This document shows positions 1-64,000 of a stretch of DNA of 64,000 bases, one piece after another. The notes beneath the pieces were generated by a model. That model had not been told where the DNA came from. It saw only the letters and a program-made list of their open reading frames with translations, and did not search any database. Numbering within the stretch: position 1 is the first letter of the stretch; each line of letters opens with the position of its first letter. A program made the translations under genes and the position numbers. Origin of the DNA: an uncultured virus (IMG/VR IMGVR_UViG_3300042298_001940) (lineage: Duplodnaviria; Heunggongvirae; Uroviricota; Caudoviricetes); the IMG/VR virus record IMGVR_UViG_3300042298_001940; one strand, written 5' to 3'.

Positions 1-22
1 GGATTTCAAAAGAGAGGATAAC

Positions 23-100
23 ATGTATAAGAAGAAATCAACCAAAAAGCAAACCCAGTCAAAGTCAAAGCATAAGTGCATGTGCGGGAGGAAGAAATGA
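23..100 (+). CDS. small Lys-rich peptide (25 aa)
   Basis: AGAGAGG RBS, ATG at 23, MYKKKSTKKQTQSKSKHKCMCGRKK*; its stop overlaps the next start (ATGA). Confidence 0.45.
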   Translation: MYKKKSTKKQTQSKSKHKCMCGRKK

Positions 101-936
101 TTCCACAAAGCGGATCCATTGATATAATTGGAAACTCTGGTACATTACCTTCTGCCGTACTTGCTGGTAACGTATCATATGCTTTTTCTAATGCTGTGGG
201 TAGAGCACCAACAGAAATTATTGTACTAGGTTCAACAACAGCTGGAGCTGTTTTGGCATCTACTTCGGCTCCAATCAGGGTAAGTCCATTTGTATTTATT
301 CGTGGTCTTAGTGCTTCTGGTATTCAAAACGGCGCAAGAATTATTGCTAAAGAAAGTCCTGTTAACTATGCTGTAACTGGGTTTTCTTGGGCTACTAATG
401 TTTTAACAATTACCATTAACCCAGCCTTACCTGTTGCTACTATTTCTGGGCAAACCGTAACAATTTCGGGTTCGTCTGTTGCTGCTTTAAATGGAACATA
501 TACTGCAACCAATGCAAGCACTACCTCTGTTACTGTTGCTTTAGCAACCAATCCAGGAACATTAACTGGAGTTACTGGGTTTATCAAACCTGGTATTGTA
601 GACACAACTGTAGATGGGTCAGGAAACGGCGGTAGGGGTTACTATACCCTAAACATGCCAGTTACCGCAGCTTCTACAGGAACAACCCCTGGTACTAATT
701 TGTGGACTACTCAAATAGTTCCTTCAGGAACAACCCATGTTATTGCTTATGCTGGTACTGGGGTTTTGGGTGATCTTTGGTTGGATAGAGTAGGCCAGGT
801 AACAATACCCTGTCAGCAAGTCTTAGCTTTACGAAATCTAAAGGCTGGTACTGCTTTTGTAGCTGACGGCTCTACCGCAAACGTAGATATTACTCAACTA
901 CTCTATGTAACCTACAATCCACTTGGAAACCCATAA
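97..936 (+). CDS. putative virion structural/decoration protein (beta-rich, Gly/Thr/Ala-rich)
   Basis: GGAGG RBS before ATG 97; composition typical of virion beta-sandwich proteins; lies in the head gene region. Confidence 0.6.
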   Translation: MIPQSGSIDIIGNSGTLPSAVLAGNVSYAFSNAVGRAPTEIIVLGSTTAGAVLASTSAPIRVSPFVFIRGLSASGIQNGARIIAKESPVNYAVTGFSWATNVLTITINPALPVATISGQTVTISGSSVAALNGTYTATNASTTSVTVALATNPGTLTGVTGFIKPGIVDTTVDGSGNGGRGYYTLNMPVTAASTGTTPGTNLWTTQIVPSGTTHVIAYAGTGVLGDLWLDRVGQVTIPCQQVLALRNLKAGTAFVADGSTANVDITQLLYVTYNPLGNP

Positions 937-946
937 GGAGTATTAG

Positions 947-2092
947 ATGTCTAGGATTATCTCCTTTCCCCAGGTTTTTGCCTTGCAAAGGGGTGCAAAC
1001 TATCCCTTTAGGGCAACTTTTCAGGGTTTACCAAGCACAACCTTGCTGAATCCTAGCGGGTACACCTTTACACAACCAAGTTTTACAACATCAGCTCCCA
1101 ATCTTTATCAAGAAGCAAGTTCTGTGTACACACTGGCATCTTCATCTGACTCAGAAAGTGCTGGTTTGGTGTTTAAATCTGGCGGTAATTTAGTAAATAC
1201 GGCCATAAAGTGGACTAACGGTAAATCTCTTGGTAATTTTTACAGGATTAACAGACACTCGTCTACCTTTACTGGTGGTTTTGTGGGTGTTGAAAACAAC
1301 ATACTTAAGGTTAAGTGCGGAGAAACCACAAGTTTGCTTAACCGTGGTTTGCTGCATGATGTAAAGTTTCAGAGAAATGGAAACGAAATAACCGAGGCTA
1401 GTAACACTGTTATTGGTTACATGTATGTCACTGATACAGTGAACTGTTCATTAGATTTTACAGGTTATGTAGAACCTTTTGATTTTAACCAAACTTTTGT
1501 ACCATCTGGACTTTTTTACGGAAACCATACTCAATTTTGGGTTGGTTTTAGATACTTACATACACAAAATGGTTGGTTAGGTAGTGGACTTCCAGCATTT
1601 TTGGGAAGTGGAAATGGGTTTGGATTTATTGGTGTTAGAAACAGCAATACAAGCATGACTTGGTGGGCTGTGATTGTTGCAGATGATAACCTTCTAAATG
1701 AAGAAGGCACCCAATTTGCTTACCAAGTAAACACAAATGCAAGTGTTTTTTCTTCTGTTAATCTTCGTGTAACTTTTAATAATGGAAACATTTCCTTTTT
1801 TGTGAATGAATCTCAAGTAGGAACTACTCAAAGTATTGGTGATTTAACAGGAAATGACTGGGTTTTTAACACAGGAGGAAACCCATTATATGCTGGGATT
1901 GCGTCTTTGAAAGGAGGCGGAACTTCAACAATCCCTGGTGTTTATACTATATGCGTTGATCGTTGTGCTGTGTGGCGCAACCTAGCTCACATGCAGTTGT
2001 ACAATAACTTTGAAGATACCGACACCGAAGTAACAGCCACCGATAGTGATTACCAAACTACTGGCTTACACTTACTTAAGAAACTTAAATAG
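947..2092 (+). CDS. putative virion protein with lectin/laminin-G-like beta-sandwich C-terminus
   Basis: 381-aa ORF with AGGAG RBS; aromatic/Gly-rich beta pattern (NLRVTFNNGNISFFVNE). Confidence 0.55.
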   Translation: MSRIISFPQVFALQRGANYPFRATFQGLPSTTLLNPSGYTFTQPSFTTSAPNLYQEASSVYTLASSSDSESAGLVFKSGGNLVNTAIKWTNGKSLGNFYRINRHSSTFTGGFVGVENNILKVKCGETTSLLNRGLLHDVKFQRNGNEITEASNTVIGYMYVTDTVNCSLDFTGYVEPFDFNQTFVPSGLFYGNHTQFWVGFRYLHTQNGWLGSGLPAFLGSGNGFGFIGVRNSNTSMTWWAVIVADDNLLNEEGTQFAYQVNTNASVFSSVNLRVTFNNGNISFFVNESQVGTTQSIGDLTGNDWVFNTGGNPLYAGIASLKGGGTSTIPGVYTICVDRCAVWRNLAHMQLYNNFEDTDTEVTATDSDYQTTGLHLLKKLK

Positions 2093-2103
2093 AGAGAACA
2101 AAC

Positions 2104-2496
2104 ATGCCAGCAATCACAATCCAACAAGCATATTCAATTGCCCTTCAGGCATACATTGATACCACCGATGCTACTAAAGTAGGTAGGCTTACCTGTAGTA
2201 CTGGACTTACCTCGACATCCGAAAATAGACTCAAGCAGCTTCTTAGTGCAACTGCAAAGGATCTTGGTAACGTTGTTGTCACAAGTAGAAATGAAGTTGC
2301 AACTACGCTTATAGCAAATGCCAATACACCAAATGAAGTATACACATTGGTGACATCCACAACCAACGCAAACAATAATGCCGTCTTGGATTACCTTGAG
2401 GGTGGTCATGTTGACAACACCACTGGTACTTTGTCAGTAGAGGAAACAAAAATCCACACTACTGGAAGAGCAATCTTCAACAAGATCAAGAAATGA
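2104..2496 (+). CDS. hypothetical protein (likely virion)
   Basis: 130-aa ORF tightly packed in the structural operon. Confidence 0.6.
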   Translation: MPAITIQQAYSIALQAYIDTTDATKVGRLTCSTGLTSTSENRLKQLLSATAKDLGNVVVTSRNEVATTLIANANTPNEVYTLVTSTTNANNNAVLDYLEGGHVDNTTGTLSVEETKIHTTGRAIFNKIKK

Positions 2497-2579
2497 AAAA
2501 GAAAACCTCAGAAGATATAAAGAAGTATGTCCTACAAAAAGTAGGACCTAAACCCGATTCTAAGAAACCAAAGAAGTAG
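2493..2579 (+). CDS. small Lys-rich peptide (28 aa)
   Basis: ATGA overlap with the previous stop; MKKKTSEDIKKYVLQKVGPKPDSKKPKK*; fills the gap before the scaffold gene. Confidence 0.4.
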   Translation: MKKKTSEDIKKYVLQKVGPKPDSKKPKK

Positions 2580-2588
2580 GAGAGTTAA

Positions 2589-3512
2589 ATGCCAGATCCA
2601 ATCAATGCTGAACAATCCACGCCTGTCGGGACTCAGCAGCCCCCAGTTATCGTAGACCCAACTCCAGCCGAGAATCCCCAGACCGTCCATGAACGAGCCA
2701 TGTTCAACAGATTCGTTCAGGATCAGGGTCAAAAAATTCCAGCCAACTTCAAGTCTGCTGACGACTGGTTCAACAGCCTGATGGAAGCCCGCAAGGGATT
2801 TACCCAGGCCAGACAGGAAATTGCTGCCCTCAAGCAGCAGTACAATCAAAACGGAACGAACAATCCCAATTATGTGGGGGACTCGCCCGAATCTGTACAG
2901 CCACAGAAGACCGAGGATCTTTCTGGAGTACCAGAAGAACTAAGCATCAAGCCCCCAGAACCAAAGCCTCAGGCAAAGGTTACTTCGGAAGATTGGCTGC
3001 GGTGGGGATCGGAAATCGATACCACTGGAGCCGTAAGCGAAGCAACACGCAAGGAGATCGCGGACAAGATGGGTGCTGAAGATGTTATCATCGAACAGCT
3101 CATCCAGGGCCGCAAGGCGCTAGCCAAGCAGTCCTGGCAGAATGCGGCGGATGTTGTCGGAGGGAATGACAACCTCAAGCGTCTATTTAAGTGGGCGCAG
3201 GAGACCAAGCCGCAGGGCGAGATCGATGCCATCAACAAGTCGCTTAGGACCAATGCGTACAAGAATGTCCTATTGGGTCTTCAGGCAGAGTACAACCAAA
3301 CCACGGCCAAACCTCAATCACAGGAACCCAAGGCAACACCCAATCGGGTAAACCCCTCGGCAGTTCCGCAATCCGTACAGGTGTTTAAGAACCTTGTAGA
3401 ACAACAGTCTGCTTTGAGAGATCCACGATATCGTGTGGATCCAAACTATAGAAAAGCAGTAGAAGAAATGGTTGTTAATACGTCTAAATACGGCTATTCA
3501 AGAAATCGTTAA
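2589..3512 (+). CDS. capsid assembly/scaffolding protein (T7 gp9-like)
   Basis: VGGNDNL..LFKWA and C-terminal DPRY..DP.YR..V motifs typical of gp9; immediately upstream of the capsid gene. Confidence 0.9.
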   Translation: MPDPINAEQSTPVGTQQPPVIVDPTPAENPQTVHERAMFNRFVQDQGQKIPANFKSADDWFNSLMEARKGFTQARQEIAALKQQYNQNGTNNPNYVGDSPESVQPQKTEDLSGVPEELSIKPPEPKPQAKVTSEDWLRWGSEIDTTGAVSEATRKEIADKMGAEDVIIEQLIQGRKALAKQSWQNAADVVGGNDNLKRLFKWAQETKPQGEIDAINKSLRTNAYKNVLLGLQAEYNQTTAKPQSQEPKATPNRVNPSAVPQSVQVFKNLVEQQSALRDPRYRVDPNYRKAVEEMVVNTSKYGYSRNR

Positions 3513-3605
3513 CTCCGTACAATCCACTAAGGACACGGAACAATTGATGGTTTCTCCTTCATTTATTTAAAAGAGAGAAAAAGTTTCACATAAGGAGAAA
3601 CAAAC

Positions 3606-4976
3606 ATGCCAGAAAGTCTATCAACAGCACAAATGTTCCCACTTGGGTCACTTGGCTATACCACCCAACACCCATCAAACCCAAATCAATTAAAATCTTG
3701 GCCAGAAGGTGGTCAGGGTGCTTCGCAAAACAGCATTCCTTCAGTATCTGGTGCTACTGATCCTTCGTATTGGCTTCCTATTTGGTCAGGCGAAGTAATC
3801 AACGCCTACGATCAATACAACATTTTTGAACCAATGGTTACAACCGAAACCATTGAATCAGGAACAACTAAGCGTTTCCCAATCACTGGTACGGTTAACC
3901 ACATCGGTATCTGGGAAGCTGGTCAGGAATTGCTTGGTAACAGCGGTATCCAGACTCCAGGTTGGTTTGACATTTCGCTGGACCAGCGTCCAATGGCTGC
4001 ATACTTTGAACTTGACGACATCCACCTGTTGCTTACTCAGTGGGATTACCGCGCCGAATTGGCTCGTCAGGCTGGTCTTAAGTTGAGCTACATTCGTGAC
4101 AAGCAAATTGCTTGCATGCTTGCAAAGGGTGCGTTTACTGCCGCACGGGCTCCATTTAGCTCAGACTACAGTGGTATGAACTTTGGTTCATCGCCAGTTC
4201 TTGCCCCAAACGCTGCGTTTAATTTCCTCGGTTTGCGTGGTGCAACCCAAACCCAGAGAACAGACGCTGCCCTGTTGCTTCTCGACTACCTTGAGCGTTA
4301 CATGGTTCGTCTCTCTGAAATCGACGCAACCATGGGTGAAGTGTATTGCGCTGTGACTCCACAGGCATTCCATGACATCCGTGCTCTTGGTATTGCCCGT
4401 GATGCCACTGGTCTTGTTGGTGGTGCTGGACGTCCATTCTTCGGCGGTGTCGCTGAAGCTGGTGGTCTCGGTGCTTCCCTCGGCCAGGGCATGTTCGGGT
4501 TGCAGGAAACCCTTGAGTACATGGGTGTCAAGATCGTCAAGAGCAACCACCTTCTTGAGCTTGATCACTCTGTCGTGACATCTGGTGCAACCAATGTTGC
4601 GGCTGCGGGCTACGATGCAGCAACTGGTCAGTTCAGCAACAACGATACCGTCAACGTTATTGGTGACCTTGGTGATCCCAAATACAACTTTAACTGGCAC
4701 GGCTACATGGGTGCAAGCAACAACGATCCAACCGATCTTGTTCAAATCACAAGCAACGGTGTTGTAGCCACATCTGACGTACTTAAGCCAATCAAGGCTT
4801 TGATTTGGCAGCGTTCGGCTGTTTGCTCGTTGCGTCTTCAGGGTATGAAGGTTGAGTCTACCAAGGATGTCCGTAGAGGAACATTCTTCACCGTAAGCTC
4901 AATCATGGCTGGTGCTGGTATTCTTCGTCCTGAACTTTGCGGTGCAATTCAGGGTAACTATACCGCTGTTGCCTAA
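3606..4976 (+). CDS. major capsid protein (T7 gp10-like)
   Basis: WSGEV..AY, TIESG...RFP, DYRAEL...AG..L....D and C-terminal G.GILRPE motifs; followed by a terminator. Confidence 0.95.
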   Translation: MPESLSTAQMFPLGSLGYTTQHPSNPNQLKSWPEGGQGASQNSIPSVSGATDPSYWLPIWSGEVINAYDQYNIFEPMVTTETIESGTTKRFPITGTVNHIGIWEAGQELLGNSGIQTPGWFDISLDQRPMAAYFELDDIHLLLTQWDYRAELARQAGLKLSYIRDKQIACMLAKGAFTAARAPFSSDYSGMNFGSSPVLAPNAAFNFLGLRGATQTQRTDAALLLLDYLERYMVRLSEIDATMGEVYCAVTPQAFHDIRALGIARDATGLVGGAGRPFFGGVAEAGGLGASLGQGMFGLQETLEYMGVKIVKSNHLLELDHSVVTSGATNVAAAGYDAATGQFSNNDTVNVIGDLGDPKYNFNWHGYMGASNNDPTDLVQITSNGVVATSDVLKPIKALIWQRSAVCSLRLQGMKVESTKDVRRGTFFTVSSIMAGAGILRPELCGAIQGNYTAVA

Positions 4977-5013
4977 GCCTAGCGTTTAGCTAGCACATTT
5001 TGGTTAACAACCG

Positions 5014-5050
5014 TACCTAGGGGGTCGAAAGGCCCCCTAGGTATTTTTTT
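5014..5050 (+). terminator. intrinsic terminator after the capsid gene (T-phi equivalent)
   Basis: TACCTAGGGGGTC-GAAA-GGCCCCCTAGGTA followed by T7. Confidence 0.9.
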
Positions 5051-5062
5051 CATGGAGGACAA

Positions 5063-5725
5063 ATGGGAATATACAGTTACAAAGATGCAATCAATCACAT
5101 GTTGTTGTCATCTGGGGAACATCTAGTTTCAGATCTTAATCAAGACTCTGGAGTAGATACCCAGGTAGCCGAATTCATCCTTAACCAGACGATAAAAAGC
5201 ACAGTAATGAGAGGCGTGGCAAACAACAGGTTTGTCAATGAGTATACTCCAGATAGTATTACAGGCAGGATTATCCTGCCATCCGATGCTTGTTATGCTC
5301 AGGTTGTTGAACCTCTGTACGATCCATCGACGGGGGAGGTGATCCAGACTACACTTAAGTCCAATCCTACAAGGTTGTTCAACATCACCAAGCAGACGGA
5401 TGTGTTTGACAAGAAGTTAAAGATAGAGGTTATTGTCCTTCTCGGTAACGAAGCCGCCAATTACGGTTGGGATGACATCGACTCACCCCTGCAAAGAGCA
5501 ATCATGGAAATGGCCGCTAGAGAGTACCAAATGACAACCCAGGGTGATCTAGAAATAGACAAGCGTATGGCTATGCGAGAACAATACCACATGTCAAGAG
5601 GCCGTGCGTCTGACATCTTCAAGAAGAACAGATCCATCTTCCTTGGTGACAACGGCACAGCAGCAGCCGTAAGCAGGGGTGGTATCCTGTCTAGAGATCC
5701 ATACTACACAAGAACGAGGTTCTAA
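5063..5725 (+). CDS. tail tubular protein A (T7 gp11-like)
   Basis: N-terminal DAIN.ML...GE..V..L motif and AAREYQ; position after the capsid gene. Confidence 0.9.
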   Translation: MGIYSYKDAINHMLLSSGEHLVSDLNQDSGVDTQVAEFILNQTIKSTVMRGVANNRFVNEYTPDSITGRIILPSDACYAQVVEPLYDPSTGEVIQTTLKSNPTRLFNITKQTDVFDKKLKIEVIVLLGNEAANYGWDDIDSPLQRAIMEMAAREYQMTTQGDLEIDKRMAMREQYHMSRGRASDIFKKNRSIFLGDNGTAAAVSRGGILSRDPYYTRTRF

Positions 5726-8379
5726 TGCCAACTACACGACTGATTATCAATTCCCTTAGTGGTGGTGTCGGAAGACAAGCCCCCACAAAACGCCTTGTCA
5801 GCGAAGCGGAAAACCTTGACAACTGCTTGGTTACCTTGGAGCGATCAGTCGAAAAAAGACCTCCCTTGACCAGAGTCACGGCAGATGGTGGTTCTTCCTA
5901 TCTCCAACTCAACAACATTCAGGCACCAGCTGGTTTTAACCCCGACAACATCTACTTTCATTTCATAGATGTAGATGGATTCAACAGGTATTGTGTTGTC
6001 ATCAACAGAGCTGGGCAACCAGTAAATCCATACAGCAGTACCAATTACTTTGATGATGTAGCTGCTGATGATTTTGTATCCGTCTATCGAATAGAACCAA
6101 CAGAATGGGTCAGGGAAACCGTGGATTCCAATCCAGCAAATTTTAATAGAGGTATTTATGAATACCTGACTTATGGTTCTGGCAGTACAACCAAGGCATA
6201 TAACATTGCCAACGAAGCAAAAACAATTGCACCAACACAGATAAAGAACACATTTGGAAGCATTGATTTTGAGGTTGGTTTGATTCTTTGGAACAAACTC
6301 GTAGAAACAGGGTATCTACCTGATAACTCCCAAGCCGATTTAGTCGGTGCTGTTGGTTGGACTACAAATGTCAACACATTCATTCACTCTGGTGATACGA
6401 TAAACTACAAGACAAGCGTTGGTCCACAAGGTGTTTCCCCAAATCTGGAAGACTTAATTAACGATGGCTTGTACTGGACCAATGTACGAGACAACATTGA
6501 ATTTGTGATTAACCCAGGTACGCAAGAAGAAGAGGAAGAAGGTCAAAGTTTAAACGATTTTAGCATTATTCCCCAGTATCCAGCAAGCGAGGTAAAGTCC
6601 GATGTAAGCGATGCCAATGGTTTTAAGGCGCAACGCATGCTGAAAGACTATTACGACTTTCCAAACAAGATAACAACCCCAACAAGCCCTTTCTGGTCCT
6701 CTGGCGATTTTGGTCATGTCACTTCTCCTTTCCTACCATTGGAAAGAGAAGCCGACAGCAACACCTATAGGGGATTTGGCAAGGTGTATTTTACAAGAAA
6801 TCCATACTTGTCTTTTCCTGCTGGGTTCTATAGAGCAACTAGATATTCCAAGAATCCGTATTTTGAACGGGTAAGATCGGAAAGCCCAAACTCGGTGATC
6901 GACCATAGACGGATGCCTATTATTATCTACAAGGATTTTTCAGATAACGGTGTCTGGAAAATTAGGCATATGCCAATGGCTGCTCGTAGATCGGGCACCG
7001 AATTAAGCAACCCAGGTCTGGCTGGTTTTGACAAAAAAGAAAAGATCCAATCCATGGCTATCTGGAAGAACAGGTTGTGGATTGCCATGGATAACTCGCT
7101 TGCTGCATCCGTTTCTGGAGATTTCTTTGACTTCTGGATCAACGATGTAAACGCAGTAACAGACACGGATCCAATCGATGTACAGGCTTCCGTTGGAAGT
7201 TACAACCGCTTGAGCCATATCGTTCCCTTCCAGCAGATCTTGTTTGTCTTGTCGTCTGGTTCGGTTCAGTTTGAAGTCCGTGGCGGATCCTCCGATGTCG
7301 GTATTTCCCCGTTTAACGTCGAGTTCAGACCAACCTCATTCTTCAGCACATCCAAGTTGGTCATGCCACAAAAAATGGCAAACAATGTGTTCTTTATGGA
7401 TTCCAAGAAAATGTACATGTACCTTAGCGGTTCTGGGTTTTCGGATGAATTCTCTACGTCCATGGAAATGACCAGCCATTGCAAGGACTATTTGCCATTT
7501 AATTTTGGTTCCGTAACGGTGTCTTCTGCTAACAATACCATTGTCATGGTAAATGAAGATGCAAAAAACTATTTGTATTTCTTTACCTTTAGGACAAACG
7601 GAGACAAGATCTCTCAAAACGCCTTTTACAGGTGGATCTTTGACCCTGGGGATTCTATCATAGGTTGTAAGTGCTACGAAAAAGACATGTATCTGATATC
7701 ACGAAGGGTTCGGCAGGATCTTTCTGAAAGCTTGAATGTGTACTTTGTGTCTATGGAAACAACTCCAATAACTACGCCAATGATCGACTGGTTGGTAGAG
7801 TTGACTGGCACTTATTCTGGTGGTGAAACAACCTTTGTAGTTCCTCATTATGATCCAGAGATCGATACCTTGGTTCGTGGGCCTGGGTGGGGGACCACCG
7901 CATATGAAGCGTTTGCGTTGTCTGCAACCAGTATTTCAACAGACCTTAGCGGAAATACCGTGGTTACGATAGCTGGTGATTTTAGCCAACATCCCGTCTA
8001 TTTAGGAAGATCCTATGAAATGCTTGTTCAGTTGTCACAGCAAGTACAGAGATCCCAGGATCAAGGCCAAGTCTATGAAGGAGTCTTGAATCTCAAGAAG
8101 ATCATAACCAGGCATTTCAAGAGCGGGTCATACGATATTGAGGTAGAACGGCGAGGTAGGCCCAGAAGCAAGGTTACATTCTACCCCATTTTTGTCAACA
8201 GCATTTTGTCAAGAACAGACGAACTTAAGATAGACAGCAATGGAGAACACCAATCAAAGGTTCTTGCTTATTCCGAGAATGTCGAGTTGTTCATCAAATC
8301 CAACTACCCAACGCCATGCAATATCACAAACATCGAAATACTTGGTAACTTTAGACCAAGAAGTACAAGCATTGAATAA
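5725..8379 (+). CDS. tail tubular protein B (T7 gp12-like)
   Basis: SLSGGVGRQ...R, KRPP, KNRL, DFFDFW and D.DPID motifs; 884 aa. Confidence 0.92.
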   Translation: MPTTRLIINSLSGGVGRQAPTKRLVSEAENLDNCLVTLERSVEKRPPLTRVTADGGSSYLQLNNIQAPAGFNPDNIYFHFIDVDGFNRYCVVINRAGQPVNPYSSTNYFDDVAADDFVSVYRIEPTEWVRETVDSNPANFNRGIYEYLTYGSGSTTKAYNIANEAKTIAPTQIKNTFGSIDFEVGLILWNKLVETGYLPDNSQADLVGAVGWTTNVNTFIHSGDTINYKTSVGPQGVSPNLEDLINDGLYWTNVRDNIEFVINPGTQEEEEEGQSLNDFSIIPQYPASEVKSDVSDANGFKAQRMLKDYYDFPNKITTPTSPFWSSGDFGHVTSPFLPLEREADSNTYRGFGKVYFTRNPYLSFPAGFYRATRYSKNPYFERVRSESPNSVIDHRRMPIIIYKDFSDNGVWKIRHMPMAARRSGTELSNPGLAGFDKKEKIQSMAIWKNRLWIAMDNSLAASVSGDFFDFWINDVNAVTDTDPIDVQASVGSYNRLSHIVPFQQILFVLSSGSVQFEVRGGSSDVGISPFNVEFRPTSFFSTSKLVMPQKMANNVFFMDSKKMYMYLSGSGFSDEFSTSMEMTSHCKDYLPFNFGSVTVSSANNTIVMVNEDAKNYLYFFTFRTNGDKISQNAFYRWIFDPGDSIIGCKCYEKDMYLISRRVRQDLSESLNVYFVSMETTPITTPMIDWLVELTGTYSGGETTFVVPHYDPEIDTLVRGPGWGTTAYEAFALSATSISTDLSGNTVVTIAGDFSQHPVYLGRSYEMLVQLSQQVQRSQDQGQVYEGVLNLKKIITRHFKSGSYDIEVERRGRPRSKVTFYPIFVNSILSRTDELKIDSNGEHQSKVLAYSENVELFIKSNYPTPCNITNIEILGNFRPRSTSIE

Positions 8380-8388
8380 GGAGAGATC

Positions 8389-11300
8389 ATGCCAAGCTAT
8401 AGCTATACAAGTGGAACCCCGATTGGGATTACAGCCTTAAACCCAACCACTGGTCAGTTTATCGAAGTGGTTTTCACAGCTAGCGGAACCAACTATTCTT
8501 ATAGTTGCATTGCATGGTTGCCTGAAATCCCTATTCAGGACCAGGTTTTGGTGTATACAAGGCCCAGCTCACTTGGTCCTGAAACAGCAATGATCAATGG
8601 AACGGACTTTATTTTTGGTTCTAATGAATCCATTGTGTTCAACACAGCACCGTCTGGTCAGGTAGTCATCAGAAGAACAACAGACCTTTCAAAGATGGTA
8701 TTAAACTACACCGATGGTGCCAAGTTGTCGGCCAGACAACTCAATGCCACCATGCACCAGCTGTTGTTCATAGCCCAGGAAAAGGCAAACTTCGAGACCA
8801 ACATCTCGAACTACTATCCAGTTTCAATCGTTGCATCTAACTATAGTAGTGGGACTACCTACAATGTAAACGATGTTGTAATACACAATGGCAGCATATA
8901 TGTGTCCCTGAGTGGTCCCCAGTCCAACAACACACCGTCCACCAGTCCAACAATATGGAAGCTTCAAAACCCAATGTCAAACGGGTTCTACATCACTGGG
9001 TATGATCAACCAGTCAACTTCCATCTGGCTTCAATACAGGAAAACCAGACATTGGTGTGGAGTGCGGCTAACAAACGGTTTCAGTCTGGGTTTGCAATCA
9101 ACTCGTCTGCACACCTTAGTGATTATGCGCTGACAGGTCCGACAAACCACCACATCCTGAGTTATTTCAATAACAAGTGGAGAAACTATCCCGTACAATG
9201 GACTCCTACATTGGTAGGTACCGATTTGATTTTTTCAAAGCATGTCTTCACAAACATGATGACTTCATATGCTGACAATACGGTACAGCTACCCAACTAT
9301 TTGTCTAGTTTTAATTGGACTGGATCTGAACAGGTAATGACAAATGCTTCCAGTGTTTATCATATCCTTAAGAAAACAATCCCAAATGAACAGGATCCTC
9401 AGGCATACTTTACCAACGTAAATACACAATTAAATGCAGCGGTACAGAACTTAAAGAATCCAGTAAAAGCCAAGTTAGAATGGGATTTAGCTTATGGTAA
9501 TGGAACCCAGAGAACTGAGGTCGGTGCTTTTGCGGCTTTGTATAGCCCTGTTACTTGTTTTTGGGACCATCCAAAGGAACTGTACAATGAAAACGGTCAT
9601 GGAGATGTGTGGTATCATGGTATTCAAGAAGGTAGTAGCAGATACAAAGTATCTCCTTGGTGGTCTTTTAGAACACAAGATCCCAACCATTCTACTGTTC
9701 TGGATTTTAAATCAAAAATCCACGGGTATGGTATTAGTAATTTCTACCTAAGTGGACCAGAATGCATAACATCGTGTTTTCATATTCCAGTAGTTACTTC
9801 TAGTGCTTTTACACTAGCTAGTGCTTTATCTAGCATTGGTGATATTGGTGACCACAATAATGGTTCTTCTAACAGAGATATGTATTTAATGGCACTTAGA
9901 GACATGGCTTTTGCCGCTGCTAGACCAGGAACACCGACAACACCATCTAGTGCATCCAATATTCAAACACAGGATCATAATACAAGGTTATGCAAGGGTC
10001 GTTTAATTCGGGTTAATTACGATAATTTTATTGATCATTTTTTTAAACGACTAGAACAACCTACGGAAAACATTGCTTCATACTGTTTTAAAATCCCAGG
10101 AAACATAATCTACTATAACACTGCTGCGTTAGCCTTAGCTAATAAAGACCTAGCCCAAACTTACATTGATAACACAGATTCTCTTCGTAATACAGTAAGA
10201 TTCCAGGGTTTTTCCGCGTTTTATGGTGCTGCAACCATGACAGACAGCACGGTTTGGGCCCAAAGAAATACCAGCATCAAACCCATGGGTTACTATTATA
10301 AAGCAGATGCTTATTGGAGTTCATGGGTACAGAATTGGAGCACCGCTGCGGGTAATCATAATGCTAGGTTTAATGAAGCCGACATTGATTGGGCTGTGTG
10401 GGATTTGACCAGTACTACCATAAAGCATTTTGATACTACGGCTTCTATCTTACCCAGTAGCTCTACAACTGGATTTACTGCCTCTAGTGGTCCAAACAAC
10501 AATAGAGTAGCATCGTCTATATTCTTCCCTTGGGGGTTTAGACCCAATGAAGTAAGAAGCATCGCAAGCAGCACAAATCAAACAGGAACTCATTTACTTA
10601 ACGTAGACGCAAATACCTTGTTTTCATCTTCTTCAAATTTTGTACCAGACCCAGTTGATACTTATGTTTTTAGGTTGGTTGTCAATCCAACAATAACGGC
10701 TTCTTATTTCAAAGAAACAACCCCAAACACCAAGCCACTCATAAACTCTGCTGTTTTGCTTGAATACGGATTTAGGGACAGTGCAGATGCAAACGTAACA
10801 ATACCAATAAATAGTGACATTGCAAAGTTGTATCCTGGCATGAACGACAGTGTTGGAATGGCAAACAAAGCCAACTCAAAAACAAGGATTCGACTTGATA
10901 AATCAAATGTTCTATGTAGGATAATTTCAGAACAACTTGAAGAAGATTTGGCAAACTCAAACATAGTACGATATGTGATTAAAGTTGCTATTACGGTACC
11001 AAGGTTAAAATCCATCGGTTACAGTAAGGTTTTCAGAAAATTTGCTACTTTGGCTACCCACACAAACTATCCATCATATAACAGCGGCACAACCAACGAT
11101 AATGAGATAGATAGTGGACCTTGGAGTTTTAGTCTTGATTTTGATACACCATCGTATACTTTTAATGGTGGAACAATAAATACCCCCGTTTCTAACTTAA
11201 CGTGGCCCATTGATAACGCAAATACTGCCATAGCTGGGCTGGGATTGATAGGTTATAGCGATAATTCGTACAGCCAAAGCCCAAGTTTACCCGCTGGTAG

Positions 11301-11430
11301 GAATGAGTGTGCCGTAAAGTTTACAAGAATCGGCATTCCTTCTGACTTATGGCTTCGTGTATCTATCCTCAATACAGACGCTACAGTTAGTTTAATTAAC
11401 CCAGGAAACCTTGATTTCATAGGAGAGTAA
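8389..11430 (+). CDS. tail fibre/receptor-binding protein (T7 gp17-like N-terminus plus CBM5/12-like module)
   Basis: IRRTT......YTDGAKL.A.QLN....QLLFIAQE anchor domain, then a YSSGTTYNVNDVVIHNGSIY...P.TSPTIW carbohydrate-binding-like repeat. Confidence 0.85.
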   Translation: MPSYSYTSGTPIGITALNPTTGQFIEVVFTASGTNYSYSCIAWLPEIPIQDQVLVYTRPSSLGPETAMINGTDFIFGSNESIVFNTAPSGQVVIRRTTDLSKMVLNYTDGAKLSARQLNATMHQLLFIAQEKANFETNISNYYPVSIVASNYSSGTTYNVNDVVIHNGSIYVSLSGPQSNNTPSTSPTIWKLQNPMSNGFYITGYDQPVNFHLASIQENQTLVWSAANKRFQSGFAINSSAHLSDYALTGPTNHHILSYFNNKWRNYPVQWTPTLVGTDLIFSKHVFTNMMTSYADNTVQLPNYLSSFNWTGSEQVMTNASSVYHILKKTIPNEQDPQAYFTNVNTQLNAAVQNLKNPVKAKLEWDLAYGNGTQRTEVGAFAALYSPVTCFWDHPKELYNENGHGDVWYHGIQEGSSRYKVSPWWSFRTQDPNHSTVLDFKSKIHGYGISNFYLSGPECITSCFHIPVVTSSAFTLASALSSIGDIGDHNNGSSNRDMYLMALRDMAFAAARPGTPTTPSSASNIQTQDHNTRLCKGRLIRVNYDNFIDHFFKRLEQPTENIASYCFKIPGNIIYYNTAALALANKDLAQTYIDNTDSLRNTVRFQGFSAFYGAATMTDSTVWAQRNTSIKPMGYYYKADAYWSSWVQNWSTAAGNHNARFNEADIDWAVWDLTSTTIKHFDTTASILPSSSTTGFTASSGPNNNRVASSIFFPWGFRPNEVRSIASSTNQTGTHLLNVDANTLFSSSSNFVPDPVDTYVFRLVVNPTITASYFKETTPNTKPLINSAVLLEYGFRDSADANVTIPINSDIAKLYPGMNDSVGMANKANSKTRIRLDKSNVLCRIISEQLEEDLANSNIVRYVIKVAITVPRLKSIGYSKVFRKFATLATHTNYPSYNSGTTNDNEIDSGPWSFSLDFDTPSYTFNGGTINTPVSNLTWPIDNANTAIAGLGLIGYSDNSYSQSPSLPAGRNECAVKFTRIGIPSDLWLRVSILNTDATVSLINPGNLDFIGE

Positions 11431-11432
11431 AC

Positions 11433-11702
11433 ATGACTAGAAAAAGGACTGGTAATCCACAGCCGTATATGATTCAATGGTTTCAATTGATTGTGTTGGC
11501 TATTGGTGTCGGTGGGTTTTTTGTAGACCTAGGTAAAAGAACCCAAGTATTAGATAAGACAACTCAAGACCTTGCTGAACTTAGATTAATTGTTCAAGAC
11601 CTAGTTAAGGCACAGATACAGGTATCATCTAATGACGCAGCTCACAGAACAATGCTTGATGATCTAAAAGCAAGAGTTGTTGAGCTGGAGAAAAGACGAT
11701 GA
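11433..11702 (+). CDS. membrane protein with one TM helix and a coiled coil (holin/lysis-associated candidate)
   Basis: hydrophobic WFQLIVLAIGVGGFFV followed by a heptad-like tail; between tail fibre and terminase. Confidence 0.55.
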   Translation: MTRKRTGNPQPYMIQWFQLIVLAIGVGGFFVDLGKRTQVLDKTTQDLAELRLIVQDLVKAQIQVSSNDAAHRTMLDDLKARVVELEKRR

Positions 11703-12238
11703 GTAGATTTCTCTTTATTGTAGTAATTTTTCTAGCAGCTTGCACGTCTCCTGTAAAAGAAATTGCCAAGAATGCAACCAAGGTATCAGACCTTGCAAAC
11801 TCTTCCTACCAAAGGTTTGAGGATATTGATTTGGCCACTAGGAACGAGTTTATAGATGTCAAATCAATCCAAGAACATACCAAGGAAGGAATGGAAGAAC
11901 AAAAAACCATTATAGAGATCACTAAGAGTACCTTGGTAAACCTCACAAAAGTAGAGGATAAAGTTCCGTGGTGGTCTACTATGATTGTTTATGTAATGGT
12001 TGCCTTTAGTATCCTAGGTATTGTGTTTGGATTGTGGTACTTGGGTGTTGGTCACCTAACAAGGTCATTGTTTATTAGACTGGGATGGATCTCTAGTAAG
12101 AAAATGGATCAAGCTTCCTTGTTGTTGGATGCAATGGACAAATCAAAGAAAACTACAATAGAAGAAGCCGTGGCTGTTCTAAGGGCAGAGGATCCAGAAT
12201 TGAATCGTGCTTTCAAAAAAATCAAAATCAACCAATAA
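11699..12238 (+). CDS. lipoprotein with distal TM helix (unimolecular spanin-like)
   Basis: signal peptide with lipobox LAAC, helical middle region, TM WWSTMIVYVMVAFSILGIVFGLWYLGV. Confidence 0.6.
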   Translation: MSRFLFIVVIFLAACTSPVKEIAKNATKVSDLANSSYQRFEDIDLATRNEFIDVKSIQEHTKEGMEEQKTIIEITKSTLVNLTKVEDKVPWWSTMIVYVMVAFSILGIVFGLWYLGVGHLTRSLFIRLGWISSKKMDQASLLLDAMDKSKKTTIEEAVAVLRAEDPELNRAFKKIKINQ

Positions 12239-12274
12239 GCATTGGTTGAAACTTTTATTCCTAAAGGAGGAATT

Positions 12275-12406
12275 ATGTATATGCTAGCGTCATTTGAGTC
12301 GTTTCTTGGTTCGGTGTGGTTTGCTGGTCTCTTGGGTCTAGCTGGTTACATTGTTGGCAATGTATTGCCACTTGCCAAGCTTGCCAAGCTTTTTGGAAAG
12401 GAGTAA
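12275..12406 (+). CDS. small membrane protein (43 aa; holin-like candidate)
   Basis: strong AAGGAGG RBS; MYMLASFESFLGSVWFAGLLGLAGYIVGNVLPLAKLAKLFGKE*; below the ORF-track cutoff. Confidence 0.65.
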   Translation: MYMLASFESFLGSVWFAGLLGLAGYIVGNVLPLAKLAKLFGKE

Positions 12407-12409
12407 GTC

Positions 12410-12631
12410 TTGAAGGAAAAGCTAAAGCAACTTCAGGAACTTCTGATTGATCGTCTTATTGACGATCTTCAGAATCCCGAAAAGCAGACCCCAGGTCTGT
12501 ATACTGTCGTTCGGGGTATCCTGACCGACCACAAGGAAAAGGTTGGAGCCATCCCTAGCGAGGCCATTGAGGCTGTGGAAGCAGCCATGGCCGAAAAGGT
12601 TCCATTCAAGCTTAAGAAAGCAGTGTACTAA
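12410..12631 (+). CDS. terminase small subunit (T7 gp18-like)
   Basis: 73-aa helical protein ending VPF, directly before the large terminase. Confidence 0.7.
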   Translation: MKEKLKQLQELLIDRLIDDLQNPEKQTPGLYTVVRGILTDHKEKVGAIPSEAIEAVEAAMAEKVPFKLKKAVY

Positions 12632-12640
12632 GGAGGGTAG

Positions 12641-14311
12641 ATGAAGGTTCCCCAGGAAGTCATAGATGACTTTAGAAATCATTTGTTCTTTTGTTTCAAG
12701 TATCTTGGTCTTGGAGAACCTACCCGAATTCAGTACGAGATCGCAAGAGAGTACCAAGAAGGTGCCAATGACTCTATCCTAGCGGCAGGAAGAGGCACTG
12801 GTAAGTCAACCATCACGGCATGTGCCAGTAGTTGGGAATGGCTTAGGGATCCAAACCTCACCTTCTTGGTGCTTTCTAACACGCAGTCCAAGGCCATTGA
12901 CTTCGTGTCTCAGTCCAGAAAGATCCTTAGTGTAGTTCCATATTGCCAACACCTACTGCCAAGAGACATCGACAAGGACAACGCCCTTGGATTTAATGTT
13001 GCAGTCAGATCAAAGTTTACCCAAGACCTTAGCTGTGCTGCCAGAGGCATCACAGGTCAAATTACGGGTCTTCACGCAGATCGAATAATCCTAGACGACA
13101 TTGAGATTTCTGGTAAGAATGAAACACCGTTGGGTAAGGAAGCATTGCTTAAAAAGCTAGCCGAACTGGAATCGATCAGAAACAAGGGGTCACGGGTTAT
13201 TTTCCTAGGTACTCCTCACTACCAGGATTCCATTTACAACTCCCTAAAGGAGTCGTATCCCATGATCAAGTACCCAGCCGAGATGCCCGACTCTTCAATC
13301 CCATATGAAGTAGAGGATGTGGCTCCGTGGATTCTAGACCTTGGCATAGAACCTGGAATGCCTACGCAGCCAGAACGATTCGATGCAGATGAATTGGCAA
13401 GCAGAAAAGCCAAGATTGGGCCAAGTCATTATGCGCTTCAGTACAAGCTAGTTACAAGCCTAGCCGACATGGACAAGTATCCCCTAAAGCTTAGGGATCT
13501 TATCGTGATGGATGTTCACCCATCCCTGGCACCTGATAGGTTGATCTGGCAAGGCCAGAACCTTATGCAGGGCATACCTATGTTTGGCATTTCAGGCGAT
13601 GCCGTCCCAGAACCAATGCACATCTCAACCAACTTTATGCCATACCAGCACAAGCACATGGCTATTGATACATCGGGTCGTGGTACCAACGAAACTGGCA
13701 TTTGCGTAGCTGGCGTCTTGTCTGGCACGATCTTTATTCCCGAGTTGCTTGGCGTTGCGGGTGGATATGATGAACCCACCCTAAAGAAGATCTGTGCTCT
13801 GATAAACGAATATGAGTTGCCTTTGGTTCGTATTGAGTCTAACTTTGGCGATGGTATGTTTTCTAAAATCCTGGCCCCAGTGATTGCAGCCAACTGTCCC
13901 CATCAAGTGGGTATTGAGGAATTCAAGGTAACAGGACAGAAAGAAAGACGGATCTTAGACATCCTGGAACCAGTGATGTCTTCCCACAGACTTGTATTCG
14001 ACCGCAAGGCGATCATGAACCATGAGAACCAGATTCAGCTTACCCGCCTACACAGGGGTAAGGGAGCCTTGAAGAACGATGACCGTGTAGATGCTTTGTC
14101 TCATGCCGTTGCGTTCTACAAGGATCACATGTCAACGGACAAGCAAAAGGTATCCGAAGACCTTAAGAAAAAGGAATGGCTAAAGACCATAAAGAACTGG
14201 GCTGAGAACTTTAGAGCTGCTGACTATGTTCCAAATAGCGGAGCCACAAGGGTTATTAGTACCACTAATAAGAAAAAACTAAATAGATCATCCAGACAAT
14301 GGGGCTGGTAA
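12641..14311 (+). CDS. terL: terminase large subunit (T7 gp19-like)
   Basis: Walker A AGRGTGKS, GITGQITG, Walker B IILDDIE, LGTP, nuclease IDTSGRG and DDRVDAL. Confidence 0.96.
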   Translation: MKVPQEVIDDFRNHLFFCFKYLGLGEPTRIQYEIAREYQEGANDSILAAGRGTGKSTITACASSWEWLRDPNLTFLVLSNTQSKAIDFVSQSRKILSVVPYCQHLLPRDIDKDNALGFNVAVRSKFTQDLSCAARGITGQITGLHADRIILDDIEISGKNETPLGKEALLKKLAELESIRNKGSRVIFLGTPHYQDSIYNSLKESYPMIKYPAEMPDSSIPYEVEDVAPWILDLGIEPGMPTQPERFDADELASRKAKIGPSHYALQYKLVTSLADMDKYPLKLRDLIVMDVHPSLAPDRLIWQGQNLMQGIPMFGISGDAVPEPMHISTNFMPYQHKHMAIDTSGRGTNETGICVAGVLSGTIFIPELLGVAGGYDEPTLKKICALINEYELPLVRIESNFGDGMFSKILAPVIAANCPHQVGIEEFKVTGQKERRILDILEPVMSSHRLVFDRKAIMNHENQIQLTRLHRGKGALKNDDRVDALSHAVAFYKDHMSTDKQKVSEDLKKKEWLKTIKNWAENFRAADYVPNSGATRVISTTNKKKLNRSSRQWGW

Positions 14312-14321
14312 GGAGAGTACA

Positions 14322-15059
14322 ATGGAACCAATGACAATGATTGCGTTGGGTTCGGCTGTAGCTGGTGGACTTAGTTCCATCTTTGGAGGCCGTGCTCAGA
14401 GTGCCGCCATAACTGCCCAGAACCAACAGGCATTTAGAAACTGGATCGCCCAAAACAATCAAAAAGCCATTAACAATGCCAGGTCTCAGTTTGAGTCTGC
14501 CCAGGCTTTTTCCCAACAGATGAAAAGAAATGCTGCCATTACCAAGGCTGCATGGGAGTATGAGTGGGATGCCAAGCAAGCGGTAAAGGATTCCGTGACC
14601 TTCCAGCAAAACGAGCTCAGCAAGCAGCTACAGACCCAGCGTGGGGCCTTGGTCAATGAAATCCTGTCCAGGGGTGTATCCAAGAACAGCGGCCTATACA
14701 AGGCTCTTAGTCTGTCCCAGAGCATCAATGCCCTAAGTGCTGCCAAGTCATTTGAGAAAAACGCCAGAGTCCAGCTAAACAACATTACAAAACAAAAGCA
14801 ATCAATGCTTCAGCAAACAACCGAGAATGTGTTTATGCCAAACATTGCCATGTTTGATGACCAGCCTATCTACGGTGATGCAGGAGCCGCTAAAAAAGCT
14901 GGGATGATAACTGGTTTGGTTCAGATTGGTGGTGCTTTTGCGGGTGCTGCTATAGGATCCATGGGTCCTTCCAGTAGCCCAGGCCCACAATATTCAACAG
15001 GCCCAGGTACTCAATCTACTAATCCAGGTGATTTTAATAATCTATCCTTTACCACCTAA
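14322..15059 (+). CDS. internal virion (ejection) protein, gp14-like
   Basis: Gly/Ala hydrophobic N-terminus, Gln-rich coiled coil, hydrophobic C-terminal segment. Confidence 0.7.
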   Translation: MEPMTMIALGSAVAGGLSSIFGGRAQSAAITAQNQQAFRNWIAQNNQKAINNARSQFESAQAFSQQMKRNAAITKAAWEYEWDAKQAVKDSVTFQQNELSKQLQTQRGALVNEILSRGVSKNSGLYKALSLSQSINALSAAKSFEKNARVQLNNITKQKQSMLQQTTENVFMPNIAMFDDQPIYGDAGAAKKAGMITGLVQIGGAFAGAAIGSMGPSSSPGPQYSTGPGTQSTNPGDFNNLSFTT

Positions 15060-15068
15060 GGAGCAATA

Positions 15069-18000
15069 ATGTCAAGAGTTAATTCACAAGGTTTACTAGG
15101 TTTTAACCAAGCAGCCCCATCTGTTGAAATCGCAGCCCCAGCTCCTCAGTTTATTGAAAGTCGTTCCGTAGGTGGTCAGTTACAGGTAGCACAACCAAGA
15201 CAACAGGTAGGTCCATCATCCGAAGAAGCAGCCTACGCGGCTCTTGCCCAGATTGCTGGTGGAGTAGCTAAAGGTCTTGATAACTTTGCCGACATCGGTT
15301 CTAGGATTGAAAAGGAAAAGATTCAAAGAGCACAGTTGATCTTTGACGAGATTGATGCTGATGAAACCATGGATCCAGATACCAAGTTTTCAAAGCTTGA
15401 AGAAAGAACAAAGGATATTTATACACCTCTGTTGGGAGATAACTGGAAAAAGGAAATAAACAACAGGGTCAAGAAACAATGGATGTCTCAACAAGCAAGA
15501 GATTCTTACGAGGAAAGACGTTATAAGACAGAACTTGGTGAGTTCCTTGAATCAAGAAACCTTGATATTAACAGCCAACTGACACCAGAATTACTTGATG
15601 AGTTTCAGAATATCTACGAAAACAGATATCCACTCAGCAATACGGTTTCGTGGTTCCAGCTAAACAAAGCAGAGACAAAGGCAAAGGTTGCCGTAAATAC
15701 CGCGAAGAGAATGAACTCATCGGTTATGGCCAACGTTATGTCTATGATGAGTACCCCACCAGAAAACATCGTTGCGGAATACAACAACACACTAGATGCA
15801 AACAGAAAGAAAGAAATTGAAAATGAGTATCCATTCTTCTTTGAATCGGTTGCTTCAATCCCAGTTAACGCTACTCCACAAGATGTTTTTAGTTTGCTTC
15901 GCTCAAGAGTCCAAAATAATCTAGAACCATCATTGATGGAACTTCCTGATGATGTAAAAGCAATCGTACTCGAAAATGTAGAGGACGCAGTCCTACAACA
16001 AATGCCACGTTATGTTGGTGTACTCAAGGAAAACAAGTTAAATGCAGTAAAAGCAGAAGCAGGAGTGGCTATAGACAACGCCTTTACAGTGTTTAACGGC
16101 AGCGCAAAAGGAGATGTTCATCAGTTTCTTGATGCTATTTCTCAAAATCTAGGACCACTATGGCAAGATAGGGATAAAATCACCAGTGGTTTGGTTCCTT
16201 TGGTTTTTGATAAACTATCAAAAGAAAACCCAGAATCATCTCCGTATGAGATATGGAACATGGTTGAGCAGCAGTTTTCTTCTTTTGAAAACCTCGATAA
16301 GCTAATGAACAGAGGCATGCAAACCAAAGATTGGTTATCCAGTCAGAAACAAGGTTTAATGCAAAGCAATACATGGCAAAATAGGATTAAAGTCATGGTT
16401 GAAGACGCAAAAGATGACCTTGGGTTACTGGCAAATAACGACGCTCGGTTTTTGTTTACAGATGAAGCCATATCGGGAAAGATAAAGTCCATCTTTACTA
16501 GTTTAGCCGATGCTCTCGGGATTCCAAAAGACAACCAAACTGAGTTTGTAAATTACATGGAATCTTCTATAATAGCACAAGATAGCCAAGGCAACGCTGT
16601 ATTTGCCATTGACGATTCAAGCATGGGGGATTGGTTTAGGCAAATGCCTCCTGAGTTTAAAACAATACTAAATGAAAACGGGTTTACCTTGGATTCTAAC
16701 AGAAACCTAAGGAATGAAATGTATGCGATGATGACATCTGCTGCTAATATCATGATAGAAACCCAAAAAAACACAGGAAAAACCACAGTTTCTGAAACCA
16801 CGACAACACCAAAGGTAATGAAACCATCTGAAGCTAGTGTTGAGTTTTTTACTTTGAATCCTGGGGAACAGGATGTACTGAAAAGGTACGACAGTGTAGA
16901 AGGAAACCTTAAACTAGAAGAGCGATACAGAATGCTTCAGATAAAGGGTCAATGGAATGTACATGGAGCGGGATTCACAACATGGCTTTCTCAACAAGCT
17001 GGTAGTAAACAACTGGTAGACTTACCAGTAGACAACCCGTGGATACAGGGTCTTGATGCCTTTATGGACCAAGGAAGCAACCCAAAACCAGACCTAGCAG
17101 AAAAGTTTCTTGATCACGCTCCTAGAAGTGTCAAGTCATACATCCAAGACAGTTCGTTGTTGGACCCAACTACAGGGGAGTTAACAGCAAACGGAGCTGC
17201 TGGACTTCTTGTCCTGGAATACAAAACAGCGACTATGTCAAGAGATGGATGGAACACTCCGCAAGTAAGTGCATTTATGGGTGAGTTTAGAGATTTGCTT
17301 TCAGCTACAAAGCAAAGATTAAACAAAGGTGAAACACCAACAAGAGAGTTATACATTATCAACGCTGTTTTACAGGGATTAAGAAAAGCTGGAAGGGATA
17401 AAACAGAAGTTATTACCGCTTTAGGTAGCGGTGGGGATCAGTTAAGTTCTATTGGTGTTTTGCTAGCTGTAGCCGATACTCCTTTTATTCAGTTTAATTC
17501 TGATGACCCAAACCTAAAGAAAGCAACAGAAAGATTTACTGAAGTAATGAAACCAGCCATAGACTTTGTCGGGACTGGAAATCTTGGAAGCAGAGATATA
17601 CCACTCGTTGGTAACAGAGACACAAAAGAAGTTGCTTATGGTTCTATTGGTCGAAGTTTAATGAATTTGTCTTTACCAGGACCAACCGATTGGAGAAAAA
17701 AAGAAAACTGGCCTACAATTACTAGGAGTCATGGTTTTAAAGACGAAAAAGACATGTATGATTTTATTGGTTCAATAGTACCTGGGCTCCCATCGTGGGA
17801 TATGGCGTCTACATTGAATGTAAAAGTAAAAGATGAACAAGGATTAGAAACTAACATTGAGTGGGAAGACATGGGACCACACCAAAAAGTAATGTTTGCT
17901 TTGGAAGAACTTAGAAAAACAGATGGTTCTTTGGAACAAAAAGGCAACTTCTTTGCAATGTTGTTGAAGATGAATGATGACGGTAACACCACATTTAATG

Positions 18001-18797
18001 ACCCAATTTTACGAAGTAACCTAGCAAAAACACTTATTCTGCCCAGTAACTTCAATGTACCACAGCTAAAGCATGTTGGTTTTGCTGAGGTATCTAAAGA
18101 AAAAAAGGGATTATTTACTAAGACAAGAGATATGACAATCAGGCGTGTTCCAGAAGTGACCGTTTCAAACGGATTGTTTTCTTTGGATGATGTTCATCGA
18201 AGAGTCAGAAACACAAGTCTTGGTTTTAATGCAGCAGACCCTACTGAAAAAACCCTAGATCCTTTGGGTTGGGGACTTAATTCAGAACTAGAGGTTGCAG
18301 CCCATATGATGCTGGGGGATACAGACTTTACAACACAAGAAGCAACGGCTATAGTAAATGCAATGTACAAAGCCACTGGATCTGGTTTTGTTGCATCCAC
18401 AAGTTTGTTTCAAAATAGGACTAAGGATACAACCCTGTACCAAGTGTTAGAAAAAATACCTCAGTTTAGGTCTTTAGTAGAGCAAGCAAGAAAAAAATAT
18501 CCAGAAGGTAGATACCTTAGTATATCCACACAAAGAAACGGGAATAATGAAATACATCCTGTTTTGGTAATAGGCGATACCAGTATTCCTTTGGTTTCTG
18601 ACGATCCAGCGGTAAATACTAATTCATTTTTTAGACGACAAAACACAAACGAAAAAAACGACAAACAATCAATTGACGAAAGATTGAAGAAACTTCAGGC
18701 TAACATCTGGTATCAAACAGGCAAGATAATAAGACCTACGATAATCCAAGAAAAACAAAGAATGGAACCTAAGATAGGAATGGGTCTTAGATTCTAA
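15069..18797 (+). CDS. internal virion (ejection) protein, gp15-like
   Basis: 1242-aa helical protein following the gp14-like gene. Confidence 0.6.
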   Translation: MSRVNSQGLLGFNQAAPSVEIAAPAPQFIESRSVGGQLQVAQPRQQVGPSSEEAAYAALAQIAGGVAKGLDNFADIGSRIEKEKIQRAQLIFDEIDADETMDPDTKFSKLEERTKDIYTPLLGDNWKKEINNRVKKQWMSQQARDSYEERRYKTELGEFLESRNLDINSQLTPELLDEFQNIYENRYPLSNTVSWFQLNKAETKAKVAVNTAKRMNSSVMANVMSMMSTPPENIVAEYNNTLDANRKKEIENEYPFFFESVASIPVNATPQDVFSLLRSRVQNNLEPSLMELPDDVKAIVLENVEDAVLQQMPRYVGVLKENKLNAVKAEAGVAIDNAFTVFNGSAKGDVHQFLDAISQNLGPLWQDRDKITSGLVPLVFDKLSKENPESSPYEIWNMVEQQFSSFENLDKLMNRGMQTKDWLSSQKQGLMQSNTWQNRIKVMVEDAKDDLGLLANNDARFLFTDEAISGKIKSIFTSLADALGIPKDNQTEFVNYMESSIIAQDSQGNAVFAIDDSSMGDWFRQMPPEFKTILNENGFTLDSNRNLRNEMYAMMTSAANIMIETQKNTGKTTVSETTTTPKVMKPSEASVEFFTLNPGEQDVLKRYDSVEGNLKLEERYRMLQIKGQWNVHGAGFTTWLSQQAGSKQLVDLPVDNPWIQGLDAFMDQGSNPKPDLAEKFLDHAPRSVKSYIQDSSLLDPTTGELTANGAAGLLVLEYKTATMSRDGWNTPQVSAFMGEFRDLLSATKQRLNKGETPTRELYIINAVLQGLRKAGRDKTEVITALGSGGDQLSSIGVLLAVADTPFIQFNSDDPNLKKATERFTEVMKPAIDFVGTGNLGSRDIPLVGNRDTKEVAYGSIGRSLMNLSLPGPTDWRKKENWPTITRSHGFKDEKDMYDFIGSIVPGLPSWDMASTLNVKVKDEQGLETNIEWEDMGPHQKVMFALEELRKTDGSLEQKGNFFAMLLKMNDDGNTTFNDPILRSNLAKTLILPSNFNVPQLKHVGFAEVSKEKKGLFTKTRDMTIRRVPEVTVSNGLFSLDDVHRRVRNTSLGFNAADPTEKTLDPLGWGLNSELEVAAHMMLGDTDFTTQEATAIVNAMYKATGSGFVASTSLFQNRTKDTTLYQVLEKIPQFRSLVEQARKKYPEGRYLSISTQRNGNNEIHPVLVIGDTSIPLVSDDPAVNTNSFFRRQNTNEKNDKQSIDERLKKLQANIWYQTGKIIRPTIIQEKQRMEPKIGMGLRF

Positions 18798-18815
18798 CAA
18801 AGGAATCGACTTAAA

Positions 18816-21413
18816 ATGAGTACAATCAACAACGACCTATTATCCGCCGTAAGAAACATGCCGCAGGAACAAACAAAGGAAGATTTTAGGCGGTCAATAT
18901 ATGATAATGTTTTAGGTTTGACTTTGGATGAGAATAACCAACCATACTACAGTAAGCTTGTCGATGAAGACCAAATCTCTAGATTCAATGAGTTTATGGG
19001 GAATAGTTTAGGTAGTTTGTTGAATGACAGATCAATCACAGAAACACAAATACAACTCGACAAAATCAATACTGGTCGTTCTGCTTTTCTTGAAAGAATA
19101 TCCAATGAAGGTCCAGTCTTGGGTTTGGCAGGGTCAACAAACACAAACACACAATCTGTGTTTATCAACAAGGATGGTATAGCAACAAAGGATTGGATGT
19201 CTTTTTGGGAAATGTCTGGGCTGTCCAATGTATATGGAAACAATGTTGAGTTTATGGGATCATCTACAGCCGCGTTTTACTACAAAACATTGTATGGAAC
19301 AAGTAATGCTTTGTTGGAAAAATCCATGGCTTGGCCGAGTATTAAAGCAGAACTTGAAAAAAAAGGAACCCTAGAACAAGAACAATTTATTGCAGATTCA
19401 CTGATTTCACCAAGTACTTTTGGAAAGGCTTTTAAAACTTCCGTTGTTGGTCAAACTCTTTTTGGGCCAGTTTATAATGAGGCAACTACCCAACTCCCGC
19501 TTATCAGCAGTATAAAAGCAACTGTAATTAACCCAGAACTTACCTTGTTCCAAGCCAAGGATCCAGACTTTAATCCCAATTCACTTGTAGATTCAATAAA
19601 AGAAATGGATCCAGATTTCTGGTCATTCCTACAATCAGTGGGTGTAGAAGAAAACGAACTTAGAACAGCAAACAACATATTTGATTTTAGGTTTAGGTTA
19701 AATACAACTGTTCTAAACGATGCCTTAGCAAAATCAGCCGAGGCTGAAACAAGAAGAACAAACCCTATTGTTAAGGGTGTTAATTTTACCGCCGACATGG
19801 CTATTAGTAGTATTGACTCACCAGATTTTGCTGGTCAAGTTTTAATCGCTGTTTCCACAGCTGGTCTTGGAAATTTAGCAGCAGGGGCGGCAACACTAAG
19901 CACCAAAATAGGTTCTGCAACCGCAACCACAGCTGCAAGGACGGCAAGAATCGCAAGCATTGCTACAAAGATGCAAAGAGTTGGCAGTGGTATTAAAAAA
20001 GTAAAAGACTACCTTCCCGTAAACATCGCGTCTACTTTATTGGAAGGTTCAAACAAGGCATGGAAAACCAACAAGCTACTCAAGTATGTTGTTGGTCCAG
20101 CGGCTACTGAGTTTGTCGAAGAAGGCGCAATTGATGTTGTTAACCAGCTGTTGAACATTCATGTGAACAACACCCAGATTAGTTATGATTTTGAAAGAAC
20201 ATTTGATGCCTCGGTATCTGGTGCTTTGGCGGCTCCCCTTCTTGCAGGAACGTTCAAGATTGGTGTAGATTTACCAATAGCAATCGTAAGTTATACTGGC
20301 GGTTATGTTGGAAACTGGGCTACCAACCGAATCATCGGAAAAACAATCAATGTTAATCCAACAAGATTCAGAGAGTTTAGACTATATTACGATAATTTTA
20401 CTGGTAGGAAGTTTGAAGACAAGACACCAGCTGAACAACAAATGCAGATAGCTGGTGAAGTCAGAGCCCTTGTCGTTGAGGGTCTGCTGAACGAAATGAC
20501 AGACAACCAGTTTGGTAGACTAGATGACGAAAAAAACTTGGATGTTCTTGGTGGTTTGGAGGCTTTGACCAGAATCGACATGGCAACCGACGACACAAAC
20601 CAAAGAAGCATGTTGGATGTGGTCGTGGCTGTAAACGACTGGTTGTCAAATGTATCTGCTCTTGGAACCACCGACACCACGACTGGAAAGTTTACCAGAA
20701 AAATCCAACCATTCATGGACAAAAATCCAGGTTTTTTCAGAGAGACAAAAGATGGTAAACTGGTCATGTCCAAGGAAGCAATGGAGACAGTCTTGTTGGT
20801 CGTATCTGCTGCATCCAAAAGCAACTCAACCGAAGCTGTTTCCATAAGCACTTCTGTGTTGCAGAACATGCTTGTCAAGAAATTGTTTGATGCAGAAGTA
20901 GCCAAGGGAACCCCAAAGGAAGAGATTCCCCAAAAGGTTGAAGATGCCATACAGAACGAAACAGAGGATTTTGTAAAGGCCAAGGAAAGCATAGAAAACC
21001 TTGGCAAGGTGGCCACCGAACTAGTTGGCGAAGTCGGGTCTTCCGATGCAGCGCCACCAGAAAGCGGAGATAAGGAAATAATCAACAACACGCTGGAAGT
21101 AGGTACCATTGTCAGCGATACGGTGGAGAAGATCGTACAGCAAGTCACTAAGGTTTCTAAAACCACTCCTGTAGTTACCAAAACTGAACCATCTGCATGG
21201 GACGATCCAGAAACAGCTCAACTAATAGAAGCTCTTCGTGCCGAAAGGGCAGCGGAATCAGAAAAAGTTAAAACCGTACCCACGGCTCCTGAGGCTGCTC
21301 CCGAAGTAAAAGTTTCAGCCACAATAACCAATGCTATAGATACCGACAAAGCCATCAACATCGTAAAAGCCAAACCAGAACTAATTTCCCTAATCAGCAA
21401 GATTTGTAAGTGA
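18816..21413 (+). CDS. internal virion (ejection) protein
   Basis: 865 aa with Gly/Ala-rich hydrophobic segments (membrane-insertion type) and a TEFVEEG motif. Confidence 0.55.
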   Translation: MSTINNDLLSAVRNMPQEQTKEDFRRSIYDNVLGLTLDENNQPYYSKLVDEDQISRFNEFMGNSLGSLLNDRSITETQIQLDKINTGRSAFLERISNEGPVLGLAGSTNTNTQSVFINKDGIATKDWMSFWEMSGLSNVYGNNVEFMGSSTAAFYYKTLYGTSNALLEKSMAWPSIKAELEKKGTLEQEQFIADSLISPSTFGKAFKTSVVGQTLFGPVYNEATTQLPLISSIKATVINPELTLFQAKDPDFNPNSLVDSIKEMDPDFWSFLQSVGVEENELRTANNIFDFRFRLNTTVLNDALAKSAEAETRRTNPIVKGVNFTADMAISSIDSPDFAGQVLIAVSTAGLGNLAAGAATLSTKIGSATATTAARTARIASIATKMQRVGSGIKKVKDYLPVNIASTLLEGSNKAWKTNKLLKYVVGPAATEFVEEGAIDVVNQLLNIHVNNTQISYDFERTFDASVSGALAAPLLAGTFKIGVDLPIAIVSYTGGYVGNWATNRIIGKTINVNPTRFREFRLYYDNFTGRKFEDKTPAEQQMQIAGEVRALVVEGLLNEMTDNQFGRLDDEKNLDVLGGLEALTRIDMATDDTNQRSMLDVVVAVNDWLSNVSALGTTDTTTGKFTRKIQPFMDKNPGFFRETKDGKLVMSKEAMETVLLVVSAASKSNSTEAVSISTSVLQNMLVKKLFDAEVAKGTPKEEIPQKVEDAIQNETEDFVKAKESIENLGKVATELVGEVGSSDAAPPESGDKEIINNTLEVGTIVSDTVEKIVQQVTKVSKTTPVVTKTEPSAWDDPETAQLIEALRAERAAESEKVKTVPTAPEAAPEVKVSATITNAIDTDKAINIVKAKPELISLISKICK

Positions 21414-21419
21414 GGACCT

Positions 21420-24400
21420 ATGCCCTGTAGTATTGATCAACTTAAGCACATTGCAGACAGATTGTTAAAGCAAGGATATTCAGAGGAAGAGGTTACTTCT
21501 GTTGTTACTTTGATTTCCAAAAGAGATCTTGATTCAGACCTAAGCAAGAAGATCGATTCATTGGTGACCAACCCAATTACGACAGAGGATCAGGATTTCC
21601 TAAGAAAGTCAGTTGCAACCATGATTGCTAATGTTGATAAGGTTGTCACAGGTGGTAGTATACTAAGACTTGATGAACTCCTTAGCAGGGTATTGCCAGC
21701 CGAGGATGTAACTAGGGTAAAGGAACTCATTAAGAAGATCAGAATAGCAGATGGCAATGTAGACCTATTTAGCATCTCCTATATTGAAGATATCGATAAC
21801 CTCATTGAAATGAATAGAAACCTAGGTAGAGAGTCAATCCTACCGATGCTTTTTGATCGGCGTGATAAAGCAGTTCAGAAGATGAACGAGTCTCGTCGCT
21901 ATGAAGATACCAAAGAAGGAAACAAAAGACGGGAAAGAGATGAAGCCCTAAACAAGATCAATCAACTCAAGCACCTTTTAAACTATGTTGAATATGTCAT
22001 TAACATGACAACACCAAAAGGCACCAGTAACAAGGTAAAGAGATACCTAACTGCAAAGGAAAAGATAAAGTCGTTGCAGAAATCACTGAAGACAGAAAGA
22101 TCCTTGGTAAAGAGATTCAAGGCTGGTGTCAAGGGTTTCAAGGAAACAAACCAGAGAATCAAGGAACTTGAGAAAGAACTAAGCGATGCCAAGCAGGAAG
22201 AACAAGTTGCCTTTGAGGACATTGTAAACGACAAGTTCCTTGAACTTTCCGATGGAAAGAAAACAATCAAGCTTAAGTCTGTTGCAAAAGCACAGGAACA
22301 GATCAAGAACGCAATTGAAAGGGAAGCAAAGAAGGTGGATGGGTTTGGTGTCGAGGAGATTTCCAAGCTTACAGCCGCTGCAACCAAGTCATTGGCTGAA
22401 AAACTTGTCCAGGAACGCATTGCTTCTAGAAACATCAAAGCAACCGTAGAAAGAATGAACAAACTTGTTGATTTCTACGAAGAAGAAAAGGAAAAAGCTG
22501 GCGAAACAAGGGATGCAATTGACCATATCTTCATGGGAACCATTGTCGGCAAGGCTGTAGTCGAGCGTTGGTTACGCAAAAACAGAACAAAGAAGGCGGA
22601 AGATGGTTCGATGGAAGTTGACCGTAGACCACTTAGCGTTCTTGCTGCAAAAGACATCATAAACGAATGGAAAGCCCTTGCTTGGTTTGGTGTTCAGGAA
22701 GGCACATTCTCCGACGATGTAGCCACAGCCGTGGATTCCGAACTTGCCTTGCTGGAAAGCATGGTTAATTCGTCTGGAGTGGCAAACCCACTAAGCATGG
22801 ATGTTAACAACATGCGTGTAAAGCAGGATAGAACTGGTGCTGAAGCCGCCATGATGACCAATATTGGCGTAATCCCAGAAGAAAATAAAGCCCAGACAGC
22901 CAGACAGCTGTCCTCCTGGCTTGAGTACACCATTAGAGGTCTATACAGTCTAAGGGCAAGCCCCTTCTACAACGGCACCGTCACATCCAAGGCCATCGAT
23001 ATGGTTTTACACCCCAAACTGTACGATTTAACCATCAATTCAGATAGTCTTGGTTTGGTCAGTGGCAAGAAAAGAAAAATGAACCAACCAAGTAAAGCCA
23101 TGTACCTTGGTCGTATGAAGGAGTTGCTAAAGGATCTTGGAATTGAAGACCCAGAATCCCTACCAGAGTTCAAGCCAGATTTCAGTACTAACAGAAATGC
23201 CATTTCATATGACATCGAAACGGACCCAGTAGACAAGGGTACCAGCAACCCAACAAAGATCATCAGCATGCAGATCAGGGTTCAAGACATTGATTCTGGT
23301 GCTGAGCCAGTAAGCTATGTATTTACCAATGCAGATGATTCCAAGCCACCCGTAAACAACCTTACGGTGGATGGACCAAAGAAACCACTGACCAAGCAGC
23401 AGATTGAATGGGTTCTTCGGTTCATGGAAGAGTATCAAAACAAAGGATTTAAGTTGGTTACCTTTGCTGGAAATAGCTTTGACCTCGGCAAGCTAAACAA
23501 TCCAGCGTTTGTCGATGATGCAAAGCTGGTGACAAGAATCGCCCTACGCAGCTATGACTTACAAAGAAACCTTGGTTTCCACAACAAGGAAAGAAGAAAA
23601 GGTGGGAAATATTTTTCCTCCAAGCCTAAGAATGCTGGTCTCAAGTCAATAGCCAAGAACAACCTACCAGACTCCAGGACAGTAACCGAAGATGGTCGTT
23701 ATGTCGTTACAAACGGAGCCGTATACGAACTCGGTGAAGGTGGAGTTGAGGTTGAGATTCTGGGAAAGGAAGCCGAGGAAAACTTCAACAAGGCAAACCT
23801 TGACAACGATTGGGCAAAGTTCAACCTATATGCCGACAACGATGTTATTACTACTTTGGACTTGTTCAACTACTTCATAACAAACGCCCAGACCAATGTA
23901 TCCATTGTGGATGAAATTGACAGCGGTCTCAGTTATTCCATCATGATAAACAGACCACAGTCCAACATGATGCTTCCTCTTGACGACAATAACACAAATT
24001 CAATTACTTTCAGTGAACTGATGTCCAGCTTTACGGATGTTGACAGCAGAATCAAGGAGTTTTCCCATGATGTCGAGTATGTCGAGGAAATGGACATCAA
24101 CCTTGATAAATTGATCTCGCTATTGGAAACTTGGTACATCCAGGCTTTGTCCATGGATCCAGAATCCAAGGATAAGTTAAACCAGCTACAGAAGGCATTG
24201 ACCGACACCATTAACACCGAAACCATAGTCCAGCAGACTGGCAAGAAGGTAGCCGACAGAATGGCCAAGGCCGTTAAGGAGTCAGCAAAGGAAAACTTCG
24301 CCAGGTTTGGGTATGTACTTGCCATAAATACCGATGAAAACGGAAACCCAAGACTAGACACAGAAGATGAACACTCCTTGTTCCTTCCAGCAGATTCCGA

Positions 24401-27400
24401 GACAGTATACGTTGAAAACCTTGTCGAAGCATTTGTCGATGCACTGAAGACTTCCCGTTCCTTGGATTCCGTTGAAAAGGAAATGGTTGAGAAATTCAAC
24501 ATACGATCAAGACAGCAACACGAAGAACCATCTGTATACTTCCAGAGATTCCTTACACAAGTGCTGAATACCTATTTCCCAATCAACGCTTTGTCTGATT
24601 TTGGCAATGGCAATGTTGACTGGCATCCAGCAAGGGATGTCGGGGTTGCATTGGCCCATGTCTTTACCAACAGAAAGGAAGGCATGTCCTTGGTTGATGT
24701 AAAGACAATGATGGGAACCCAGGGTTTTTCTGGACGACAATTTGCAGCTGAAGAAGCAACAAACAGGGGTGTACCCAGGTTCTTCCTGCTTGACGGAACC
24801 AACTTTGCGTCTCCATGGGGAATCACCGAAGAAGCCTTGATCTATGACAACTTCAGGTTGCTAAGCAGAATGAAAGACATCATGGAAAGAGACCTTACCG
24901 AGGAGGAAATGAAAGACATTGAGAAATGGGCTACAACCAAGGAAGACAGCGATCCAGAGGTCGCCTTGTCCGTTTTCCGAAGAGGAGCCGTTCCTACAGT
25001 ATTCCCAAAGGTAACAAGTAGAGCAGCCTATGATTTCCTACCAAGCCTTTCCGAACGAGAGTTGATGGGTCAGGAGTTCTTGTTTGATATCCCAAGACTG
25101 ATGATGTTCATCAACCACGATGCCTTCTATACACCATTGGCTCAGAAAGGACGGTGGTTGCAAGACGGAAGCATTTACTATGCCGAGGACTTCTTTACGG
25201 CTGGTGCTCCGACCGCTAAGATGATCCTGTCTGGCGCAATTGACCATATTGCTTGGTTAGTCAGCTTTGACAAGCTAAATCCAAACAACAAAAACCTGGA
25301 TAAAGTCCTTCGCAAGGCGTTGTCCGATGGTATCGACGCGGTGATCGCAGACCCAACGGTCCAGGACTCCGCAAACAAAAACGACTACTCGTACCACGGT
25401 GTTCACATCCAGCTTATGCTTTTGTTGTCTGCAAGCGGCGAGCAAGATGTGTTTGACAAATTCCTAGAGGAACTGACCAAAAAACTCGACACCGAGCAAG
25501 AAGCCGATGTCCGTAAGAACTTCGAGCAGTTCAAGAAGGAAAACGATCCAAGAAACAAACTGAATGACATGCTTATCGACTTGCTTGAACAAGCCAAAAA
25601 CAACAGAGAGCAATTCAAAGGCTTGTTTAACTTAAGTGAAGACCAGACAAACGCATTCCTTGAGCTTTTGCCATTCTTGGAAGATCCAACACCAAAAAGA
25701 AAAGAATTCCTAAAAGGAATCATTACACCATCCATGTATTCAGCTGGTTATCAAGGAATTTTCAAGGGTATTCTTGCAAAGGCAGATTCCGCTGGTCTTA
25801 CAAACATCACGGAAAGACATGCTTCCGTTGTTGCGAAAATCGTTACCAATAAGATAAAAGACGAAAATGCAAGATATGTTGATAAGGCAATCGGTATTTA
25901 CGGCAAGACCAAGCAAGGCAAGGACAAGAAACAGGTCATCATTGATGTTCTTTGGGGAATGTCGGCTAGGATTGATGAGGCAAAAATCAAGGAAAATGCA
26001 TTTAAGAACTTCAACAACGAGGTGGATGCCAAAAAGAGAATCGATTCCGCGGTGGCCTATCTCAAGACATTTATTCGGTTGATGGTAGATCAATCCATGA
26101 GCAAGGCTGGCAAGAACGAAGATGATATCAAAAAGGAAAGAGAAGCAAAGATAAACGAACTCAGCGATAAGTACCAAGAAAGAATGAACAAGGCCGCTGC
26201 AATCATGGCAAAACACGACATGAGGGATCCAGATGTAAGGAATGACCCAAAAATCCAAGATGAGATCAACATTGCCTTGATGGGAGACAAGAGATCCTAC
26301 CACACCCACTTGATGCTGCACACCATCGCAAGACGGGCTGCCACTCCATTTAAGTTGCTTGCAGACAAGGAAACTATGGAAATGCATTCGGCCTACGCTG
26401 GCCAGCATATCGATGAGGCGGATGTTACTCCATTCATGAGCAAGACTCTGTTCAATGCCATGGGCCTTGAGCTAGCCAGCGGCAGACACCATATGTTTGG
26501 CAACTATGAGTGGGGACCTCAGGGATCCAAGGCCGCGCAGATACGGGTTCTCCACGGCAGCGATAAGAACGAACTTGGAATCTGGGACATTGAAGAGGTA
26601 TACAAGAACACCGAACGAAATAAAGCCTATAGAGAAGCGTATGTCCGTCAGATCATGCTTGACCTCGCTCCAAACTACTACCCACCAGGATATGATCCAG
26701 AGACAGAAAGCATGGAAAGCTTCTTTGATGCCATGAATAAAAGATCAAGGTTGGAAAGAGCAGCACAGGTAAGGGCGCAAAACACCCTTGACATCAATAG
26801 AATCATTGACAGAAATGATCCAAATGCCAGAAAGATATCAGACACGGCGGAAAAACTAGAAGAAAACAACTTCAAGAGCAGACTTGGTTGGATCCGTGGC
26901 AACTACCAGAGAGACCGTTCAAAGCCAATTGTATTGGATCCAACCGTCAGCGGCCTTGCTGCGTTGCGTCCCCGTCATGCAAACATCGATTACACCCAAC
27001 GGGGCATGTATGCCTTGATCGGCATGATGAAAACCAGAGAAATCGAACAGACCGAAATGTTCAAGAGAAACAAGTTGGTCCAGGAAGCACCCAAGGATGG
27101 GGACCCAAACAACATCATTCCAAAGACAATGCGTGGTTTTGTGAAGACAACGGACAAAAGAAACATGCCGTATGTCCCCCACCAGTCAGGAAACATGATA
27201 ACCTCCCTAACGATCAGTCCAAACAGAGAGGTTGAGATAGAGGCGGTAAGGCTTAGAAACACCCTTACAAACTTTGCCGTTGACAACGGTCTTGAGGACA
27301 TGCTTAAAAAAGGCGAGTGGACAAGACTGTGGATGATCAAGGAATGGCGAAGACAGGGTCTGGAAGGTGCCATCTACAGCATGAAGAACCAGAACAAGAG

Positions 27401-30400
27401 CGATCTATCTTCCATGATGCTTAGCCGCATCAAGATGTACGAAGCGATATTCAAGTTGATGGGAACAAACGCCAGAGCCTATAGCCCAGAAAAGACATAT
27501 AGCACCCTGGATCTTATGGCTAAACCAGAGGATGTCAGCTTTACCGCCGATGAGATCGATGAACTTCGCAAGAACTTCCCAGATGGCCTAAGATACCTTG
27601 ATTTGCTCCGTCACATCTCTGGTAGGTTCGATAGGTTGACTGGTCTGGCAAACAACAGGCCATTGGTTGCGGTCCCAGGTATCATCGCAAGAGGCAATCC
27701 TGGGCTTATTGTAAACGAACCAGCATTGAGATCCTTGTCGGCATTCAGCATCGAAAACAACAACAACATCTCCATGATGTTGATCATGACCGATGTATTC
27801 CAGGAAGAAGCGGAAAAGGAATACAAGGATGATCCGTCAATTCCAAGGGATTCGGCTGGCAACATCGCCCTTTCAATGATTCCAGCCGATAAGAACAAGT
27901 CGATGAAGATCTTTGAACGGGTGCTTGCCCGAGCCAACGATGTGGCATCTGAATGGGGTACAAGAAAGGATATTGTGATGGTATTTTCTCCAGAACAATT
28001 GGAAGAATATAACAACACCCAGAAGGAAGTTGCCAAGCAGGGAGAGAACCAACTTACATTGCAGATGCCTTTGACATCAAGTACCCATGTGTTCAACCAA
28101 GTTAGCAATCCAGATACCTTGTGGTATTTCACACCAGACATGGTAATCCAGTTCCTTAACTCCTTGAGAAACGACGACCCAATTACAAACTACGAACTTG
28201 GTTGGCAAACCAGAAAGACAGTTGGTTTTGTCCGTACCGATGCCGATATTTTGGTGATGGAAGAGCAAAACCAGTTGATGGACAACCTTGGCCGCAGCGT
28301 CGATCTGTCCCATCAAGCTCTGGTCCTGCTACATACCTTGGATCCATCGCCAGACAACAATACCCTGTTGTACCAGAACAACTACAGAAAACTAGATAAC
28401 ATGGGCAACCCTACGATGACATTGGATGCCACCGCATATCTCGGTAGTTCCTTTGAAATCAACCTGGAAATAGACGGAACAGAGCAGTCGATAGCCATAA
28501 GCTTGGAAACCGCCATGTTTGCAACGGACATTCTTTCTGCAATCACCAGGGCTAGAAAACTAGGGATGTACGAAGAAGCCAATAAGTTGTCCTTATTCTT
28601 GTACAATGAGTTGACGGAACCAAGCGTTGACATTTCAAAAGATGCAACAAAGATCAACCCAACTAAGGACATCGTCATAAAAGCTGCCGTATTGAAGTCC
28701 CGTTTGGATGGGCTGAACAATGTACCAGTCTACCGAATCAGGGAAATCATAATGAGTACCCTACAGACCGAGATCAGCGCAGAAGATGCAAAGAATGCTT
28801 TTGAGATGGCCCATGATGTGTCACGGCTTATCCAGAAGATTGCGGATACAAATCCAGACCAAAACCAGAAGATGAACTATGTTGCAAATGCCTTGCTCAG
28901 CAGAAGAGAGATGGCTGAGGAAGGCGTGGAAAACGACTCTTCATTGCAGGGCATGATCATACAGGCTGTCGGTGCTAAGGATACTCCGCAGGAAAGAAGC
29001 AAGGCAATGAGAGCCTTGTACATTGCCCAACAAGACCTAAGTACGGTACCAGAAGACAGGCCATTCGGGCATCTCCCATGGGATGCAAGAAAGGATGTAG
29101 CCAGGTTTGCAGACCAAGACGAATTCATCAGGGCATTTGGCGATAGCGGTCGTGGTATCGTGGACCAGTTGAACGGCATGGTGTCAATGGGCTACATGAG
29201 CAGACGGGTTGCGGACATGAAGATGATCCTCATAGGATCGTTGGCCATTGTCAACCCAGACATCCTAAGCGATCTTTCCCTTGATGCCTCCGAGTTTGAC
29301 GGCCAGACATACGCTAGGATGGCAAAGCAAAACGGAAAGTACAGCATCGGTGTAAACATCAAGGCAATGGAAACAACACCAGAAAACGAAATGTTGTTGA
29401 AGTTTGCGGAAGAACTGGTCCACCTTGCAAGAGTAAAGTACATGGCCGATGGCTCCGAGGAGTACAAGAGAATCCAGGCTGTCTTCAGGTTGCCCAACTC
29501 AGAAGGCATGATCAGGGAAATGTTGTTAGCAATGCACAATGGAAAACCATACGCAGCCATCGAACAAGATGTTCAGTATGCAATGGACAATACGGATGAA
29601 TTCCTGGCTCACTGGGGTGCTGTTGTCCTATTGTCGGAGACGGTATACAGCCCAGATACCTTGGTCAAGCTTGAAGCCAAGTATGCCCCAGTAGAGATGA
29701 CAAGTAATTGGTTCAAGAGAGCGTTCTTCAAGATTAAGAACATCGCCATCCGTGCCTTGAACATGATGAGCCAGATGTCGTTGGATCGCAAGTATTCAGA
29801 CAGCTTTAATGAAATGTACGATGTCATGCAAGGATTGATCGGACAAGGATTGACCGATAGACGGGATGTAGGAAATCCAGACATGGCCTTTAATGCGGTG
29901 TTTTCAATCAAGACCGACCAGGTTCAGGTGACCCCAGGAATGTACATGGACATGCGGGTTGCCGTGTTTGAGAAAAACAGGTTGAATGGAAGAATACGGG
30001 CTGGCGATGCGACACCAGCCGACGAAACGCAGTTAAGAACCATAGAAGACACCCTTAATGATCCAAAAGCAAATCCACTTGGAATCATGGGAATGACCCT
30101 TTCCCAGGTTGTCGAGGAAATGGAAAACATTAGTAGATCCGAAAGCGGAAACATTGTCAGGATCAAAAATGGAAGCTTGGCAAACAGAGCTATCCTCCAA
30201 AAAGCCATGACACATTACTTTGGACAGAGAGGCACCAGAGTAGACAACTCAGGAACCTTGGGTGGAACGATAAGAAACATGTTCAGGGGTGCGGATGACT
30301 TCATTTCGTTACAGATCCAGAACAGACTGCTACAGTCATTCAACAACTCAAACCTGACATACAACTCACCAGAAGCAATACTTGTGTTTATTTCGGATGC

Positions 30401-33400
30401 AATTGACAACACAGCCGTAACCACCCAGTCTTCATACATGCCTTCCCAGACCCAAGGTGGTTTTGAGGCTCATAAGGAAGGACTGAAGTTATATGTAAAC
30501 GATATCATTCATACGGCGCTTGGGATCCAACACAAACACAAGGAACAGGCAAATATCGATGCCATCCACCGCAATGCTGGGTTGATTGCGGCTGGTCTTC
30601 CACTTGATGCCTCGTTTACCAACCCAGACATGATCGAAGATGCAAAAAGACTGGGTAATAAGATCAAGCTATTCAATAACCAACTAAGATCCAAACTGGT
30701 CGAATCCAGAATCAAGGATACGGGAGACAACCTGGATGCAATCGGATTGAAGCTGGTAAAGTCAACGCAGCTGGAACAAGAGCAAAGAGACATGGGATAC
30801 AATGCCGTTGTCAATGCAATGCGGGCAAAGTATCTGAACAACCTCGACAACGACAGACTTGATTCGATTGTCAATCCATTCATGATGTACATCGCTGGAT
30901 TGCTGGTCAATCCATCTTCGGACAAAAACTCACTACAGAGTGCTGAGTTCAGGAATGAGATCATCAAGTTTACCAAAAACCCAAACAATGCTGCTATAAA
31001 CGCAAAGGAAGCATCCATCAAGAATCTGGTAAACATGGCTATGGTAATCAGGTTGCAGAAGGAAAAGCAAATGTATCCAAGCAGAACCATAGGAGACATC
31101 CAAACCAAGGTAGCCAGGGATCCATTCTATCTCAACGAAGAGATAATAGAAGCCAGCAATAGATTCATCGTTGCCACAAGAGAAAACTCATCTAGATTCA
31201 ACACGGCCTTCAACAACCTCACGAACACCGAGATACAGTTGATCCATGCTGCCGTCAGGGAAGTGGTAGCAACCAGAGAAGGAGATGAAAGTTCATTGGT
31301 TGCAACCAGAATCAAGGAGATAAAGAGCAACAAGGAATCGTTCGGGTACTATCAGGGCAAGAGCAACTACTATCCGCGCAGAACGGATCTGTCAAACCCA
31401 ATGTTCATCCTTGCCGACCAGTTCCTAGGCAAGCTTGGATCGACGGCCTATCTATTCTTAAATAGCGGACCAGACCTCACATACGCGGACATTTTCTTGA
31501 ATCCAATAGGAATAGATCCAAGAGACCAGCAGTATCTACAGCGAATGTTTGACGATGACATTCCGACAATCCAGCAAAGCCTGATGAGAGGACAGGGATA
31601 CGATGCAATCCAGAGAATCATCGTCCAAAAGATGACTGGCATAGAAGGTGCGTACTTCTCCATCTCACAGCTCATTGATATGTTTGAGACAGAGGTACAA
31701 GCACGGGGTCTGGCCCACAACAACATGCGTGTTCAGAACTTTGATAATAGAAGAGACGATCACAGGGAACAAACCTTGTTGAATGGATTGCAAAAACTGA
31801 GGGTTGCCAACAGCAAGGCAAAGGAAGTTCTTGGCGTTCGGGAAGAAAACCAACCACTAATCGATGCGATTAACAAGTACGGCCCGATTGCAACGACCCT
31901 GGCCTACGGACCCAACGCAGCCTTGGCCACAACACTGGTGGAAGGAACCATGGGTGCCTTGGAAAGCGTCCTACAGGGAGCTGCTGGCGGAATGGCCACA
32001 TCCCCGATCACATTCCTTTTTGAAGCATTCAAGATGAACATGGACTCAAGCCTGAGGACAGTCCAGAAGATCGTAGATAGACGGGACGGCAGAACATCGT
32101 TCTTCAATGTAGATCCATACTTGCTAAGCAAGACGGCGGAAAACGCATTGTGGATGATGGAAGAAACCACATCACCGCAAATCCCAGGCCAGCTTACCGT
32201 CAATGCCCTGAGCGCCGATGAAAAGGCAAATATGAATACTTTTGACAGATTCATGGCATTCTCAAGAAGAGCATACTCGGATCCAATGAGATCTTTAAGA
32301 GTTGCAGCCGAGAATCAGGCAAACAGGGGCGTTGTGGAAAGACTGAGGGATGGATCCTTGGTCAGGTTGCGGGACAGCGTGAACCGAATCCTAAGGGACA
32401 ATCCAAGTCCAAGCAACGAAGTACTAAGGGAAGTCCTGAGGGATGCAGGGGTGCGTATGGATGTCGAACTGATGCTCATCTACGTCAGGTCTGGTATATT
32501 CGTACCTGGCCGCATCGAAGCACTACAGTACACCATGTCTCAAGCACCAACCAAGACAAACAGGATCATGTACCAGGTCATGGCAGACATCGAAGCAGAC
32601 CTTAGGCTAGGAACGACATACGATGGTGTTACGATCACCCCAAGCCTGATGCACGATGCAAGACTCAGCATGGCAACCCTGTCCAAAGCATATGCAAACC
32701 TAAGCATAGTCATGGACCATCCATTGGATGGCACCGCTGCATCCGATGGCCTAAGCGTTGTCCTTACATTCTACAAGTCGTATCCAACCTTGTTCATGGC
32801 TCAGCAGATCTACAGACGGGGAAGCGTAGCCCCAGCGTTCAGGCACGGCATCAGGTTGCTTACCCATGCAATGCTTGACATGATCTATAACATCCTGTTG
32901 GCCTTGGCAAGCGGCTGGTACAAGTGGGAAGAACTCATGGAACGGATAGAGAAGGGAAACATTAACTACACCGAGCTAGCCAAGTTGGTATTGAGATATC
33001 CCGTGTTCAGCATGAACAAGGTTGGATTAGTCAGTCAGTTGTTGGTAACCCTTGCAACAGACAAAATGAACAAGAACAGCATAATAAGCTCAGTCGGTGA
33101 ACAAGCCATCATAAACACGTTTTTCAACATGGGTAAAGCCGTAGAGTCATACTATTACTGGGCTACTGGTCAGGTAAGCAAGGAACACCCAGGTGTTGCC
33201 ACATACGCAGCACTCAGGGGATTCCTAAGTGCAGTCCCAGGAAACACACTGATCAGGATAATTCTTGAGCAATCCTTTGGTCAGTCTGGAACCACAGGCA
33301 CAGCCACCAGACTGCCAGCCGCACTCATGAGGCAAGTTGACATGGTTTCAGATGAAAGACCAATGAAGGAATTCGTCCGAACCCTGTTCCCAGATGGCGT

Positions 33401-33560
33401 TAAGAACAAAAAACCAACGGTAAAGCCAATGAAGCTGACGGATATTCCGAAGATTCGTCCGCTATCTAGACAAACCCCAAAGACCAATACCCCAACAACC
33501 AAATCCCCCAGTATCAAGGAACAGGCAACCACGCCATTAAAAGCTCCGTCTGGTTTTTAG
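21420..33560 (+). CDS. giant polyvalent virion protein (4046 aa): DEDDy exonuclease domain, putative N4-like virion RNA polymerase core and zincin-like domain
   Basis: YDIET (D598/E600), GNSFDL (D688), YADND (Y804/D808); QKGRW (R1245), DYSYHG (D1322), RKEFLKGIITPSMYSAG (K1432-x7-Y1440); EELVH (2664) and DEFLAH. Confidence 0.65.
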   Translation: MPCSIDQLKHIADRLLKQGYSEEEVTSVVTLISKRDLDSDLSKKIDSLVTNPITTEDQDFLRKSVATMIANVDKVVTGGSILRLDELLSRVLPAEDVTRVKELIKKIRIADGNVDLFSISYIEDIDNLIEMNRNLGRESILPMLFDRRDKAVQKMNESRRYEDTKEGNKRRERDEALNKINQLKHLLNYVEYVINMTTPKGTSNKVKRYLTAKEKIKSLQKSLKTERSLVKRFKAGVKGFKETNQRIKELEKELSDAKQEEQVAFEDIVNDKFLELSDGKKTIKLKSVAKAQEQIKNAIEREAKKVDGFGVEEISKLTAAATKSLAEKLVQERIASRNIKATVERMNKLVDFYEEEKEKAGETRDAIDHIFMGTIVGKAVVERWLRKNRTKKAEDGSMEVDRRPLSVLAAKDIINEWKALAWFGVQEGTFSDDVATAVDSELALLESMVNSSGVANPLSMDVNNMRVKQDRTGAEAAMMTNIGVIPEENKAQTARQLSSWLEYTIRGLYSLRASPFYNGTVTSKAIDMVLHPKLYDLTINSDSLGLVSGKKRKMNQPSKAMYLGRMKELLKDLGIEDPESLPEFKPDFSTNRNAISYDIETDPVDKGTSNPTKIISMQIRVQDIDSGAEPVSYVFTNADDSKPPVNNLTVDGPKKPLTKQQIEWVLRFMEEYQNKGFKLVTFAGNSFDLGKLNNPAFVDDAKLVTRIALRSYDLQRNLGFHNKERRKGGKYFSSKPKNAGLKSIAKNNLPDSRTVTEDGRYVVTNGAVYELGEGGVEVEILGKEAEENFNKANLDNDWAKFNLYADNDVITTLDLFNYFITNAQTNVSIVDEIDSGLSYSIMINRPQSNMMLPLDDNNTNSITFSELMSSFTDVDSRIKEFSHDVEYVEEMDINLDKLISLLETWYIQALSMDPESKDKLNQLQKALTDTINTETIVQQTGKKVADRMAKAVKESAKENFARFGYVLAINTDENGNPRLDTEDEHSLFLPADSETVYVENLVEAFVDALKTSRSLDSVEKEMVEKFNIRSRQQHEEPSVYFQRFLTQVLNTYFPINALSDFGNGNVDWHPARDVGVALAHVFTNRKEGMSLVDVKTMMGTQGFSGRQFAAEEATNRGVPRFFLLDGTNFASPWGITEEALIYDNFRLLSRMKDIMERDLTEEEMKDIEKWATTKEDSDPEVALSVFRRGAVPTVFPKVTSRAAYDFLPSLSERELMGQEFLFDIPRLMMFINHDAFYTPLAQKGRWLQDGSIYYAEDFFTAGAPTAKMILSGAIDHIAWLVSFDKLNPNNKNLDKVLRKALSDGIDAVIADPTVQDSANKNDYSYHGVHIQLMLLLSASGEQDVFDKFLEELTKKLDTEQEADVRKNFEQFKKENDPRNKLNDMLIDLLEQAKNNREQFKGLFNLSEDQTNAFLELLPFLEDPTPKRKEFLKGIITPSMYSAGYQGIFKGILAKADSAGLTNITERHASVVAKIVTNKIKDENARYVDKAIGIYGKTKQGKDKKQVIIDVLWGMSARIDEAKIKENAFKNFNNEVDAKKRIDSAVAYLKTFIRLMVDQSMSKAGKNEDDIKKEREAKINELSDKYQERMNKAAAIMAKHDMRDPDVRNDPKIQDEINIALMGDKRSYHTHLMLHTIARRAATPFKLLADKETMEMHSAYAGQHIDEADVTPFMSKTLFNAMGLELASGRHHMFGNYEWGPQGSKAAQIRVLHGSDKNELGIWDIEEVYKNTERNKAYREAYVRQIMLDLAPNYYPPGYDPETESMESFFDAMNKRSRLERAAQVRAQNTLDINRIIDRNDPNARKISDTAEKLEENNFKSRLGWIRGNYQRDRSKPIVLDPTVSGLAALRPRHANIDYTQRGMYALIGMMKTREIEQTEMFKRNKLVQEAPKDGDPNNIIPKTMRGFVKTTDKRNMPYVPHQSGNMITSLTISPNREVEIEAVRLRNTLTNFAVDNGLEDMLKKGEWTRLWMIKEWRRQGLEGAIYSMKNQNKSDLSSMMLSRIKMYEAIFKLMGTNARAYSPEKTYSTLDLMAKPEDVSFTADEIDELRKNFPDGLRYLDLLRHISGRFDRLTGLANNRPLVAVPGIIARGNPGLIVNEPALRSLSAFSIENNNNISMMLIMTDVFQEEAEKEYKDDPSIPRDSAGNIALSMIPADKNKSMKIFERVLARANDVASEWGTRKDIVMVFSPEQLEEYNNTQKEVAKQGENQLTLQMPLTSSTHVFNQVSNPDTLWYFTPDMVIQFLNSLRNDDPITNYELGWQTRKTVGFVRTDADILVMEEQNQLMDNLGRSVDLSHQALVLLHTLDPSPDNNTLLYQNNYRKLDNMGNPTMTLDATAYLGSSFEINLEIDGTEQSIAISLETAMFATDILSAITRARKLGMYEEANKLSLFLYNELTEPSVDISKDATKINPTKDIVIKAAVLKSRLDGLNNVPVYRIREIIMSTLQTEISAEDAKNAFEMAHDVSRLIQKIADTNPDQNQKMNYVANALLSRREMAEEGVENDSSLQGMIIQAVGAKDTPQERSKAMRALYIAQQDLSTVPEDRPFGHLPWDARKDVARFADQDEFIRAFGDSGRGIVDQLNGMVSMGYMSRRVADMKMILIGSLAIVNPDILSDLSLDASEFDGQTYARMAKQNGKYSIGVNIKAMETTPENEMLLKFAEELVHLARVKYMADGSEEYKRIQAVFRLPNSEGMIREMLLAMHNGKPYAAIEQDVQYAMDNTDEFLAHWGAVVLLSETVYSPDTLVKLEAKYAPVEMTSNWFKRAFFKIKNIAIRALNMMSQMSLDRKYSDSFNEMYDVMQGLIGQGLTDRRDVGNPDMAFNAVFSIKTDQVQVTPGMYMDMRVAVFEKNRLNGRIRAGDATPADETQLRTIEDTLNDPKANPLGIMGMTLSQVVEEMENISRSESGNIVRIKNGSLANRAILQKAMTHYFGQRGTRVDNSGTLGGTIRNMFRGADDFISLQIQNRLLQSFNNSNLTYNSPEAILVFISDAIDNTAVTTQSSYMPSQTQGGFEAHKEGLKLYVNDIIHTALGIQHKHKEQANIDAIHRNAGLIAAGLPLDASFTNPDMIEDAKRLGNKIKLFNNQLRSKLVESRIKDTGDNLDAIGLKLVKSTQLEQEQRDMGYNAVVNAMRAKYLNNLDNDRLDSIVNPFMMYIAGLLVNPSSDKNSLQSAEFRNEIIKFTKNPNNAAINAKEASIKNLVNMAMVIRLQKEKQMYPSRTIGDIQTKVARDPFYLNEEIIEASNRFIVATRENSSRFNTAFNNLTNTEIQLIHAAVREVVATREGDESSLVATRIKEIKSNKESFGYYQGKSNYYPRRTDLSNPMFILADQFLGKLGSTAYLFLNSGPDLTYADIFLNPIGIDPRDQQYLQRMFDDDIPTIQQSLMRGQGYDAIQRIIVQKMTGIEGAYFSISQLIDMFETEVQARGLAHNNMRVQNFDNRRDDHREQTLLNGLQKLRVANSKAKEVLGVREENQPLIDAINKYGPIATTLAYGPNAALATTLVEGTMGALESVLQGAAGGMATSPITFLFEAFKMNMDSSLRTVQKIVDRRDGRTSFFNVDPYLLSKTAENALWMMEETTSPQIPGQLTVNALSADEKANMNTFDRFMAFSRRAYSDPMRSLRVAAENQANRGVVERLRDGSLVRLRDSVNRILRDNPSPSNEVLREVLRDAGVRMDVELMLIYVRSGIFVPGRIEALQYTMSQAPTKTNRIMYQVMADIEADLRLGTTYDGVTITPSLMHDARLSMATLSKAYANLSIVMDHPLDGTAASDGLSVVLTFYKSYPTLFMAQQIYRRGSVAPAFRHGIRLLTHAMLDMIYNILLALASGWYKWEELMERIEKGNINYTELAKLVLRYPVFSMNKVGLVSQLLVTLATDKMNKNSIISSVGEQAIINTFFNMGKAVESYYYWATGQVSKEHPGVATYAALRGFLSAVPGNTLIRIILEQSFGQSGTTGTATRLPAALMRQVDMVSDERPMKEFVRTLFPDGVKNKKPTVKPMKLTDIPKIRPLSRQTPKTNTPTTKSPSIKEQATTPLKAPSGF

Positions 33561-33720
33561 AAAATCAACTAATACCAAATCGACTTAGGGGTCGAGAATT
33601 TTCGTGGGGGTAATAGTAGCTTATGGTAGGCTATTAACCCCCCGTACCCCCTTCTTTAGGGATAAGGGATGTTAGCTGCTGCTAACACCGTACCTATGCG
33701 GACCATAGGACCAACGCCAC
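33561..33720. other. probable genome end/start junction (terminal-repeat region)
   Basis: non-coding, G/C runs (CCCCCCGTACCCCC) and hairpins; abrupt switch from late virion genes to GC-rich early-type genes. Confidence 0.45.
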
Positions 33721-33744
33721 CAAGTGTGGCAGAAAGGGCCAACC

Positions 33745-34095
33745 ATGGCCAGCACCTATTCCTTCGATAAGAAGGAATACAAGACTCTCGGTACGGACTA
33801 CGGTTCGTGCCGAGAAGTAAACCTGGACGAAGCCGTCAAGGTCTACGGCGAAAGCCTTCGACTGGTGGTTGCGATGTCAGTCGCAACCAATTCGGGTCGC
33901 GTGGTCCTTGCAAGGACCCACGCGAAGTGCCAGGGGAAGTGGGTGGAGCTGGAACTCAGGTTGCTGTTGATGAGGTTTTCATCAGACAAGGTCTGTGTGG
34001 AAGTCCTCGAAGACATCATCGTCCCCGAAACGGAAGGATTCACCGAAGGGATGGACTTCCGCCAAAGAGACAGGTTTAACATCATAGGGTGTTAA
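33745..34095 (+). CDS. hypothetical early protein
   Basis: GAAAGG RBS, ATG 33745, GC3-rich codons. Confidence 0.7.
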   Translation: MASTYSFDKKEYKTLGTDYGSCREVNLDEAVKVYGESLRLVVAMSVATNSGRVVLARTHAKCQGKWVELELRLLLMRFSSDKVCVEVLEDIIVPETEGFTEGMDFRQRDRFNIIGC

Positions 34096-34103
34096 ACCAG
34101 CCA

Positions 34104-34169
34104 AGCCCTACTGTCGCTCCCTCCTAGGTAGGTCCCTAGGAGGGAGCTTTCAGTTGCGCTTTGCAACAA
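34104..34169 (+). repeat. intergenic structured repeat, copy 1 (RNase III site or hairpin promoter candidate)
   Basis: AGCCCTACTGTC-[13-bp stem]-TTTCAGTTGCGCTTTGCAACAA; repeated at 34376-34438. Confidence 0.85.
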
Positions 34170-34213
34170 GGTGTACCTGTGCACCAACGCACCACAGGAA
34201 GAAAGGACATGGA

Positions 34214-34375
34214 ATGTTCTACTACAAGGTGATGAACGAGTTCGGTATGTTCGTGGATTCGGAGTCCTTTGAGACCGCCGAGGCCCGCGACAAGGCGTTG
34301 GCCTTGAAGAACTTTGACTCGTACTACACTATCTGGGTTGGCCAGGACGGCCAGCCCGCCAAGCAAATTCAGTAA
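34214..34375 (+). CDS. small hypothetical early protein (53 aa)
   Basis: GAAAGGA RBS, ATG 34214; lies between the two repeat copies. Confidence 0.7.
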   Translation: MFYYKVMNEFGMFVDSESFETAEARDKALALKNFDSYYTIWVGQDGQPAKQIQ

Positions 34376-34438
34376 AGCCTTACTGTCGCCCCCCTAGGAG
34401 AAATCCTAGGGGGGCTTTCAGTTGCGCTTTGCAACAAC
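34376..34438 (+). repeat. intergenic structured repeat, copy 2
   Basis: AGCCTTACTGTC-[GCCCCCCTAGGA-GAAA-TCCTAGGGGGGC]-TTTCAGTTGCGCTTTGCAACAA. Confidence 0.85.
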
Positions 34439-34499
34439 CCTGGCTTGTGGGGATCACAAGCAAACAAATCTTGGCAATGCCAAGAGAAAGGTAGATTCC

Positions 34500-36299
34500 A
34501 TGTCTATCATGGATCTGATGGGCGAAAGCCTCAAGGTGGTGTTCGGTGGTCGTTCGATGTCTTTCGCCACTGCGGCGATGAACGCGATGAAGATCGCGTC
34601 AGCCGTGGAGACGGAGGCGAACGAGCAGACCAGCAAAACCTGGGAACGCAGCAAGATGATGCTGCAAGAGCTGATCAGAGCGGGTGTGCTTCACACCACC
34701 CAGATCAGCAACCCGACCACGGGATTGGCGCAGACCTACTGCGCCTTCACGGAAGGCTTCGCCCTGCGTGAGTTCCGTAGGGAGCCATCTATCAAGGAAG
34801 AGGATCTCCTCACCACCGCTCGGACGGCGGGTGTCCTCAGCTACCTCGGTAGCTGCGGTATTCGCATCAACCCCGAGGTTGTGGCGTTCATCCGCCGCAA
34901 CAAGGATCGGTACGAGAAGACCGACTCCATGGGACGGAAGGTCACGCCTCCGTCCCTGTTCCTCAGGGACGCACAGTCCTTGGAGAACGAGGAGGATGAT
35001 CGCCCGATCTTCATGGACTACAAGAGTCCTGACAACAGGCGGTTCTACGCTCTCCACAATCGGTTCACCCATCAGGGTGCCGAGTGGATGCGCGCCTCTG
35101 TCGATGCGGCTGAGGAGAAGCCGATCAAGCCAGAGGACATCGATGATGCGTTCATCATCGTGACCAAGGAGACGGGCGTGACCCGTACCAACTGGCGGGC
35201 CATCCTCAAGGACGAGTCCCTGTGCTTCACGGGCAAGCACCTGGGCCTCAAGACCAGCAAGCCCGCAGCGGTGTACCGTGCCGCAATCTTCTTCAGGGAG
35301 ATCCTGGAGAAGGGACGTTCTGGGTACATCATCCAGCAGGACCAGACCTGTTCGGGGTTCCAGATCATCGCCATGCTGCTGGCGTGTCGGAACCTGATGA
35401 CGCTGACTAACCTCAATGGTGGCGAGGAGCAGGACTTCTACACTGCTTCGTCGGATCTGGCCAGGGGCATGTATTCGGGTGAGTTCTTCCCCGAGTGCTT
35501 GTTCATCCGCAGCGGCGCGAAGTACTTCGTGCTTCGCATCGGCTACGGCGCGGCCACATCCTCGCTGGCACGGGGTCTCATCCTCGCCAACCCGCAGGAG
35601 AGTCCCGTCCAGTACCTCACCGAAGAGGGGGCGTTCATCCCTGGAGTCCTCGACAAGCTCCCGATCCAGGACTTCAACGAGGACTACTACGAGATGTGGA
35701 AGGATCTCGGATGGAAGAGGGCGGTGGAAGTCTCACAGCAGACCTCCAAGGCGTACTACGGGGCCATCATGCAGATCAGCCCCAAGCTGCGTTGGTTCCT
35801 GTCCAGCATGAAGCTGGCGAACAGGATTGCCCTTGAGCGGGGCGAGTTCCTGTCGTGGGAGCCGATCCCAGGCGAGGTCAAGAAGAATGTCCGCTACACG
35901 GCGGACTGGAAGGCCAAGCCCCGCAAGGTGCAGTTCTTCGACAAGAACGGGAAGGAGTTCTATGTGAACATCCACCCGTTTGAGAAGGATGCGGCGGCAA
36001 GTGCGGCCCCGCCGTGCTATGTGCACTCCTTTGATGGTGCGACCATCATGCTGGTGGTGGAGATGTGCAAGGAACTCGGTATCCCCGTGTTCCCGATCCA
36101 CGACTCCATCGGCACCACGGTGGACAACTTCAAGAAGGTGAAGGAGATGTGGCTCAATGCCACGCGGCACATCTTCTGCTACGGTCCCTCTCCCTTCTGG
36201 GATGTCGTCAAGAAGTACAACCTCCCAGTTCCCGCGTCACTGTTCCCCAACGGGCACCCAGAGCCCATCGATGTCTGGGGCGAGCATTTCATGGGTTGA
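34500..36299 (+). CDS. compact single-subunit (T7/N4-family) DNA-directed RNA polymerase, ~599 aa
   Basis: DNRRFY (DxxGR-like), motif A DQTCSGFQ, motif B RSGAKYFVLRIGYG (Rx3Kx7YG), PPCYVHSFDG, motif C IHDSIG; GAAAGG RBS before ATG 34500. Confidence 0.88.
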   Translation: MSIMDLMGESLKVVFGGRSMSFATAAMNAMKIASAVETEANEQTSKTWERSKMMLQELIRAGVLHTTQISNPTTGLAQTYCAFTEGFALREFRREPSIKEEDLLTTARTAGVLSYLGSCGIRINPEVVAFIRRNKDRYEKTDSMGRKVTPPSLFLRDAQSLENEEDDRPIFMDYKSPDNRRFYALHNRFTHQGAEWMRASVDAAEEKPIKPEDIDDAFIIVTKETGVTRTNWRAILKDESLCFTGKHLGLKTSKPAAVYRAAIFFREILEKGRSGYIIQQDQTCSGFQIIAMLLACRNLMTLTNLNGGEEQDFYTASSDLARGMYSGEFFPECLFIRSGAKYFVLRIGYGAATSSLARGLILANPQESPVQYLTEEGAFIPGVLDKLPIQDFNEDYYEMWKDLGWKRAVEVSQQTSKAYYGAIMQISPKLRWFLSSMKLANRIALERGEFLSWEPIPGEVKKNVRYTADWKAKPRKVQFFDKNGKEFYVNIHPFEKDAAASAAPPCYVHSFDGATIMLVVEMCKELGIPVFPIHDSIGTTVDNFKKVKEMWLNATRHIFCYGPSPFWDVVKKYNLPVPASLFPNGHPEPIDVWGEHFMG

Positions 36300-36321
36300 A
36301 TCAACCAGAAAGGACAGCACA

Positions 36322-36810
36322 ATGCAAGTCAAGATCAAGTCCATCGGCAAGCGCGTGGCAGACCTCAACGCCGAGGTCGGCCACATCCCAGGTACCGAGT
36401 CGGGTACCACCCAGGTCTTCGTCCGCGAGGGGGACAAGATTAAGGTTCTCATCGATCTCAAGGACAAGAGCACCAAGTCTGCCTTCTGGCAGAAGAAGTT
36501 GGTGCAGAACGAGAACGGGTTGTTCGTTCTCATGAGCAGCGAGACCCCAGCTCAGGTCTTCGGCCATGAGTTGGTCATGGAGAAGAAGGACACCCAGTAC
36601 CGTCTGGGTGTCAAGGTGACCGACAAGGAGGGCACCAAGCTCGGTGTCTTCTACGGTCCCGTCACCAACAGCCCCGAAGAGGCCAAGAGGCTGTTCTGGT
36701 CCACATGGAACATGAAGGAACTCAATCCCTTCATCCCCGCAGATCGCAAGACGGTGCATCTCCGTCTTGCCGTCATGGGGTACCGCACTCAGGAGGTGGC
36801 CTCCTTCTGA
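36322..36810 (+). CDS. hypothetical early protein (162 aa), possible RNAP accessory factor
   Basis: GAAAGGA RBS, ATG 36322, same GC3-rich codon style as the compact RNAP; the function is inference only. Confidence 0.75.
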   Translation: MQVKIKSIGKRVADLNAEVGHIPGTESGTTQVFVREGDKIKVLIDLKDKSTKSAFWQKKLVQNENGLFVLMSSETPAQVFGHELVMEKKDTQYRLGVKVTDKEGTKLGVFYGPVTNSPEEAKRLFWSTWNMKELNPFIPADRKTVHLRLAVMGYRTQEVASF

Positions 36811-36830
36811 CAGAATAGATAGAGCAGCAT

Positions 36831-37066
36831 AACCCCTTCGGGGTTTCTTGTGCCCCCTTCGGGGTACAATGCTATCCCTTCGGGACCTACGCCCTTACGG
36901 TAATGTCCCCTTCGGGGCCTTCGCTACCCCTTCGGGACCTTCGCTGCCCCTTCGGGAAGGTGGGTCACTATCATCAGTGGGTATGCCCCTAGGGGGCTTT
37001 AGACCCTTCGGGACCCCTACGGGTACCCTTCGGGCGTTAGAACGCCGTATAGGCGATCCTAGGGGC
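36831..37066. repeat. array of CCCTTCGGG mini-hairpins
   Basis: exact copies at 36834, 36855, 36876, 36908, 36928, 36948, 37004 and 37026, plus variants; mostly 20-22 nt spacing. Confidence 0.92.
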
Positions 37067-37328
37067 ATTAAAATGCATGTGGTAACCTCTTTGGGAACGT
37101 GTTTCCCTTTGGGGTTACCTGTTTTTCCCCTTGGAACTGCCATAACATGTCATGTGACTGCCATTTCATGCCATATTGGCACACCCACGCCCCGCGCACG
37201 CGAGATCCCAACACCAACGCGCCTTCGGCGTGCGGGCAACTCTAAGTTGCCCTTGTTGAGAAAATGTCGGGGTGATTGTTCACGGCGCGTATACTGTGAC
37301 AATGACCCCCATTGCGAAAGGACAGAGA

Positions 37329-37589
37329 ATGGCAGACATCAATGAGGCAGCCGCAAAGTTGGCGGCATTCGGAGTAACCGTGACCACCCAGCCCGTAAAG
37401 CGGGAGACACGGGTGGTCGATCCGCTCAACCGAGCTATCGGTCTCTTGGCTGCGGCCAAGAACCCCAACCTGAGCGAGGAGAGCCGAGCAGCCGCCATGG
37501 CCCGCCTTGGTGCCCTGCTCGACAGCCAGCCTGAGCTGGCATCCAGCGTGTCAGCTGTAGCTGAAAAGCAAGCCAACAGCGGTCGCTAA
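37329..37589 (+). CDS. hypothetical protein (86 aa)
   Basis: GAAAGGA RBS before ATG 37329. Confidence 0.75.
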   Translation: MADINEAAAKLAAFGVTVTTQPVKRETRVVDPLNRAIGLLAAAKNPNLSEESRAAAMARLGALLDSQPELASSVSAVAEKQANSGR

Positions 37590-38500
37590 ACTCCACTAGG
37601 GGAGTATAAAGTAGTTAAGCCTAGTGCGTCCCCGTGGCAACACGGGGGGTCCCGACTGCTACAACCGTGGCAACCGTAGACTTGAAACACCTACGGCAAC
37701 TATTGCCAGTTTCAACGGTCAAGGGCTAACTTATATGGAATACCTAAACCCACATTCCATACATGGCAGGGTAAATAGGGTTACATGGGGCCTCCTAGCG
37801 GAAACGCTAGGTGGTCTTTTCCTTCCCAGCTACTGTTGCTTAGGGCTGGGGTCGGAAGGATTAACAAGCAACTGCAAACACAGGAATGAGCCCAACTGTG
37901 TTAAGATTTGGAGGCTCCCATGCTTCTTAGTGGGAAACCATTAAGAAGTATTTCTCCTCGTAAGAGGAAGGCCCATAAAAAATTGGCAATTCTGGGCACC
38001 GCAAGCAACCTAGCCCATAGGCGGTATATAAATAGTGGGACACCCTTTTGTTGTGGGTTTGGGAATGATCACCCCAAGCCAACCGAGCCTGAATATGCTC
38101 TGGTCATCAAAACTATTTTGGACTTAGGGTAAGTGGATGTCCCTAGGCGTACTTTGATACGCGCAACCATAAAACCTTGGGAATACCAATGCATGGGTCT
38201 GCTGATAACCCCGTAAGTTTTCCAAAAGGTGAGAAGAACCTCACAACGCCATGTCAGATCAGGAATCTTGGCACGAACTTAACGCAGCCATCCATATCCA
38301 TAGGGTATGGTAGATGGGGTTGTATAGGACTCTACAGGAATTTCCTTGTAGATACGCCGCCTAATTAGCGGTACACTCTAGTTCTGCACTAGAGGGTGAT
38401 ACTCTCCTGAGTGCAGCAGGAGCGGATATGGTTGCTGGCAAGCCATGTCTGTATAAAAGCCACCGTGTTACTCCGAGCGGGCAATTCGGAGTTCCTTATA
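37590..38500 (+). ncRNA. candidate large structured non-coding RNA
   Basis: ~900 nt with no RBS-supported ORF; more than 15 stem-loops, several capped by GNRA tetraloops on the + strand. Confidence 0.55.
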
Positions 38501-38502
38501 AG

Positions 38503-38541
38503 ATGTACTTTAGTGTACAGAGTGCGCCTTTACAGGAGACA
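38503..38541 (+). promoter_or_regulatory. 39-nt repeated leader (promoter/RBS candidate), copy 1
   Basis: ATGTACTTTAGTGTACAGAGTGCGCCTTTACAGGAGACA; 33/39 identical to 38798-38836. Confidence 0.6.
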
Positions 38542-38545
38542 AACA

Positions 38546-38785
38546 ATGCACCTTTATGATTATGTTTTCAACGATAGGGATGCTACATTTTGGCACAAGT
38601 CCTATAAGGATTGCCTCAAGAACTTGGAAAGCGCAGAGACTTTGAACGACACTCTTCGCAAGAAGATCTCTGAACTTGAGTATAAGTTGATCAAGTATGA
38701 GGCAAACCAACTGTACAATACCCTGTGTATGCAAGGCAAGTACGATGACGCAAGGGTTGTTCATGAATTGATCACCCGCATCTAA
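38546..38785 (+). CDS. hypothetical coiled-coil protein
   Basis: AGGAG RBS, ATG 38546. Confidence 0.7.
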   Translation: MHLYDYVFNDRDATFWHKSYKDCLKNLESAETLNDTLRKKISELEYKLIKYEANQLYNTLCMQGKYDDARVVHELITRI

Positions 38786-38797
38786 CTGAAGAAACAA

Positions 38798-38836
38798 ATG
38801 TACAATTGTGTATAGAGTATGCCTTTACAGGAGACA
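38798..38836 (+). promoter_or_regulatory. 39-nt repeated leader, copy 2
   Basis: ATGTACAATTGTGTATAGAGTATGCCTTTACAGGAGACA. Confidence 0.6.
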
Positions 38837-38838
38837 CA

Positions 38839-39216
38839 ATGACAAGAATTGAAACAATGGATGATTGGGCCAGGTTCATCGACAACTACCCCCGTAAGGT
38901 GGTTGGCAACAGCGTAATGCGGCCAGGAATGATGCTTGGTGATGGCTGTACCCTGAGCATTCAGGCAAGTGAGTTACATTACTGTACTCCTCGTTCATCC
39001 TCTGCAACCTTTTACACCGCATGGGAAATTGGGTTTCCTAGTAAGGTTATCCCAGAGATCCTAGAGTGGGCAGAAAATTCCGATGACCCAACCGAAACAG
39101 TCTACGGGTATGTCCCTGTAGATGTGATTCTCAATGTGATCAAGGCCCGAGGTGGTACCGTACAGCAAGAAAAAACATATGAGCAAGCAACGCAAGATCA
39201 ATCGTCGGAAGCGTAA
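38839..39216 (+). CDS. conserved phage hypothetical protein
   Basis: DG.TLSIQAS..HYCTPR...EIGFPS...VYGYVP pattern, recognised as a common phage family. Confidence 0.75.
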   Translation: MTRIETMDDWARFIDNYPRKVVGNSVMRPGMMLGDGCTLSIQASELHYCTPRSSSATFYTAWEIGFPSKVIPEILEWAENSDDPTETVYGYVPVDVILNVIKARGGTVQQEKTYEQATQDQSSEA

Positions 39217-39310
39217 GACTGGGTATGTCAACCTGGTTCCTGCGTCTCCATTCACCCGTACATTCACCTCTTTCAAGGAGTTCGCAGATGCAATGGTACA
39301 TCGCAGCTGA
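39179..39310 (+). CDS. small basic protein (43 aa)
   Basis: MSKQRKINRRKRKTGYVNLVP...; fills the intergenic gap. Confidence 0.4.
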   Translation: MSKQRKINRRKRKTGYVNLVPASPFTRTFTSFKEFADAMVHRS

Positions 39311-39354
39311 CGGAACTGTTCACACGACTGCACAAGCAGCCAAGGAGACCATGG

Positions 39355-39765
39355 ATGGCCGTTGATCCAACCCTATTCAATAAGGTGGTTGCCAACAAGA
39401 CCGCCCTTCGGGAAAATATGATTGGTAGTGTCATGGCAAGTGGCAAGCCTAGGTGGGCTGCGGCCATGCTGGTTGACCAGCGCATGCCTACGACAACCAA
39501 CCGCAAGCAGCTTGCAGAGGTTGGTATTAATGTGACTGGACCAGACCAGATCCAGGAAATCCTGGATACCATGGCCATGTTTGGTGTTTACTTTGTGAAC
39601 ACCAAGGGCAAGACCAAGGAAGAATTCTGGGACCAGCTTCAAAACGTCCTTGACGAAGAGGTCAACGACCTTCCGCCTAACAACGACATGTGTGAGTTTA
39701 TTGACCTCATGGGACAAGAGGGCAATAACGAGTTTTTCAATGTCCCAGTAAAGGAATTGAGCTAA
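39355..39765 (+). CDS. hypothetical protein
   Basis: AAGGAG RBS; 136 aa. Confidence 0.7.
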   Translation: MAVDPTLFNKVVANKTALRENMIGSVMASGKPRWAAAMLVDQRMPTTTNRKQLAEVGINVTGPDQIQEILDTMAMFGVYFVNTKGKTKEEFWDQLQNVLDEEVNDLPPNNDMCEFIDLMGQEGNNEFFNVPVKELS

Positions 39766-39766
39766 C

Positions 39767-40006
39767 ATGAGTGACAACATTCGCATTGCTCTTTGGGAAG
39801 TCAACAGTGAGAATCCCAAGAGCCCCAAGTTCAATGGAATTGTGACCATTGATGGTAAGGAGATCAAGGTTTCGGTGTGGGACAACAAGGATGCCCAGCA
39901 TCCCAAGGCCCCCCGACTCAAAGGCAAGACCTCGCGTCCTGCGCCTATGGCGGAAACGGCAGAGCCTGAGACCCTGGATTCAGTCCAGGCACCTCTGCCT
40001 TTCTAA
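39767..40006 (+). CDS. small putative ssDNA-binding/DUF736-like protein
   Basis: NPKSPKFNG.V.IDGKE..VSVW pattern and an acidic tail ending LPF. Confidence 0.55.
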   Translation: MSDNIRIALWEVNSENPKSPKFNGIVTIDGKEIKVSVWDNKDAQHPKAPRLKGKTSRPAPMAETAEPETLDSVQAPLPF

Positions 40007-40021
40007 TAACAATACATATAA

Positions 40022-40144
40022 GGGGAGTACTTAGGTTGACCTAGGATACTCTAGGAGTTATAACATATAGTTATAATACTACTTAGGTAATATACCTAGG
40101 TAACCTAGAGTCCACGGTTAAACCTAAGTACTCCCCATTTTTTT
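40022..40144. other. AT-rich nested inverted-repeat element (origin or terminator candidate)
   Basis: 16-bp perfect IR GGGGAGTACTTAGGTT/AACCTAAGTACTCCCC enclosing inner hairpins, followed by a T-run. Confidence 0.7.
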
Positions 40145-40152
40145 CCCCAAGT

Positions 40153-40395
40153 ATGACTTTTAAACATAGACTGAATGTAACCCTGGAACAGGAGACCTAT
40201 GATGTCTTAGTTCTTGTAGAAGGTGTTGTGATCCCTGAGCCTTATGGTTCCGTGGACAGGCACCATCCTGTTGTTATTTCCTTTAAGATTCTTAACCAAG
40301 ACAACCCTGTACTGTATGATTTGATCAACACAATGTACATGCCTCAACTAGAAGAAGCTGTAAGTAACAACTTTATTGGAGTAGACAATGCATAA
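40153..40395 (+). CDS. hypothetical protein
   Basis: 80-aa ORF in the packed + strand operon. Confidence 0.55.
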   Translation: MTFKHRLNVTLEQETYDVLVLVEGVVIPEPYGSVDRHHPVVISFKILNQDNPVLYDLINTMYMPQLEEAVSNNFIGVDNA

Positions 40396-40741
40396 GAAAA
40401 TCGCAAACAAATGGGTAACCGCTCTCCGTAGCGGGAAGTATCGCAAGACTACTGGCGAACTTTGCAAGGTTGCCGAGAATGGTAACAAAAGTTGGTGTTG
40501 TCTCGGTGTTCTAACCGACCTGTACAACAAGGAACATAAGCAAGATCCTATTGAAATTGATGAAGGAGATGAAGATCTTCCAGATTCAGTTGAGAAGTGG
40601 TCTGGTATGTGGTCTTGTAGTGGTAAGTTGCAATACAACAATGCTGTTACATCCCTTGCTGAACTCAATGATTGCAAGAAGAGCAAGCGTTCCTTCAAGC
40701 GTATTGCTGACATCATTGAAAAGAACTGGGAGCAACTGTGA
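40388..40741 (+). CDS. CCLGVL-family small phage protein, paralogue 1
   Basis: W..ALRSG.Y...CCLGVL.DLY...ND...F..IA..IE. Confidence 0.8.
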   Translation: MHKKIANKWVTALRSGKYRKTTGELCKVAENGNKSWCCLGVLTDLYNKEHKQDPIEIDEGDEDLPDSVEKWSGMWSCSGKLQYNNAVTSLAELNDCKKSKRSFKRIADIIEKNWEQL

Positions 40742-41112
40742 AGAAAGAAATTGCAGACATGTGGTGTGCAGCTCTCCAAAGTGGGGAGTACAACCAAGGC
40801 AGAGGAACTCTTTGTCTTCAATATAGTAATGACACAAAGGCTTGGTGTTGCCTTGGTGTCCTGTGTGACTTGTACAACAAGCACAATCCTCCAATGAAAG
40901 TAAACATGCTTTCTGGTTCTGGGGGAAAGTATGTATCCTTCAACCAATATTCAACTAACTTGCCCCCAGAAGTTTGTGTTTGGAGTGGCATGACAAGCAC
41001 AAACGGAAAACGAACAGGTTTTAGCGTTAGTCTTGTTACTTTGAATGATCATTATGGTTATTCTTTTGCAGAGATTGCCAATGTGATTGAAAAGGAATGG
41101 GAGACACTGTGA
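40738..41112 (+). CDS. CCLGVL-family protein, paralogue 2
   Basis: same motif set. Confidence 0.8.
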   Translation: MKKEIADMWCAALQSGEYNQGRGTLCLQYSNDTKAWCCLGVLCDLYNKHNPPMKVNMLSGSGGKYVSFNQYSTNLPPEVCVWSGMTSTNGKRTGFSVSLVTLNDHYGYSFAEIANVIEKEWETL

Positions 41113-41345
41113 AGTGGCAACCCATTGAAACCGCACCTAAGGATGGTACTAAAGTTGTGTTGTATTGTCCATCAAACGATACATTTATCTTTGATGCTGT
41201 ATATCGAAAAGTGGCATTCTCTAACAGCCGTAGTGATTGGCACGAATGGGATGGAGAATATGTCGGTGCTTGGAGTAAACTTCCTGATTGGTTTAAGCCA
41301 ACTCATTGGATGATTGTTACACCGCCTAATGGAGACAACGAATGA
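41109..41345 (+). CDS. DUF551-like protein
   Basis: WQPIETAPKDGT...PTHWM. Confidence 0.75.
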   Translation: MKWQPIETAPKDGTKVVLYCPSNDTFIFDAVYRKVAFSNSRSDWHEWDGEYVGAWSKLPDWFKPTHWMIVTPPNGDNE

Positions 41346-41689
41346 ACCAAGAAATTAAGCATCGCTGGATTGATGCCCTCCGTAGTGGTGACTATGAGCA
41401 GGGTAAGAATTACCTGTGTAGTGGGAACGGTAGTGGAGGCAGAGTGTGGTGTTGTCTCGGTGTTCTCACCGACTTGTATCAGAAAGAAACAAACAACAAG
41501 CTTATTGCTACTGGTGACAATCCATGTACTTTTGGTGCAGTTGTGTATGGTAATTCATGTATGTATCTTTCATCAGAAGTTCATGAGTGGGCTGGTCTTA
41601 CTATCAAGCAGGTTGATGTGTGTATTAAACTTAATGACTCACACAGTGTAAGCTTTGAAGGCATTGCCGCTGTGATTGATACTTGGTAA
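41342..41689 (+). CDS. CCLGVL-family protein, paralogue 3
   Basis: same motif set. Confidence 0.8.
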   Translation: MNQEIKHRWIDALRSGDYEQGKNYLCSGNGSGGRVWCCLGVLTDLYQKETNNKLIATGDNPCTFGAVVYGNSCMYLSSEVHEWAGLTIKQVDVCIKLNDSHSVSFEGIAAVIDTW

Positions 41690-41698
41690 CAACCATAG

Positions 41699-41771
41699 GC
41701 TTCGGTAACTCAGTTGGTAGAGTATCGGACTTTTAATCCGTCAGTCGCGGGTTCAAGTCCCGCCCGAAGCA
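41699..41771 (+). tRNA. tRNA-Lys(TTT)
   Basis: cloverleaf: acceptor GCTTCGG/CCGAAGC, anticodon loop CTTTTAA, T-loop TTCAAGT. Confidence 0.9.
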
Positions 41772-41785
41772 TTACAGGAATTCTT

Positions 41786-42058
41786 ATGTATAATTACAGA
41801 GCTAGAAAAGAATCATTTCAAATGGTTAGGAAAACATGCCCACATGTTGATGCTGCCTTGGCAAGTGTTGGGCAAGAAATCAAAGAACAACTTGATGCGT
41901 CCTTGCAGATGGCAGAAAAAAGCATCAAGGAACAAACACAAAATCTTTGTGATGCTTTGATTGAGGCTCTTGATCGAGCACTCACAGCGGAAGACCAAGT
42001 AGCAGAGCTAGAAAACAGAGTTGCAAAACTTGAATCACAACTGGAGAACCATACCTAA
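41786..42058 (+). CDS. hypothetical coiled-coil protein
   Basis: ATG 41786 after the tRNA; TCPHVD motif then a coiled coil. Confidence 0.65.
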   Translation: MYNYRARKESFQMVRKTCPHVDAALASVGQEIKEQLDASLQMAEKSIKEQTQNLCDALIEALDRALTAEDQVAELENRVAKLESQLENHT

Positions 42059-42059
42059 C

Positions 42060-42299
42060 ATGACCCCTAAGTACCCGCACATCACCGTTAACCTTGACAA
42101 TGTAGATGGAAATGCTTTTGCTGTAATGGGTGTTGTCACCCGTGCATTGAAGAAGCATGGTGTTCCCTGGGAAGAGATTGATGCATACCGTAAGGAATCA
42201 ATGAGCGGAAATTACGACAATCTCCTACAGACTATTCCTAAGTGGGTCAATGTCGAGTGGGGATATCCCGACGACGATGATGATGACTTCGAGGACTGA
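42060..42299 (+). CDS. conserved small phage protein
   Basis: DGNAFAVMG.V..AL...SGNYDNLL pattern; acidic tail. Confidence 0.75.
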   Translation: MTPKYPHITVNLDNVDGNAFAVMGVVTRALKKHGVPWEEIDAYRKESMSGNYDNLLQTIPKWVNVEWGYPDDDDDDFED

Positions 42300-42313
42300 A
42301 AGGAGACTGACCA

Positions 42314-42700
42314 ATGAAAAAGAAGATTGCAAATATGTGGATTACCGCCCTTCGTTCTGGTGAATACACGCAGGGTTATCGTGCGCTTTGTCGTGTTTAC
42401 AATGGTTCTAAGACCTATTGTTGTCTTGGTGTTCTTTGTGATTTGTATCAGAAGAATCAAACAAAGAACAAAAAGAAAAAGCTTAGCGTGAAAACTGTGA
42501 CAACCGATTCTTTTGAAAGCGTTATTGTTTTCGGTGGCAACGCTGGTGTACTCCCTATTGCAGTACAGAATTGGGCTGGAATGTCTTCCTATAGTGGACG
42601 CATCCCTTTTGGTGGTCCTAATCTCGTTAAAATGAACGATAATAGAAAGACATTCATTGAGATTGCCGACCATATCGAAAAGCACTATAAGGAGCTGTGA
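42314..42700 (+). CDS. CCLGVL-family protein, paralogue 4
   Basis: same motif set; AAGGAG RBS. Confidence 0.8.
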   Translation: MKKKIANMWITALRSGEYTQGYRALCRVYNGSKTYCCLGVLCDLYQKNQTKNKKKKLSVKTVTTDSFESVIVFGGNAGVLPIAVQNWAGMSSYSGRIPFGGPNLVKMNDNRKTFIEIADHIEKHYKEL

Positions 42701-42701
42701 T

Positions 42702-43232
42702 ATGAAAAAGAAACTGACCAAGGCAGAGATGCGTATTGCAATCGCAAAGGATGTGATTGCACAGATCAAGGCAAAAAAGTACAACCCAATGCAGGGTTGT
42801 TGGGTTGATCAGGTAGGTGGCCAAGACTATGATGATTGGCTTTTTGCTAATCCAGAGAATTGTAAGGTTGATGTACAGGTATACACCAAGAGCATCAAGA
42901 AGTGCAATGTCTGCGCTCTTGGTTCTCTGTTCGTAAGTGCCGTGAACAAGTACAACAATGTCTACGGAACTTTTAATACCGTTTCAACCAATGAAGTCTT
43001 TGATACCAGTGAGACAAACAACCGCAGTCCACTGCTTAGGTACTTTACTCTCAATCAGATTCGGTTGATTGAGGCTACTTTTGAGGGTGGAATGGGAGCT
43101 GTTTATTTCGATTACGATCATCCAATGGTCAACAAGTCGCGTGCATTCTACTCTCGGTATCCCAATAGCAAGGATCGTCTCCTTGCAATCATGAAGAACA
43201 TCGTCAAGAACAACGGAACATTCAAGCCATGA
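42702..43232 (+). CDS. hypothetical protein (C.VCALG motif)
   Basis: AAGGAG RBS; IAKDVI.QI...CNVCALG...RLLAIM.NI..NNG.F.P. Confidence 0.7.
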   Translation: MKKKLTKAEMRIAIAKDVIAQIKAKKYNPMQGCWVDQVGGQDYDDWLFANPENCKVDVQVYTKSIKKCNVCALGSLFVSAVNKYNNVYGTFNTVSTNEVFDTSETNNRSPLLRYFTLNQIRLIEATFEGGMGAVYFDYDHPMVNKSRAFYSRYPNSKDRLLAIMKNIVKNNGTFKP

Positions 43233-43495
43233 TTGCTAAGGTTGCTCAGTCCTATATCTACCACGAAGATAAACTCTTCTTCATATCTACCAGCAACCGT
43301 CAGTCATCTGCAATGATTACTGATCCTCCTTGGTACACAGAAACTTTAGTATGGGAACTTGAGCCAGATCACCCAACTAATGTGGGCGATCTTGTTCATG
43401 AACCTAGTTCAAACTTTATGAACGATATCACCAGTCACTTTGAAGTTTGTATGCAATTCTTTAAGAATGGAAAAGCAAATGAAGAAGATGAGTGA
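43229..43495 (+). CDS. hypothetical protein
   Basis: ATGA-coupled ORF. Confidence 0.6.
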   Translation: MIAKVAQSYIYHEDKLFFISTSNRQSSAMITDPPWYTETLVWELEPDHPTNVGDLVHEPSSNFMNDITSHFEVCMQFFKNGKANEEDE

Positions 43496-44006
43496 ACCAC
43501 TAGAAATCTTTCGTGGTCCTAACTGTTCTATTTGGTCAGACAGTACAATAAGGTTTGATGACGGCGTTGGATGGGGTTCAACGGACAAGGAAGAAACCCA
43601 TCAATTGTACCTTGCCCTAAAGTCTTTATTTGAAAAGGAAATCACACCAATGAATCTATCTGTAAATGCGTATGGTAATGTTTCGGTTTGTGAAAAGAAT
43701 CTTCATACTAATTGGTCTTGGACATTCACCCCAGAAGAAAGCCTACGGCTTTTCAATCTACTCGCCAAGTACCACCAGCCAAAGCCAACCATCAGTGTTG
43801 AACTCGACTACCTCAAGGAGTTTGTGAACAAGGTTGTCAAGACAGAAGTCTTCAATGATGGGTCTATTAACTACATGATTCCACCAAACATTGGGGGTGC
43901 TAACTACCTTGAGGAATTTGGTTTGTCCAAGGAAGCAACCAAGTACATCGAGTCTATTGCCCGAGACAACCTGATCAAGAAGATTGAGAAGTTGGGCAAT
44001 GAATGA
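43488..44006 (+). CDS. hypothetical protein
   Basis: overlapping-start ORF in the operon. Confidence 0.6.
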   Translation: MSEPLEIFRGPNCSIWSDSTIRFDDGVGWGSTDKEETHQLYLALKSLFEKEITPMNLSVNAYGNVSVCEKNLHTNWSWTFTPEESLRLFNLLAKYHQPKPTISVELDYLKEFVNKVVKTEVFNDGSINYMIPPNIGGANYLEEFGLSKEATKYIESIARDNLIKKIEKLGNE

Positions 44007-44337
44007 AAAAGAAACAAGACCTTCAGTAAAATCGCAGATTGGATCGAAACAAACATTAAGGAAACAAACGATGACTATGACCGCAGCTAATATCGTTAAC
44101 CACAGTTCTTATTACAACAACCGAATCTTCTTTAATAAGGGATGGCAGGATCGAATGGCTGGATACGAGCGGTTCAATCCTTGGGTTGTCGAGGATTCTG
44201 AACTTGATGGCATGCCTGAGTATGCTCGTATGGCTCTTGAGGATTACACGGATGGCTGGGACAGAGCAAATTCCAAGATCAAGGAAATGCGGGAAGCACA
44301 CGCTAATGCCGCTGTTTTCGTTAACAATTGGATCTAA
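43999..44337 (+). CDS. hypothetical protein
   Basis: ORF with GW.D...Y.DGW pattern; start uncertain. Confidence 0.55.
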   Translation: MNEKETRPSVKSQIGSKQTLRKQTMTMTAANIVNHSSYYNNRIFFNKGWQDRMAGYERFNPWVVEDSELDGMPEYARMALEDYTDGWDRANSKIKEMREAHANAAVFVNNWI

Positions 44338-44340
44338 CCG

Positions 44341-44700
44341 ATGAATAAAAACATCATGAAGAAGTGGGTCAAGGCTCTTCGATCAGGTAAGTATCGCAAG
44401 ACTACTGGCGACCTTTGCAAGGTTGCCCAGAATGGCAACAAGAGTTACTGCTGTCTTGGTGTACTGACAGACCTGTACAACAAGGAAAACAAACGATGTC
44501 CAGTTGAAACTGTAGGTGAAAAGGATCTTTCACATTGGGTTATGGATTGGTCTGGCATGCACTCAAGTTTTGGATCCCTTAAGTATGGCTACAGTGATAA
44601 AACAATCACAAGCCTTTCCGAACTAAACGATTGCAATAAAGCCAAGCGTTCTTTCAAGCGTATGGCTGATATCATCGAAAAGAATTGGGAGCAACTGTAA
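44341..44700 (+). CDS. CCLGVL-family protein, paralogue 5 (close copy of 40388-40741)
   Basis: shares SGKYRKTTG.LCKVA.NGNKS and SFKR.ADIIEKNWEQL with paralogue 1. Confidence 0.8.
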   Translation: MNKNIMKKWVKALRSGKYRKTTGDLCKVAQNGNKSYCCLGVLTDLYNKENKRCPVETVGEKDLSHWVMDWSGMHSSFGSLKYGYSDKTITSLSELNDCNKAKRSFKRMADIIEKNWEQL

Positions 44701-45041
44701 TGAATAAAAACGTAAAGCAACTGTGGATTAATGCCCTTCAGTCTGGTGAGTACATGCAGGGAAGTGGGTGTCTTCTTTCGTGTTCCAAGGAAGGAAACAA
44801 GAAGTTTTGTTGTTTGGGTGTTCTTGTGGATTTGTTTGAAAAGGAACACATACTTACCTTTACCAAAGATTCTTCTGGGTTTGGCCCCAACCATCAATAC
44901 GCCCTTCCAAGCATTGTTGCTCTTTGGTCTGGTGTTTCCAGACGACAGGAAAGTATCTTGATGGAACTTAATGACAAGAAAATTTCCTTTGGATCTATTT
45001 CTAAAATCATTGATATGTTTCCAGAAGAGGTGCAGCCGTGA
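44700..45041 (+). CDS. CCLGVL-family protein, paralogue 6
   Basis: same motif set. Confidence 0.8.
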   Translation: MNKNVKQLWINALQSGEYMQGSGCLLSCSKEGNKKFCCLGVLVDLFEKEHILTFTKDSSGFGPNHQYALPSIVALWSGVSRRQESILMELNDKKISFGSISKIIDMFPEEVQP

Positions 45042-45289
45042 GCGACACACCGAGGACGGACGCGGCGGAAACCAAGCACGAGTTTGCTGCTGACCGATGG
45101 GTCAAGTCGGACTTCGCCCGCGAACTGGAGCGCGAACTCACCGCCGCGATCAAGCAGCGAGACGAGGCGCGGCGGGAGGTGTGCGAACTGCTAGCAACGA
45201 TAAGCCAAACTACAAGTCGCCCCACGCAGCCATTGAATATCTCGAACTGGCGCGGCTGGGACTGTTTCGACCGAGAGGAGGAGAAGTGA
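45038..45289 (+). CDS. hypothetical protein (RDEARR..C / GWDCF family), GC-rich cassette
   Basis: SDTPRTDA N-terminus, FARELEREL, RDEARREVC, RGWDCF. Confidence 0.65.
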   Translation: MSDTPRTDAAETKHEFAADRWVKSDFARELERELTAAIKQRDEARREVCELLATISQTTSRPTQPLNISNWRGWDCFDREEEK

Positions 45290-45507
45290 TGCCAAAAACG
45301 ATTTACATCGGCCCTGAGTCGCAACGCACTGGCATCAGCATTGAATGGACTCCGTCTACCGAAAGGCTGTACATCTCAGGTTGGTACGACTGCATGGTCG
45401 GCATCGAAGGCGAATCGCTGACCCTGCGCGAGTTCTTCGACCGCCTGAACATCACCGAGGCGCATTGCCGCAAGGCGTTCCGCGAAAAGAAAGAGGTGCA
45501 GCCGTGA
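45289..45507 (+). CDS. hypothetical protein, GC-rich cassette
   Basis: GGAG RBS, ATG 45289. Confidence 0.65.
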   Translation: MPKTIYIGPESQRTGISIEWTPSTERLYISGWYDCMVGIEGESLTLREFFDRLNITEAHCRKAFREKKEVQP

Positions 45508-45722
45508 AAGTTAAAACCTTTAGTAGAAATGCTGTGATCGACGCAGATATTCTTCCTCTTCAAGCTGGGCTTGTCTACGAACTTTCATTAAAAGCATTTC
45601 AAAAAGGAGATCAGAAAGAGTACATCTACCTTCAGGGAGTGGCAGCTATGCTGTACCACCTTATGAACGGACACTATAGGATTGTGGTCGAGGAAGAGTT
45701 TGATAACACAAGGACGTACTAA
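45504..45722 (+). CDS. hypothetical protein
   Basis: GTGA-coupled start. Confidence 0.5.
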   Translation: MKVKTFSRNAVIDADILPLQAGLVYELSLKAFQKGDQKEYIYLQGVAAMLYHLMNGHYRIVVEEEFDNTRTY

Positions 45723-46070
45723 ATGAAAATGAATAAAGAAATCAAGGAAAAGTGGATTGCTGCCCTCCGCAGTGGTGACTATGCACAGGGAGAAGAAGCC
45801 TTGTGCAAGCAGGATTACAACTCAAAAGAGTATCACTTTTGTTGTCTGGGTGTTCTTTGTGATCTTTCCAATCCAAGTAGGTGGCATCACGAAGGAGACA
45901 ATAACTCACTATACGAATTTGAAAACGGTATCTATGAGAATGAAATGCCAACTAGAGACTTCCTTGAATCCCTGGGTATTGCTTGGAATACAGCGGAAAC
46001 TCTTGCTAACATGAACGATGTTGGAGAACCATTTTCTGAGATTGCAACCTATATCGAGGAAAACCTGTGA
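45723..46070 (+). CDS. CCLGVL-family protein, paralogue 7
   Basis: same motif set. Confidence 0.8.
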   Translation: MKMNKEIKEKWIAALRSGDYAQGEEALCKQDYNSKEYHFCCLGVLCDLSNPSRWHHEGDNNSLYEFENGIYENEMPTRDFLESLGIAWNTAETLANMNDVGEPFSEIATYIEENL

Positions 46071-46304
46071 ATGAAGACGAATGGATTGATCTCAATGAGG
46101 AAAGGTGGTGCTGTGAACCCAGTGAATTCGAGACTGATCCGCAATACGGATCCCTTGATCGCTATGAGAATTAATCTCTTGTATGAAAATGGAAGCATCC
46201 AAGATTATTCCGAAGATGGTTGGGTGCTGGTCGGTAAAGAATGGTATCCTTTTGAAACTTATGAAGAAAGAGCAAAGAATGCTGAAGATTCACTCAAATA
46301 TTGA
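46071..46304 (+). CDS. hypothetical protein
   Basis: short ORF in the operon; start uncertain. Confidence 0.45.
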   Translation: MKTNGLISMRKGGAVNPVNSRLIRNTDPLIAMRINLLYENGSIQDYSEDGWVLVGKEWYPFETYEERAKNAEDSLKY

Positions 46305-47214
46305 TGTAAACAACGTGCTCGGTAGTTCTGGTCTTGATTGGCGTGTTGCCAAAAAGCCTGTGCTTGTCGAGTCAAACAACAGTTCTTGCGATTATGTCGC
46401 AAGCAAAGATTTCATGGCGGTTGTCCGAAGCGATACCCAGGATATCCTTGGTATTGTGTCGGACAAGTACCAGCCTATCCAGAATGAGGAACTATTGTGG
46501 TGCGCTGAGCGCGTGTCCAATGGTGTTCTGAACCTGGTGTCGGCTGGCTATACAGGAAACGGAGAACGAGTTTATGCCCAGCTCAATGGCAATCCGTGGG
46601 GCATCGGCCCAAACAAGGACGAGGTCTATCCTACTTTTGTACTTAGCAATGGTCACGATGGTAACCATCCAATTAGTGGATGGCCTACTACTGTTCGCGT
46701 GATCTGCGAGAACACGCTGAATATGTCTGGCAATCTTGCCAAGAAGCGTGGTCACATGATGATTTCTCTTCGACATCGTGGAGATGTCATGGGTCTCCTT
46801 GAGGAAATCCTCAACAGCGTTGAAGAGTACCACAACAGGGCCGAGCAGTTCAATATCAAGGCCAATGCCCTTGCCTCCAGTTCCCTTAGTGTGGAACAGG
46901 TCCAGCAGTTCTGGACCAATGTGTACACCCAGATGTTCGGTGTTATCCACACGAATGTGGAGAATGAAGCACAGGTACAGGCAAACAAAAAGGCTGCCAG
47001 TGTCATGATCAAGTGGGCAGATACCTTTGATTCCGAGGTCAAGCATAGCGGTGCAAATCTTTGGACTGCTATGAATGCTGTGACCAACTGGCTTGATCAT
47101 AACCAGGTCTATCGTGGTTCTGGGAAGACCGACAACCGTTTCAATGACACTGTCTTTGGAAAAGGTGCGTCCGAAAAGGTCGAGGTCATGAACATGGCCT
47201 TGGCTCACATCTAA
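46279..47214 (+). CDS. DUF932/DUF945-family phage protein
   Basis: LDW.V.K, LGIVSDKYQPIQN, NGHDG, RVICENTL, LW.AMNAVT.WLDH. Confidence 0.88.
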   Translation: MLKIHSNIDVNNVLGSSGLDWRVAKKPVLVESNNSSCDYVASKDFMAVVRSDTQDILGIVSDKYQPIQNEELLWCAERVSNGVLNLVSAGYTGNGERVYAQLNGNPWGIGPNKDEVYPTFVLSNGHDGNHPISGWPTTVRVICENTLNMSGNLAKKRGHMMISLRHRGDVMGLLEEILNSVEEYHNRAEQFNIKANALASSSLSVEQVQQFWTNVYTQMFGVIHTNVENEAQVQANKKAASVMIKWADTFDSEVKHSGANLWTAMNAVTNWLDHNQVYRGSGKTDNRFNDTVFGKGASEKVEVMNMALAHI

Positions 47215-47221
47215 CAATACT

Positions 47222-47259
47222 GGGGAAAACAATGGAATTCCATTGTTTTCCCCTTTTTT
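47222..47259 (+). terminator. intrinsic terminator ending the early/accessory region
   Basis: perfect palindrome GGGGAAAACAATGGAATTCCATTGTTTTCCCC followed by T6. Confidence 0.88.
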
Positions 47260-47278
47260 AAACAAGAGTGCTATTCGT

Positions 47279-47722
47279 ATGGAACTACGGGTTGTCTTTT
47301 ACAAACCGTCTAATCTTGCCTTTATCGGCGCTAATCAAGTAATAAATACTTTTATCAAACGAGGTCATTGCGGGCTTCTTCTCATTGGAAAACATGTGAC
47401 AAAGTCCGTTCATTTCTTTGATGATGGAACTTTTATCTGCGACTACGGAAAAGACCCGCTCAAGGTATATGAGGTAGATTCAATAACGATAGGAAAGACT
47501 CCATTTACCATGGATTATGTGCTTTCATATTGCCGTAGCTTGCAAAATCCAGGTCGAAGTCTCGCTATCTTTGAGCGATTGCTTTGGTTGATTACCTTTG
47601 GAAGGTACAGACCAAGACACAATTGCGTATACAATTCAAGTATGGTTGTCAACCATCTGTTTGGGTATCCTGTCTGTCATGGGACTCCGACTCAGCTGAA
47701 GAAGATTTATGATTCCCTATGA
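47279..47722 (+). CDS. putative permuted papain-like (His-before-Cys) peptidase-fold protein
   Basis: GHCGL near the N-terminus and HNCV near the C-terminus. Confidence 0.4.
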   Translation: MELRVVFYKPSNLAFIGANQVINTFIKRGHCGLLLIGKHVTKSVHFFDDGTFICDYGKDPLKVYEVDSITIGKTPFTMDYVLSYCRSLQNPGRSLAIFERLLWLITFGRYRPRHNCVYNSSMVVNHLFGYPVCHGTPTQLKKIYDSL

Positions 47723-47770
47723 CCTTGCATGTAGCTATGCTACAACCACCAACATTTGATGGAGACAAAC

Positions 47771-50206
47771 ATGCTAGAAATGTGGAAACAATTGTCTAAG
47801 GAACAGCAGAACACCAGGTATTCTGTTCAAAAGACCAACGAAGAAGAGTTGCTAACAAACAGTATTGACAAGTATTGGAGAGAATACAATAGAGCACCTG
47901 ATGAAGGAAAGCCAGAACAACTATTGCTAGAGAGTGCAGTAGATCACCTTACTCCTTTCTACCAAGAATGGATTGACAAGGTATGTTCTGCCCGTAAGTC
48001 GCCTGATTGGTTGGCTCCTCTGTTGCTTATTGGTCCCAGCAAGATGGCAGACATAACCATCAGGAATGTCCTCAAGGCTTTTCTTTCTAGGACAACCTTG
48101 CAGAATTTTGATGACTCTGTTGGCATTCCTGAAAACGCACCCGTAGGTCAGCAAGTTGCCAAGGCTATTGCAGAGGATGTAATCAACATCATTGCCTACC
48201 AAAGTGCAAAGAAATCTTTCAAGGATGACTGGAAGCGTCAATCCAAGTTCATCAAGTCGTGGACTCCCAAGCGTTGTCTTGGGTTTACCAAGAAGATGAC
48301 TGGAATTCCCAAGTACAAATCAAAGGACAAGGAAGACTTTGGTCACAACATGCTTAGGATTGCCCTTGCCAGTGACATCCTCATAAAGAGAATTCACTGG
48401 AATGGTAGAAACAAGAAGACCATGTTGGTTTCCTTTGCTCCTTGGATTCTAAAGGAACTTTCCCATAGGCATGAGATGCTGGAAGCAGCTTGCATGGTCT
48501 ACCGACCCATGATCTGTCCTCCTGTGGAAAACACAAAGAATGAGAATGGTGGTTTCCTGTCGCCCTGGATCAGAAAGAAAATGATCAAGCGGTACCATCC
48601 AGTGGGTGCAAACCCAAAGGATTGGGACTCCAAGCCATCCGAACTAGTTCTTCGTGGTCTCAATGCACTTGGCAACACCGAGTGGTCTGTGAATGAAAAG
48701 GTCTACTCTGTAATGAAGACCATGTTTGAAAACGACTACAGAATTGCCAATGTCCCAGCAAGTTCCTTCAGGGATTTTTCCTTTAACATTCCCTATCCAG
48801 AACATGGGACCAAGGAACAAAAAGCAATCTGGATGAGAGAATCTAATGAAGCATGGGGAGAGTGGTACAAGGAAGAGCAATCCCGTAGTCGCATGATTGT
48901 CCGTCTTGAGCTGTGCAAAAAGATGATTAGCTGGGGATTCTTTTACATGCCATACACCCTTGACTTTAGGGGACGAGCTTATTCCGTTTGCGAGTTGCTG
49001 TCTCCCCAGGGTGTTGACTTTGATCGCGGCCTTGTTCAGTTTGCCATGCCAAGAAAGCAAACAACCTCTGGTTTGTGGTGGATGATGGTTCACCTTGCAA
49101 ACCTGTTTGATCAGGACAAAAAACCATATACTGAACGGGTCAAGTGGATAGACGACAACTGGGAAATGATCACCAGAATTGCCGAAGACCCCTTGTCTAA
49201 CCGAGAGTGGGTGGATCTGTCCAAGAAAAAGAACAAGTCTTTCCAAAGACTTGCAGCTATCTTTGACATCACTCGCACAGACGGCATGACCCAGGTTCCT
49301 GTCCAGATGGATGGAGCCAATAATGGCGGACAGCATTGGGCTGCTATCCTTAGAAACAGAAAACTAGCTGAGCTTACAAACCTGTTGAGTGCAGAAGAAC
49401 CCAAGGATTTGTACAAGTATGTAGCAGATGCTTCCACAGAACACATGAAAAACCATACCGATAACGAATGGTTTTCTACTTTCTTGACGCACTGGCCTGA
49501 TGGCTTGCCTCGTTCGGTGACCAAGCGGCCTACTATGTGCGATGCATATGGCCTGACATTTTATGGAATGCAGAAGTATGTAAACCAGGAAGGACATGTG
49601 GATTGGGTTCCCAAAGATCAGCGCAATGGTGCGGTCGTACAGCTAAGCCGCGCCATTCAGGCTGGTCTTGGTGAAACAATGGCTTCGCCAAACACGGGCA
49701 AAGAGTGGCTAAGAACAGTGGCAAGTGTTGTTAATGATATGAACAAACCATTGGTGTGGACAACACCAAGTGGGTTTGAGGTTCATCATGTATACAACCA
49801 AGTAGTAGAGCGAGTAAGTTATGCCGAGTTGTTCAACAAACAACAATTGGTTTTCTCCACTATTACCGAGGATCTAGATGGGACGGCGCAGTACCTTGCT
49901 ATTTCGCCTAACTTCATCCATGCCTTGGATGCTGCTCACATGTTTATGACAATCGGCAAGATGCTAAACAAGGGGATGACTGGGTATTCCTTTGTACATG
50001 ACTCTTATGGAACATATGCTCCAGATATCGACACAATGCATACGATCCTAAGAGAAGAGTTTGTTGAAATTCACAAAGAGAATCAACTTGAAAAGTTTAA
50101 AAAAGAAACAGAAGAAAGATACGGTATCTTCCTCCCTGAGTGTCCAGCCAGGGAAGACGGGTTCAAGATCGAAGAAGTCCTTAACAGCAGATTCTTCTTC
50201 GCTTAA
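47771..50206 (+). CDS. T7-type single-subunit DNA-directed RNA polymerase
   Basis: PMICPP, LDFRGRAY, DGANNGGQH (A), RSVTKRPTMCDAYG (B), WTTPSGF, SPNFIHALDA, VHDSYG (C). Confidence 0.97.
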   Translation: MLEMWKQLSKEQQNTRYSVQKTNEEELLTNSIDKYWREYNRAPDEGKPEQLLLESAVDHLTPFYQEWIDKVCSARKSPDWLAPLLLIGPSKMADITIRNVLKAFLSRTTLQNFDDSVGIPENAPVGQQVAKAIAEDVINIIAYQSAKKSFKDDWKRQSKFIKSWTPKRCLGFTKKMTGIPKYKSKDKEDFGHNMLRIALASDILIKRIHWNGRNKKTMLVSFAPWILKELSHRHEMLEAACMVYRPMICPPVENTKNENGGFLSPWIRKKMIKRYHPVGANPKDWDSKPSELVLRGLNALGNTEWSVNEKVYSVMKTMFENDYRIANVPASSFRDFSFNIPYPEHGTKEQKAIWMRESNEAWGEWYKEEQSRSRMIVRLELCKKMISWGFFYMPYTLDFRGRAYSVCELLSPQGVDFDRGLVQFAMPRKQTTSGLWWMMVHLANLFDQDKKPYTERVKWIDDNWEMITRIAEDPLSNREWVDLSKKKNKSFQRLAAIFDITRTDGMTQVPVQMDGANNGGQHWAAILRNRKLAELTNLLSAEEPKDLYKYVADASTEHMKNHTDNEWFSTFLTHWPDGLPRSVTKRPTMCDAYGLTFYGMQKYVNQEGHVDWVPKDQRNGAVVQLSRAIQAGLGETMASPNTGKEWLRTVASVVNDMNKPLVWTTPSGFEVHHVYNQVVERVSYAELFNKQQLVFSTITEDLDGTAQYLAISPNFIHALDAAHMFMTIGKMLNKGMTGYSFVHDSYGTYAPDIDTMHTILREEFVEIHKENQLEKFKKETEERYGIFLPECPAREDGFKIEEVLNSRFFFA

Positions 50207-50477
50207 GAATGTTACCTATCCTGACAAGATACCTCGTCTTGTCGTAGTGGAGTGGGTAGACGCAATGACAATAGGTGGTTCTGGATGGCTTGACAAGGAC
50301 GAAGCAAAATCCAATGCCAAGGAACCACTGCCAATGATGCTGACCGTAGGGTATGTGCTGCATGAAGACAAGGAGCAGATATCCTTGACAAGCACCATAG
50401 GACCAGGAGAAACAGCTCAGGTAAACAAGATTCCAAAGAAAATGATCGAAAGAATAAGGGAGATTGGGAATGGCTGA
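50202..50477 (+). CDS. conserved small phage protein (start codon unclear)
   Basis: VVVEWVDA...GW...TVGY...IP..MI pattern. Confidence 0.55.
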   Translation, partial: LKNVTYPDKIPRLVVVEWVDAMTIGGSGWLDKDEAKSNAKEPLPMMLTVGYVLHEDKEQISLTSTIGPGETAQVNKIPKKMIERIREIGNG

Positions 50478-50598
50478 GCAAAAGAATGTCCGAAGAAAGG
50501 ACTATAAGGAGTTCAATATTGAAAAGTACAAACGAGAACAAGACAGAAAACGCAGAGAAAAACAACGTAGACAAGCCCGTAGATCGGCATTTCAATAA
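50470..50598 (+). CDS. small Arg/Lys-rich protein (42 aa)
   Basis: GGAG RBS; MAEQKNVRRKDYKEFNIEKYKREQDRKRREKQRRQARRSAFQ*. Confidence 0.45.
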   Translation: MAEQKNVRRKDYKEFNIEKYKREQDRKRREKQRRQARRSAFQ

Positions 50599-50714
50599 GT
50601 ACCAGCAAATGCATCTGGATGGTCTTATTGACGTATACTCACCAATTTCACAAGAACAGGGAGAACCACTTCCTTCGCTGAGTGTTCAGTGGAAGGAAGA
50701 TGCAAGGAGACGCT

Positions 50715-51380
50715 ATGGCAAGAGTATTGGTAATCGGTGATCTTCATTGTCCTGCGGATCATAAGGACTATCTGCACCATTGCCTGAGGATGCAGAAGAA
50801 ATACAGGACAGATCATACTGTTTTCATCGGAGACATCGCAGACAACGAAGCAATTAGCAACTATGAAAAGAATCCAGAACTTCCGTCAGCACTGGAATTG
50901 TACAACCTTACAACCAAGGCCATCAGCAAGTGGCACAAAATCTTCAAGGGAGCTTCGGTTGTCATTGGAAACCACGACAAACGGGTCCACAACAAGGCAA
51001 TTAAAAATGGAATACCTTCGCTTTATCTACAATCCTATAAGGATCTTTACAATACTAGTAGTTGGAACTGGGATCATTCTTTCTGCATCGACAATGTTTT
51101 GTATGTCCATGGTGACGGTTGGTCTTCTGAGTATCCTGCATTCAATGCGGCAAAAGCCCACATGCAGTCGGTAGTCAGCGGTCACACCCATTCCAAGTTT
51201 AGCATCAACTGGGCACAGGGTCCCAACAACAACTCAATCTTTGGGATGAATGTTGGTAGTGGGGTAGACCTAAACAACCCTGTATTCAAATACTCACAGC
51301 CACACCTCAAGAAAGCCATCCTTGGATGTGGTATTGTAATTGATGGCAAGTATCCTTATTTGGAGAAAATGTATGTCTGA
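50715..51380 (+). CDS. calcineurin-like metallophosphoesterase
   Basis: GDLH, GDIAD, GNHD, HG and GHTH motifs. Confidence 0.92.
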   Translation: MARVLVIGDLHCPADHKDYLHHCLRMQKKYRTDHTVFIGDIADNEAISNYEKNPELPSALELYNLTTKAISKWHKIFKGASVVIGNHDKRVHNKAIKNGIPSLYLQSYKDLYNTSSWNWDHSFCIDNVLYVHGDGWSSEYPAFNAAKAHMQSVVSGHTHSKFSINWAQGPNNNSIFGMNVGSGVDLNNPVFKYSQPHLKKAILGCGIVIDGKYPYLEKMYV

Positions 51381-51543
51381 GCAACCCCAGGTTCCCGCAG
51401 TTCCAGTAGAGGCCGTAGTACTCTACCTGACGGACATGGCTAAGATGGTTGAATCTATCCATGCAAATCTAATCAACAACATCAACACGCTTCGGCCTAA
51501 GGTCGAGGGAGAAATCGTAAATGCCAGCAGCACCGAAGAGTAA
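51373..51543 (+). CDS. hypothetical protein
   Basis: GGAG RBS, ATG 51373. Confidence 0.55.
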   Translation: MSEQPQVPAVPVEAVVLYLTDMAKMVESIHANLINNINTLRPKVEGEIVNASSTEE

Positions 51544-51991
51544 TTATGGTAAGTCCTTTGTGACGGGAAATGTCACGGTCAAGTGGTCACATCTTATGTC
51601 GCCAGACGACAAGTATGGCAACCCAAACCACTCGGTCACTGTAGAGGTTACGCCAGAACTCAAGAAGCAGATCGACTCTGCCGTCAAGTCTCTTGGTGGC
51701 AAAAAGATCAATGGCTTCAAGGAGCAGGATGGACTTAAGACCATCAAGTTTAAGAATACCTTGATTGCCAAGAGCGGTGAAAAGACATTCCCCGTTACTG
51801 GTCCTGATGCCAAGCCAACCACAACCGTTCCTTTTGGTACTGATGTGGTTCGCGTCAAGGTAACCCCAGGTCTTATTGCCCGTGATAACTCGGTGTCCTT
51901 CTATCTTGAAGGCATTCAGCTTATCGAACGGAACTATGTAGGCAATGATTCGGACTTCAAGCCAGTTGAAGACACCGAGTCACCGTTCTAA
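51521..51991 (+). CDS. single-stranded DNA-binding protein (T7 gp2.5-like)
   Basis: W.HL..PD.KY, SFYL.GIQLI, acidic tail ending in F. Confidence 0.85.
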   Translation: MPAAPKSNYGKSFVTGNVTVKWSHLMSPDDKYGNPNHSVTVEVTPELKKQIDSAVKSLGGKKINGFKEQDGLKTIKFKNTLIAKSGEKTFPVTGPDAKPTTTVPFGTDVVRVKVTPGLIARDNSVSFYLEGIQLIERNYVGNDSDFKPVEDTESPF

Positions 51992-52002
51992 GTAGGTGAC
52001 GG

Positions 52003-52383
52003 ATGATGGAGTACAGGTTTCCAATAAATCCCATAGCTGCATCACGACCAAGAGTCAGCAGATATGGCGCGTATTTTACTGGACCCTATAAGAAGTTCCG
52101 TTCCGAGGCATCCTTGATAATTAACAGGGTACTCGGACGGAACTTCACTCCATTGTCTGGAAAGCTTGCAGTAGACATCGAGTGTCATGTAACAAGACCT
52201 AAGACAACAAAGCTAGAATATCCAAGGGCTGATGTGGACAACTACAGCAAGTCCATTCTAGACTGTCTTAATGGTAAGTTGTGGGATGACGATTCACAGA
52301 TCGTCGCTTTGTTCATTTCAAAGAAGTGGGCAAAGGAAGGTGAAAGTGGATACTTCACCGTATCTGTAGAAAAGATCAAGTAA
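52003..52383 (+). CDS. rusA: RusA-family Holliday junction resolvase
   Basis: P....RPR, DVDNY.K.ILD.LNG..W.DDSQIV. Confidence 0.92.
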   Translation: MMEYRFPINPIAASRPRVSRYGAYFTGPYKKFRSEASLIINRVLGRNFTPLSGKLAVDIECHVTRPKTTKLEYPRADVDNYSKSILDCLNGKLWDDDSQIVALFISKKWAKEGESGYFTVSVEKIK

Positions 52384-52754
52384 TGAACATCGAAAAGTAC
52401 AGCAAACTAGCCTGGACTGAGCTCAACAAGGTTGGTCTTCTTAGGAACTACAACCATGTGTCTGTCATACTGAGAAACAACGATGTTGTTTCCCTTGGTA
52501 TCAATAGACGAAAGACACATCCTCTTGCCATGAAATATGGCTATAGGAATCAAGAACTCCACAGTGAGTTGGATGCCTTGATAAAGATTCCAAGGATTCA
52601 CAGAAACAATCTTGTTCTGCTCAACTTTAGGTTTGGTACACAGGGAGAGTTAAAGATGTCAAGACCATGCAGCCTATGCTTGCCTTGGTGCATTGCAACA
52701 TTTGATGAGATATATTACTCTGTCCCTGATGGACTTGTCCAGATGGTGCTATAG
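52383..52754 (+). CDS. Zn-dependent cytidine/dCMP deaminase-fold protein
   Basis: HSE (HxE) and SRPCSLC (PCxxC). Confidence 0.8.
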   Translation: MNIEKYSKLAWTELNKVGLLRNYNHVSVILRNNDVVSLGINRRKTHPLAMKYGYRNQELHSELDALIKIPRIHRNNLVLLNFRFGTQGELKMSRPCSLCLPWCIATFDEIYYSVPDGLVQMVL

Positions 52755-52763
52755 GGTTAGTGT

Positions 52764-52835
52764 GGAGGGTTGCCTGAGCGGTCAAGGAGTCGGCATATAA
52801 CCGACCACAGACAGGTTCGACTCCTGTACCCTCTA
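52764..52835 (+). tRNA. tRNA with TAT anticodon (Ile, reads ATA); atypical A33
   Basis: acceptor GGAGGGT/ACCCTCT; anticodon arm GTCGG-CATATAA-CCGAC; T-loop TTCGACT. Confidence 0.7.
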
Positions 52836-52840
52836 TTGTT

Positions 52841-52924
52841 GGATCTGTGGCTGGAATTGGCAGACGCAGCGGACTCAAAATCTGCTTCCTATACGGAGTG
52901 TGGGTTCGACTCCCACCAGATCCA
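52841..52924 (+). tRNA. tRNA-Leu(CAA)
   Basis: acceptor GGATCTG/CAGATCC; loop CTCAAAA; long variable arm. Confidence 0.92.
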
Positions 52925-53041
52925 TTCTCTAGTATGCTGAGCCTAAATGCATAAAGAACTCTAGAGTCCAAACCCGAGGGGCAACGACTTACAGTTCACA
53001 GGAGGGGTTGCGTTTAATCCTTAGAAGAACGCACATGGTTA

Positions 53042-53108
53042 ACGATCTTCGTCTAATGGTAAGGCGGCATCGACGGATGTAATGTAGGTTCGATTCCCAC
53101 AGATCGTG
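53042..53108 (+). ncRNA. tRNA-like element with a 4-nt anticodon loop (no standard anticodon)
   Basis: acceptor ACGATCT/AGATCGT, D-arm GTCT-AATGGTA-AGGC, arm GCATC-GACG-GATGT, T-loop TTCGATT. Confidence 0.7.
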
Positions 53109-53113
53109 TTGTT

Positions 53114-53187
53114 ATTCCTGTAGCTCAAGTGGATAGAGCAACAGCCTTCTAAGCTGTGGGTTACAGGTTCAAGTCCTGTCAGGAATG
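53114..53187 (+). tRNA. tRNA-Arg(TCT)
   Basis: acceptor ATTCCTG/CAGGAAT; ACAGC-CTTCTAA-GCTGT. Confidence 0.92.
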
Positions 53188-53203
53188 TTAAAGGAGGATA
53201 CAC

Positions 53204-53434
53204 ATGCCAACCTATGAAGAAGACAAAGCAAGTTTGCAAGCAACTATCAATATACTTAATGATGAGTATGCACTACTTGAGCGAGAGTTGCTTGACACAA
53301 GAAAGAAACTGGCTCAAGCCCGTAGAGAGATTTGCCAAAGAACGGCAGGATATTCACAATATCCACACGGTGCTCATGTAGAAGCAAAGATGCGTGGATG
53401 GGATTGCTGGGAGGAACGTTATGACGACAACTGA
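53204..53434 (+). CDS. hypothetical coiled-coil protein (ARREIC/GWDC family)
   Basis: AAGGAGG RBS; motif shared with 45038 and 55179. Confidence 0.7.
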   Translation: MPTYEEDKASLQATINILNDEYALLERELLDTRKKLAQARREICQRTAGYSQYPHGAHVEAKMRGWDCWEERYDDN

Positions 53435-53645
53435 AGAAATGCTAAATGCAATAGACAATGCCCGTAACTTTATGTATAGGTTGCTTGATCCCAAGCAGAC
53501 ACCTAGGGTTCCAAAGTCTGTAAGAAAAGACGCAAGAAACAGACTCAAGCATTTTCCACACAAATCTGATGTCCAGACAATCAAGGAATCCCTTGAGTTT
53601 GAAGATAAGGTTAGAAATATGTGGCCATTTAGAAACGGAGAATAG
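53421..53645 (+). CDS. conserved small phage protein
   Basis: LLDPK.TPRVPK.VR..A...LKHFP. Confidence 0.7.
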   Translation: MTTTEEMLNAIDNARNFMYRLLDPKQTPRVPKSVRKDARNRLKHFPHKSDVQTIKESLEFEDKVRNMWPFRNGE

Positions 53646-53840
53646 ATGACTACTAAATTGTATATCGATCCACCATCTGGTTGGAAGTATGGATTTCCTA
53701 AGCCAGCACCAGACAACCTTACAAAAATGAACCAAGCCCAGCTCAATCAATGGTTTATTGAAAACGGATACCCAGAAATTGAACTTAATAGTTTCAAGTA
53801 TGGAATGCCTTTTAGGGTAATCGAAGGAGACTATGAATGA
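53646..53840 (+). CDS. conserved small phage protein
   Basis: IDPPSGWKYGFPK...W.IENGYP. Confidence 0.7.
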   Translation: MTTKLYIDPPSGWKYGFPKPAPDNLTKMNQAQLNQWFIENGYPEIELNSFKYGMPFRVIEGDYE

Positions 53841-54085
53841 AGATGTTTGTTGTTCACTATAGAAAAGAATGGGAAGATAATTTCTTCCTCAACGAGTACG
53901 ACATTCTTTTTGCAAACGATGCCGATCAGGCAATGCAAATCTACAAGGAGTCCTATAGTAAAGACGAGTTTCTCGTGGCTGTCTATGAAGCTAAAATGGT
54001 GTGGAAAGATCCGTTGACAACTCTGACAGAACTAGATGAAGGGACTGATGGTTATGATGACGATTGTGAAAGGAAACAACTATGA
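53837..54085 (+). CDS. hypothetical protein
   Basis: AAGGAG RBS; ATGA coupling. Confidence 0.6.
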   Translation: MKMFVVHYRKEWEDNFFLNEYDILFANDADQAMQIYKESYSKDEFLVAVYEAKMVWKDPLTTLTELDEGTDGYDDDCERKQL

Positions 54086-54318
54086 GTGATGGCAAACCGC
54101 ACCGTGTAGTTGTAGAGAAGTTTGGCAAGCGAAGACTTTGCAGGGTTACTGCATACGGCGAACCCCAATTAAGTTACACATCAGAGCAAATCTTGTGGGT
54201 TGAGCGTGGAGAAGATGAATATGCCATACCTCACTACAAGCCACCGTTCTGTGTCCTGTACCGAGAAGACTGGCTTATGGGTCAGGATCAACTGCAATCA
54301 AGCAAGGAGAACAAGTGA
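54082..54318 (+). CDS. hypothetical protein
   Basis: ATGA coupling. Confidence 0.55.
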   Translation: MSDGKPHRVVVEKFGKRRLCRVTAYGEPQLSYTSEQILWVERGEDEYAIPHYKPPFCVLYREDWLMGQDQLQSSKENK

Positions 54319-54578
54319 AAGACAACCACAGCAATAGCGATTATGTCGAGACGGACACAAAAAAAAGGTGGGAGCAAGGCATCCCCCATCACCCAGAGTC
54401 TGAGAAGATTTTTGCCTTCCTCCGAAAGGCAGACGAGAAGTACGACTTCTTCGACTGGAAAGCGGGAGGTGACGGGGACAATGGAGAGGAGCTGATGTAT
54501 GCCCTTGATGTCTATTTTGACCTCAAGGATCGTGAAAACAAGGAGAGCAAGCGCCGTGCAAAGGAGGTGCAGCGATGA
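54315..54578 (+). CDS. hypothetical protein
   Basis: AAGGAG RBS; FDWKAGGDGDNGE.LMY.LD motif. Confidence 0.65.
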   Translation: MKDNHSNSDYVETDTKKRWEQGIPHHPESEKIFAFLRKADEKYDFFDWKAGGDGDNGEELMYALDVYFDLKDRENKESKRRAKEVQR

Positions 54579-54706
54579 GCGACTACTGGGAACTGGATCT
54601 AGACCGCCTTGTGGGGTGCGGGCTTCCGCTATTGGCGGTCGCGCTCCTCGCCATCGGCGCAGCCGTGGGGCTGCTGATCGCGTACCTGATCTGGGGTGTC
54701 GCATGA
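54575..54706 (+). CDS. small membrane protein (43 aa), GC-rich cassette
   Basis: AAGGAGG RBS; MSDYWELDLDRLVGCGLPLLAVALLAIGAAVGLLIAYLIWGVA*. Confidence 0.6.
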   Translation: MSDYWELDLDRLVGCGLPLLAVALLAIGAAVGLLIAYLIWGVA

Positions 54707-55182
54707 GCGACAACACAGACATCGTGCAGCGGCTTCGAGGACAGAGCGTCGGGGACTACTCCGTTTTGCTGTGGGAAGCCGCAGACGAAATTGAGCGCCT
54801 CCGCGCCAACCTCCCGCAGTTGTGGAGAACCAAGACAACCAACGCCAAGCTCCGCGCCGAACTCGCGCAGCGCACCGCCGAGCGCGACGCTCTCGCAGCC
54901 GAACTCGCCGCGCTCAAGGCCCACGACCCGCTCGCGGAGATGTGGCGGGAACTTGCGGAGTACCAGACGCAAGCCGACGCGGACGGACACGGGGAGTCGT
55001 GGCGCATCATGTGCAGCGAGCGGACGACACCAGCGGCGTGGGAGGCATGGGGTGATGCGGTACGGGTTTTAGCGCGCCACGAAGCGCGGGTTGCGGCTAG
55101 GTCTGCTGGCGATGCCGCGTCGTTACATTCGGCGTTTGACGCGGTCACCGCGATCCGTAAGGCGAAGGAGGCGAAGCGATGA
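54703..55182 (+). CDS. hypothetical coiled-coil protein, GC-rich cassette
   Basis: DIVQRLR...EAADEIERLR; ATGA coupling. Confidence 0.65.
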   Translation: MSDNTDIVQRLRGQSVGDYSVLLWEAADEIERLRANLPQLWRTKTTNAKLRAELAQRTAERDALAAELAALKAHDPLAEMWRELAEYQTQADADGHGESWRIMCSERTTPAAWEAWGDAVRVLARHEARVAARSAGDAASLHSAFDAVTAIRKAKEAKR

Positions 55183-55592
55183 GCGACAACACTCTGACAA
55201 GAGAGAACCAGTTCTACGCGGAGATTGCCGCGCTCCGCACCGAACTCGCGACTGTAACTCAGGCGTTTAAAGCCAAGGCGGCGGAGCTCGCGCAGCGCAC
55301 CGCCGAGCGCGACGCTCTCGCAGCCGAGAACGCCGACCTCAAGGACCGAATTGCAACGGCGTTGTTCGACAAAGCGGCGGTCGAGCGCGGCGTCATGCGC
55401 CTCCGCGCCGACCTCGCGCAGCGCACCGCCGAGCGCGACGAGGCGCGGCGTGCTCTCTGCGTTTCCCAAGCCGTTGATTATTTGTGCGAAACGAATCCAG
55501 ACGAACCGATCTCGTACGACGAGACTCGCCGCATCGCAGCCGAGTTTGCCGCCGAGCGCGGCTGGGACTGCTTCAAGAAGGAAAACAAGTGA
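55179..55592 (+). CDS. hypothetical coiled-coil protein (ERDEARR/GWDCF family), GC-rich cassette
   Basis: AAGGAGG RBS; LAQRTAERD repeats. Confidence 0.65.
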   Translation: MSDNTLTRENQFYAEIAALRTELATVTQAFKAKAAELAQRTAERDALAAENADLKDRIATALFDKAAVERGVMRLRADLAQRTAERDEARRALCVSQAVDYLCETNPDEPISYDETRRIAAEFAAERGWDCFKKENK

Positions 55593-55795
55593 GCAACGAA
55601 GTTTGGTATCTGTTGTTTGATGGAACCAGTGTTGACGGTACAGGACCTGGAGAATACATAGGACGCACAACCGACTATGAAGAAGCACGCAAGCACTATA
55701 AAAAGTGCGAGCGCAATCCATACAGTGTTGGAAAAGTAATCATTGTAACAGACACAAGACACGACCGTGCTTGGAGTCAAGATTGGAAGCATTAA
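55589..55795 (+). CDS. hypothetical protein
   Basis: GTGA coupling. Confidence 0.55.
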   Translation: MSNEVWYLLFDGTSVDGTGPGEYIGRTTDYEEARKHYKKCERNPYSVGKVIIVTDTRHDRAWSQDWKH

Positions 55796-55797
55796 AC

Positions 55798-56058
55798 ATG
55801 GTAACAATTGAACATAACTTTGAAATTGAATTTGAAGGCGAGTTCTACTCTGGTATTCTTATCATCGACGCTGTTGTAGAGGAAGATCAGATGCTGTACG
55901 AGAACAATACAAGGTACATCCGTACCGCAAAGATCTTTGGTACTGAGTTGTTTGAGGTAACTCCAACACCAAGTGGACCAAAGACATTGAACAAACTAAT
56001 TGAAACAATTCTGATTGTTGATGAAGAAGAAATTGAATCCAGAATCCTACAGGAGTGA
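55798..56058 (+). CDS. hypothetical acidic protein
   Basis: ATG 55798 directly after the previous stop. Confidence 0.55.
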   Translation: MVTIEHNFEIEFEGEFYSGILIIDAVVEEDQMLYENNTRYIRTAKIFGTELFEVTPTPSGPKTLNKLIETILIVDEEEIESRILQE

Positions 56059-56065
56059 AGCGACG

Positions 56066-56701
56066 ATGGTAATTGTTGAATACATTGATCACATGGGAAC
56101 AGACGAGGATGTGTGCGATGCAGCACGGGTATCTATGAACAAGTCGGCTGATCTGTTCACAGTAAATCAAAACTACAAGTTGATTGAGTATCTAGCCAAG
56201 CACAACCACTGGAGTCCATTTGCCCACGTCACCGTAAAGATGCGCTTCCGCGCTCCCATCTTTATTGCTAGGCAGTTGGCCAAGCATCAAGTTGGCTTTG
56301 CGTGGAACGAAGTAAGCAGACGATACGTCAAGAATGAACCCGAGTTCTGGTGGACAAACCAGTTCAGAAATTCTGCCGAAAACATCAAGCAAGGTTCTTC
56401 TTCAGAGATTAACAGATCTGCCGACGACTTTGCCTCTAGTCTCAGGTTTATCAACAACTATACGAGAACATTGTATGAGAACGCGGTAAGCAGCGGCATC
56501 TGTCCTGAACAGGCAAGAGCCATTCTTCCCCAGTCAATGATGACCGAGTGGATCTGGACTGGTTCTCTGTACGGTTGGTCAAGAATGTACGCACTTAGGG
56601 CTGATCCGCATACCCAGAAAGAGACGCAGGAATATGCACACCGAGTCGGAGAGATCTGTTCTAAGTACTTCCCAATAAGCTGGAGTGCCCTGACATCATG
56701 A
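56066..56701 (+). CDS. thyX: flavin-dependent thymidylate synthase
   Basis: AARVS, HWSPF, APIFIARQL.KHQ, NEVSRRY, PEQAR.ILP. Confidence 0.95.
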   Translation: MVIVEYIDHMGTDEDVCDAARVSMNKSADLFTVNQNYKLIEYLAKHNHWSPFAHVTVKMRFRAPIFIARQLAKHQVGFAWNEVSRRYVKNEPEFWWTNQFRNSAENIKQGSSSEINRSADDFASSLRFINNYTRTLYENAVSSGICPEQARAILPQSMMTEWIWTGSLYGWSRMYALRADPHTQKETQEYAHRVGEICSKYFPISWSALTS

Positions 56702-56877
56702 ACTATACCCCAGAAGAAGTAGTGGTTTTGCTGGAAAACGCAATTGAATTTAACCAACATGAAAAATACCATGCTGGATACACAGCCAAGGAACTGCATA
56801 CCATGGCCTACAAGGTCATCAAGGATATGCTAAAAGAAAGGAACAGTAAGAATGACAAGTCGCGTTACGACCTCTAA
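56698..56877 (+). CDS. hypothetical protein (59 aa)
   Basis: ATGA coupling to thyX; fills the gap before the primase-helicase. Confidence 0.5.
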   Translation: MNYTPEEVVVLLENAIEFNQHEKYHAGYTAKELHTMAYKVIKDMLKERNSKNDKSRYDL

Positions 56878-58561
56878 AAGATGTCCAAAATGTGCGGCTA
56901 ATGGAGGCGACACATCTGGTGACAACCTAAAGGTATATGACGATGGTCATGCGTATTGTTTTGCTTGCAATTTTTATGTGAAAGGAAACCAACCAACCAT
57001 GGTTGAAGAAACTAGCTCGGTGTTCGCTACGGAGTCATTTAGACAAGGAACCATCAAGGAGTTGCCGCATAGGCGGATTACAGAAGACACGGCCAAGCAT
57101 TACGGCTATGCCACTGGAATCAATAACTCCGAGATTGAAAACTTCTATGGACCAGACGGAAAGATCCAAGCCCAGCATATTCGTTATGATGGCAAGAAGT
57201 TTGCGTGGATCGGAAACACAGACAATCTTCCGTTGTTTGGTCAGCATCTTTTCAGTGCTGGCGGCAAGCGTCTACTGATTACAGAAGGCGCGATTGACTG
57301 CTTGACAATGTCTCAGGTGTTTGGCAACAAGTACCCAGTTGTGTCGATCCCCAATGGAGTAAGCTCTGCTGTTCGTGCAATCAAGGACAACTACGAGTTT
57401 GTCTCTTCCTTTGAGACAATCGTTCTCTGCTTTGACATGGACGATCCTGGTCAAAAGGCTGTTCGGGATGTGGCTGAGATCCTTCCTGCTGGCAAGGTAA
57501 AGATCATGTCCCTGCCGCGAAAGGATCCAAATGAGATGCTTGTACACGCGGAGCAGACCGCCCTTGTTCAGGCATACTGGAATGCAAAAGGCTACAGTCC
57601 AGACTCCATTCTCCATGTGAGTGAAATCGTTGGCTCGGAGAACACGGAAAAGAATCTTGATGTCTTCGAGTATCCTTGGGATAGCCTGACTACATTCATG
57701 ATCGGGCAGGATAAGCGGCGGCTTAATCTTTGGACAAGCGCCACGGGTCACGGCAAGTCCACTATCATCAGAGAGCTTGTGTCCGATCACCTCAATGCTG
57801 GTCGTGCCGTAGGTGGCGTCTTCCTTGAAGAGTCCCCAGAACAAACCGTAGACGACCTTATCTCCCTTAAGATCGGCAAGCCAGTGTCAAAGATCAAAGC
57901 CCAGCGAATCCTCAATGAACTCAGGTCAAAGAAAGGCAAGAGCCTGATTGACGAGGTAAACGACACGCTAACCGAAGAAGAATACAACACTGCCAAGGCA
58001 GAAATTAGTTCCAAACCACTGTATCTATATGACCACATCGGCAATGCAAACATTAACAACATCATCAACAGGCTTGAGTACATGGCTATGGGTCTTGATT
58101 GTCAGGTCATTTTCCTTGATCACATCACCCTTCTTGGCAATATGCTGCTGTCCAGTGGATCTGATTTTGGTAATGATGAGCGTCTGGTTCTTGACTCTGT
58201 CATGAAGAAACTAAGAGAGATCATCGAAAGAACCAATGTAACAATCCATGTGATTGCCCATATCAAGAAGACCGATAAGAATGTTGACGAGGGTGATCGA
58301 ATCTCCCTCAGTGATCTTCGTGGTTCTGGTTCTCTTGGTCAGATCTCAGACAATGTGTTTGCCCTTGAGCGCAATGCCCAGCACCCAGACCCGTTGATCA
58401 GAAACACAACCAACCTAAGGTGTCTTAAGAATCGTCGTGGTGGCCGAAGAGGCATCGCTTCTGCCCTATGGTATAACGAGCAGACCAGCAAGCTTGTCGA
58501 GGTGCCGTTTACCATTACCCCTGAAAACGAAGTATTGTACAGACACGAACTTGTAATGTAA
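56852..58561 (+). CDS. DNA primase/helicase (T7 gp4-like)
   Basis: CPKC...CFAC Zn finger, TOPRIM ITEGAID and FDMD, Walker A TGHGKST, LRGSGSL. Confidence 0.97.
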   Translation: MTSRVTTSKRCPKCAANGGDTSGDNLKVYDDGHAYCFACNFYVKGNQPTMVEETSSVFATESFRQGTIKELPHRRITEDTAKHYGYATGINNSEIENFYGPDGKIQAQHIRYDGKKFAWIGNTDNLPLFGQHLFSAGGKRLLITEGAIDCLTMSQVFGNKYPVVSIPNGVSSAVRAIKDNYEFVSSFETIVLCFDMDDPGQKAVRDVAEILPAGKVKIMSLPRKDPNEMLVHAEQTALVQAYWNAKGYSPDSILHVSEIVGSENTEKNLDVFEYPWDSLTTFMIGQDKRRLNLWTSATGHGKSTIIRELVSDHLNAGRAVGGVFLEESPEQTVDDLISLKIGKPVSKIKAQRILNELRSKKGKSLIDEVNDTLTEEEYNTAKAEISSKPLYLYDHIGNANINNIINRLEYMAMGLDCQVIFLDHITLLGNMLLSSGSDFGNDERLVLDSVMKKLREIIERTNVTIHVIAHIKKTDKNVDEGDRISLSDLRGSGSLGQISDNVFALERNAQHPDPLIRNTTNLRCLKNRRGGRRGIASALWYNEQTSKLVEVPFTITPENEVLYRHELVM

Positions 58562-58570
58562 GGAAACTGG

Positions 58571-60286
58571 ATGAAAACATATGCCTTTGACATAGAAGCC
58601 AATGGCCTTCATGAAATCATCAAGGACAAGAAAGGCTATAAAAAGGAATTTGACACCATCTGGTGTCTTTCTCTTGTCGATGTAGACACGGGAGAATCCC
58701 TGTTGTTTGAACGAGACAACATCTCCTATGGTGTGAAGATTCTAGAGGAAGCCGATATCATTGTCGGTCATAACATCTATGGATTTGATCTTCCTGCGCT
58801 GATTAGGAAGTTCAACCTAAAGATCAAGGATCCATTCACAAATGTAGTCGATACCCTTATCCTCAGCCGTCTTATCTATGGAGATGATCCGCCAACCAAG
58901 GATAATAGCCATTCATTGGAAGCCTGGGGTGAGTTTCTTGGGAACAAGAAGGACAATTACACCAATGGATGGGATGAATACACCAATGAAATGGGTAACT
59001 ATTGCGTCCAGGATTCAAGGGTAACCAAAGATCTATATCATTTCTTGGTGAAGGAAGCAAAGAAAAAAAACCTAAGCCAGCAAGCAATGCGTCTTGAACA
59101 TGTCGTTGCAAACATAGTAATGGGTCAGGTCGAGAATGGATTTGCCTTTGATGTGGATGCGGCTGAAAAGCTAGTCATGGAGTTACAGTATGAGATTTGT
59201 AAGATCAACGACGAAATGCAAAAAACATTCCAACCAATCGTCACTCCTCGATATCATAAGACAACTGGAAAACCCCTCAAGGACAAAATCGAAGTCTTCA
59301 ACCCAGGAAGTAGACAACAAATTGCAAAGAGGTTGTTTGAAAAGTATGGGTGGGAAGCAACCGAGACCGAAAAGGGAAACCCAAAAGTCGATTATGAGGT
59401 TCTATCTAAGCTAGAGTTTCCAGAAGCAAAGATCCTTTGCGAGTATTTCGACAAGGAAAAACTCAAGTCTCAGGTGGAAGACTGGATCAATAGAGCCAAT
59501 CTTTCTAGAGATAGTCGTGTCCATGGTCTTGTAAACACTCTGGGTGCCGTAACTGGTCGCATGTCCGCAAGAGAACCAAACCTACAGAATGTCCATTCGG
59601 ATCCAAGAGCAAGGGCTTGTTTTGTCGCAAGCAAAGGAAAGAAAATCGTAGGTGCAGACCTAAAGGGTCTGGAACTACGGATGCTTGCCCATTATCTATT
59701 CCAATACGATGGTGGTACATATGTCAAGGAAGTAACCCAAGGCGATGTACATGTCCTTAACCAGAAAGCCATGGGCGTTGATTCTAGAAACACAGCAAAG
59801 ACAGGCATCTATTGCTATCTGTACGGTGGTGGCGATGCCAAGTTTGCCAAGACAATCAGTGTATCTGAACACAAGGCACGAAAAGTCAAGGAAAACCTGA
59901 CAAACAACATCGTCGGATTAAAGAAAGTGGTTGAAAACTGCAAGTTTGATGCCATTGCAAACGGCTTTGTAAGGCCGTTTGACTGGAGACCCGTATATGT
60001 AAGAAAGCAACACGCTGCCTTGAACACTTTGCTGCAATCTTCTGGTGCTCATATTGCAAAGGCGTGGTTGTGCATTGCCGATACAAATCTAAGAAATTCA
60101 AAACTACCTTATAGATGGTTGGCAAATGTTCATGACGAAGTTCAGGTAGAGACTGATTCAGAACACGCGGAAGAAATCGGTAAGATTATCTGCAAGGCTG
60201 CTACAATTGCTGGTGAATACTTCAAGTGTAGCTGCCCCATCGAAGCAGAATACAAAGTAGGAAACAACTGGTCGGAGACACACTAA
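58571..60286 (+). CDS. family A DNA polymerase (T7 gp5-like)
   Basis: FDIEANG exonuclease, TGRMS...PNLQ, ADLKGLELR, RNTAKTGIY..LYG, VHDE. Confidence 0.97.
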   Translation: MKTYAFDIEANGLHEIIKDKKGYKKEFDTIWCLSLVDVDTGESLLFERDNISYGVKILEEADIIVGHNIYGFDLPALIRKFNLKIKDPFTNVVDTLILSRLIYGDDPPTKDNSHSLEAWGEFLGNKKDNYTNGWDEYTNEMGNYCVQDSRVTKDLYHFLVKEAKKKNLSQQAMRLEHVVANIVMGQVENGFAFDVDAAEKLVMELQYEICKINDEMQKTFQPIVTPRYHKTTGKPLKDKIEVFNPGSRQQIAKRLFEKYGWEATETEKGNPKVDYEVLSKLEFPEAKILCEYFDKEKLKSQVEDWINRANLSRDSRVHGLVNTLGAVTGRMSAREPNLQNVHSDPRARACFVASKGKKIVGADLKGLELRMLAHYLFQYDGGTYVKEVTQGDVHVLNQKAMGVDSRNTAKTGIYCYLYGGGDAKFAKTISVSEHKARKVKENLTNNIVGLKKVVENCKFDAIANGFVRPFDWRPVYVRKQHAALNTLLQSSGAHIAKAWLCIADTNLRNSKLPYRWLANVHDEVQVETDSEHAEEIGKIICKAATIAGEYFKCSCPIEAEYKVGNNWSETH

Positions 60287-60507
60287 TGCCAAGAGATTAC
60301 AAAGATGAGTACAAGAAGTTCCAATCCTCGGAAAAATCAAAGAAAGACCGAGCGCACCGTAACAAGGTTCGCCGCGAAGCCCTGAGAAAAGGTCGTGTAA
60401 AGAAAGGTGATGGCAAAGACATCGATCACAAAGATGGAAATCCTAGAAACAATAGTAGATCTAATCTTCGTGTAGTTTCCAAGTCAACCAACAGGGCAAA
60501 GAGATGA
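60286..60507 (+). CDS. small HNH endonuclease-like protein
   Basis: RDYK.EY...GDGKDIDHKDGNPRNN..SNLR. Confidence 0.85.
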   Translation: MPRDYKDEYKKFQSSEKSKKDRAHRNKVRREALRKGRVKKGDGKDIDHKDGNPRNNSRSNLRVVSKSTNRAKR

Positions 60508-60716
60508 ACTCTGTTTTGTTTATGAAACAGATAACCGACTTTATAGCAAAGCATTCGGACCATCCAATGATTGTTGAGTACAATAAAGGTAACATTGGAC
60601 TTGGGTATATCATTAGAAACTGGGACAAACTACAAAATGAGACTAATTCAAATCTCTGGGATTGGAAGAGTTGGGAAAACAACCCTAGCTCATATGGTGT
60701 GCAAAGAAGCATTTGA
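60504..60716 (+). CDS. hypothetical protein
   Basis: ATGA coupling; overlaps the next gene. Confidence 0.45.
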   Translation: MNSVLFMKQITDFIAKHSDHPMIVEYNKGNIGLGYIIRNWDKLQNETNSNLWDWKSWENNPSSYGVQRSI

Positions 60717-61278
60717 ACTTGGATATAGACCAGTCATTATTCCTTTTGCGGATGCGATTAAGAAAGCCGCTGCCAAAAAAGGATTAACCAAGGAATCCAA
60801 TAGCGAAGAGTACAGAAAGTTTTGCCAGAAGATTGGGGCTAGCAAGAGAAAGAAAAACCCAGATCACTGGGTGGATGAAACGGAAAAGGCAATCCTTGAG
60901 TACATGGAAAAGGAAGTAAACAATAAACGCAAACTGCTCACTAACTGGGAGTATGTTATCGTGCAGGACGATGTTCGATACATGAACGAACTTGCCTTTG
61001 GCCGCAAGCTAGCCGCTATCCAGTTGTTTATCTATGCTGGTGATCGGAAAATACCAGAACACGACGCAGAATGGAGAACACATGAATCGGAAACCCTGGC
61101 TAACCAAGTGTCGGCTTTTATGGGCATGGCTAACTCTGAGTACGACGATCTTTATGATGCCGTTTTGTACAACTCGGGAACAATAAAGGACCTTGAGGAA
61201 ATGGTCAAGAACAATGTTCAGGACTGGCTTAATTCGTCTTGGATCGAACTAGAGGAAGACAATGGAAGCAATACTTGA
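60637..61278 (+). CDS. deoxynucleoside monophosphate kinase-like P-loop protein
   Basis: ISGIGRVGKTT, FAD.IK, DDVRY.NE, HESE. Confidence 0.85.
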   Translation: MRLIQISGIGRVGKTTLAHMVCKEAFELGYRPVIIPFADAIKKAAAKKGLTKESNSEEYRKFCQKIGASKRKKNPDHWVDETEKAILEYMEKEVNNKRKLLTNWEYVIVQDDVRYMNELAFGRKLAAIQLFIYAGDRKIPEHDAEWRTHESETLANQVSAFMGMANSEYDDLYDAVLYNSGTIKDLEEMVKNNVQDWLNSSWIELEEDNGSNT

Positions 61279-62038
61279 CGGAGATATCATAGCCTATAGG
61301 GCTGCGTTCTGGGCTGATGTGGAGGGTGTTGACGAGCTGCCCCACAGGATCAAGAAAGACATAGAACTATGGACACCCAAGGGTTCTACAAATGTTATTG
61401 TTGCCATGTCTTGTCCTCGTTCCGATAACTTTAGGCGAGACTTCTGGCCTAGATACAAGCAGCACAGGGATGACTTTAAATCCCCAGACTCCATGAAGGT
61501 TGCCCTAGAGTGCATTTACAACACCTGCACAACACGTTGTGTTGCCAGACTGGAGGCGGATGACCTTATTGGCATGCTTGTCAGCTCTGGCAGGGCAATT
61601 GGCGTGACGGTTGACAAAGACCTTAGGCAGATTCCTGGGATTCATTGGAACCCAGATAAGGAACCAGAGCCTGTTACAATATCCCAAGAAGACGCTGATT
61701 TTTACTTTTATCAACAGTGGATGACTGGGGATACTACCGATAACATCTGGGGTTTGTGGAAGATTGGTCCAGCTAAGGCCAAAAAACTTCTTATGCTAAA
61801 GCCAAGAGAAGCTTGGGATTCAATTATCATGGCAATGTACCAGGACGAAGACTGGTCCAAAAGACCAGAAGAAAAGCGTCCATTGGAAATGTACAGGGAA
61901 GAGTTTGCCCTGTCCCAAGCACGGTGCGTAAGAATTCTAAGGAATGGGGATTACAACAAAGAAACAGGGGAGATTAAGTTATGGACCCCTAATAACAATG
62001 TAATTAGAGACATTTTGGAGAACAAGGATGAGCAATAA
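61262..62038 (+). CDS. 5'-3' exonuclease (T7 gp6-like)
   Basis: LDGDI.AY, NFR, LEADD, DKDL.QIPG, GDTTDNI.G...IGP. Confidence 0.93.
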   Translation: MEAILDGDIIAYRAAFWADVEGVDELPHRIKKDIELWTPKGSTNVIVAMSCPRSDNFRRDFWPRYKQHRDDFKSPDSMKVALECIYNTCTTRCVARLEADDLIGMLVSSGRAIGVTVDKDLRQIPGIHWNPDKEPEPVTISQEDADFYFYQQWMTGDTTDNIWGLWKIGPAKAKKLLMLKPREAWDSIIMAMYQDEDWSKRPEEKRPLEMYREEFALSQARCVRILRNGDYNKETGEIKLWTPNNNVIRDILENKDEQ

Positions 62039-63941
62039 ACTACTAAATGAAGTCGTGGCGGTCGATAAGTATTGCAGGTGGCGGGATGACCTAGGTCGAA
62101 GAGAGACCTGGCATGAGGCCGTTGACCGTTATTTTGGTTATTTAATCAATAGGTTTAACCTTAAGAAACTACCTGTTGAAGCTCAGAAAGCCCTGCATGA
62201 TGCCAGAAATCTTATGTACAACAAGGAGATTTTTGGTTCCATGCGGGCACTCTGGTCTGCTGGTCCAGCCCTTGACCGTGACGATGTGTGTGCCTATAAC
62301 TGTGCTTACATGCCAACCAAGTCATTCCTAGACTTTCAGTGCGCCATGTACATTCTTTCCTGCGGTACTGGTAATGGTTTCTCGGTAGAGGGTAAGTATG
62401 TCTATCAGCTACCAGACCTACCCAAGCACCTGGATTATTCTGGTGTTATTGTAGTAGAAGACTCCAAGGAAGGATGGGCTGGCGCTCTTCGTCAGTTCTT
62501 GGATAGCGTATTCAACGGTGTCGTGCCTGTCGTAGATGCTTCTAAAGTTCGTCCCAAGGGAGCAAGACTAAAGACATTTGGCGGCAGAGCCAGTGGTCCT
62601 GAGCCATTTATCAGGCTTATTGATTTCATTACTAAGACCGTAGAAAGAGAAATGAAAGAAGGACATACCAAGCTTACCCGTGTAAGCGCCCATAAAATTC
62701 ACTGCATGATTGCAGATGTTATCGTATGTGGTGGTGTCCGTAGGTCTGCCGAGATTTCTCTCAGTGATCTTGAAGATGATCAGATGGCTGCGGTAAAGTC
62801 TGGTAACTGGTGTGACAAGGAGTTGTTCTTGTCCAACAGCAACAACTCGGCTGTCTACGAGCAGAAGCCCAGCATGTCTACCTTCCTCAAGGAGTGGTCT
62901 TCGTTGTACAATTCATTCAGCGGAGAGCGTGGTATCTGCAACCGTCAGGCCATGAAGACAATTGCCAAGGCAGTTGGTCGTGATGACTCGTATGATTTTG
63001 GTACAAACCCATGCAGCGAGATCATCCTACGTCCTTATCAGTTCTGCAATCTTTCTACAATTGTAGTCAGAGAAGACGATACCCCTGTTACCTTGATCAA
63101 AAAGATCACGGCAGCCACCATCCTTGGTACTCTCCAGAGTGCAATGACAAACTTCACATATTTTGAAAAGATCGGGGCAACGGACTGGAAGAAAAACTGT
63201 GAAGAAGAACGTCTACTTGGCGTGTCCATGACTGGTATTTTTTCCAACAATCTAATGAATGGTGGTCATGGTGCAGAGGAATTGCAAAAGATTCTTACAG
63301 CACTGAGATCGGTTACAAAAGTTGTGAACGCGGAGTGGGCCGAATACATCGGGATCAACCCATCCAAGTCAATCACCTGTGTCAAGCCAGAAGGAACTAC
63401 ATCCAGTGTTGCTGGGTGTCCGTCTGGCATCCACCCAGAGTACGCTCCTTACTTTATTCGTCGCGTTCAGTTCAGCAAGAACGAACCAATTACCCAGTTC
63501 TTGATGGATCAGAACGTACCATGGGAAACCTTGAATGGCAAGCCAGATATGGTTGTCTTTGAGTTTCCCTGCAAGGGTCAAGGTGTCACGGCAGACCAAG
63601 TCGATGCCATCGGTCAGCTCAACCTGTGGCTTGCATACCAGCTTTGGTACTGCGACCACAAACCAAGCATCACCGTTTACTATAGAGACAACGAGTTTAT
63701 GCGGGTCGGTGACTGGGTCTGGAATCATTGGGATCTTGTTTCTGGTGTTGCATTCCTGCCAAAGGATGACAATGTCTATACGCAAACTCCCTTTGAAAAA
63801 ATCTCGGAAGAAAGGTATAACGAGCTCATGACGAAGATGCCAAAGGAAATCAATTGGAGTCTTTTGTCTTTGTATGAGGTAGAAGACAATACCACTGGAT
63901 CTCAAGAATTCGCCTGTGTTGGGGATTCCTGTAAAATCTAG
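62028..63941 (+). CDS. nrdJ: class II (adenosylcobalamin-dependent) ribonucleotide reductase
   Basis: RRETW.E.V.R, YNC, GGVRRSA, GTNPCSEI, FCNL, TCVKPEGT and a C-terminal C....C pair; no beta subunit seen. Confidence 0.93.
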   Translation: MSNKLLNEVVAVDKYCRWRDDLGRRETWHEAVDRYFGYLINRFNLKKLPVEAQKALHDARNLMYNKEIFGSMRALWSAGPALDRDDVCAYNCAYMPTKSFLDFQCAMYILSCGTGNGFSVEGKYVYQLPDLPKHLDYSGVIVVEDSKEGWAGALRQFLDSVFNGVVPVVDASKVRPKGARLKTFGGRASGPEPFIRLIDFITKTVEREMKEGHTKLTRVSAHKIHCMIADVIVCGGVRRSAEISLSDLEDDQMAAVKSGNWCDKELFLSNSNNSAVYEQKPSMSTFLKEWSSLYNSFSGERGICNRQAMKTIAKAVGRDDSYDFGTNPCSEIILRPYQFCNLSTIVVREDDTPVTLIKKITAATILGTLQSAMTNFTYFEKIGATDWKKNCEEERLLGVSMTGIFSNNLMNGGHGAEELQKILTALRSVTKVVNAEWAEYIGINPSKSITCVKPEGTTSSVAGCPSGIHPEYAPYFIRRVQFSKNEPITQFLMDQNVPWETLNGKPDMVVFEFPCKGQGVTADQVDAIGQLNLWLAYQLWYCDHKPSITVYYRDNEFMRVGDWVWNHWDLVSGVAFLPKDDNVYTQTPFEKISEERYNELMTKMPKEINWSLLSLYEVEDNTTGSQEFACVGDSCKI

Positions 63942-63949
63942 GAGTCGCC

Positions 63950-64000
63950 ATGTCTCAGTACTTTATTGAAACAGAGTATGATCTTGATCTTGTCACGGCA
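63950..64000 (+). CDS. start of a gene truncated by the window edge
   Basis: AGGAG RBS, ATG 63950, open to the end. Confidence 0.5.
   Translation, partial: MSQYFIETEYDLDLVTA

Follow-up and report, generated by a model that had tools for sequence, protein, structure and literature searches.

N4-like phages deliver an RNA polymerase (RNAP) from the virion, and crAss-like phages and P23-45 do so with an enzyme of a different fold. Whether a further enzyme of this kind is hidden in a giant phage protein is the question raised by the window analysed here, the whole 64,000-nucleotide stretch of the uncultured caudoviricete record IMGVR_UViG_3300042298_001940. An initial annotation had proposed a cryptic virion RNAP core at positions 24900-26800, corresponding to residues 1161-1793 of a 4046-aa open reading frame (ORF). 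Every motif string that it named sits at the residues claimed: FYTPLAQKGRW at 1236-1246 (R1245), NDYSYHGVH at 1321-1329 (D1322, G1327), RKEFLKGIITPSMYSAG at 1427-1443 (K1432, Y1440), TLFNAMG at 1676-1682 (N1679), SFFDAMN at 1767-1773 (D1770), EELVH at 2664-2668 and DEFLAH at 2726-2731. Relatives of the protein constitute a family of ~4000-aa proteins, for which a limited literature search found no published description; the family alignment holds 37 members at identities down to ~16-20%, and further scans with single proteins gave only three additional loci. The protein can be read as a string of domains, in which an N-terminal region would be followed by a DEDDy exonuclease-like domain, the core, a zincin-like segment and a large C-terminal part (Table 1).

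Table 1. Position of the giant ORF, its upstream neighbours and its putative domains and motifs in the window
Feature	Position	Strand	Residues (aa)	Remarks
Three upstream ORFs (245, 1242, 865 aa)	14322..21413	+		Cys-poor, syntenic with giant gene
Giant ORF P0001	21420..33560	+		4046 aa; single Cys (C3)
DEDDy 3'-5' exonuclease-like domain	23187..23864	+	590-815	D598, E600, D688, Y804, D808
Polymerase-like core	24477..27419	+	1020-2000	conserved
Hairpin with invariant H1233-D1234 at tip	25095..25139	+	1226-1240	motif-C-like, upstream of motif A
Motif-A-like NKxDYxYxGxH	25374..25406	+	1319-1329	D1322 and G1327 each 37/37
Invariant D1376	25545..25553	+		37/37; start of fold match to T7 RNAP
Motif-B-like O-helix	25701..25748	+	1428-1443	[RK]xxxKxxxTxxxYxxG
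HIDxxD segment with D1668	26406..26423	+		candidate second carboxylate, canonical distance after motif B
T/DxxGR-like hairpin	26445..26540	+	1676-1707	E1684, G1688, R1689, then GPxxSK
Zincin-like segment	29337..29639	+	2640-2740	FAEELVHxAR ... DEFxAH
Large C-terminal region	30117..33560	+	2900-4046	conserved; no match found

The proposed motifs A (D1322, followed at +5 by Gly) and B (K1432-x7-Y1440) are borne out by the family alignment, in which D1322, G1327, D1376, K1432, H1233, D1234 and R1689 are each retained in 37/37 sequences, while G1443 and Y1440 are kept in 35/37 and 32/36, respectively; motif B is additionally matched by an N4-type vRNAP profile and by the fingers fold of RNAPs, as described below. 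At +5 from the motif A Asp, family A DNA polymerases have a steric-gate Glu; here the corresponding residue is the invariant G1327. The invariant D1376 is embedded in DPR in the near clade and in D-h-Y in distant clades, and the spacing from D1322 to D1376 and from there to K1428 is 54 and 52 residues, respectively. When the motif patterns were counted in the single sequence against 200 shuffles, K-x7-Y (13 occurrences vs a shuffle mean of 8.3) and D-x4-G (14 vs 14.5) were at chance level, so that the evidence for the motifs comes from their conservation; the full motif-B pattern [RK]xxxKx7[YF]xxG occurs once, with 0.10 expected, and hh.HD once, with 0.26 expected.

The other catalytic residues initially suggested are not maintained in the family. 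R1245, taken as the T/DxxGR arginine, is kept in the near clade only, and the invariant GR is located at 1688-1689, on a hairpin that comes after motif B, which renders the motif order non-canonical. Both motif-C candidates are unconserved, N1679 being replaced by H, F, T, P, S or M in other relatives and D1770 by M, E, I, K, N or Q among 10 aligned relatives. No invariant acidic residue was identified on the hairpin at residues 1676-1683, where motif C would canonically sit. D1234, in the invariant HD pair, and D1668 are the candidates for the second catalytic Asp. The HD hairpin adopts a strand-turn-strand arrangement by DSSP in both structural models, at pLDDT below 50, but its scores against motif C of a T7-like profile were marginal (25-31, with null maxima of 24-26) and it had no match to motif C in the vRNAP profile, and it was therefore not accepted as motif C by profile. 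D1668, for which a short helix is predicted, is kept in 35/37 sequences of the family alignment and in 34/36 of another alignment. Three further candidates were rejected: D1257, placed on N4 motif A in the top, non-significant hhalign alignment, is unconserved in distant clades; D1723, paired by hhalign with N4 D951, is unconserved; and a second core of canonical layout after R1689 would have no conserved Lys and no Asp at the motif-A position. Of the acidic residues in the 1700-2330 region, E1763 and D2336 alone reach a conservation of 88% or more.

Searches of Pfam at E<=1 with the whole protein gave no match to the core, including to the vRNAP families PF21769, PF21894, PF21624 and PF21867, all four of which are carried by N4 relatives, and the protein stayed below the gathering score of PF00940. 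Similarly, PHROGs at E<=0.01 yielded neither a core match nor a vRNAP family, and PDB sequences, searched with the whole protein and with a core profile, gave no core match, the sole row being the irrelevant PcyA (E 0.12-0.4). A tblastn search with residues 1000-2000 against 50,697 phage records was negative, as were hhalign comparisons of the near-family profile with N4 gp50, the window RNAP and the window PolA, each taken as a single sequence; Foldseek of the core models returned no row at E <= 0.001 from PDB and BFVD. Comparison with a profile of 10 aligned Schitoviridae vRNAPs, using 25 block-shuffled controls (maximum 20.5) and a reversed control (18.2) as the null, gave a hhalign score of 39.8 for the motif-B segment, in which N4 R666, K670 and Y678 pair with K1428, K1432 and Y1440, respectively, and of 41.3 for the T/DxxGR-like segment against N4 410-444. 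In this check, suggested in the initial annotation, both segments score about twice the shuffle maximum; the associated probabilities are low (11-14% in the core comparison, below 1% at full length) and the two matches are not collinear. The three best local matches of the full-length profile comparison were the A/B region, zincin with zincin (second) and T/DxxGR. The nearest language-model clusters were PF00940 and the N4 vRNAP families (score of 0.87), which is a lead only.

Two separate AlphaFold models were used, the longer with a pLDDT of 68.3 and a crop of residues 1196-1796 with 63.8; cropping gave no better palm, which was modelled below pLDDT 50 in both, including around HD1234 and D1322. 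With each model, T7 RNAP (Z of 8.0 and 8.2) and human mitochondrial RNAP (Z of 7.1 and 7.3) took the first two ranks when VIA compared 48,161 chains, a Z of 7-8 being, by VIA's own guidance, the usual best score for models without a true match. Residues 1375-1491 of the second model superpose on T7 RNAP 568-689 with a rmsd of 2.8 Å over 96 residues, and this segment is helical, fingers-like and carries the [RK]xxxKx7YxxG motif. Over residues 1608-1728, VIA matched N4 mini-vRNAP with Z 4.9 and N4 RNAPII with Z 3.5. The core resembles the T7/mitochondrial RNAPs (PF00940) in its fingers-like bundle, D-x4-G motif A, D-h-Y and [RK]xxxKx7Y, and differs from them in the lack of a sequence-level match and of an HD after motif B, in a palm of low pLDDT and in being embedded in a 4046-aa protein.

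N-terminal to the core, the protein contains an exonuclease-like domain that the initial annotation does not mention. It displays ExoI (DxE), ExoII (NxxxFD) and ExoIII (YxxxD) motifs, whose DEDDy residues are invariant in 13/13 near relatives and kept in 26-30/36 in an automatic alignment of 36 relatives. The corresponding segments match PF13482 in 11/13 members at E<=0.1 (best E 2.4e-6), PolB_exo1 in 4/13 and PolA_exo1 in 2/13; the window segment itself reaches 19.8 bits on PF13482 (cut-off 22; E 0.0008), and a profile of the domain aligned with ExoI-III of archaeal PolB in the PDB (E 0.03). The placement of ExoI/II/III motifs N-terminal of polymerase-like motifs is shared with family A/B DNA polymerases, in contrast with which ~400 residues separate the exonuclease from the first polymerase-like motif, the steric-gate position holds Gly and the family profile does not match the phage's own PolA. 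To our knowledge, no exonuclease domain has been described in RNAPs.

In the zincin-like segment, position 2664 is His in 17/36 and Glu in 18/36 sequences, giving HExxH and EExxH, respectively; E2665 and H2668 are kept in 35/36 and E2727 in 36/36. The window and its clade carry EExxH in place of the HExxH that, with a third ligand, characterizes zincin metallopeptidases, and E2727, to judge from its invariance and downstream position, could be such a third ligand. A PDB profile search with the segment returned nothing, and hhalign gave a local match to the N4 HExxH (E 0.086). The likeness to N4 vRNAP noted initially in this region finds support, since a report on N4 gp50 places a conserved HExxH in CTD subdomain C1, after the RNAP domain (PMC13434306), and since zincin-zincin was the second-best match noted above.

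The genomic surroundings are those of a T7-like phage. The window encodes T7-type scaffold, capsid, tube, nozzle, fibre and terminase, two T7-like RNAPs (816-aa and 625-aa ORFs matching PF00940) and a PolA with its own exonuclease domain. The 245-, 1242- and 865-aa ORFs upstream of the giant gene likely encode co-ejected internal virion proteins; the first has a weak match to phrog_805 'internal virion protein' (E 0.001), and the order terminase, ~250 aa, ~1300 aa, ~1000 aa and giant ORF was seen in 3/3 relatives examined. The three contain 0, 0 and 1 Cys, respectively, and the 4046-aa protein 1, whereas the Cys content of five other phage proteins is 0.7-1.9% and a N4 gp50 relative has 0 in 3500 residues. 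This run of increasingly large, Cys-poor genes in a T7-like late region recalls T7 gp14/gp15/gp16, although the genes follow the terminase rather than precede the fibre gene, the largest protein, three times as large as gp16, bears invariant motifs reminiscent of an enzyme, and the ORFs have no sequence match to the gp15 and gp16 families. Resemblance to N4 gp50 (3500 aa) extends to the giant size, the near or complete absence of Cys and a gene that comes after those of smaller ejection proteins in a ~70-kb podophage; motif B and T/DxxGR give local profile matches, and in both proteins the polymerase part is followed by a zincin or zincin-like motif. Differences from gp50 comprise the missing Pfam vRNAP match, the T/DxxGR-like hairpin after motif B, a motif C at candidate stage, the extra DEDDy exonuclease-like domain and ~640 residues between core and zincin, while N4 itself is set apart by the T7-type structural genes and T7-like RNAPs of the present phage. 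New here are the DEDDy exonuclease-like domain, the Cys depletion over four consecutive ORFs and the zincin motif counts across relatives.

Because a nearly Cys-free protein combines an exonuclease-like domain, an RNAP-like core and a zincin-like motif, the 4046-aa protein probably represents an injected enzyme comparable to the N4 virion RNAP, with a putative catalytic site. Of the cryptic core as initially proposed, motifs A and B and the zincin parallel find support, and R1245 and both motif-C candidates do not. We regard homology of the core to single-subunit RNAPs as rather likely; for the whole reading, an N4-gp50-like ejected protein with a divergent, rearranged single-subunit RNAP core and the predicted activity, we would give a probability of about 0.45. 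The ORF product would be an internal-virion (ejection) protein of giant size from a T7-like podophage lineage that is seen in water metagenomes and has ~65-72-kb genomes, and the core of this protein (residues ~1020-2000) a very divergent, rearranged relative of T7/N4-type RNAPs. Packaging and ejection we infer from gene position, synteny and Cys depletion. The protein would be packaged in the virion like N4 gp50, pass unfolded through the tail with the three other Cys-poor proteins and refold in the cell; D1322, D1234 or D1668, K1432/Y1440 and R1689 might then polymerise ribonucleotides on the incoming genome, and early transcription, including that of the two T7-like RNAP genes, could be started in this way. 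Apart from the negative searches, the low hhalign probabilities and the lack of collinearity, this reading has against it that the phage already possesses two T7-like RNAPs and that exonuclease domains are not known from RNAPs.

Three other explanations have to be weighed against this enzyme. An ejection or channel protein without polymerase activity, similar to T7 gp15/gp16, is unlikely, yet it would accommodate the internal-virion-protein gene position with Cys depletion, the negative outcome of all standard homology searches, VIA Z values of 7-8 within the range of unrelated best matches and the non-canonical motif order; the motif likenesses would be convergent, the helical bundle merely a common arrangement, and the conserved charged residues devoted to other chemistry or DNA binding. 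It leaves unexplained two profile matches scoring twice the best of 25 shuffles, top ranks among 48,161 chains that fell to single-subunit RNAPs with two models, a fold match spanning the very segment with the invariant [RK]xxxKx7YxxG, and D, G, K and R residues that are invariant even at 16-20% identity. The strict invariance of D1322, D1234, D1376, K1432 and R1689, with D1668 in 35/37, across very distant members is hard to explain without catalysis and argues likewise against a retained but catalytically dead fold that grips or pulls the genome or scaffolds the ejectosome. Such a pseudo-polymerase, which we consider improbable, would be in keeping with the rearranged segment order, the missing conserved acidic residue on the canonical motif C hairpin and the two other RNAPs of the phage.

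An equally improbable proposal is a virion-delivered DNA polymerase or nucleotidyl transferase with proofreading, acting for instance in end repair or fill-in of the entering genome and not in transcription. As in family A and B DNA polymerases, the DEDDy exonuclease-like domain precedes the core, and the DYS tripeptide at D1322 resembles Pol I motif A. The invariant Gly instead of the steric-gate Glu, the identity of the best fold and profile matches, which are RNAPs and not DNA polymerases, the lack of any hhalign match to the phage's own PolA and the fact that this PolA already has an exonuclease domain all point away from it. Among readings that retain the RNAP, a bolder and doubtful one sees a third, segment-rearranged single-subunit lineage fused to a proofreading-type exonuclease within an ejected ~4000-aa virion protein of T7-like phages. 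Its thumb/T/DxxGR block would follow the fingers and its HD hairpin precede motif A, an order that could stem from re-fusion of split subunits such as those of N4 RNAPII. A lineage of this kind would tie T7-like to N4-like phages and provide the first case of a DEDD exonuclease in cis with an RNAP.

If the injected-RNAP reading is correct, a T7-like lineage widespread in aquatic settings would have such an enzyme too, and transcription by injected enzymes would be commoner than thought; the core would serve as a very distant outgroup in tracing how T7/N4/mitochondrial RNAPs evolved and would show that a polymerase core tolerates a rearranged segment order, and the question would arise of which role a DEDDy exonuclease plays beside an RNAP. 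As the phage also has two T7-like RNAP genes, it may run a three-polymerase programme comparable to that of N4. A polymerase within a giant virion protein has a parallel in the tape-measure RNAP of P23-45, which is injected and transcribes pre-early genes (PMC10770324). In contrast with the core proposed here, the P23-45 enzyme has its relatives among the cellular multisubunit RNAPs and not in the T7/N4 type.

On the DNA side, sigma-70-like sites were not enriched (14 found vs 16.5 expected), and no N4-style small hairpin promoters were found in the early region. In the repeated elements at 34116-34169 and 34388-34437, a small hairpin comes after a long GC hairpin, an arrangement that is more suggestive of terminators or processing sites.

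The 4046-aa protein, encoded at window 21420-33560 (+), is best read as an N4-gp50-like, ejected multi-domain enzyme of a T7-like phage lineage, and its region of aa ~1020-2000, termed the core, as a very divergent and apparently rearranged single-subunit RNA polymerase (RNAP)-like region. No published description of this giant-protein family was found in the literature searched. Of 6109 candidates in a word-indexed search, 11 were family proteins at E <= 0.001; a profile run over all 1.84 billion representatives recovered 56, of which 32 comprise at least 3000 aa; the members below 3000 aa probably derive from short contigs. The core alignment contains 37 sequences, the window protein and 36 matches longer than 2000 aa with domain E <1e-3, and leaves out shorter fragments and sequence P0056. 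Residues G1075, P1132, R1150, H1233, D1234, D1322, G1327, D1376, K1432, R1689 and G1845 are each present in 37/37 sequences and G1443 and D1668 in 35/37 each, while Y1440 is retained in 32/36 members of the full-length alignment. The initial annotation had proposed a virion RNA polymerase (vRNAP) core from strings that all occur at the residues assigned to them: R1245 (T/DxxGR), D1322 with Gly at +5 (motif A), K1432-x7-Y1440 (motif B), N1679 or D1770 (motif C), EELVH at 2664-2668 and DEFLAH at 2726-2731. Since D1322, G1327 and K1432 are invariant, whereas R1245 is conserved in the near clade only and positions 1679 and 1770 vary freely among relatives, the initial calls for motifs A and B are upheld and those for T/DxxGR and motif C are not; the observation was real and its interpretation partly right. 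D1376 belongs to a D-h-Y element in distant clades, resembling DLY / DFY of the window's own RNAPs. In the giant protein sequence alone, K-x7-Y occurs 13 times (8.3 in shuffles), D-x4-G 14 times (14.5 in shuffles) and the full motif-B pattern [RK]xxxKx7[YF]xxG once against 0.10 expected. Loose motif patterns are thus at chance in a single sequence, and the polymerase case depends on conservation and comparison.

In profile-profile comparison (hhalign), the core of 37 sequences and a set of aligned vRNAP domains from N4 and nine diverse Schitoviridae share two local matches. The T/DxxGR hairpin of N4 mini-vRNAP (410-444) pairs with aa 1674-1711 (score 41.3, E 0.0019), aligning N4 R424 with R1689, and the motif B region (N4 606-698) pairs with aa 1372-1460 (score 39.8, E 0.0028), aligning R666, K670 and Y678 with K1428, K1432 and Y1440, respectively; the best of 25 block-shuffled runs scored 20.5 and the reversed template 18.2. 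These two matches are not collinear with N4 vRNAP: the T/DxxGR-like hairpin lies ~250 residues after motif B instead of before motif A. Between full-length proteins of both families, the three best local matches (E 0.08-0.2) were the A/B region (aa 1289-1452 with N4 1480-1687), the two zincin segments (aa 2660-2676 with N4 2224-2240) and T/DxxGR. By our own reading of this alignment, the spacing D1322-54-D1376-52-K1428 has N4 counterparts of 47 and 60. The nearest language-model clusters, PF00940 and the N4 vRNAP families at 0.87, fall under the 0.9 line and are taken only as a lead to RNAP kinship. The core, as single sequence or profile, found no matches in Pfam (including four N4 vRNAP families), PHROGs or PDB sequences, tblastn found nothing among 50,697 phage records, Foldseek of the core models nothing in PDB or BFVD, and the near-family profile matched neither N4 gp50 nor the RNAP or PolA of the window, each compared as a single sequence.

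Two AlphaFold models, of aa 1020-2000 (pLDDT 68.3) and aa 1196-1796 (pLDDT 63.8), were each compared with 48,161 chains by a structure search other than Foldseek. T7 RNAP ranked first for both (Z 8.0 and 8.2, respectively) and human mitochondrial RNAP second (Z 7.1, rmsd of 2.9 Å over 88 residues, and Z 7.3), although, by the tool's own caution, Z 7-8 is a usual top score for models that lack a match, and helical parts tend to receive high scores. In the shorter model, aa 1375-1491 matched T7 568-689 with an rmsd of 2.8 Å over 96 residues. The matched T7 and mitochondrial segments, aligned as ranges rather than residue pairs, presumably include the O-helix. Residues 1608-1728 were aligned by both N4 mini-vRNAP 300-446 (Z 4.9) and N4 RNAPII chain A 141-266 (Z 3.5). 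Around HD1234 and D1322, pLDDT is <50 in both models. Profile, fold, language-model and spacing results for an RNAP-like core are positive but weak, and we estimate the probability of homology to single-subunit RNAPs at about 0.65.

We put an active virion RNAP at somewhat under even odds. No conserved acidic residue occurs in the family alignment at the tip of hairpin aa 1676-1683, the canonical place of motif C, which is where a dead polymerase fold would find its case; beside the invariant D1322 and K1432, such a fold appears improbable. Candidate carboxylates for motif C are D1668 (35/37), for which a short helix is predicted, and D1234 (37/37); the latter, with H1233, occupies the tip of a strand-turn-strand predicted 88 residues upstream of motif A, in a block (hhhxHD[SCAG]) resembling motif C. 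Against a T7-like RNAP profile of 39 of 117 listed full-length homologues (every third taken), this block scored 30.9, 26.0 and 25.9 with the motif C region, a sequence match that is only marginal beside shuffled controls, which peaked at 24.0 (20 runs) and 26.4 (15 runs); the block did not match the vRNAP profile. A simple circular permutation does not yield the order C-like, A, B, T-like; it can yield A, B, C, T, should D1668 be the second carboxylate.

The giant protein also carries an exonuclease-like domain absent from the initial annotation. Its motif residues are invariant in 13/13 near relatives, PF13482 is matched by 11/13 members, PolB_exo1 by 4 and PolA_exo1 by 2, and a PDB profile search aligned the three Exo motifs to archaeal PolB at E 0.03. 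A DNA polymerase-like enzyme would accommodate this domain; with T7 RNAP ranking first and Gly1327 invariant, we hold it to be improbable too. The zincin-like segment, likened to N4 vRNAP at the outset and paired with the N4 zincin in the local match above, has H in 17/36 and E in 18/36 relatives at position 2664, thus EExxH in the window clade; E2665 and H2668 are kept in 35/36 each and E2727 in 36/36. The N4 gp50 structure report describes a conserved HExxH in CTD subdomain C1 (PMC13434306).

The window is a T7-like podophage with T7-type scaffold, major capsid, tail tube A, nozzle, fibre N-terminus and terminase genes, and encodes a primase-helicase and a family A DNA polymerase; contigs of relatives measure 65-72 kb. 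The ORFs after terminase (245, 1242, 865 and 4046 aa), then a ~600-aa ORF, keep their order in 3/3 relatives from different clades, and the ~600-aa ORF matches an RNAP PHROG in 2/3. The 245-aa ORF weakly matches an internal virion protein PHROG (E 0.001), the only family match among the first three. The giant protein has one Cys in 4046 residues, against 0.7-1.9% in five other proteins of this phage, and a 3500-residue relative of N4 gp50 contains no Cys. Gene position and Cys depletion would suit proteins exiting the capsid in an unfolded state. A non-catalytic ejection protein would share these traits; set beside the invariant motif A and B residues, it seems unlikely, and the N4-gp50-like enzyme remains the preferred reading. 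For another giant podophage protein, of phage StenR_269, a vRNAP was proposed from size, Cys absence and helicity alone (PMC10747016).

Features of the giant protein (aa) and of the window (nt)
Feature	Position	Strand	Details
Exonuclease-like domain	aa 590-815		ExoI, ExoII, ExoIII motifs: D598, E600, D688, Y804, D808
Three ORFs preceding giant gene, 245 / 1242 / 865 aa	14322-21413		Cys counts 0, 0, 1
Composite element, two copies	34116-34169 and 34388-34437		between small ORFs, start of early region
Second compact T7-like RNAP paralogue, 625 aa	34422-36299	+	downstream of giant gene
Paralogous small-gene family, early region	40388-45863		up to 5 copies
DUF932 / phrog_1221 protein	46183-47214	+	between early region and RNAP gene
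Full T7-like RNAP, 816 aa	47756-50206		
GC-rich imperfect repeats, 24-67 nt	54795-55473		families D6, D10, D12

The sole cysteine, Cys3 (window 21426-21428), has a counterpart at residue 3-6 in 32/36 relatives, the most distant four having none, and may mark a site of N-terminal modification or processing. Most of the N-terminal domain is missing from the compact RNAP paralogue, which sits where the relatives have their ~600-aa ORF; it keeps motif A as QQDQTCSG, motif C as IHDSIGT and the DFY element, and lies within a GC-rich stretch (52-53% vs 43-46% elsewhere). In each composite element, TTTCA separates a GC-rich hairpin of 12-13 bp from a small one that follows, GTTGC-GCTTT-GCAAC; the GC-rich hairpins of the two copies differ in a compensating manner, and the elements resemble terminators or sites of RNA processing. 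Members of the small-gene family share starts around AATGAA...TGGAT...GCCCT..GGTGA.TA and contain internal repeats (families D1-D5, D7). The GC-rich repeats, at the overlap of a 227-aa + ORF (54499-55182) and a 321-aa - ORF (54756-55721), read like a repetitive coiled-coil coding region. The DUF932 protein is kept in the 2 relatives examined.

What the first reader, a model, noticed from the sequence alone, without database searches (positions are those of the whole stretch)
37590..38500. ~900-nt hairpin-dense non-coding region: candidate large structured phage RNA
Seen: the longest stretch without a credible gene in an otherwise tightly packed genome, tiled with stems. Examples: CCCCGTG-GCAA-CACGGGG (37630-47), TATGGAAT/ATTCCATA (37734-61), CCTAGCG-GAAA-CGCTAGG (37794-811), ATGCTTCTTAGTGG-GAAA-CCATTAAGAAGTAT (37920-51, with G-U pairs), TCCTC-GTAA-GAGGA (37955-68), plus ACTCTAGT/ACTAGAGG and CTCCGA/TCGGAG. 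GNRA loops and G-U pairs both point to a + strand RNA. Competing pairings at 37674-37719 may form a pseudoknot or switch. Established: phages carry giant ornate RNAs such as GOLLD and ROOL. Inference: this is a member of such a class or a new one.
Basis: partly seen in the sequence, partly recalled or inferred. Interest (0 to 1): 0.8.

Follow-up and report, generated by a model that had tools for sequence, protein, structure and literature searches.

The report
Shuffled RNA-knot array in lake phages
A 950-base gene-free stretch near the start of a lake phage's early genes is not one giant RNA but a string of small, swappable folded RNAs led by a self-cutting ribozyme, one of which closely resembles a bacterial antitoxin RNA; what they do is untested.

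Summary
The hairpins are real and the stretch is non-coding, but it is not GOLLD, ROOL or one ornate RNA. It is the early leader of an uncultured T7-like lake phage: a pistol ribozyme (37590-37653, Rfam 38.9 bits) followed by about 17 short folded modules, none matched in Rfam. Seven modules tested covary; predicted long-range pairs do not. Eighteen leaders (window included) carry 14 different module sets over 464-1477 nt, and the nearest relative changes from module to module. Module H (37998-38042) aligns with the type III antitoxin CptI in both stems but has an 8-nt insert, is single and has no toxin gene; module J is coremin-like. Best reading (0.45): self-cleavage and RNase III-like hairpins cut the first transcript and the knots resist decay. 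Novel reading (0.2): an RNA anti-defence island of decoys. No transcript shown; host unknown.

The parts
37117..37128 (+). ACCTG(T/C)TTTTT motif, probable concatemer-junction pause marking the genome's left end (inferred)
   Evidence: Only match in the window; found in 13 of 44 leaders, window genome included; T7 has ATCTGTT at position 161. Its role in T7 is recalled.
37329..37589 (+). ORF1, 86 aa, unknown function, directly upstream of the array
   Evidence: No Pfam hit above cut-off, no PHROG hit; homologue in 1 of 43 other leaders; RNA contigs cover it in 4 of 4 runs laid.
37590..37653 (+). Module A: pistol ribozyme; predicted cut G37649/U37650; P2 reduced to one pair
   Evidence: Rfam RF02679 38.9 bits, cut-off 34.5; P1 and pseudoknot 100% paired in 17 sequences, P2 67%; P2 and GU counts.
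37664..37719 (+). Module B: nested P1-P2-P3 with a 6-bp loop-to-3'-bulge pseudoknot
   Evidence: 14 sequences, 93.6% of cells paired, 7 of 21 pairs changed on both sides.
37730..37783 (+). Module C: 12-bp stem, invariant ACCC/GGGU pseudoknot after an A-rich linker
   Evidence: 18 sequences, 12 of 12 stem pairs changed on both sides; pseudoknot never varies, so it is not shown by covariation.
37787..37820 (+). Hairpin T1 (GAAA loop, UCUUUU tail): weak terminator or RNase III site
   Evidence: Only terminator-like hit in 36700-38900, fewer than the 2.2 expected by chance; present in 16 of 18 leaders.
37821..37996 (+). Rare modules D, E, F (hairpins) and G (two hairpins)
   Evidence: Present in 2, 2, 4 and 7 of 18 leaders; D-F 94% identical to L181 only.
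37998..38042 (+). Module H: H-type pseudoknot, near-invariant CAAGCAACC loop, A-rich linker; CptI-like
   Evidence: 20 sequences, 7 of 11 pairs changed on both sides; 17 of 18 leaders; aligns with natural cptI repeats, 98 of 99 cells paired.
38056..38118 (+). Hairpin I and module J, a small coremin-like pseudoknot
   Evidence: 28 J-type copies on the sense strand of the leaders, 0 on the reverse; a close variant in at least 120 viral contig stretches; no Rfam match at those sites.
38120..38275 (+). Modules K, L, M (rare, weakly supported)
   Evidence: 2, 5 and 5 of 18 leaders; five-sequence alignment only; pairs not counted.
38283..38357 (+). Modules N and O: hairpin, then a bulged hairpin with invariant GGACU
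   Evidence: O in 15 of 18 leaders; 87% of cells paired, but the number of covarying pairs is not above shuffles.
38373..38422 (+). Module P: two hairpins with complementary loops (kissing)
   Evidence: 10 sequences, 97.9% paired, 8 of 14 stem pairs changed on both sides; loop pairing invariant.
38426..38492 (+). Modules Q and R: two consecutive pseudoknots
   Evidence: 15 sequences; both pseudoknot helices 100% paired, with 2 and 1 pairs changed on both sides.
38496..38538 (+). Module S: T7-like RNase III-type hairpin plus ribosome binding site of the next gene (ATG 38546); tail repeated at 38821
   Evidence: Same AAG-stem-CUUUA layout as T7 hairpins near 1440 and 5860; second copy of the tail; that the T7 hairpins are RNase III sites is recalled.

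Best explanation
Shown (about 0.9): the stretch is a mosaic array of small, independently folding RNA modules in the early leader of a T7-like phage, exchanged between relatives as cassettes. Inferred mechanism (0.45): it is transcribed with ORF1 at the start of infection; the pistol cuts after ORF1 and leaves a 5'-OH end, T1/F and the RNase III-like hairpin S cut or stop the RNA further down, and the knots (B, C, H, J, Q, R share a stem, an A-rich linker and a pseudoknot) act as roadblocks to 5'-to-3' decay. The result would be stable leader fragments and a protected early message. Content varies because host nucleases select on it.
For: Pistol at the same place in 8 of 8 relatives scanned. 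Covariation: 0 of 500 shuffles reach the paired share or covariation score in all seven alignments. 14 module sets among 18 leaders; H lies before the pistol in L212, L215, L216, L232 and is doubled in L181. Module best matches 84-100% come from different relatives while the nearby conserved gene is at most 78% identical. J resembles coremin, which stalls Xrn1 (PMC6546385, PMC10520033, passages), and in the 45 foreign contexts printed it often sits just ahead of a start codon (by eye). Flaviviral xrRNAs also resist RNase J1 (PMC7603331, one passage). S resembles T7 leader hairpins. Ribozyme processing of polycistronic RNA has been proposed (PMC6765202, passages).
Against: No transcript, cut site or nuclease resistance shown. 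The window's pistol keeps only 1 of 3 P2 pairs, as do 7 of 17 aligned copies, and 3 of 17 lack the GU, so cutting may be slow or lost. If S is cut, upstream knots cannot protect the downstream message, and ten roadblocks in a row look redundant. The window's J misses the strict coremin loop and spacer. No sigma-70-like promoter found on +. Host and its nucleases unknown. Module helices were drawn after seeing the alignments, so the local-versus-long-range contrast is partly circular; a first, unrefined version did not separate them (0.47 vs 0.44 kept).
Confidence: 0.45

Rival explanations
1. RNA anti-defence island: the modules are released as small RNAs that act in trans as decoys for host defence proteins; H mimics a CptI-type antitoxin and holds its RNase toxin inactive.
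For: H versus cptI: 24 of 30 ungapped identities, 28 of 34 core columns by my count, both stems in the same register. H ranks 1 of 10,658 window tiles for both cptI units tried (z 6.9, 6.0) and takes the top three places among 42,000 tiles of 16 relatives' loci. The repeats used include ones upstream of CptN (PDB 4RMO, E 4.9e-70). Precedent: phage pseudo-ToxI (PMC3475682, abstract). First-expressed, hypervariable position like T7 ocr. Invariant unpaired loops in H and O suggest recognition.
Against: H has an 8-nt insert where CptI has a one-base loop (PMC4627078, passages), is a single copy and lacks the GA/AAG processing flanks. The pistol's own P1 and A-rich linker show the same motif, so convergence on an A-minor knot is plausible. 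The search pattern was written knowing CptI. None of five ToxI units ranked an array tile first. ToxN-family genes: 7 of 251 genomes in the phylum of G002, 0 of 251 above cut-off in each of the phyla of G405 and G406; CptN 0 of 151. Of 119 bacterial hits to the H pattern 3 could form both stems, as by chance (scan truncated).
Confidence: 0.25
2. A ribozyme cluster: several of the unmatched modules (B, O, Q/R) are undescribed self-cleaving RNAs that chop the leader.
For: Self-cleaving ribozymes are enriched near each other and near phage genes (PMC10085705, PMC5737381, passages). B and O have invariant unpaired bases.
Against: No Rfam ribozyme other than pistol in 15 loci at E up to 2. Structures found near ribozymes often did not cleave (PMC6765202, passage).
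Confidence: 0.12
3. Signals act on DNA or are nearly neutral: a spacer for genome entry, origin or promoter signals, with hairpins spread by recombination.
For: Position near the inferred genome end. Array DNA is almost uncovered by RNA contigs: one 189-nt piece in the closest strain.
Against: G-U-tolerant covariation, pseudoknots and a ribozyme point to RNA. Modules are better conserved than the flanking genes.
Confidence: 0.1
4. One large ornate RNA of the GOLLD/ROOL kind, with optional domains.
For: Length about 900 nt; module order is mostly kept; GOLLD has a variable 5' part and kissing loops (PMC12286853, passages).
Against: No Rfam match; length 464-1477 nt with insertions that include coding-size stretches; long-range pairs not conserved; an internal terminator-like hairpin; nearest tRNA 3.2 kb away.
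Confidence: 0.06

Closest known systems
Pistol self-cleaving ribozyme (Rfam RF02679; PMC4604425, first quarter of the text read)
   Same: Module A passes the Rfam cut-off; P1, pseudoknot, P3 and the GU junction are present; phage context is typical.
   Different: P2 has one pair in this copy; some relatives lack the GU or have a rearranged P1. It covers only the first 64 nt of the array.
CptI antitoxin of cptIN type III toxin-antitoxin systems (PMC4627078, PMC3401426, passages) and phage pseudo-ToxI (PMC3475682, abstract)
   Same: Module H: same stem 1, same A-rich linker with the kink U, stem 2 in the same register with compensatory changes.
   Different: 8-nt loop insert, one copy, no toxin gene, no GA/AAG flanks, freshwater phage rather than gut Firmicutes.
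Coremin / xrRNA-C of plant RNA viruses (PMC6546385, PMC10520033, passages)
   Same: Module J: 3-4 bp hairpin, loop ending in AU, AAACUA core downstream.
   Different: 8-nt loop starting CU, longer spacer, a 5-bp Watson-Crick pseudoknot; DNA phage; resistance untested.
T7 early leader and RNase III processing hairpins (record NC_001604; helix rule from PMC1540722, passages)
   Same: End-repeat motifs, pause-like motif, non-coding leader, AAG-stem-CUUUA hairpin before a ribosome binding site.
   Different: No such knot array or ribozyme is annotated in T7's leader; here ORF1 precedes the leader.
GOLLD and ROOL RNAs (PMC12286853, PMC5737381, passages)
   Same: Phage-borne, several hundred nt, rich in pseudoknots and kissing loops.
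   Different: No model match, no conserved multistem core, not in a tRNA island, modular and shuffled.

Membership tests
GOLLD / ROOL | Match to the Rfam covariance model | tested here: not met
   No hit at cut-off over the window or at E up to 10 over 36700-38700; none in 15 relatives' loci at E up to 2.
GOLLD / ROOL | One conserved multistem fold with covarying long-range helices | tested here: not met
   84 long-range pairs: 2 compensatory, 38 broken cells; 14 module sets in 18 leaders.
GOLLD / ROOL | Abundant discrete transcript forming multimers | not testable with these tools
   Only contigs were available; they cannot show ends or level.
Group I/II intron, tmRNA, RNase P | Rfam or ARAGORN match | tested here: not met
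Pistol ribozyme (module A) | P1, pseudoknot and P3 with covariation; conserved core bases | tested here: met
   38.9 bits; P1 and pseudoknot 100%, P3 88% paired.
Pistol ribozyme (module A) | Two-base (GU) junction between P3 and P2 | tested here: met
   G37649-U37650; GU kept in 14 of 17 aligned copies.
Pistol ribozyme (module A) | P2 stem | tested here: not met
   1 of 3 pairs in the window; Rfam marks the P2 pairs as non-standard.
Pistol ribozyme (module A) | Mg-dependent self-cleavage | not testable with these tools
   Needs an in vitro assay.
CptI antitoxin (module H) | H-type pseudoknot with long A-rich loop and kink U | tested here: met
   features.
CptI antitoxin (module H) | One-base loop L1 | tested here: not met
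   8-nt insert in all six H rows aligned.
CptI antitoxin (module H) | Two or more 40-48-nt tandem repeats upstream of a cptN gene | tested here: not met
   One copy in the 64-kb window; no ORF follows it.
CptI antitoxin (module H) | GA/AAG toxin-processing boundaries | tested here: not met
   Absent from the flanks of the six H rows (rule).
CptI antitoxin (module H) | Neutralises a cognate toxin | not testable with these tools
   Needs a kill/rescue assay.
Coremin xrRNA-C (module J) | 3-4 bp hp1 followed by the AAACUA core | tested here: met
   rule.
Coremin xrRNA-C (module J) | Loop YG...AD and an 8-10-nt spacer | tested here: not met
   Loop starts CU; spacer is longer in the window copy (rule).
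Coremin xrRNA-C (module J) | Stalls a 5'-3' exonuclease | not testable with these tools
   Needs an Xrn1 or RNase J1 assay.
RNase III site (module S) | Helix of at least 11 bp above the cut | tested here: inconclusive
   8 + 3 pairs across a mismatch in the window, 9 + 3 in several relatives (rule).
Protein-coding gene | Frame kept among relatives | tested here: not met
   106-codon frame open in 1 of 15 relatives, variation even over codon positions (36/67, 38/66, 37/66); 70-codon frame broken in 4 of 4 relatives with F.

The most novel reading that the evidence does not exclude
The first-transcribed leader of this phage family is an RNA anti-defence island: a recombining cassette array whose ribozyme-released, nuclease-resistant pseudoknots are decoys for host defence proteins, module H being a natural, widely kept mimic of a CptI-type antitoxin.
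Probability: 0.2. Interest if true: 0.9.

Novelty: new variant of a known kind. Interest (0 to 1): 0.66.

Why it matters
The functions of phage self-cleaving ribozymes and of the RNA structures clustered beside them are an open question (PMC6765202, passages). Here about ten small, alignable modules with natural variants make three ideas cheap to test in vitro: self-cleavage, exonuclease blocking and toxin neutralisation. If the decoy reading holds, phages keep a swappable RNA counter-defence repertoire where T7 keeps ocr, far beyond the single pseudo-ToxI case. If only the roadblock reading holds, xrRNA-type knots extend to DNA phages and bacterial nucleases.

Tried and rejected
Cultured phages: one 44-nt match only; best RNA polymerase and capsid matches are 25-29% identical, so no host can be named. 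The window's own assembly is not held; nearest record G001 is identical over 36000-39500. RNA runs: contigs only. ORF1 is covered in 4 of 4 runs, with pieces ending at 37548-37635; the array has one 189-nt piece. Two runs hold a roughly 95% relative whose array may not lay, and table 8 was cut, so this is no evidence on expression. Weak Rfam hits (trpB, LOOT, snoRNAs; E 0.68-7.8) taken as chance. First long-range test did not discriminate; five helices were mis-registered and corrected. The 15-nt inverted repeat 37740/38052 gave 12 kept against 16 broken cells; the B-G pairing 1 compensatory against 8 broken. Bacterial scan for H was chance-dominated and truncated. Modules other than the pistol were found in none of 120 J-bearing loci and, among foreign pistol loci, only in contigs of this family. 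The R pattern gave 7 viral hits, six in the family and one probably chance. Atlas search of ORF1 gave no usable hit. Tandem-repeat units were found for 5 of 7 ToxN loci. Literature: searches listed no paper describing this array or the J motif in phages; the library is incomplete, and the supplement of PMC5737381, which holds 224 motif diagrams, could not be read, so an unnamed overlap with it is not excluded.

Full report
Observation. That energy is not special within the window: coding DNA at 34001-35100 scores lower per 200 nt than the array. The case rests on comparison. Frames inside the stretch are not kept: the 106-codon frame is open in 1 of 15 relatives with variation spread evenly over codon positions, and the 70-codon frame at 37920 is broken in 4 of 4 relatives that hold its start.

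Context. The window is a T7-like phage (capsid 3606, terminase 12641, single-subunit RNA polymerases at 34422 and 47756); of 24 runs listed, the 18 DNA runs are lake water. No cultured phage is close; the host is unknown. A motif like T7's ATCTGTT, which lies at position 161 of T7, occurs once, at 37117, behind short CCCTTCGGG repeats, and in 13 of 44 leaders. I infer that the genome's left end is near there, so ORF1 (37329-37589) and the array are among the first sequences transcribed; the role of the T7 motif is recalled.

What it is. Rfam finds one thing: a pistol ribozyme at 37590-37651 (38.9 bits, cut-off 34.5), also present in 8 of 8 relatives scanned. Relatives were gathered by polymerase, by a small conserved downstream gene and by motif; 63 loci collapsed to 44 non-redundant leaders, many truncated. 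Per-segment alignments resolve about 18 modules covering 83% of 37590-38540. For the seven alignments counted, no shuffle of 500 reached the paired share or the covariation score, and slid registers fell to 20-55% paired: H, B, C, Q/R, P, pistol, O. The tool warns that relatedness alone can beat shuffles; the C pseudoknot and the P loop pairing never vary and are not shown by covariation; K, L, M and N rest on 2-5 sequences.

It is not one RNA fold. The 18 leaders that span the array (defined as holding A or B plus S, window genome included) show 14 module sets and lengths of 464-1477 nt; counts run from 2 (D, E, K, N) to 17 (H); H precedes the pistol in four other leaders and is doubled in L181. 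The nearest relative changes by module: B is 97% like L227 and L222, D-F 94% like L181, L-M, P and Q-R 97-99% like L178, while the neighbouring conserved gene is at most 78% identical. ORF1 has a homologue in 1 of 43 other leaders and the next ORF in none. Local helices show 130 compensatory against 75 broken cells, long-range predicted pairs 2 against 38; this is partly circular because local helices were drawn from the alignments, and the unrefined test did not separate the classes.

Likenesses. Module H aligns with natural cptI antitoxin repeats fetched from 20 of 401 genomes (control pattern 2); the ORF behind the one tested matches CptN, PDB 4RMO. There are 24 of 30 ungapped identities, both stems pair in one register in 98 of 99 cells, and H ranks first among 10,658 window tiles. 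Against membership: an 8-nt insert in the loop that is one base in CptI (PMC4627078, passages), a single copy, no toxin gene and no processing flanks. The pattern was written knowing CptI, the pistol carries a similar stem plus A-rich linker, and type III toxins were not found above cut-off in samples of two phyla common in lakes (0 of 251 each). Module S has the layout of two T7 leader hairpins and recurs before the next gene.

How it most likely works. Shown: a shuffled array of separately folding RNAs headed by a pistol. Inferred (0.45): the first transcript is cut by the pistol and at RNase III-like hairpins, and the knots block 5'-to-3' decay; that a 5'-OH end resists RNase E and J is recalled, and RNase J1 resistance of xrRNAs is from one passage of PMC7603331. 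Weak points: this pistol has one P2 pair, no promoter was found, and cutting at S would uncouple the knots from the downstream message. That last point, the hypervariable first-expressed position and the CptI likeness favour the rival (0.25) that the pieces act in trans as decoys, as pseudo-ToxI does (PMC3475682, abstract). A cluster of new ribozymes (0.12), DNA-level or neutral signals (0.1) and one ornate RNA (0.06) follow. RNA contigs neither show nor exclude an array transcript.

Novelty. The pistol is a known family; the other modules matched nothing in Rfam 15, and eight literature searches listed no description of such an array, with the caveat that the supplement of PMC5737381 was unreadable. 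Earlier notes of this scan describe comparable cassette arrays and coremin-like knots in other phages; none was sequence-similar to this stretch and none used the words CptI or antitoxin. Verdict: real, non-coding, modular; new variant of ribozyme-associated phage RNA clusters; interest 0.66; RNA anti-defence island 0.2 likely, 0.9 if true.

Noticed in passing
window 34422-36299: A second, shorter single-subunit RNA polymerase gene (Pfam RNA_pol E 7.6e-12) in a GC-rich block; its coding DNA folds far below shuffles (z -4.8 to -6.1 at 34001-35100).
   Followed up: no
window 21420-33560: A 4046-aa protein after the virion genes; its first 1000 aa match no Pfam family.
   Followed up: partly
window 36830-37040: About ten CCCTTCGGG hairpin repeats at 17-39 nt spacing, like the short repeats at T7's end; probably the genome terminus.
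   Followed up: partly
window 40388-46070: At least seven paralogous ORFs of 93-128 aa with a W..AL.SG.Y and CCLGVL signature (phrog_18067 for one).
   Followed up: no
L187:2435-2514, L181:2605-2681, L217:1217-1284: Pistol variants with P1 replaced or the pseudoknot strand outside the P1 loop; they score below the Rfam cut-off. L227 has a 90-nt insert in P3.
   Followed up: no
L222:2554-2950: A 394-nt insert between modules F and G that holds an open frame, showing that coding-size cassettes also enter the array.
   Followed up: no
L008:2544-3120, L015:3900-4640, L020:4493-4888: Relatives carry further unmatched folded modules upstream of the pistol or absent from the window, so the family repertoire is larger than the 18 described.
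   Followed up: no
L113-L115 (one viral contig): Three pistol-pattern matches within about 4 kb in an unrelated phage contig.
   Followed up: no
window 41699-41771, 52763-53188: tRNA genes Lys, Ile(TAT), Leu, Arg and one weak tRNA-like hit at 53042-53108.
   Followed up: no
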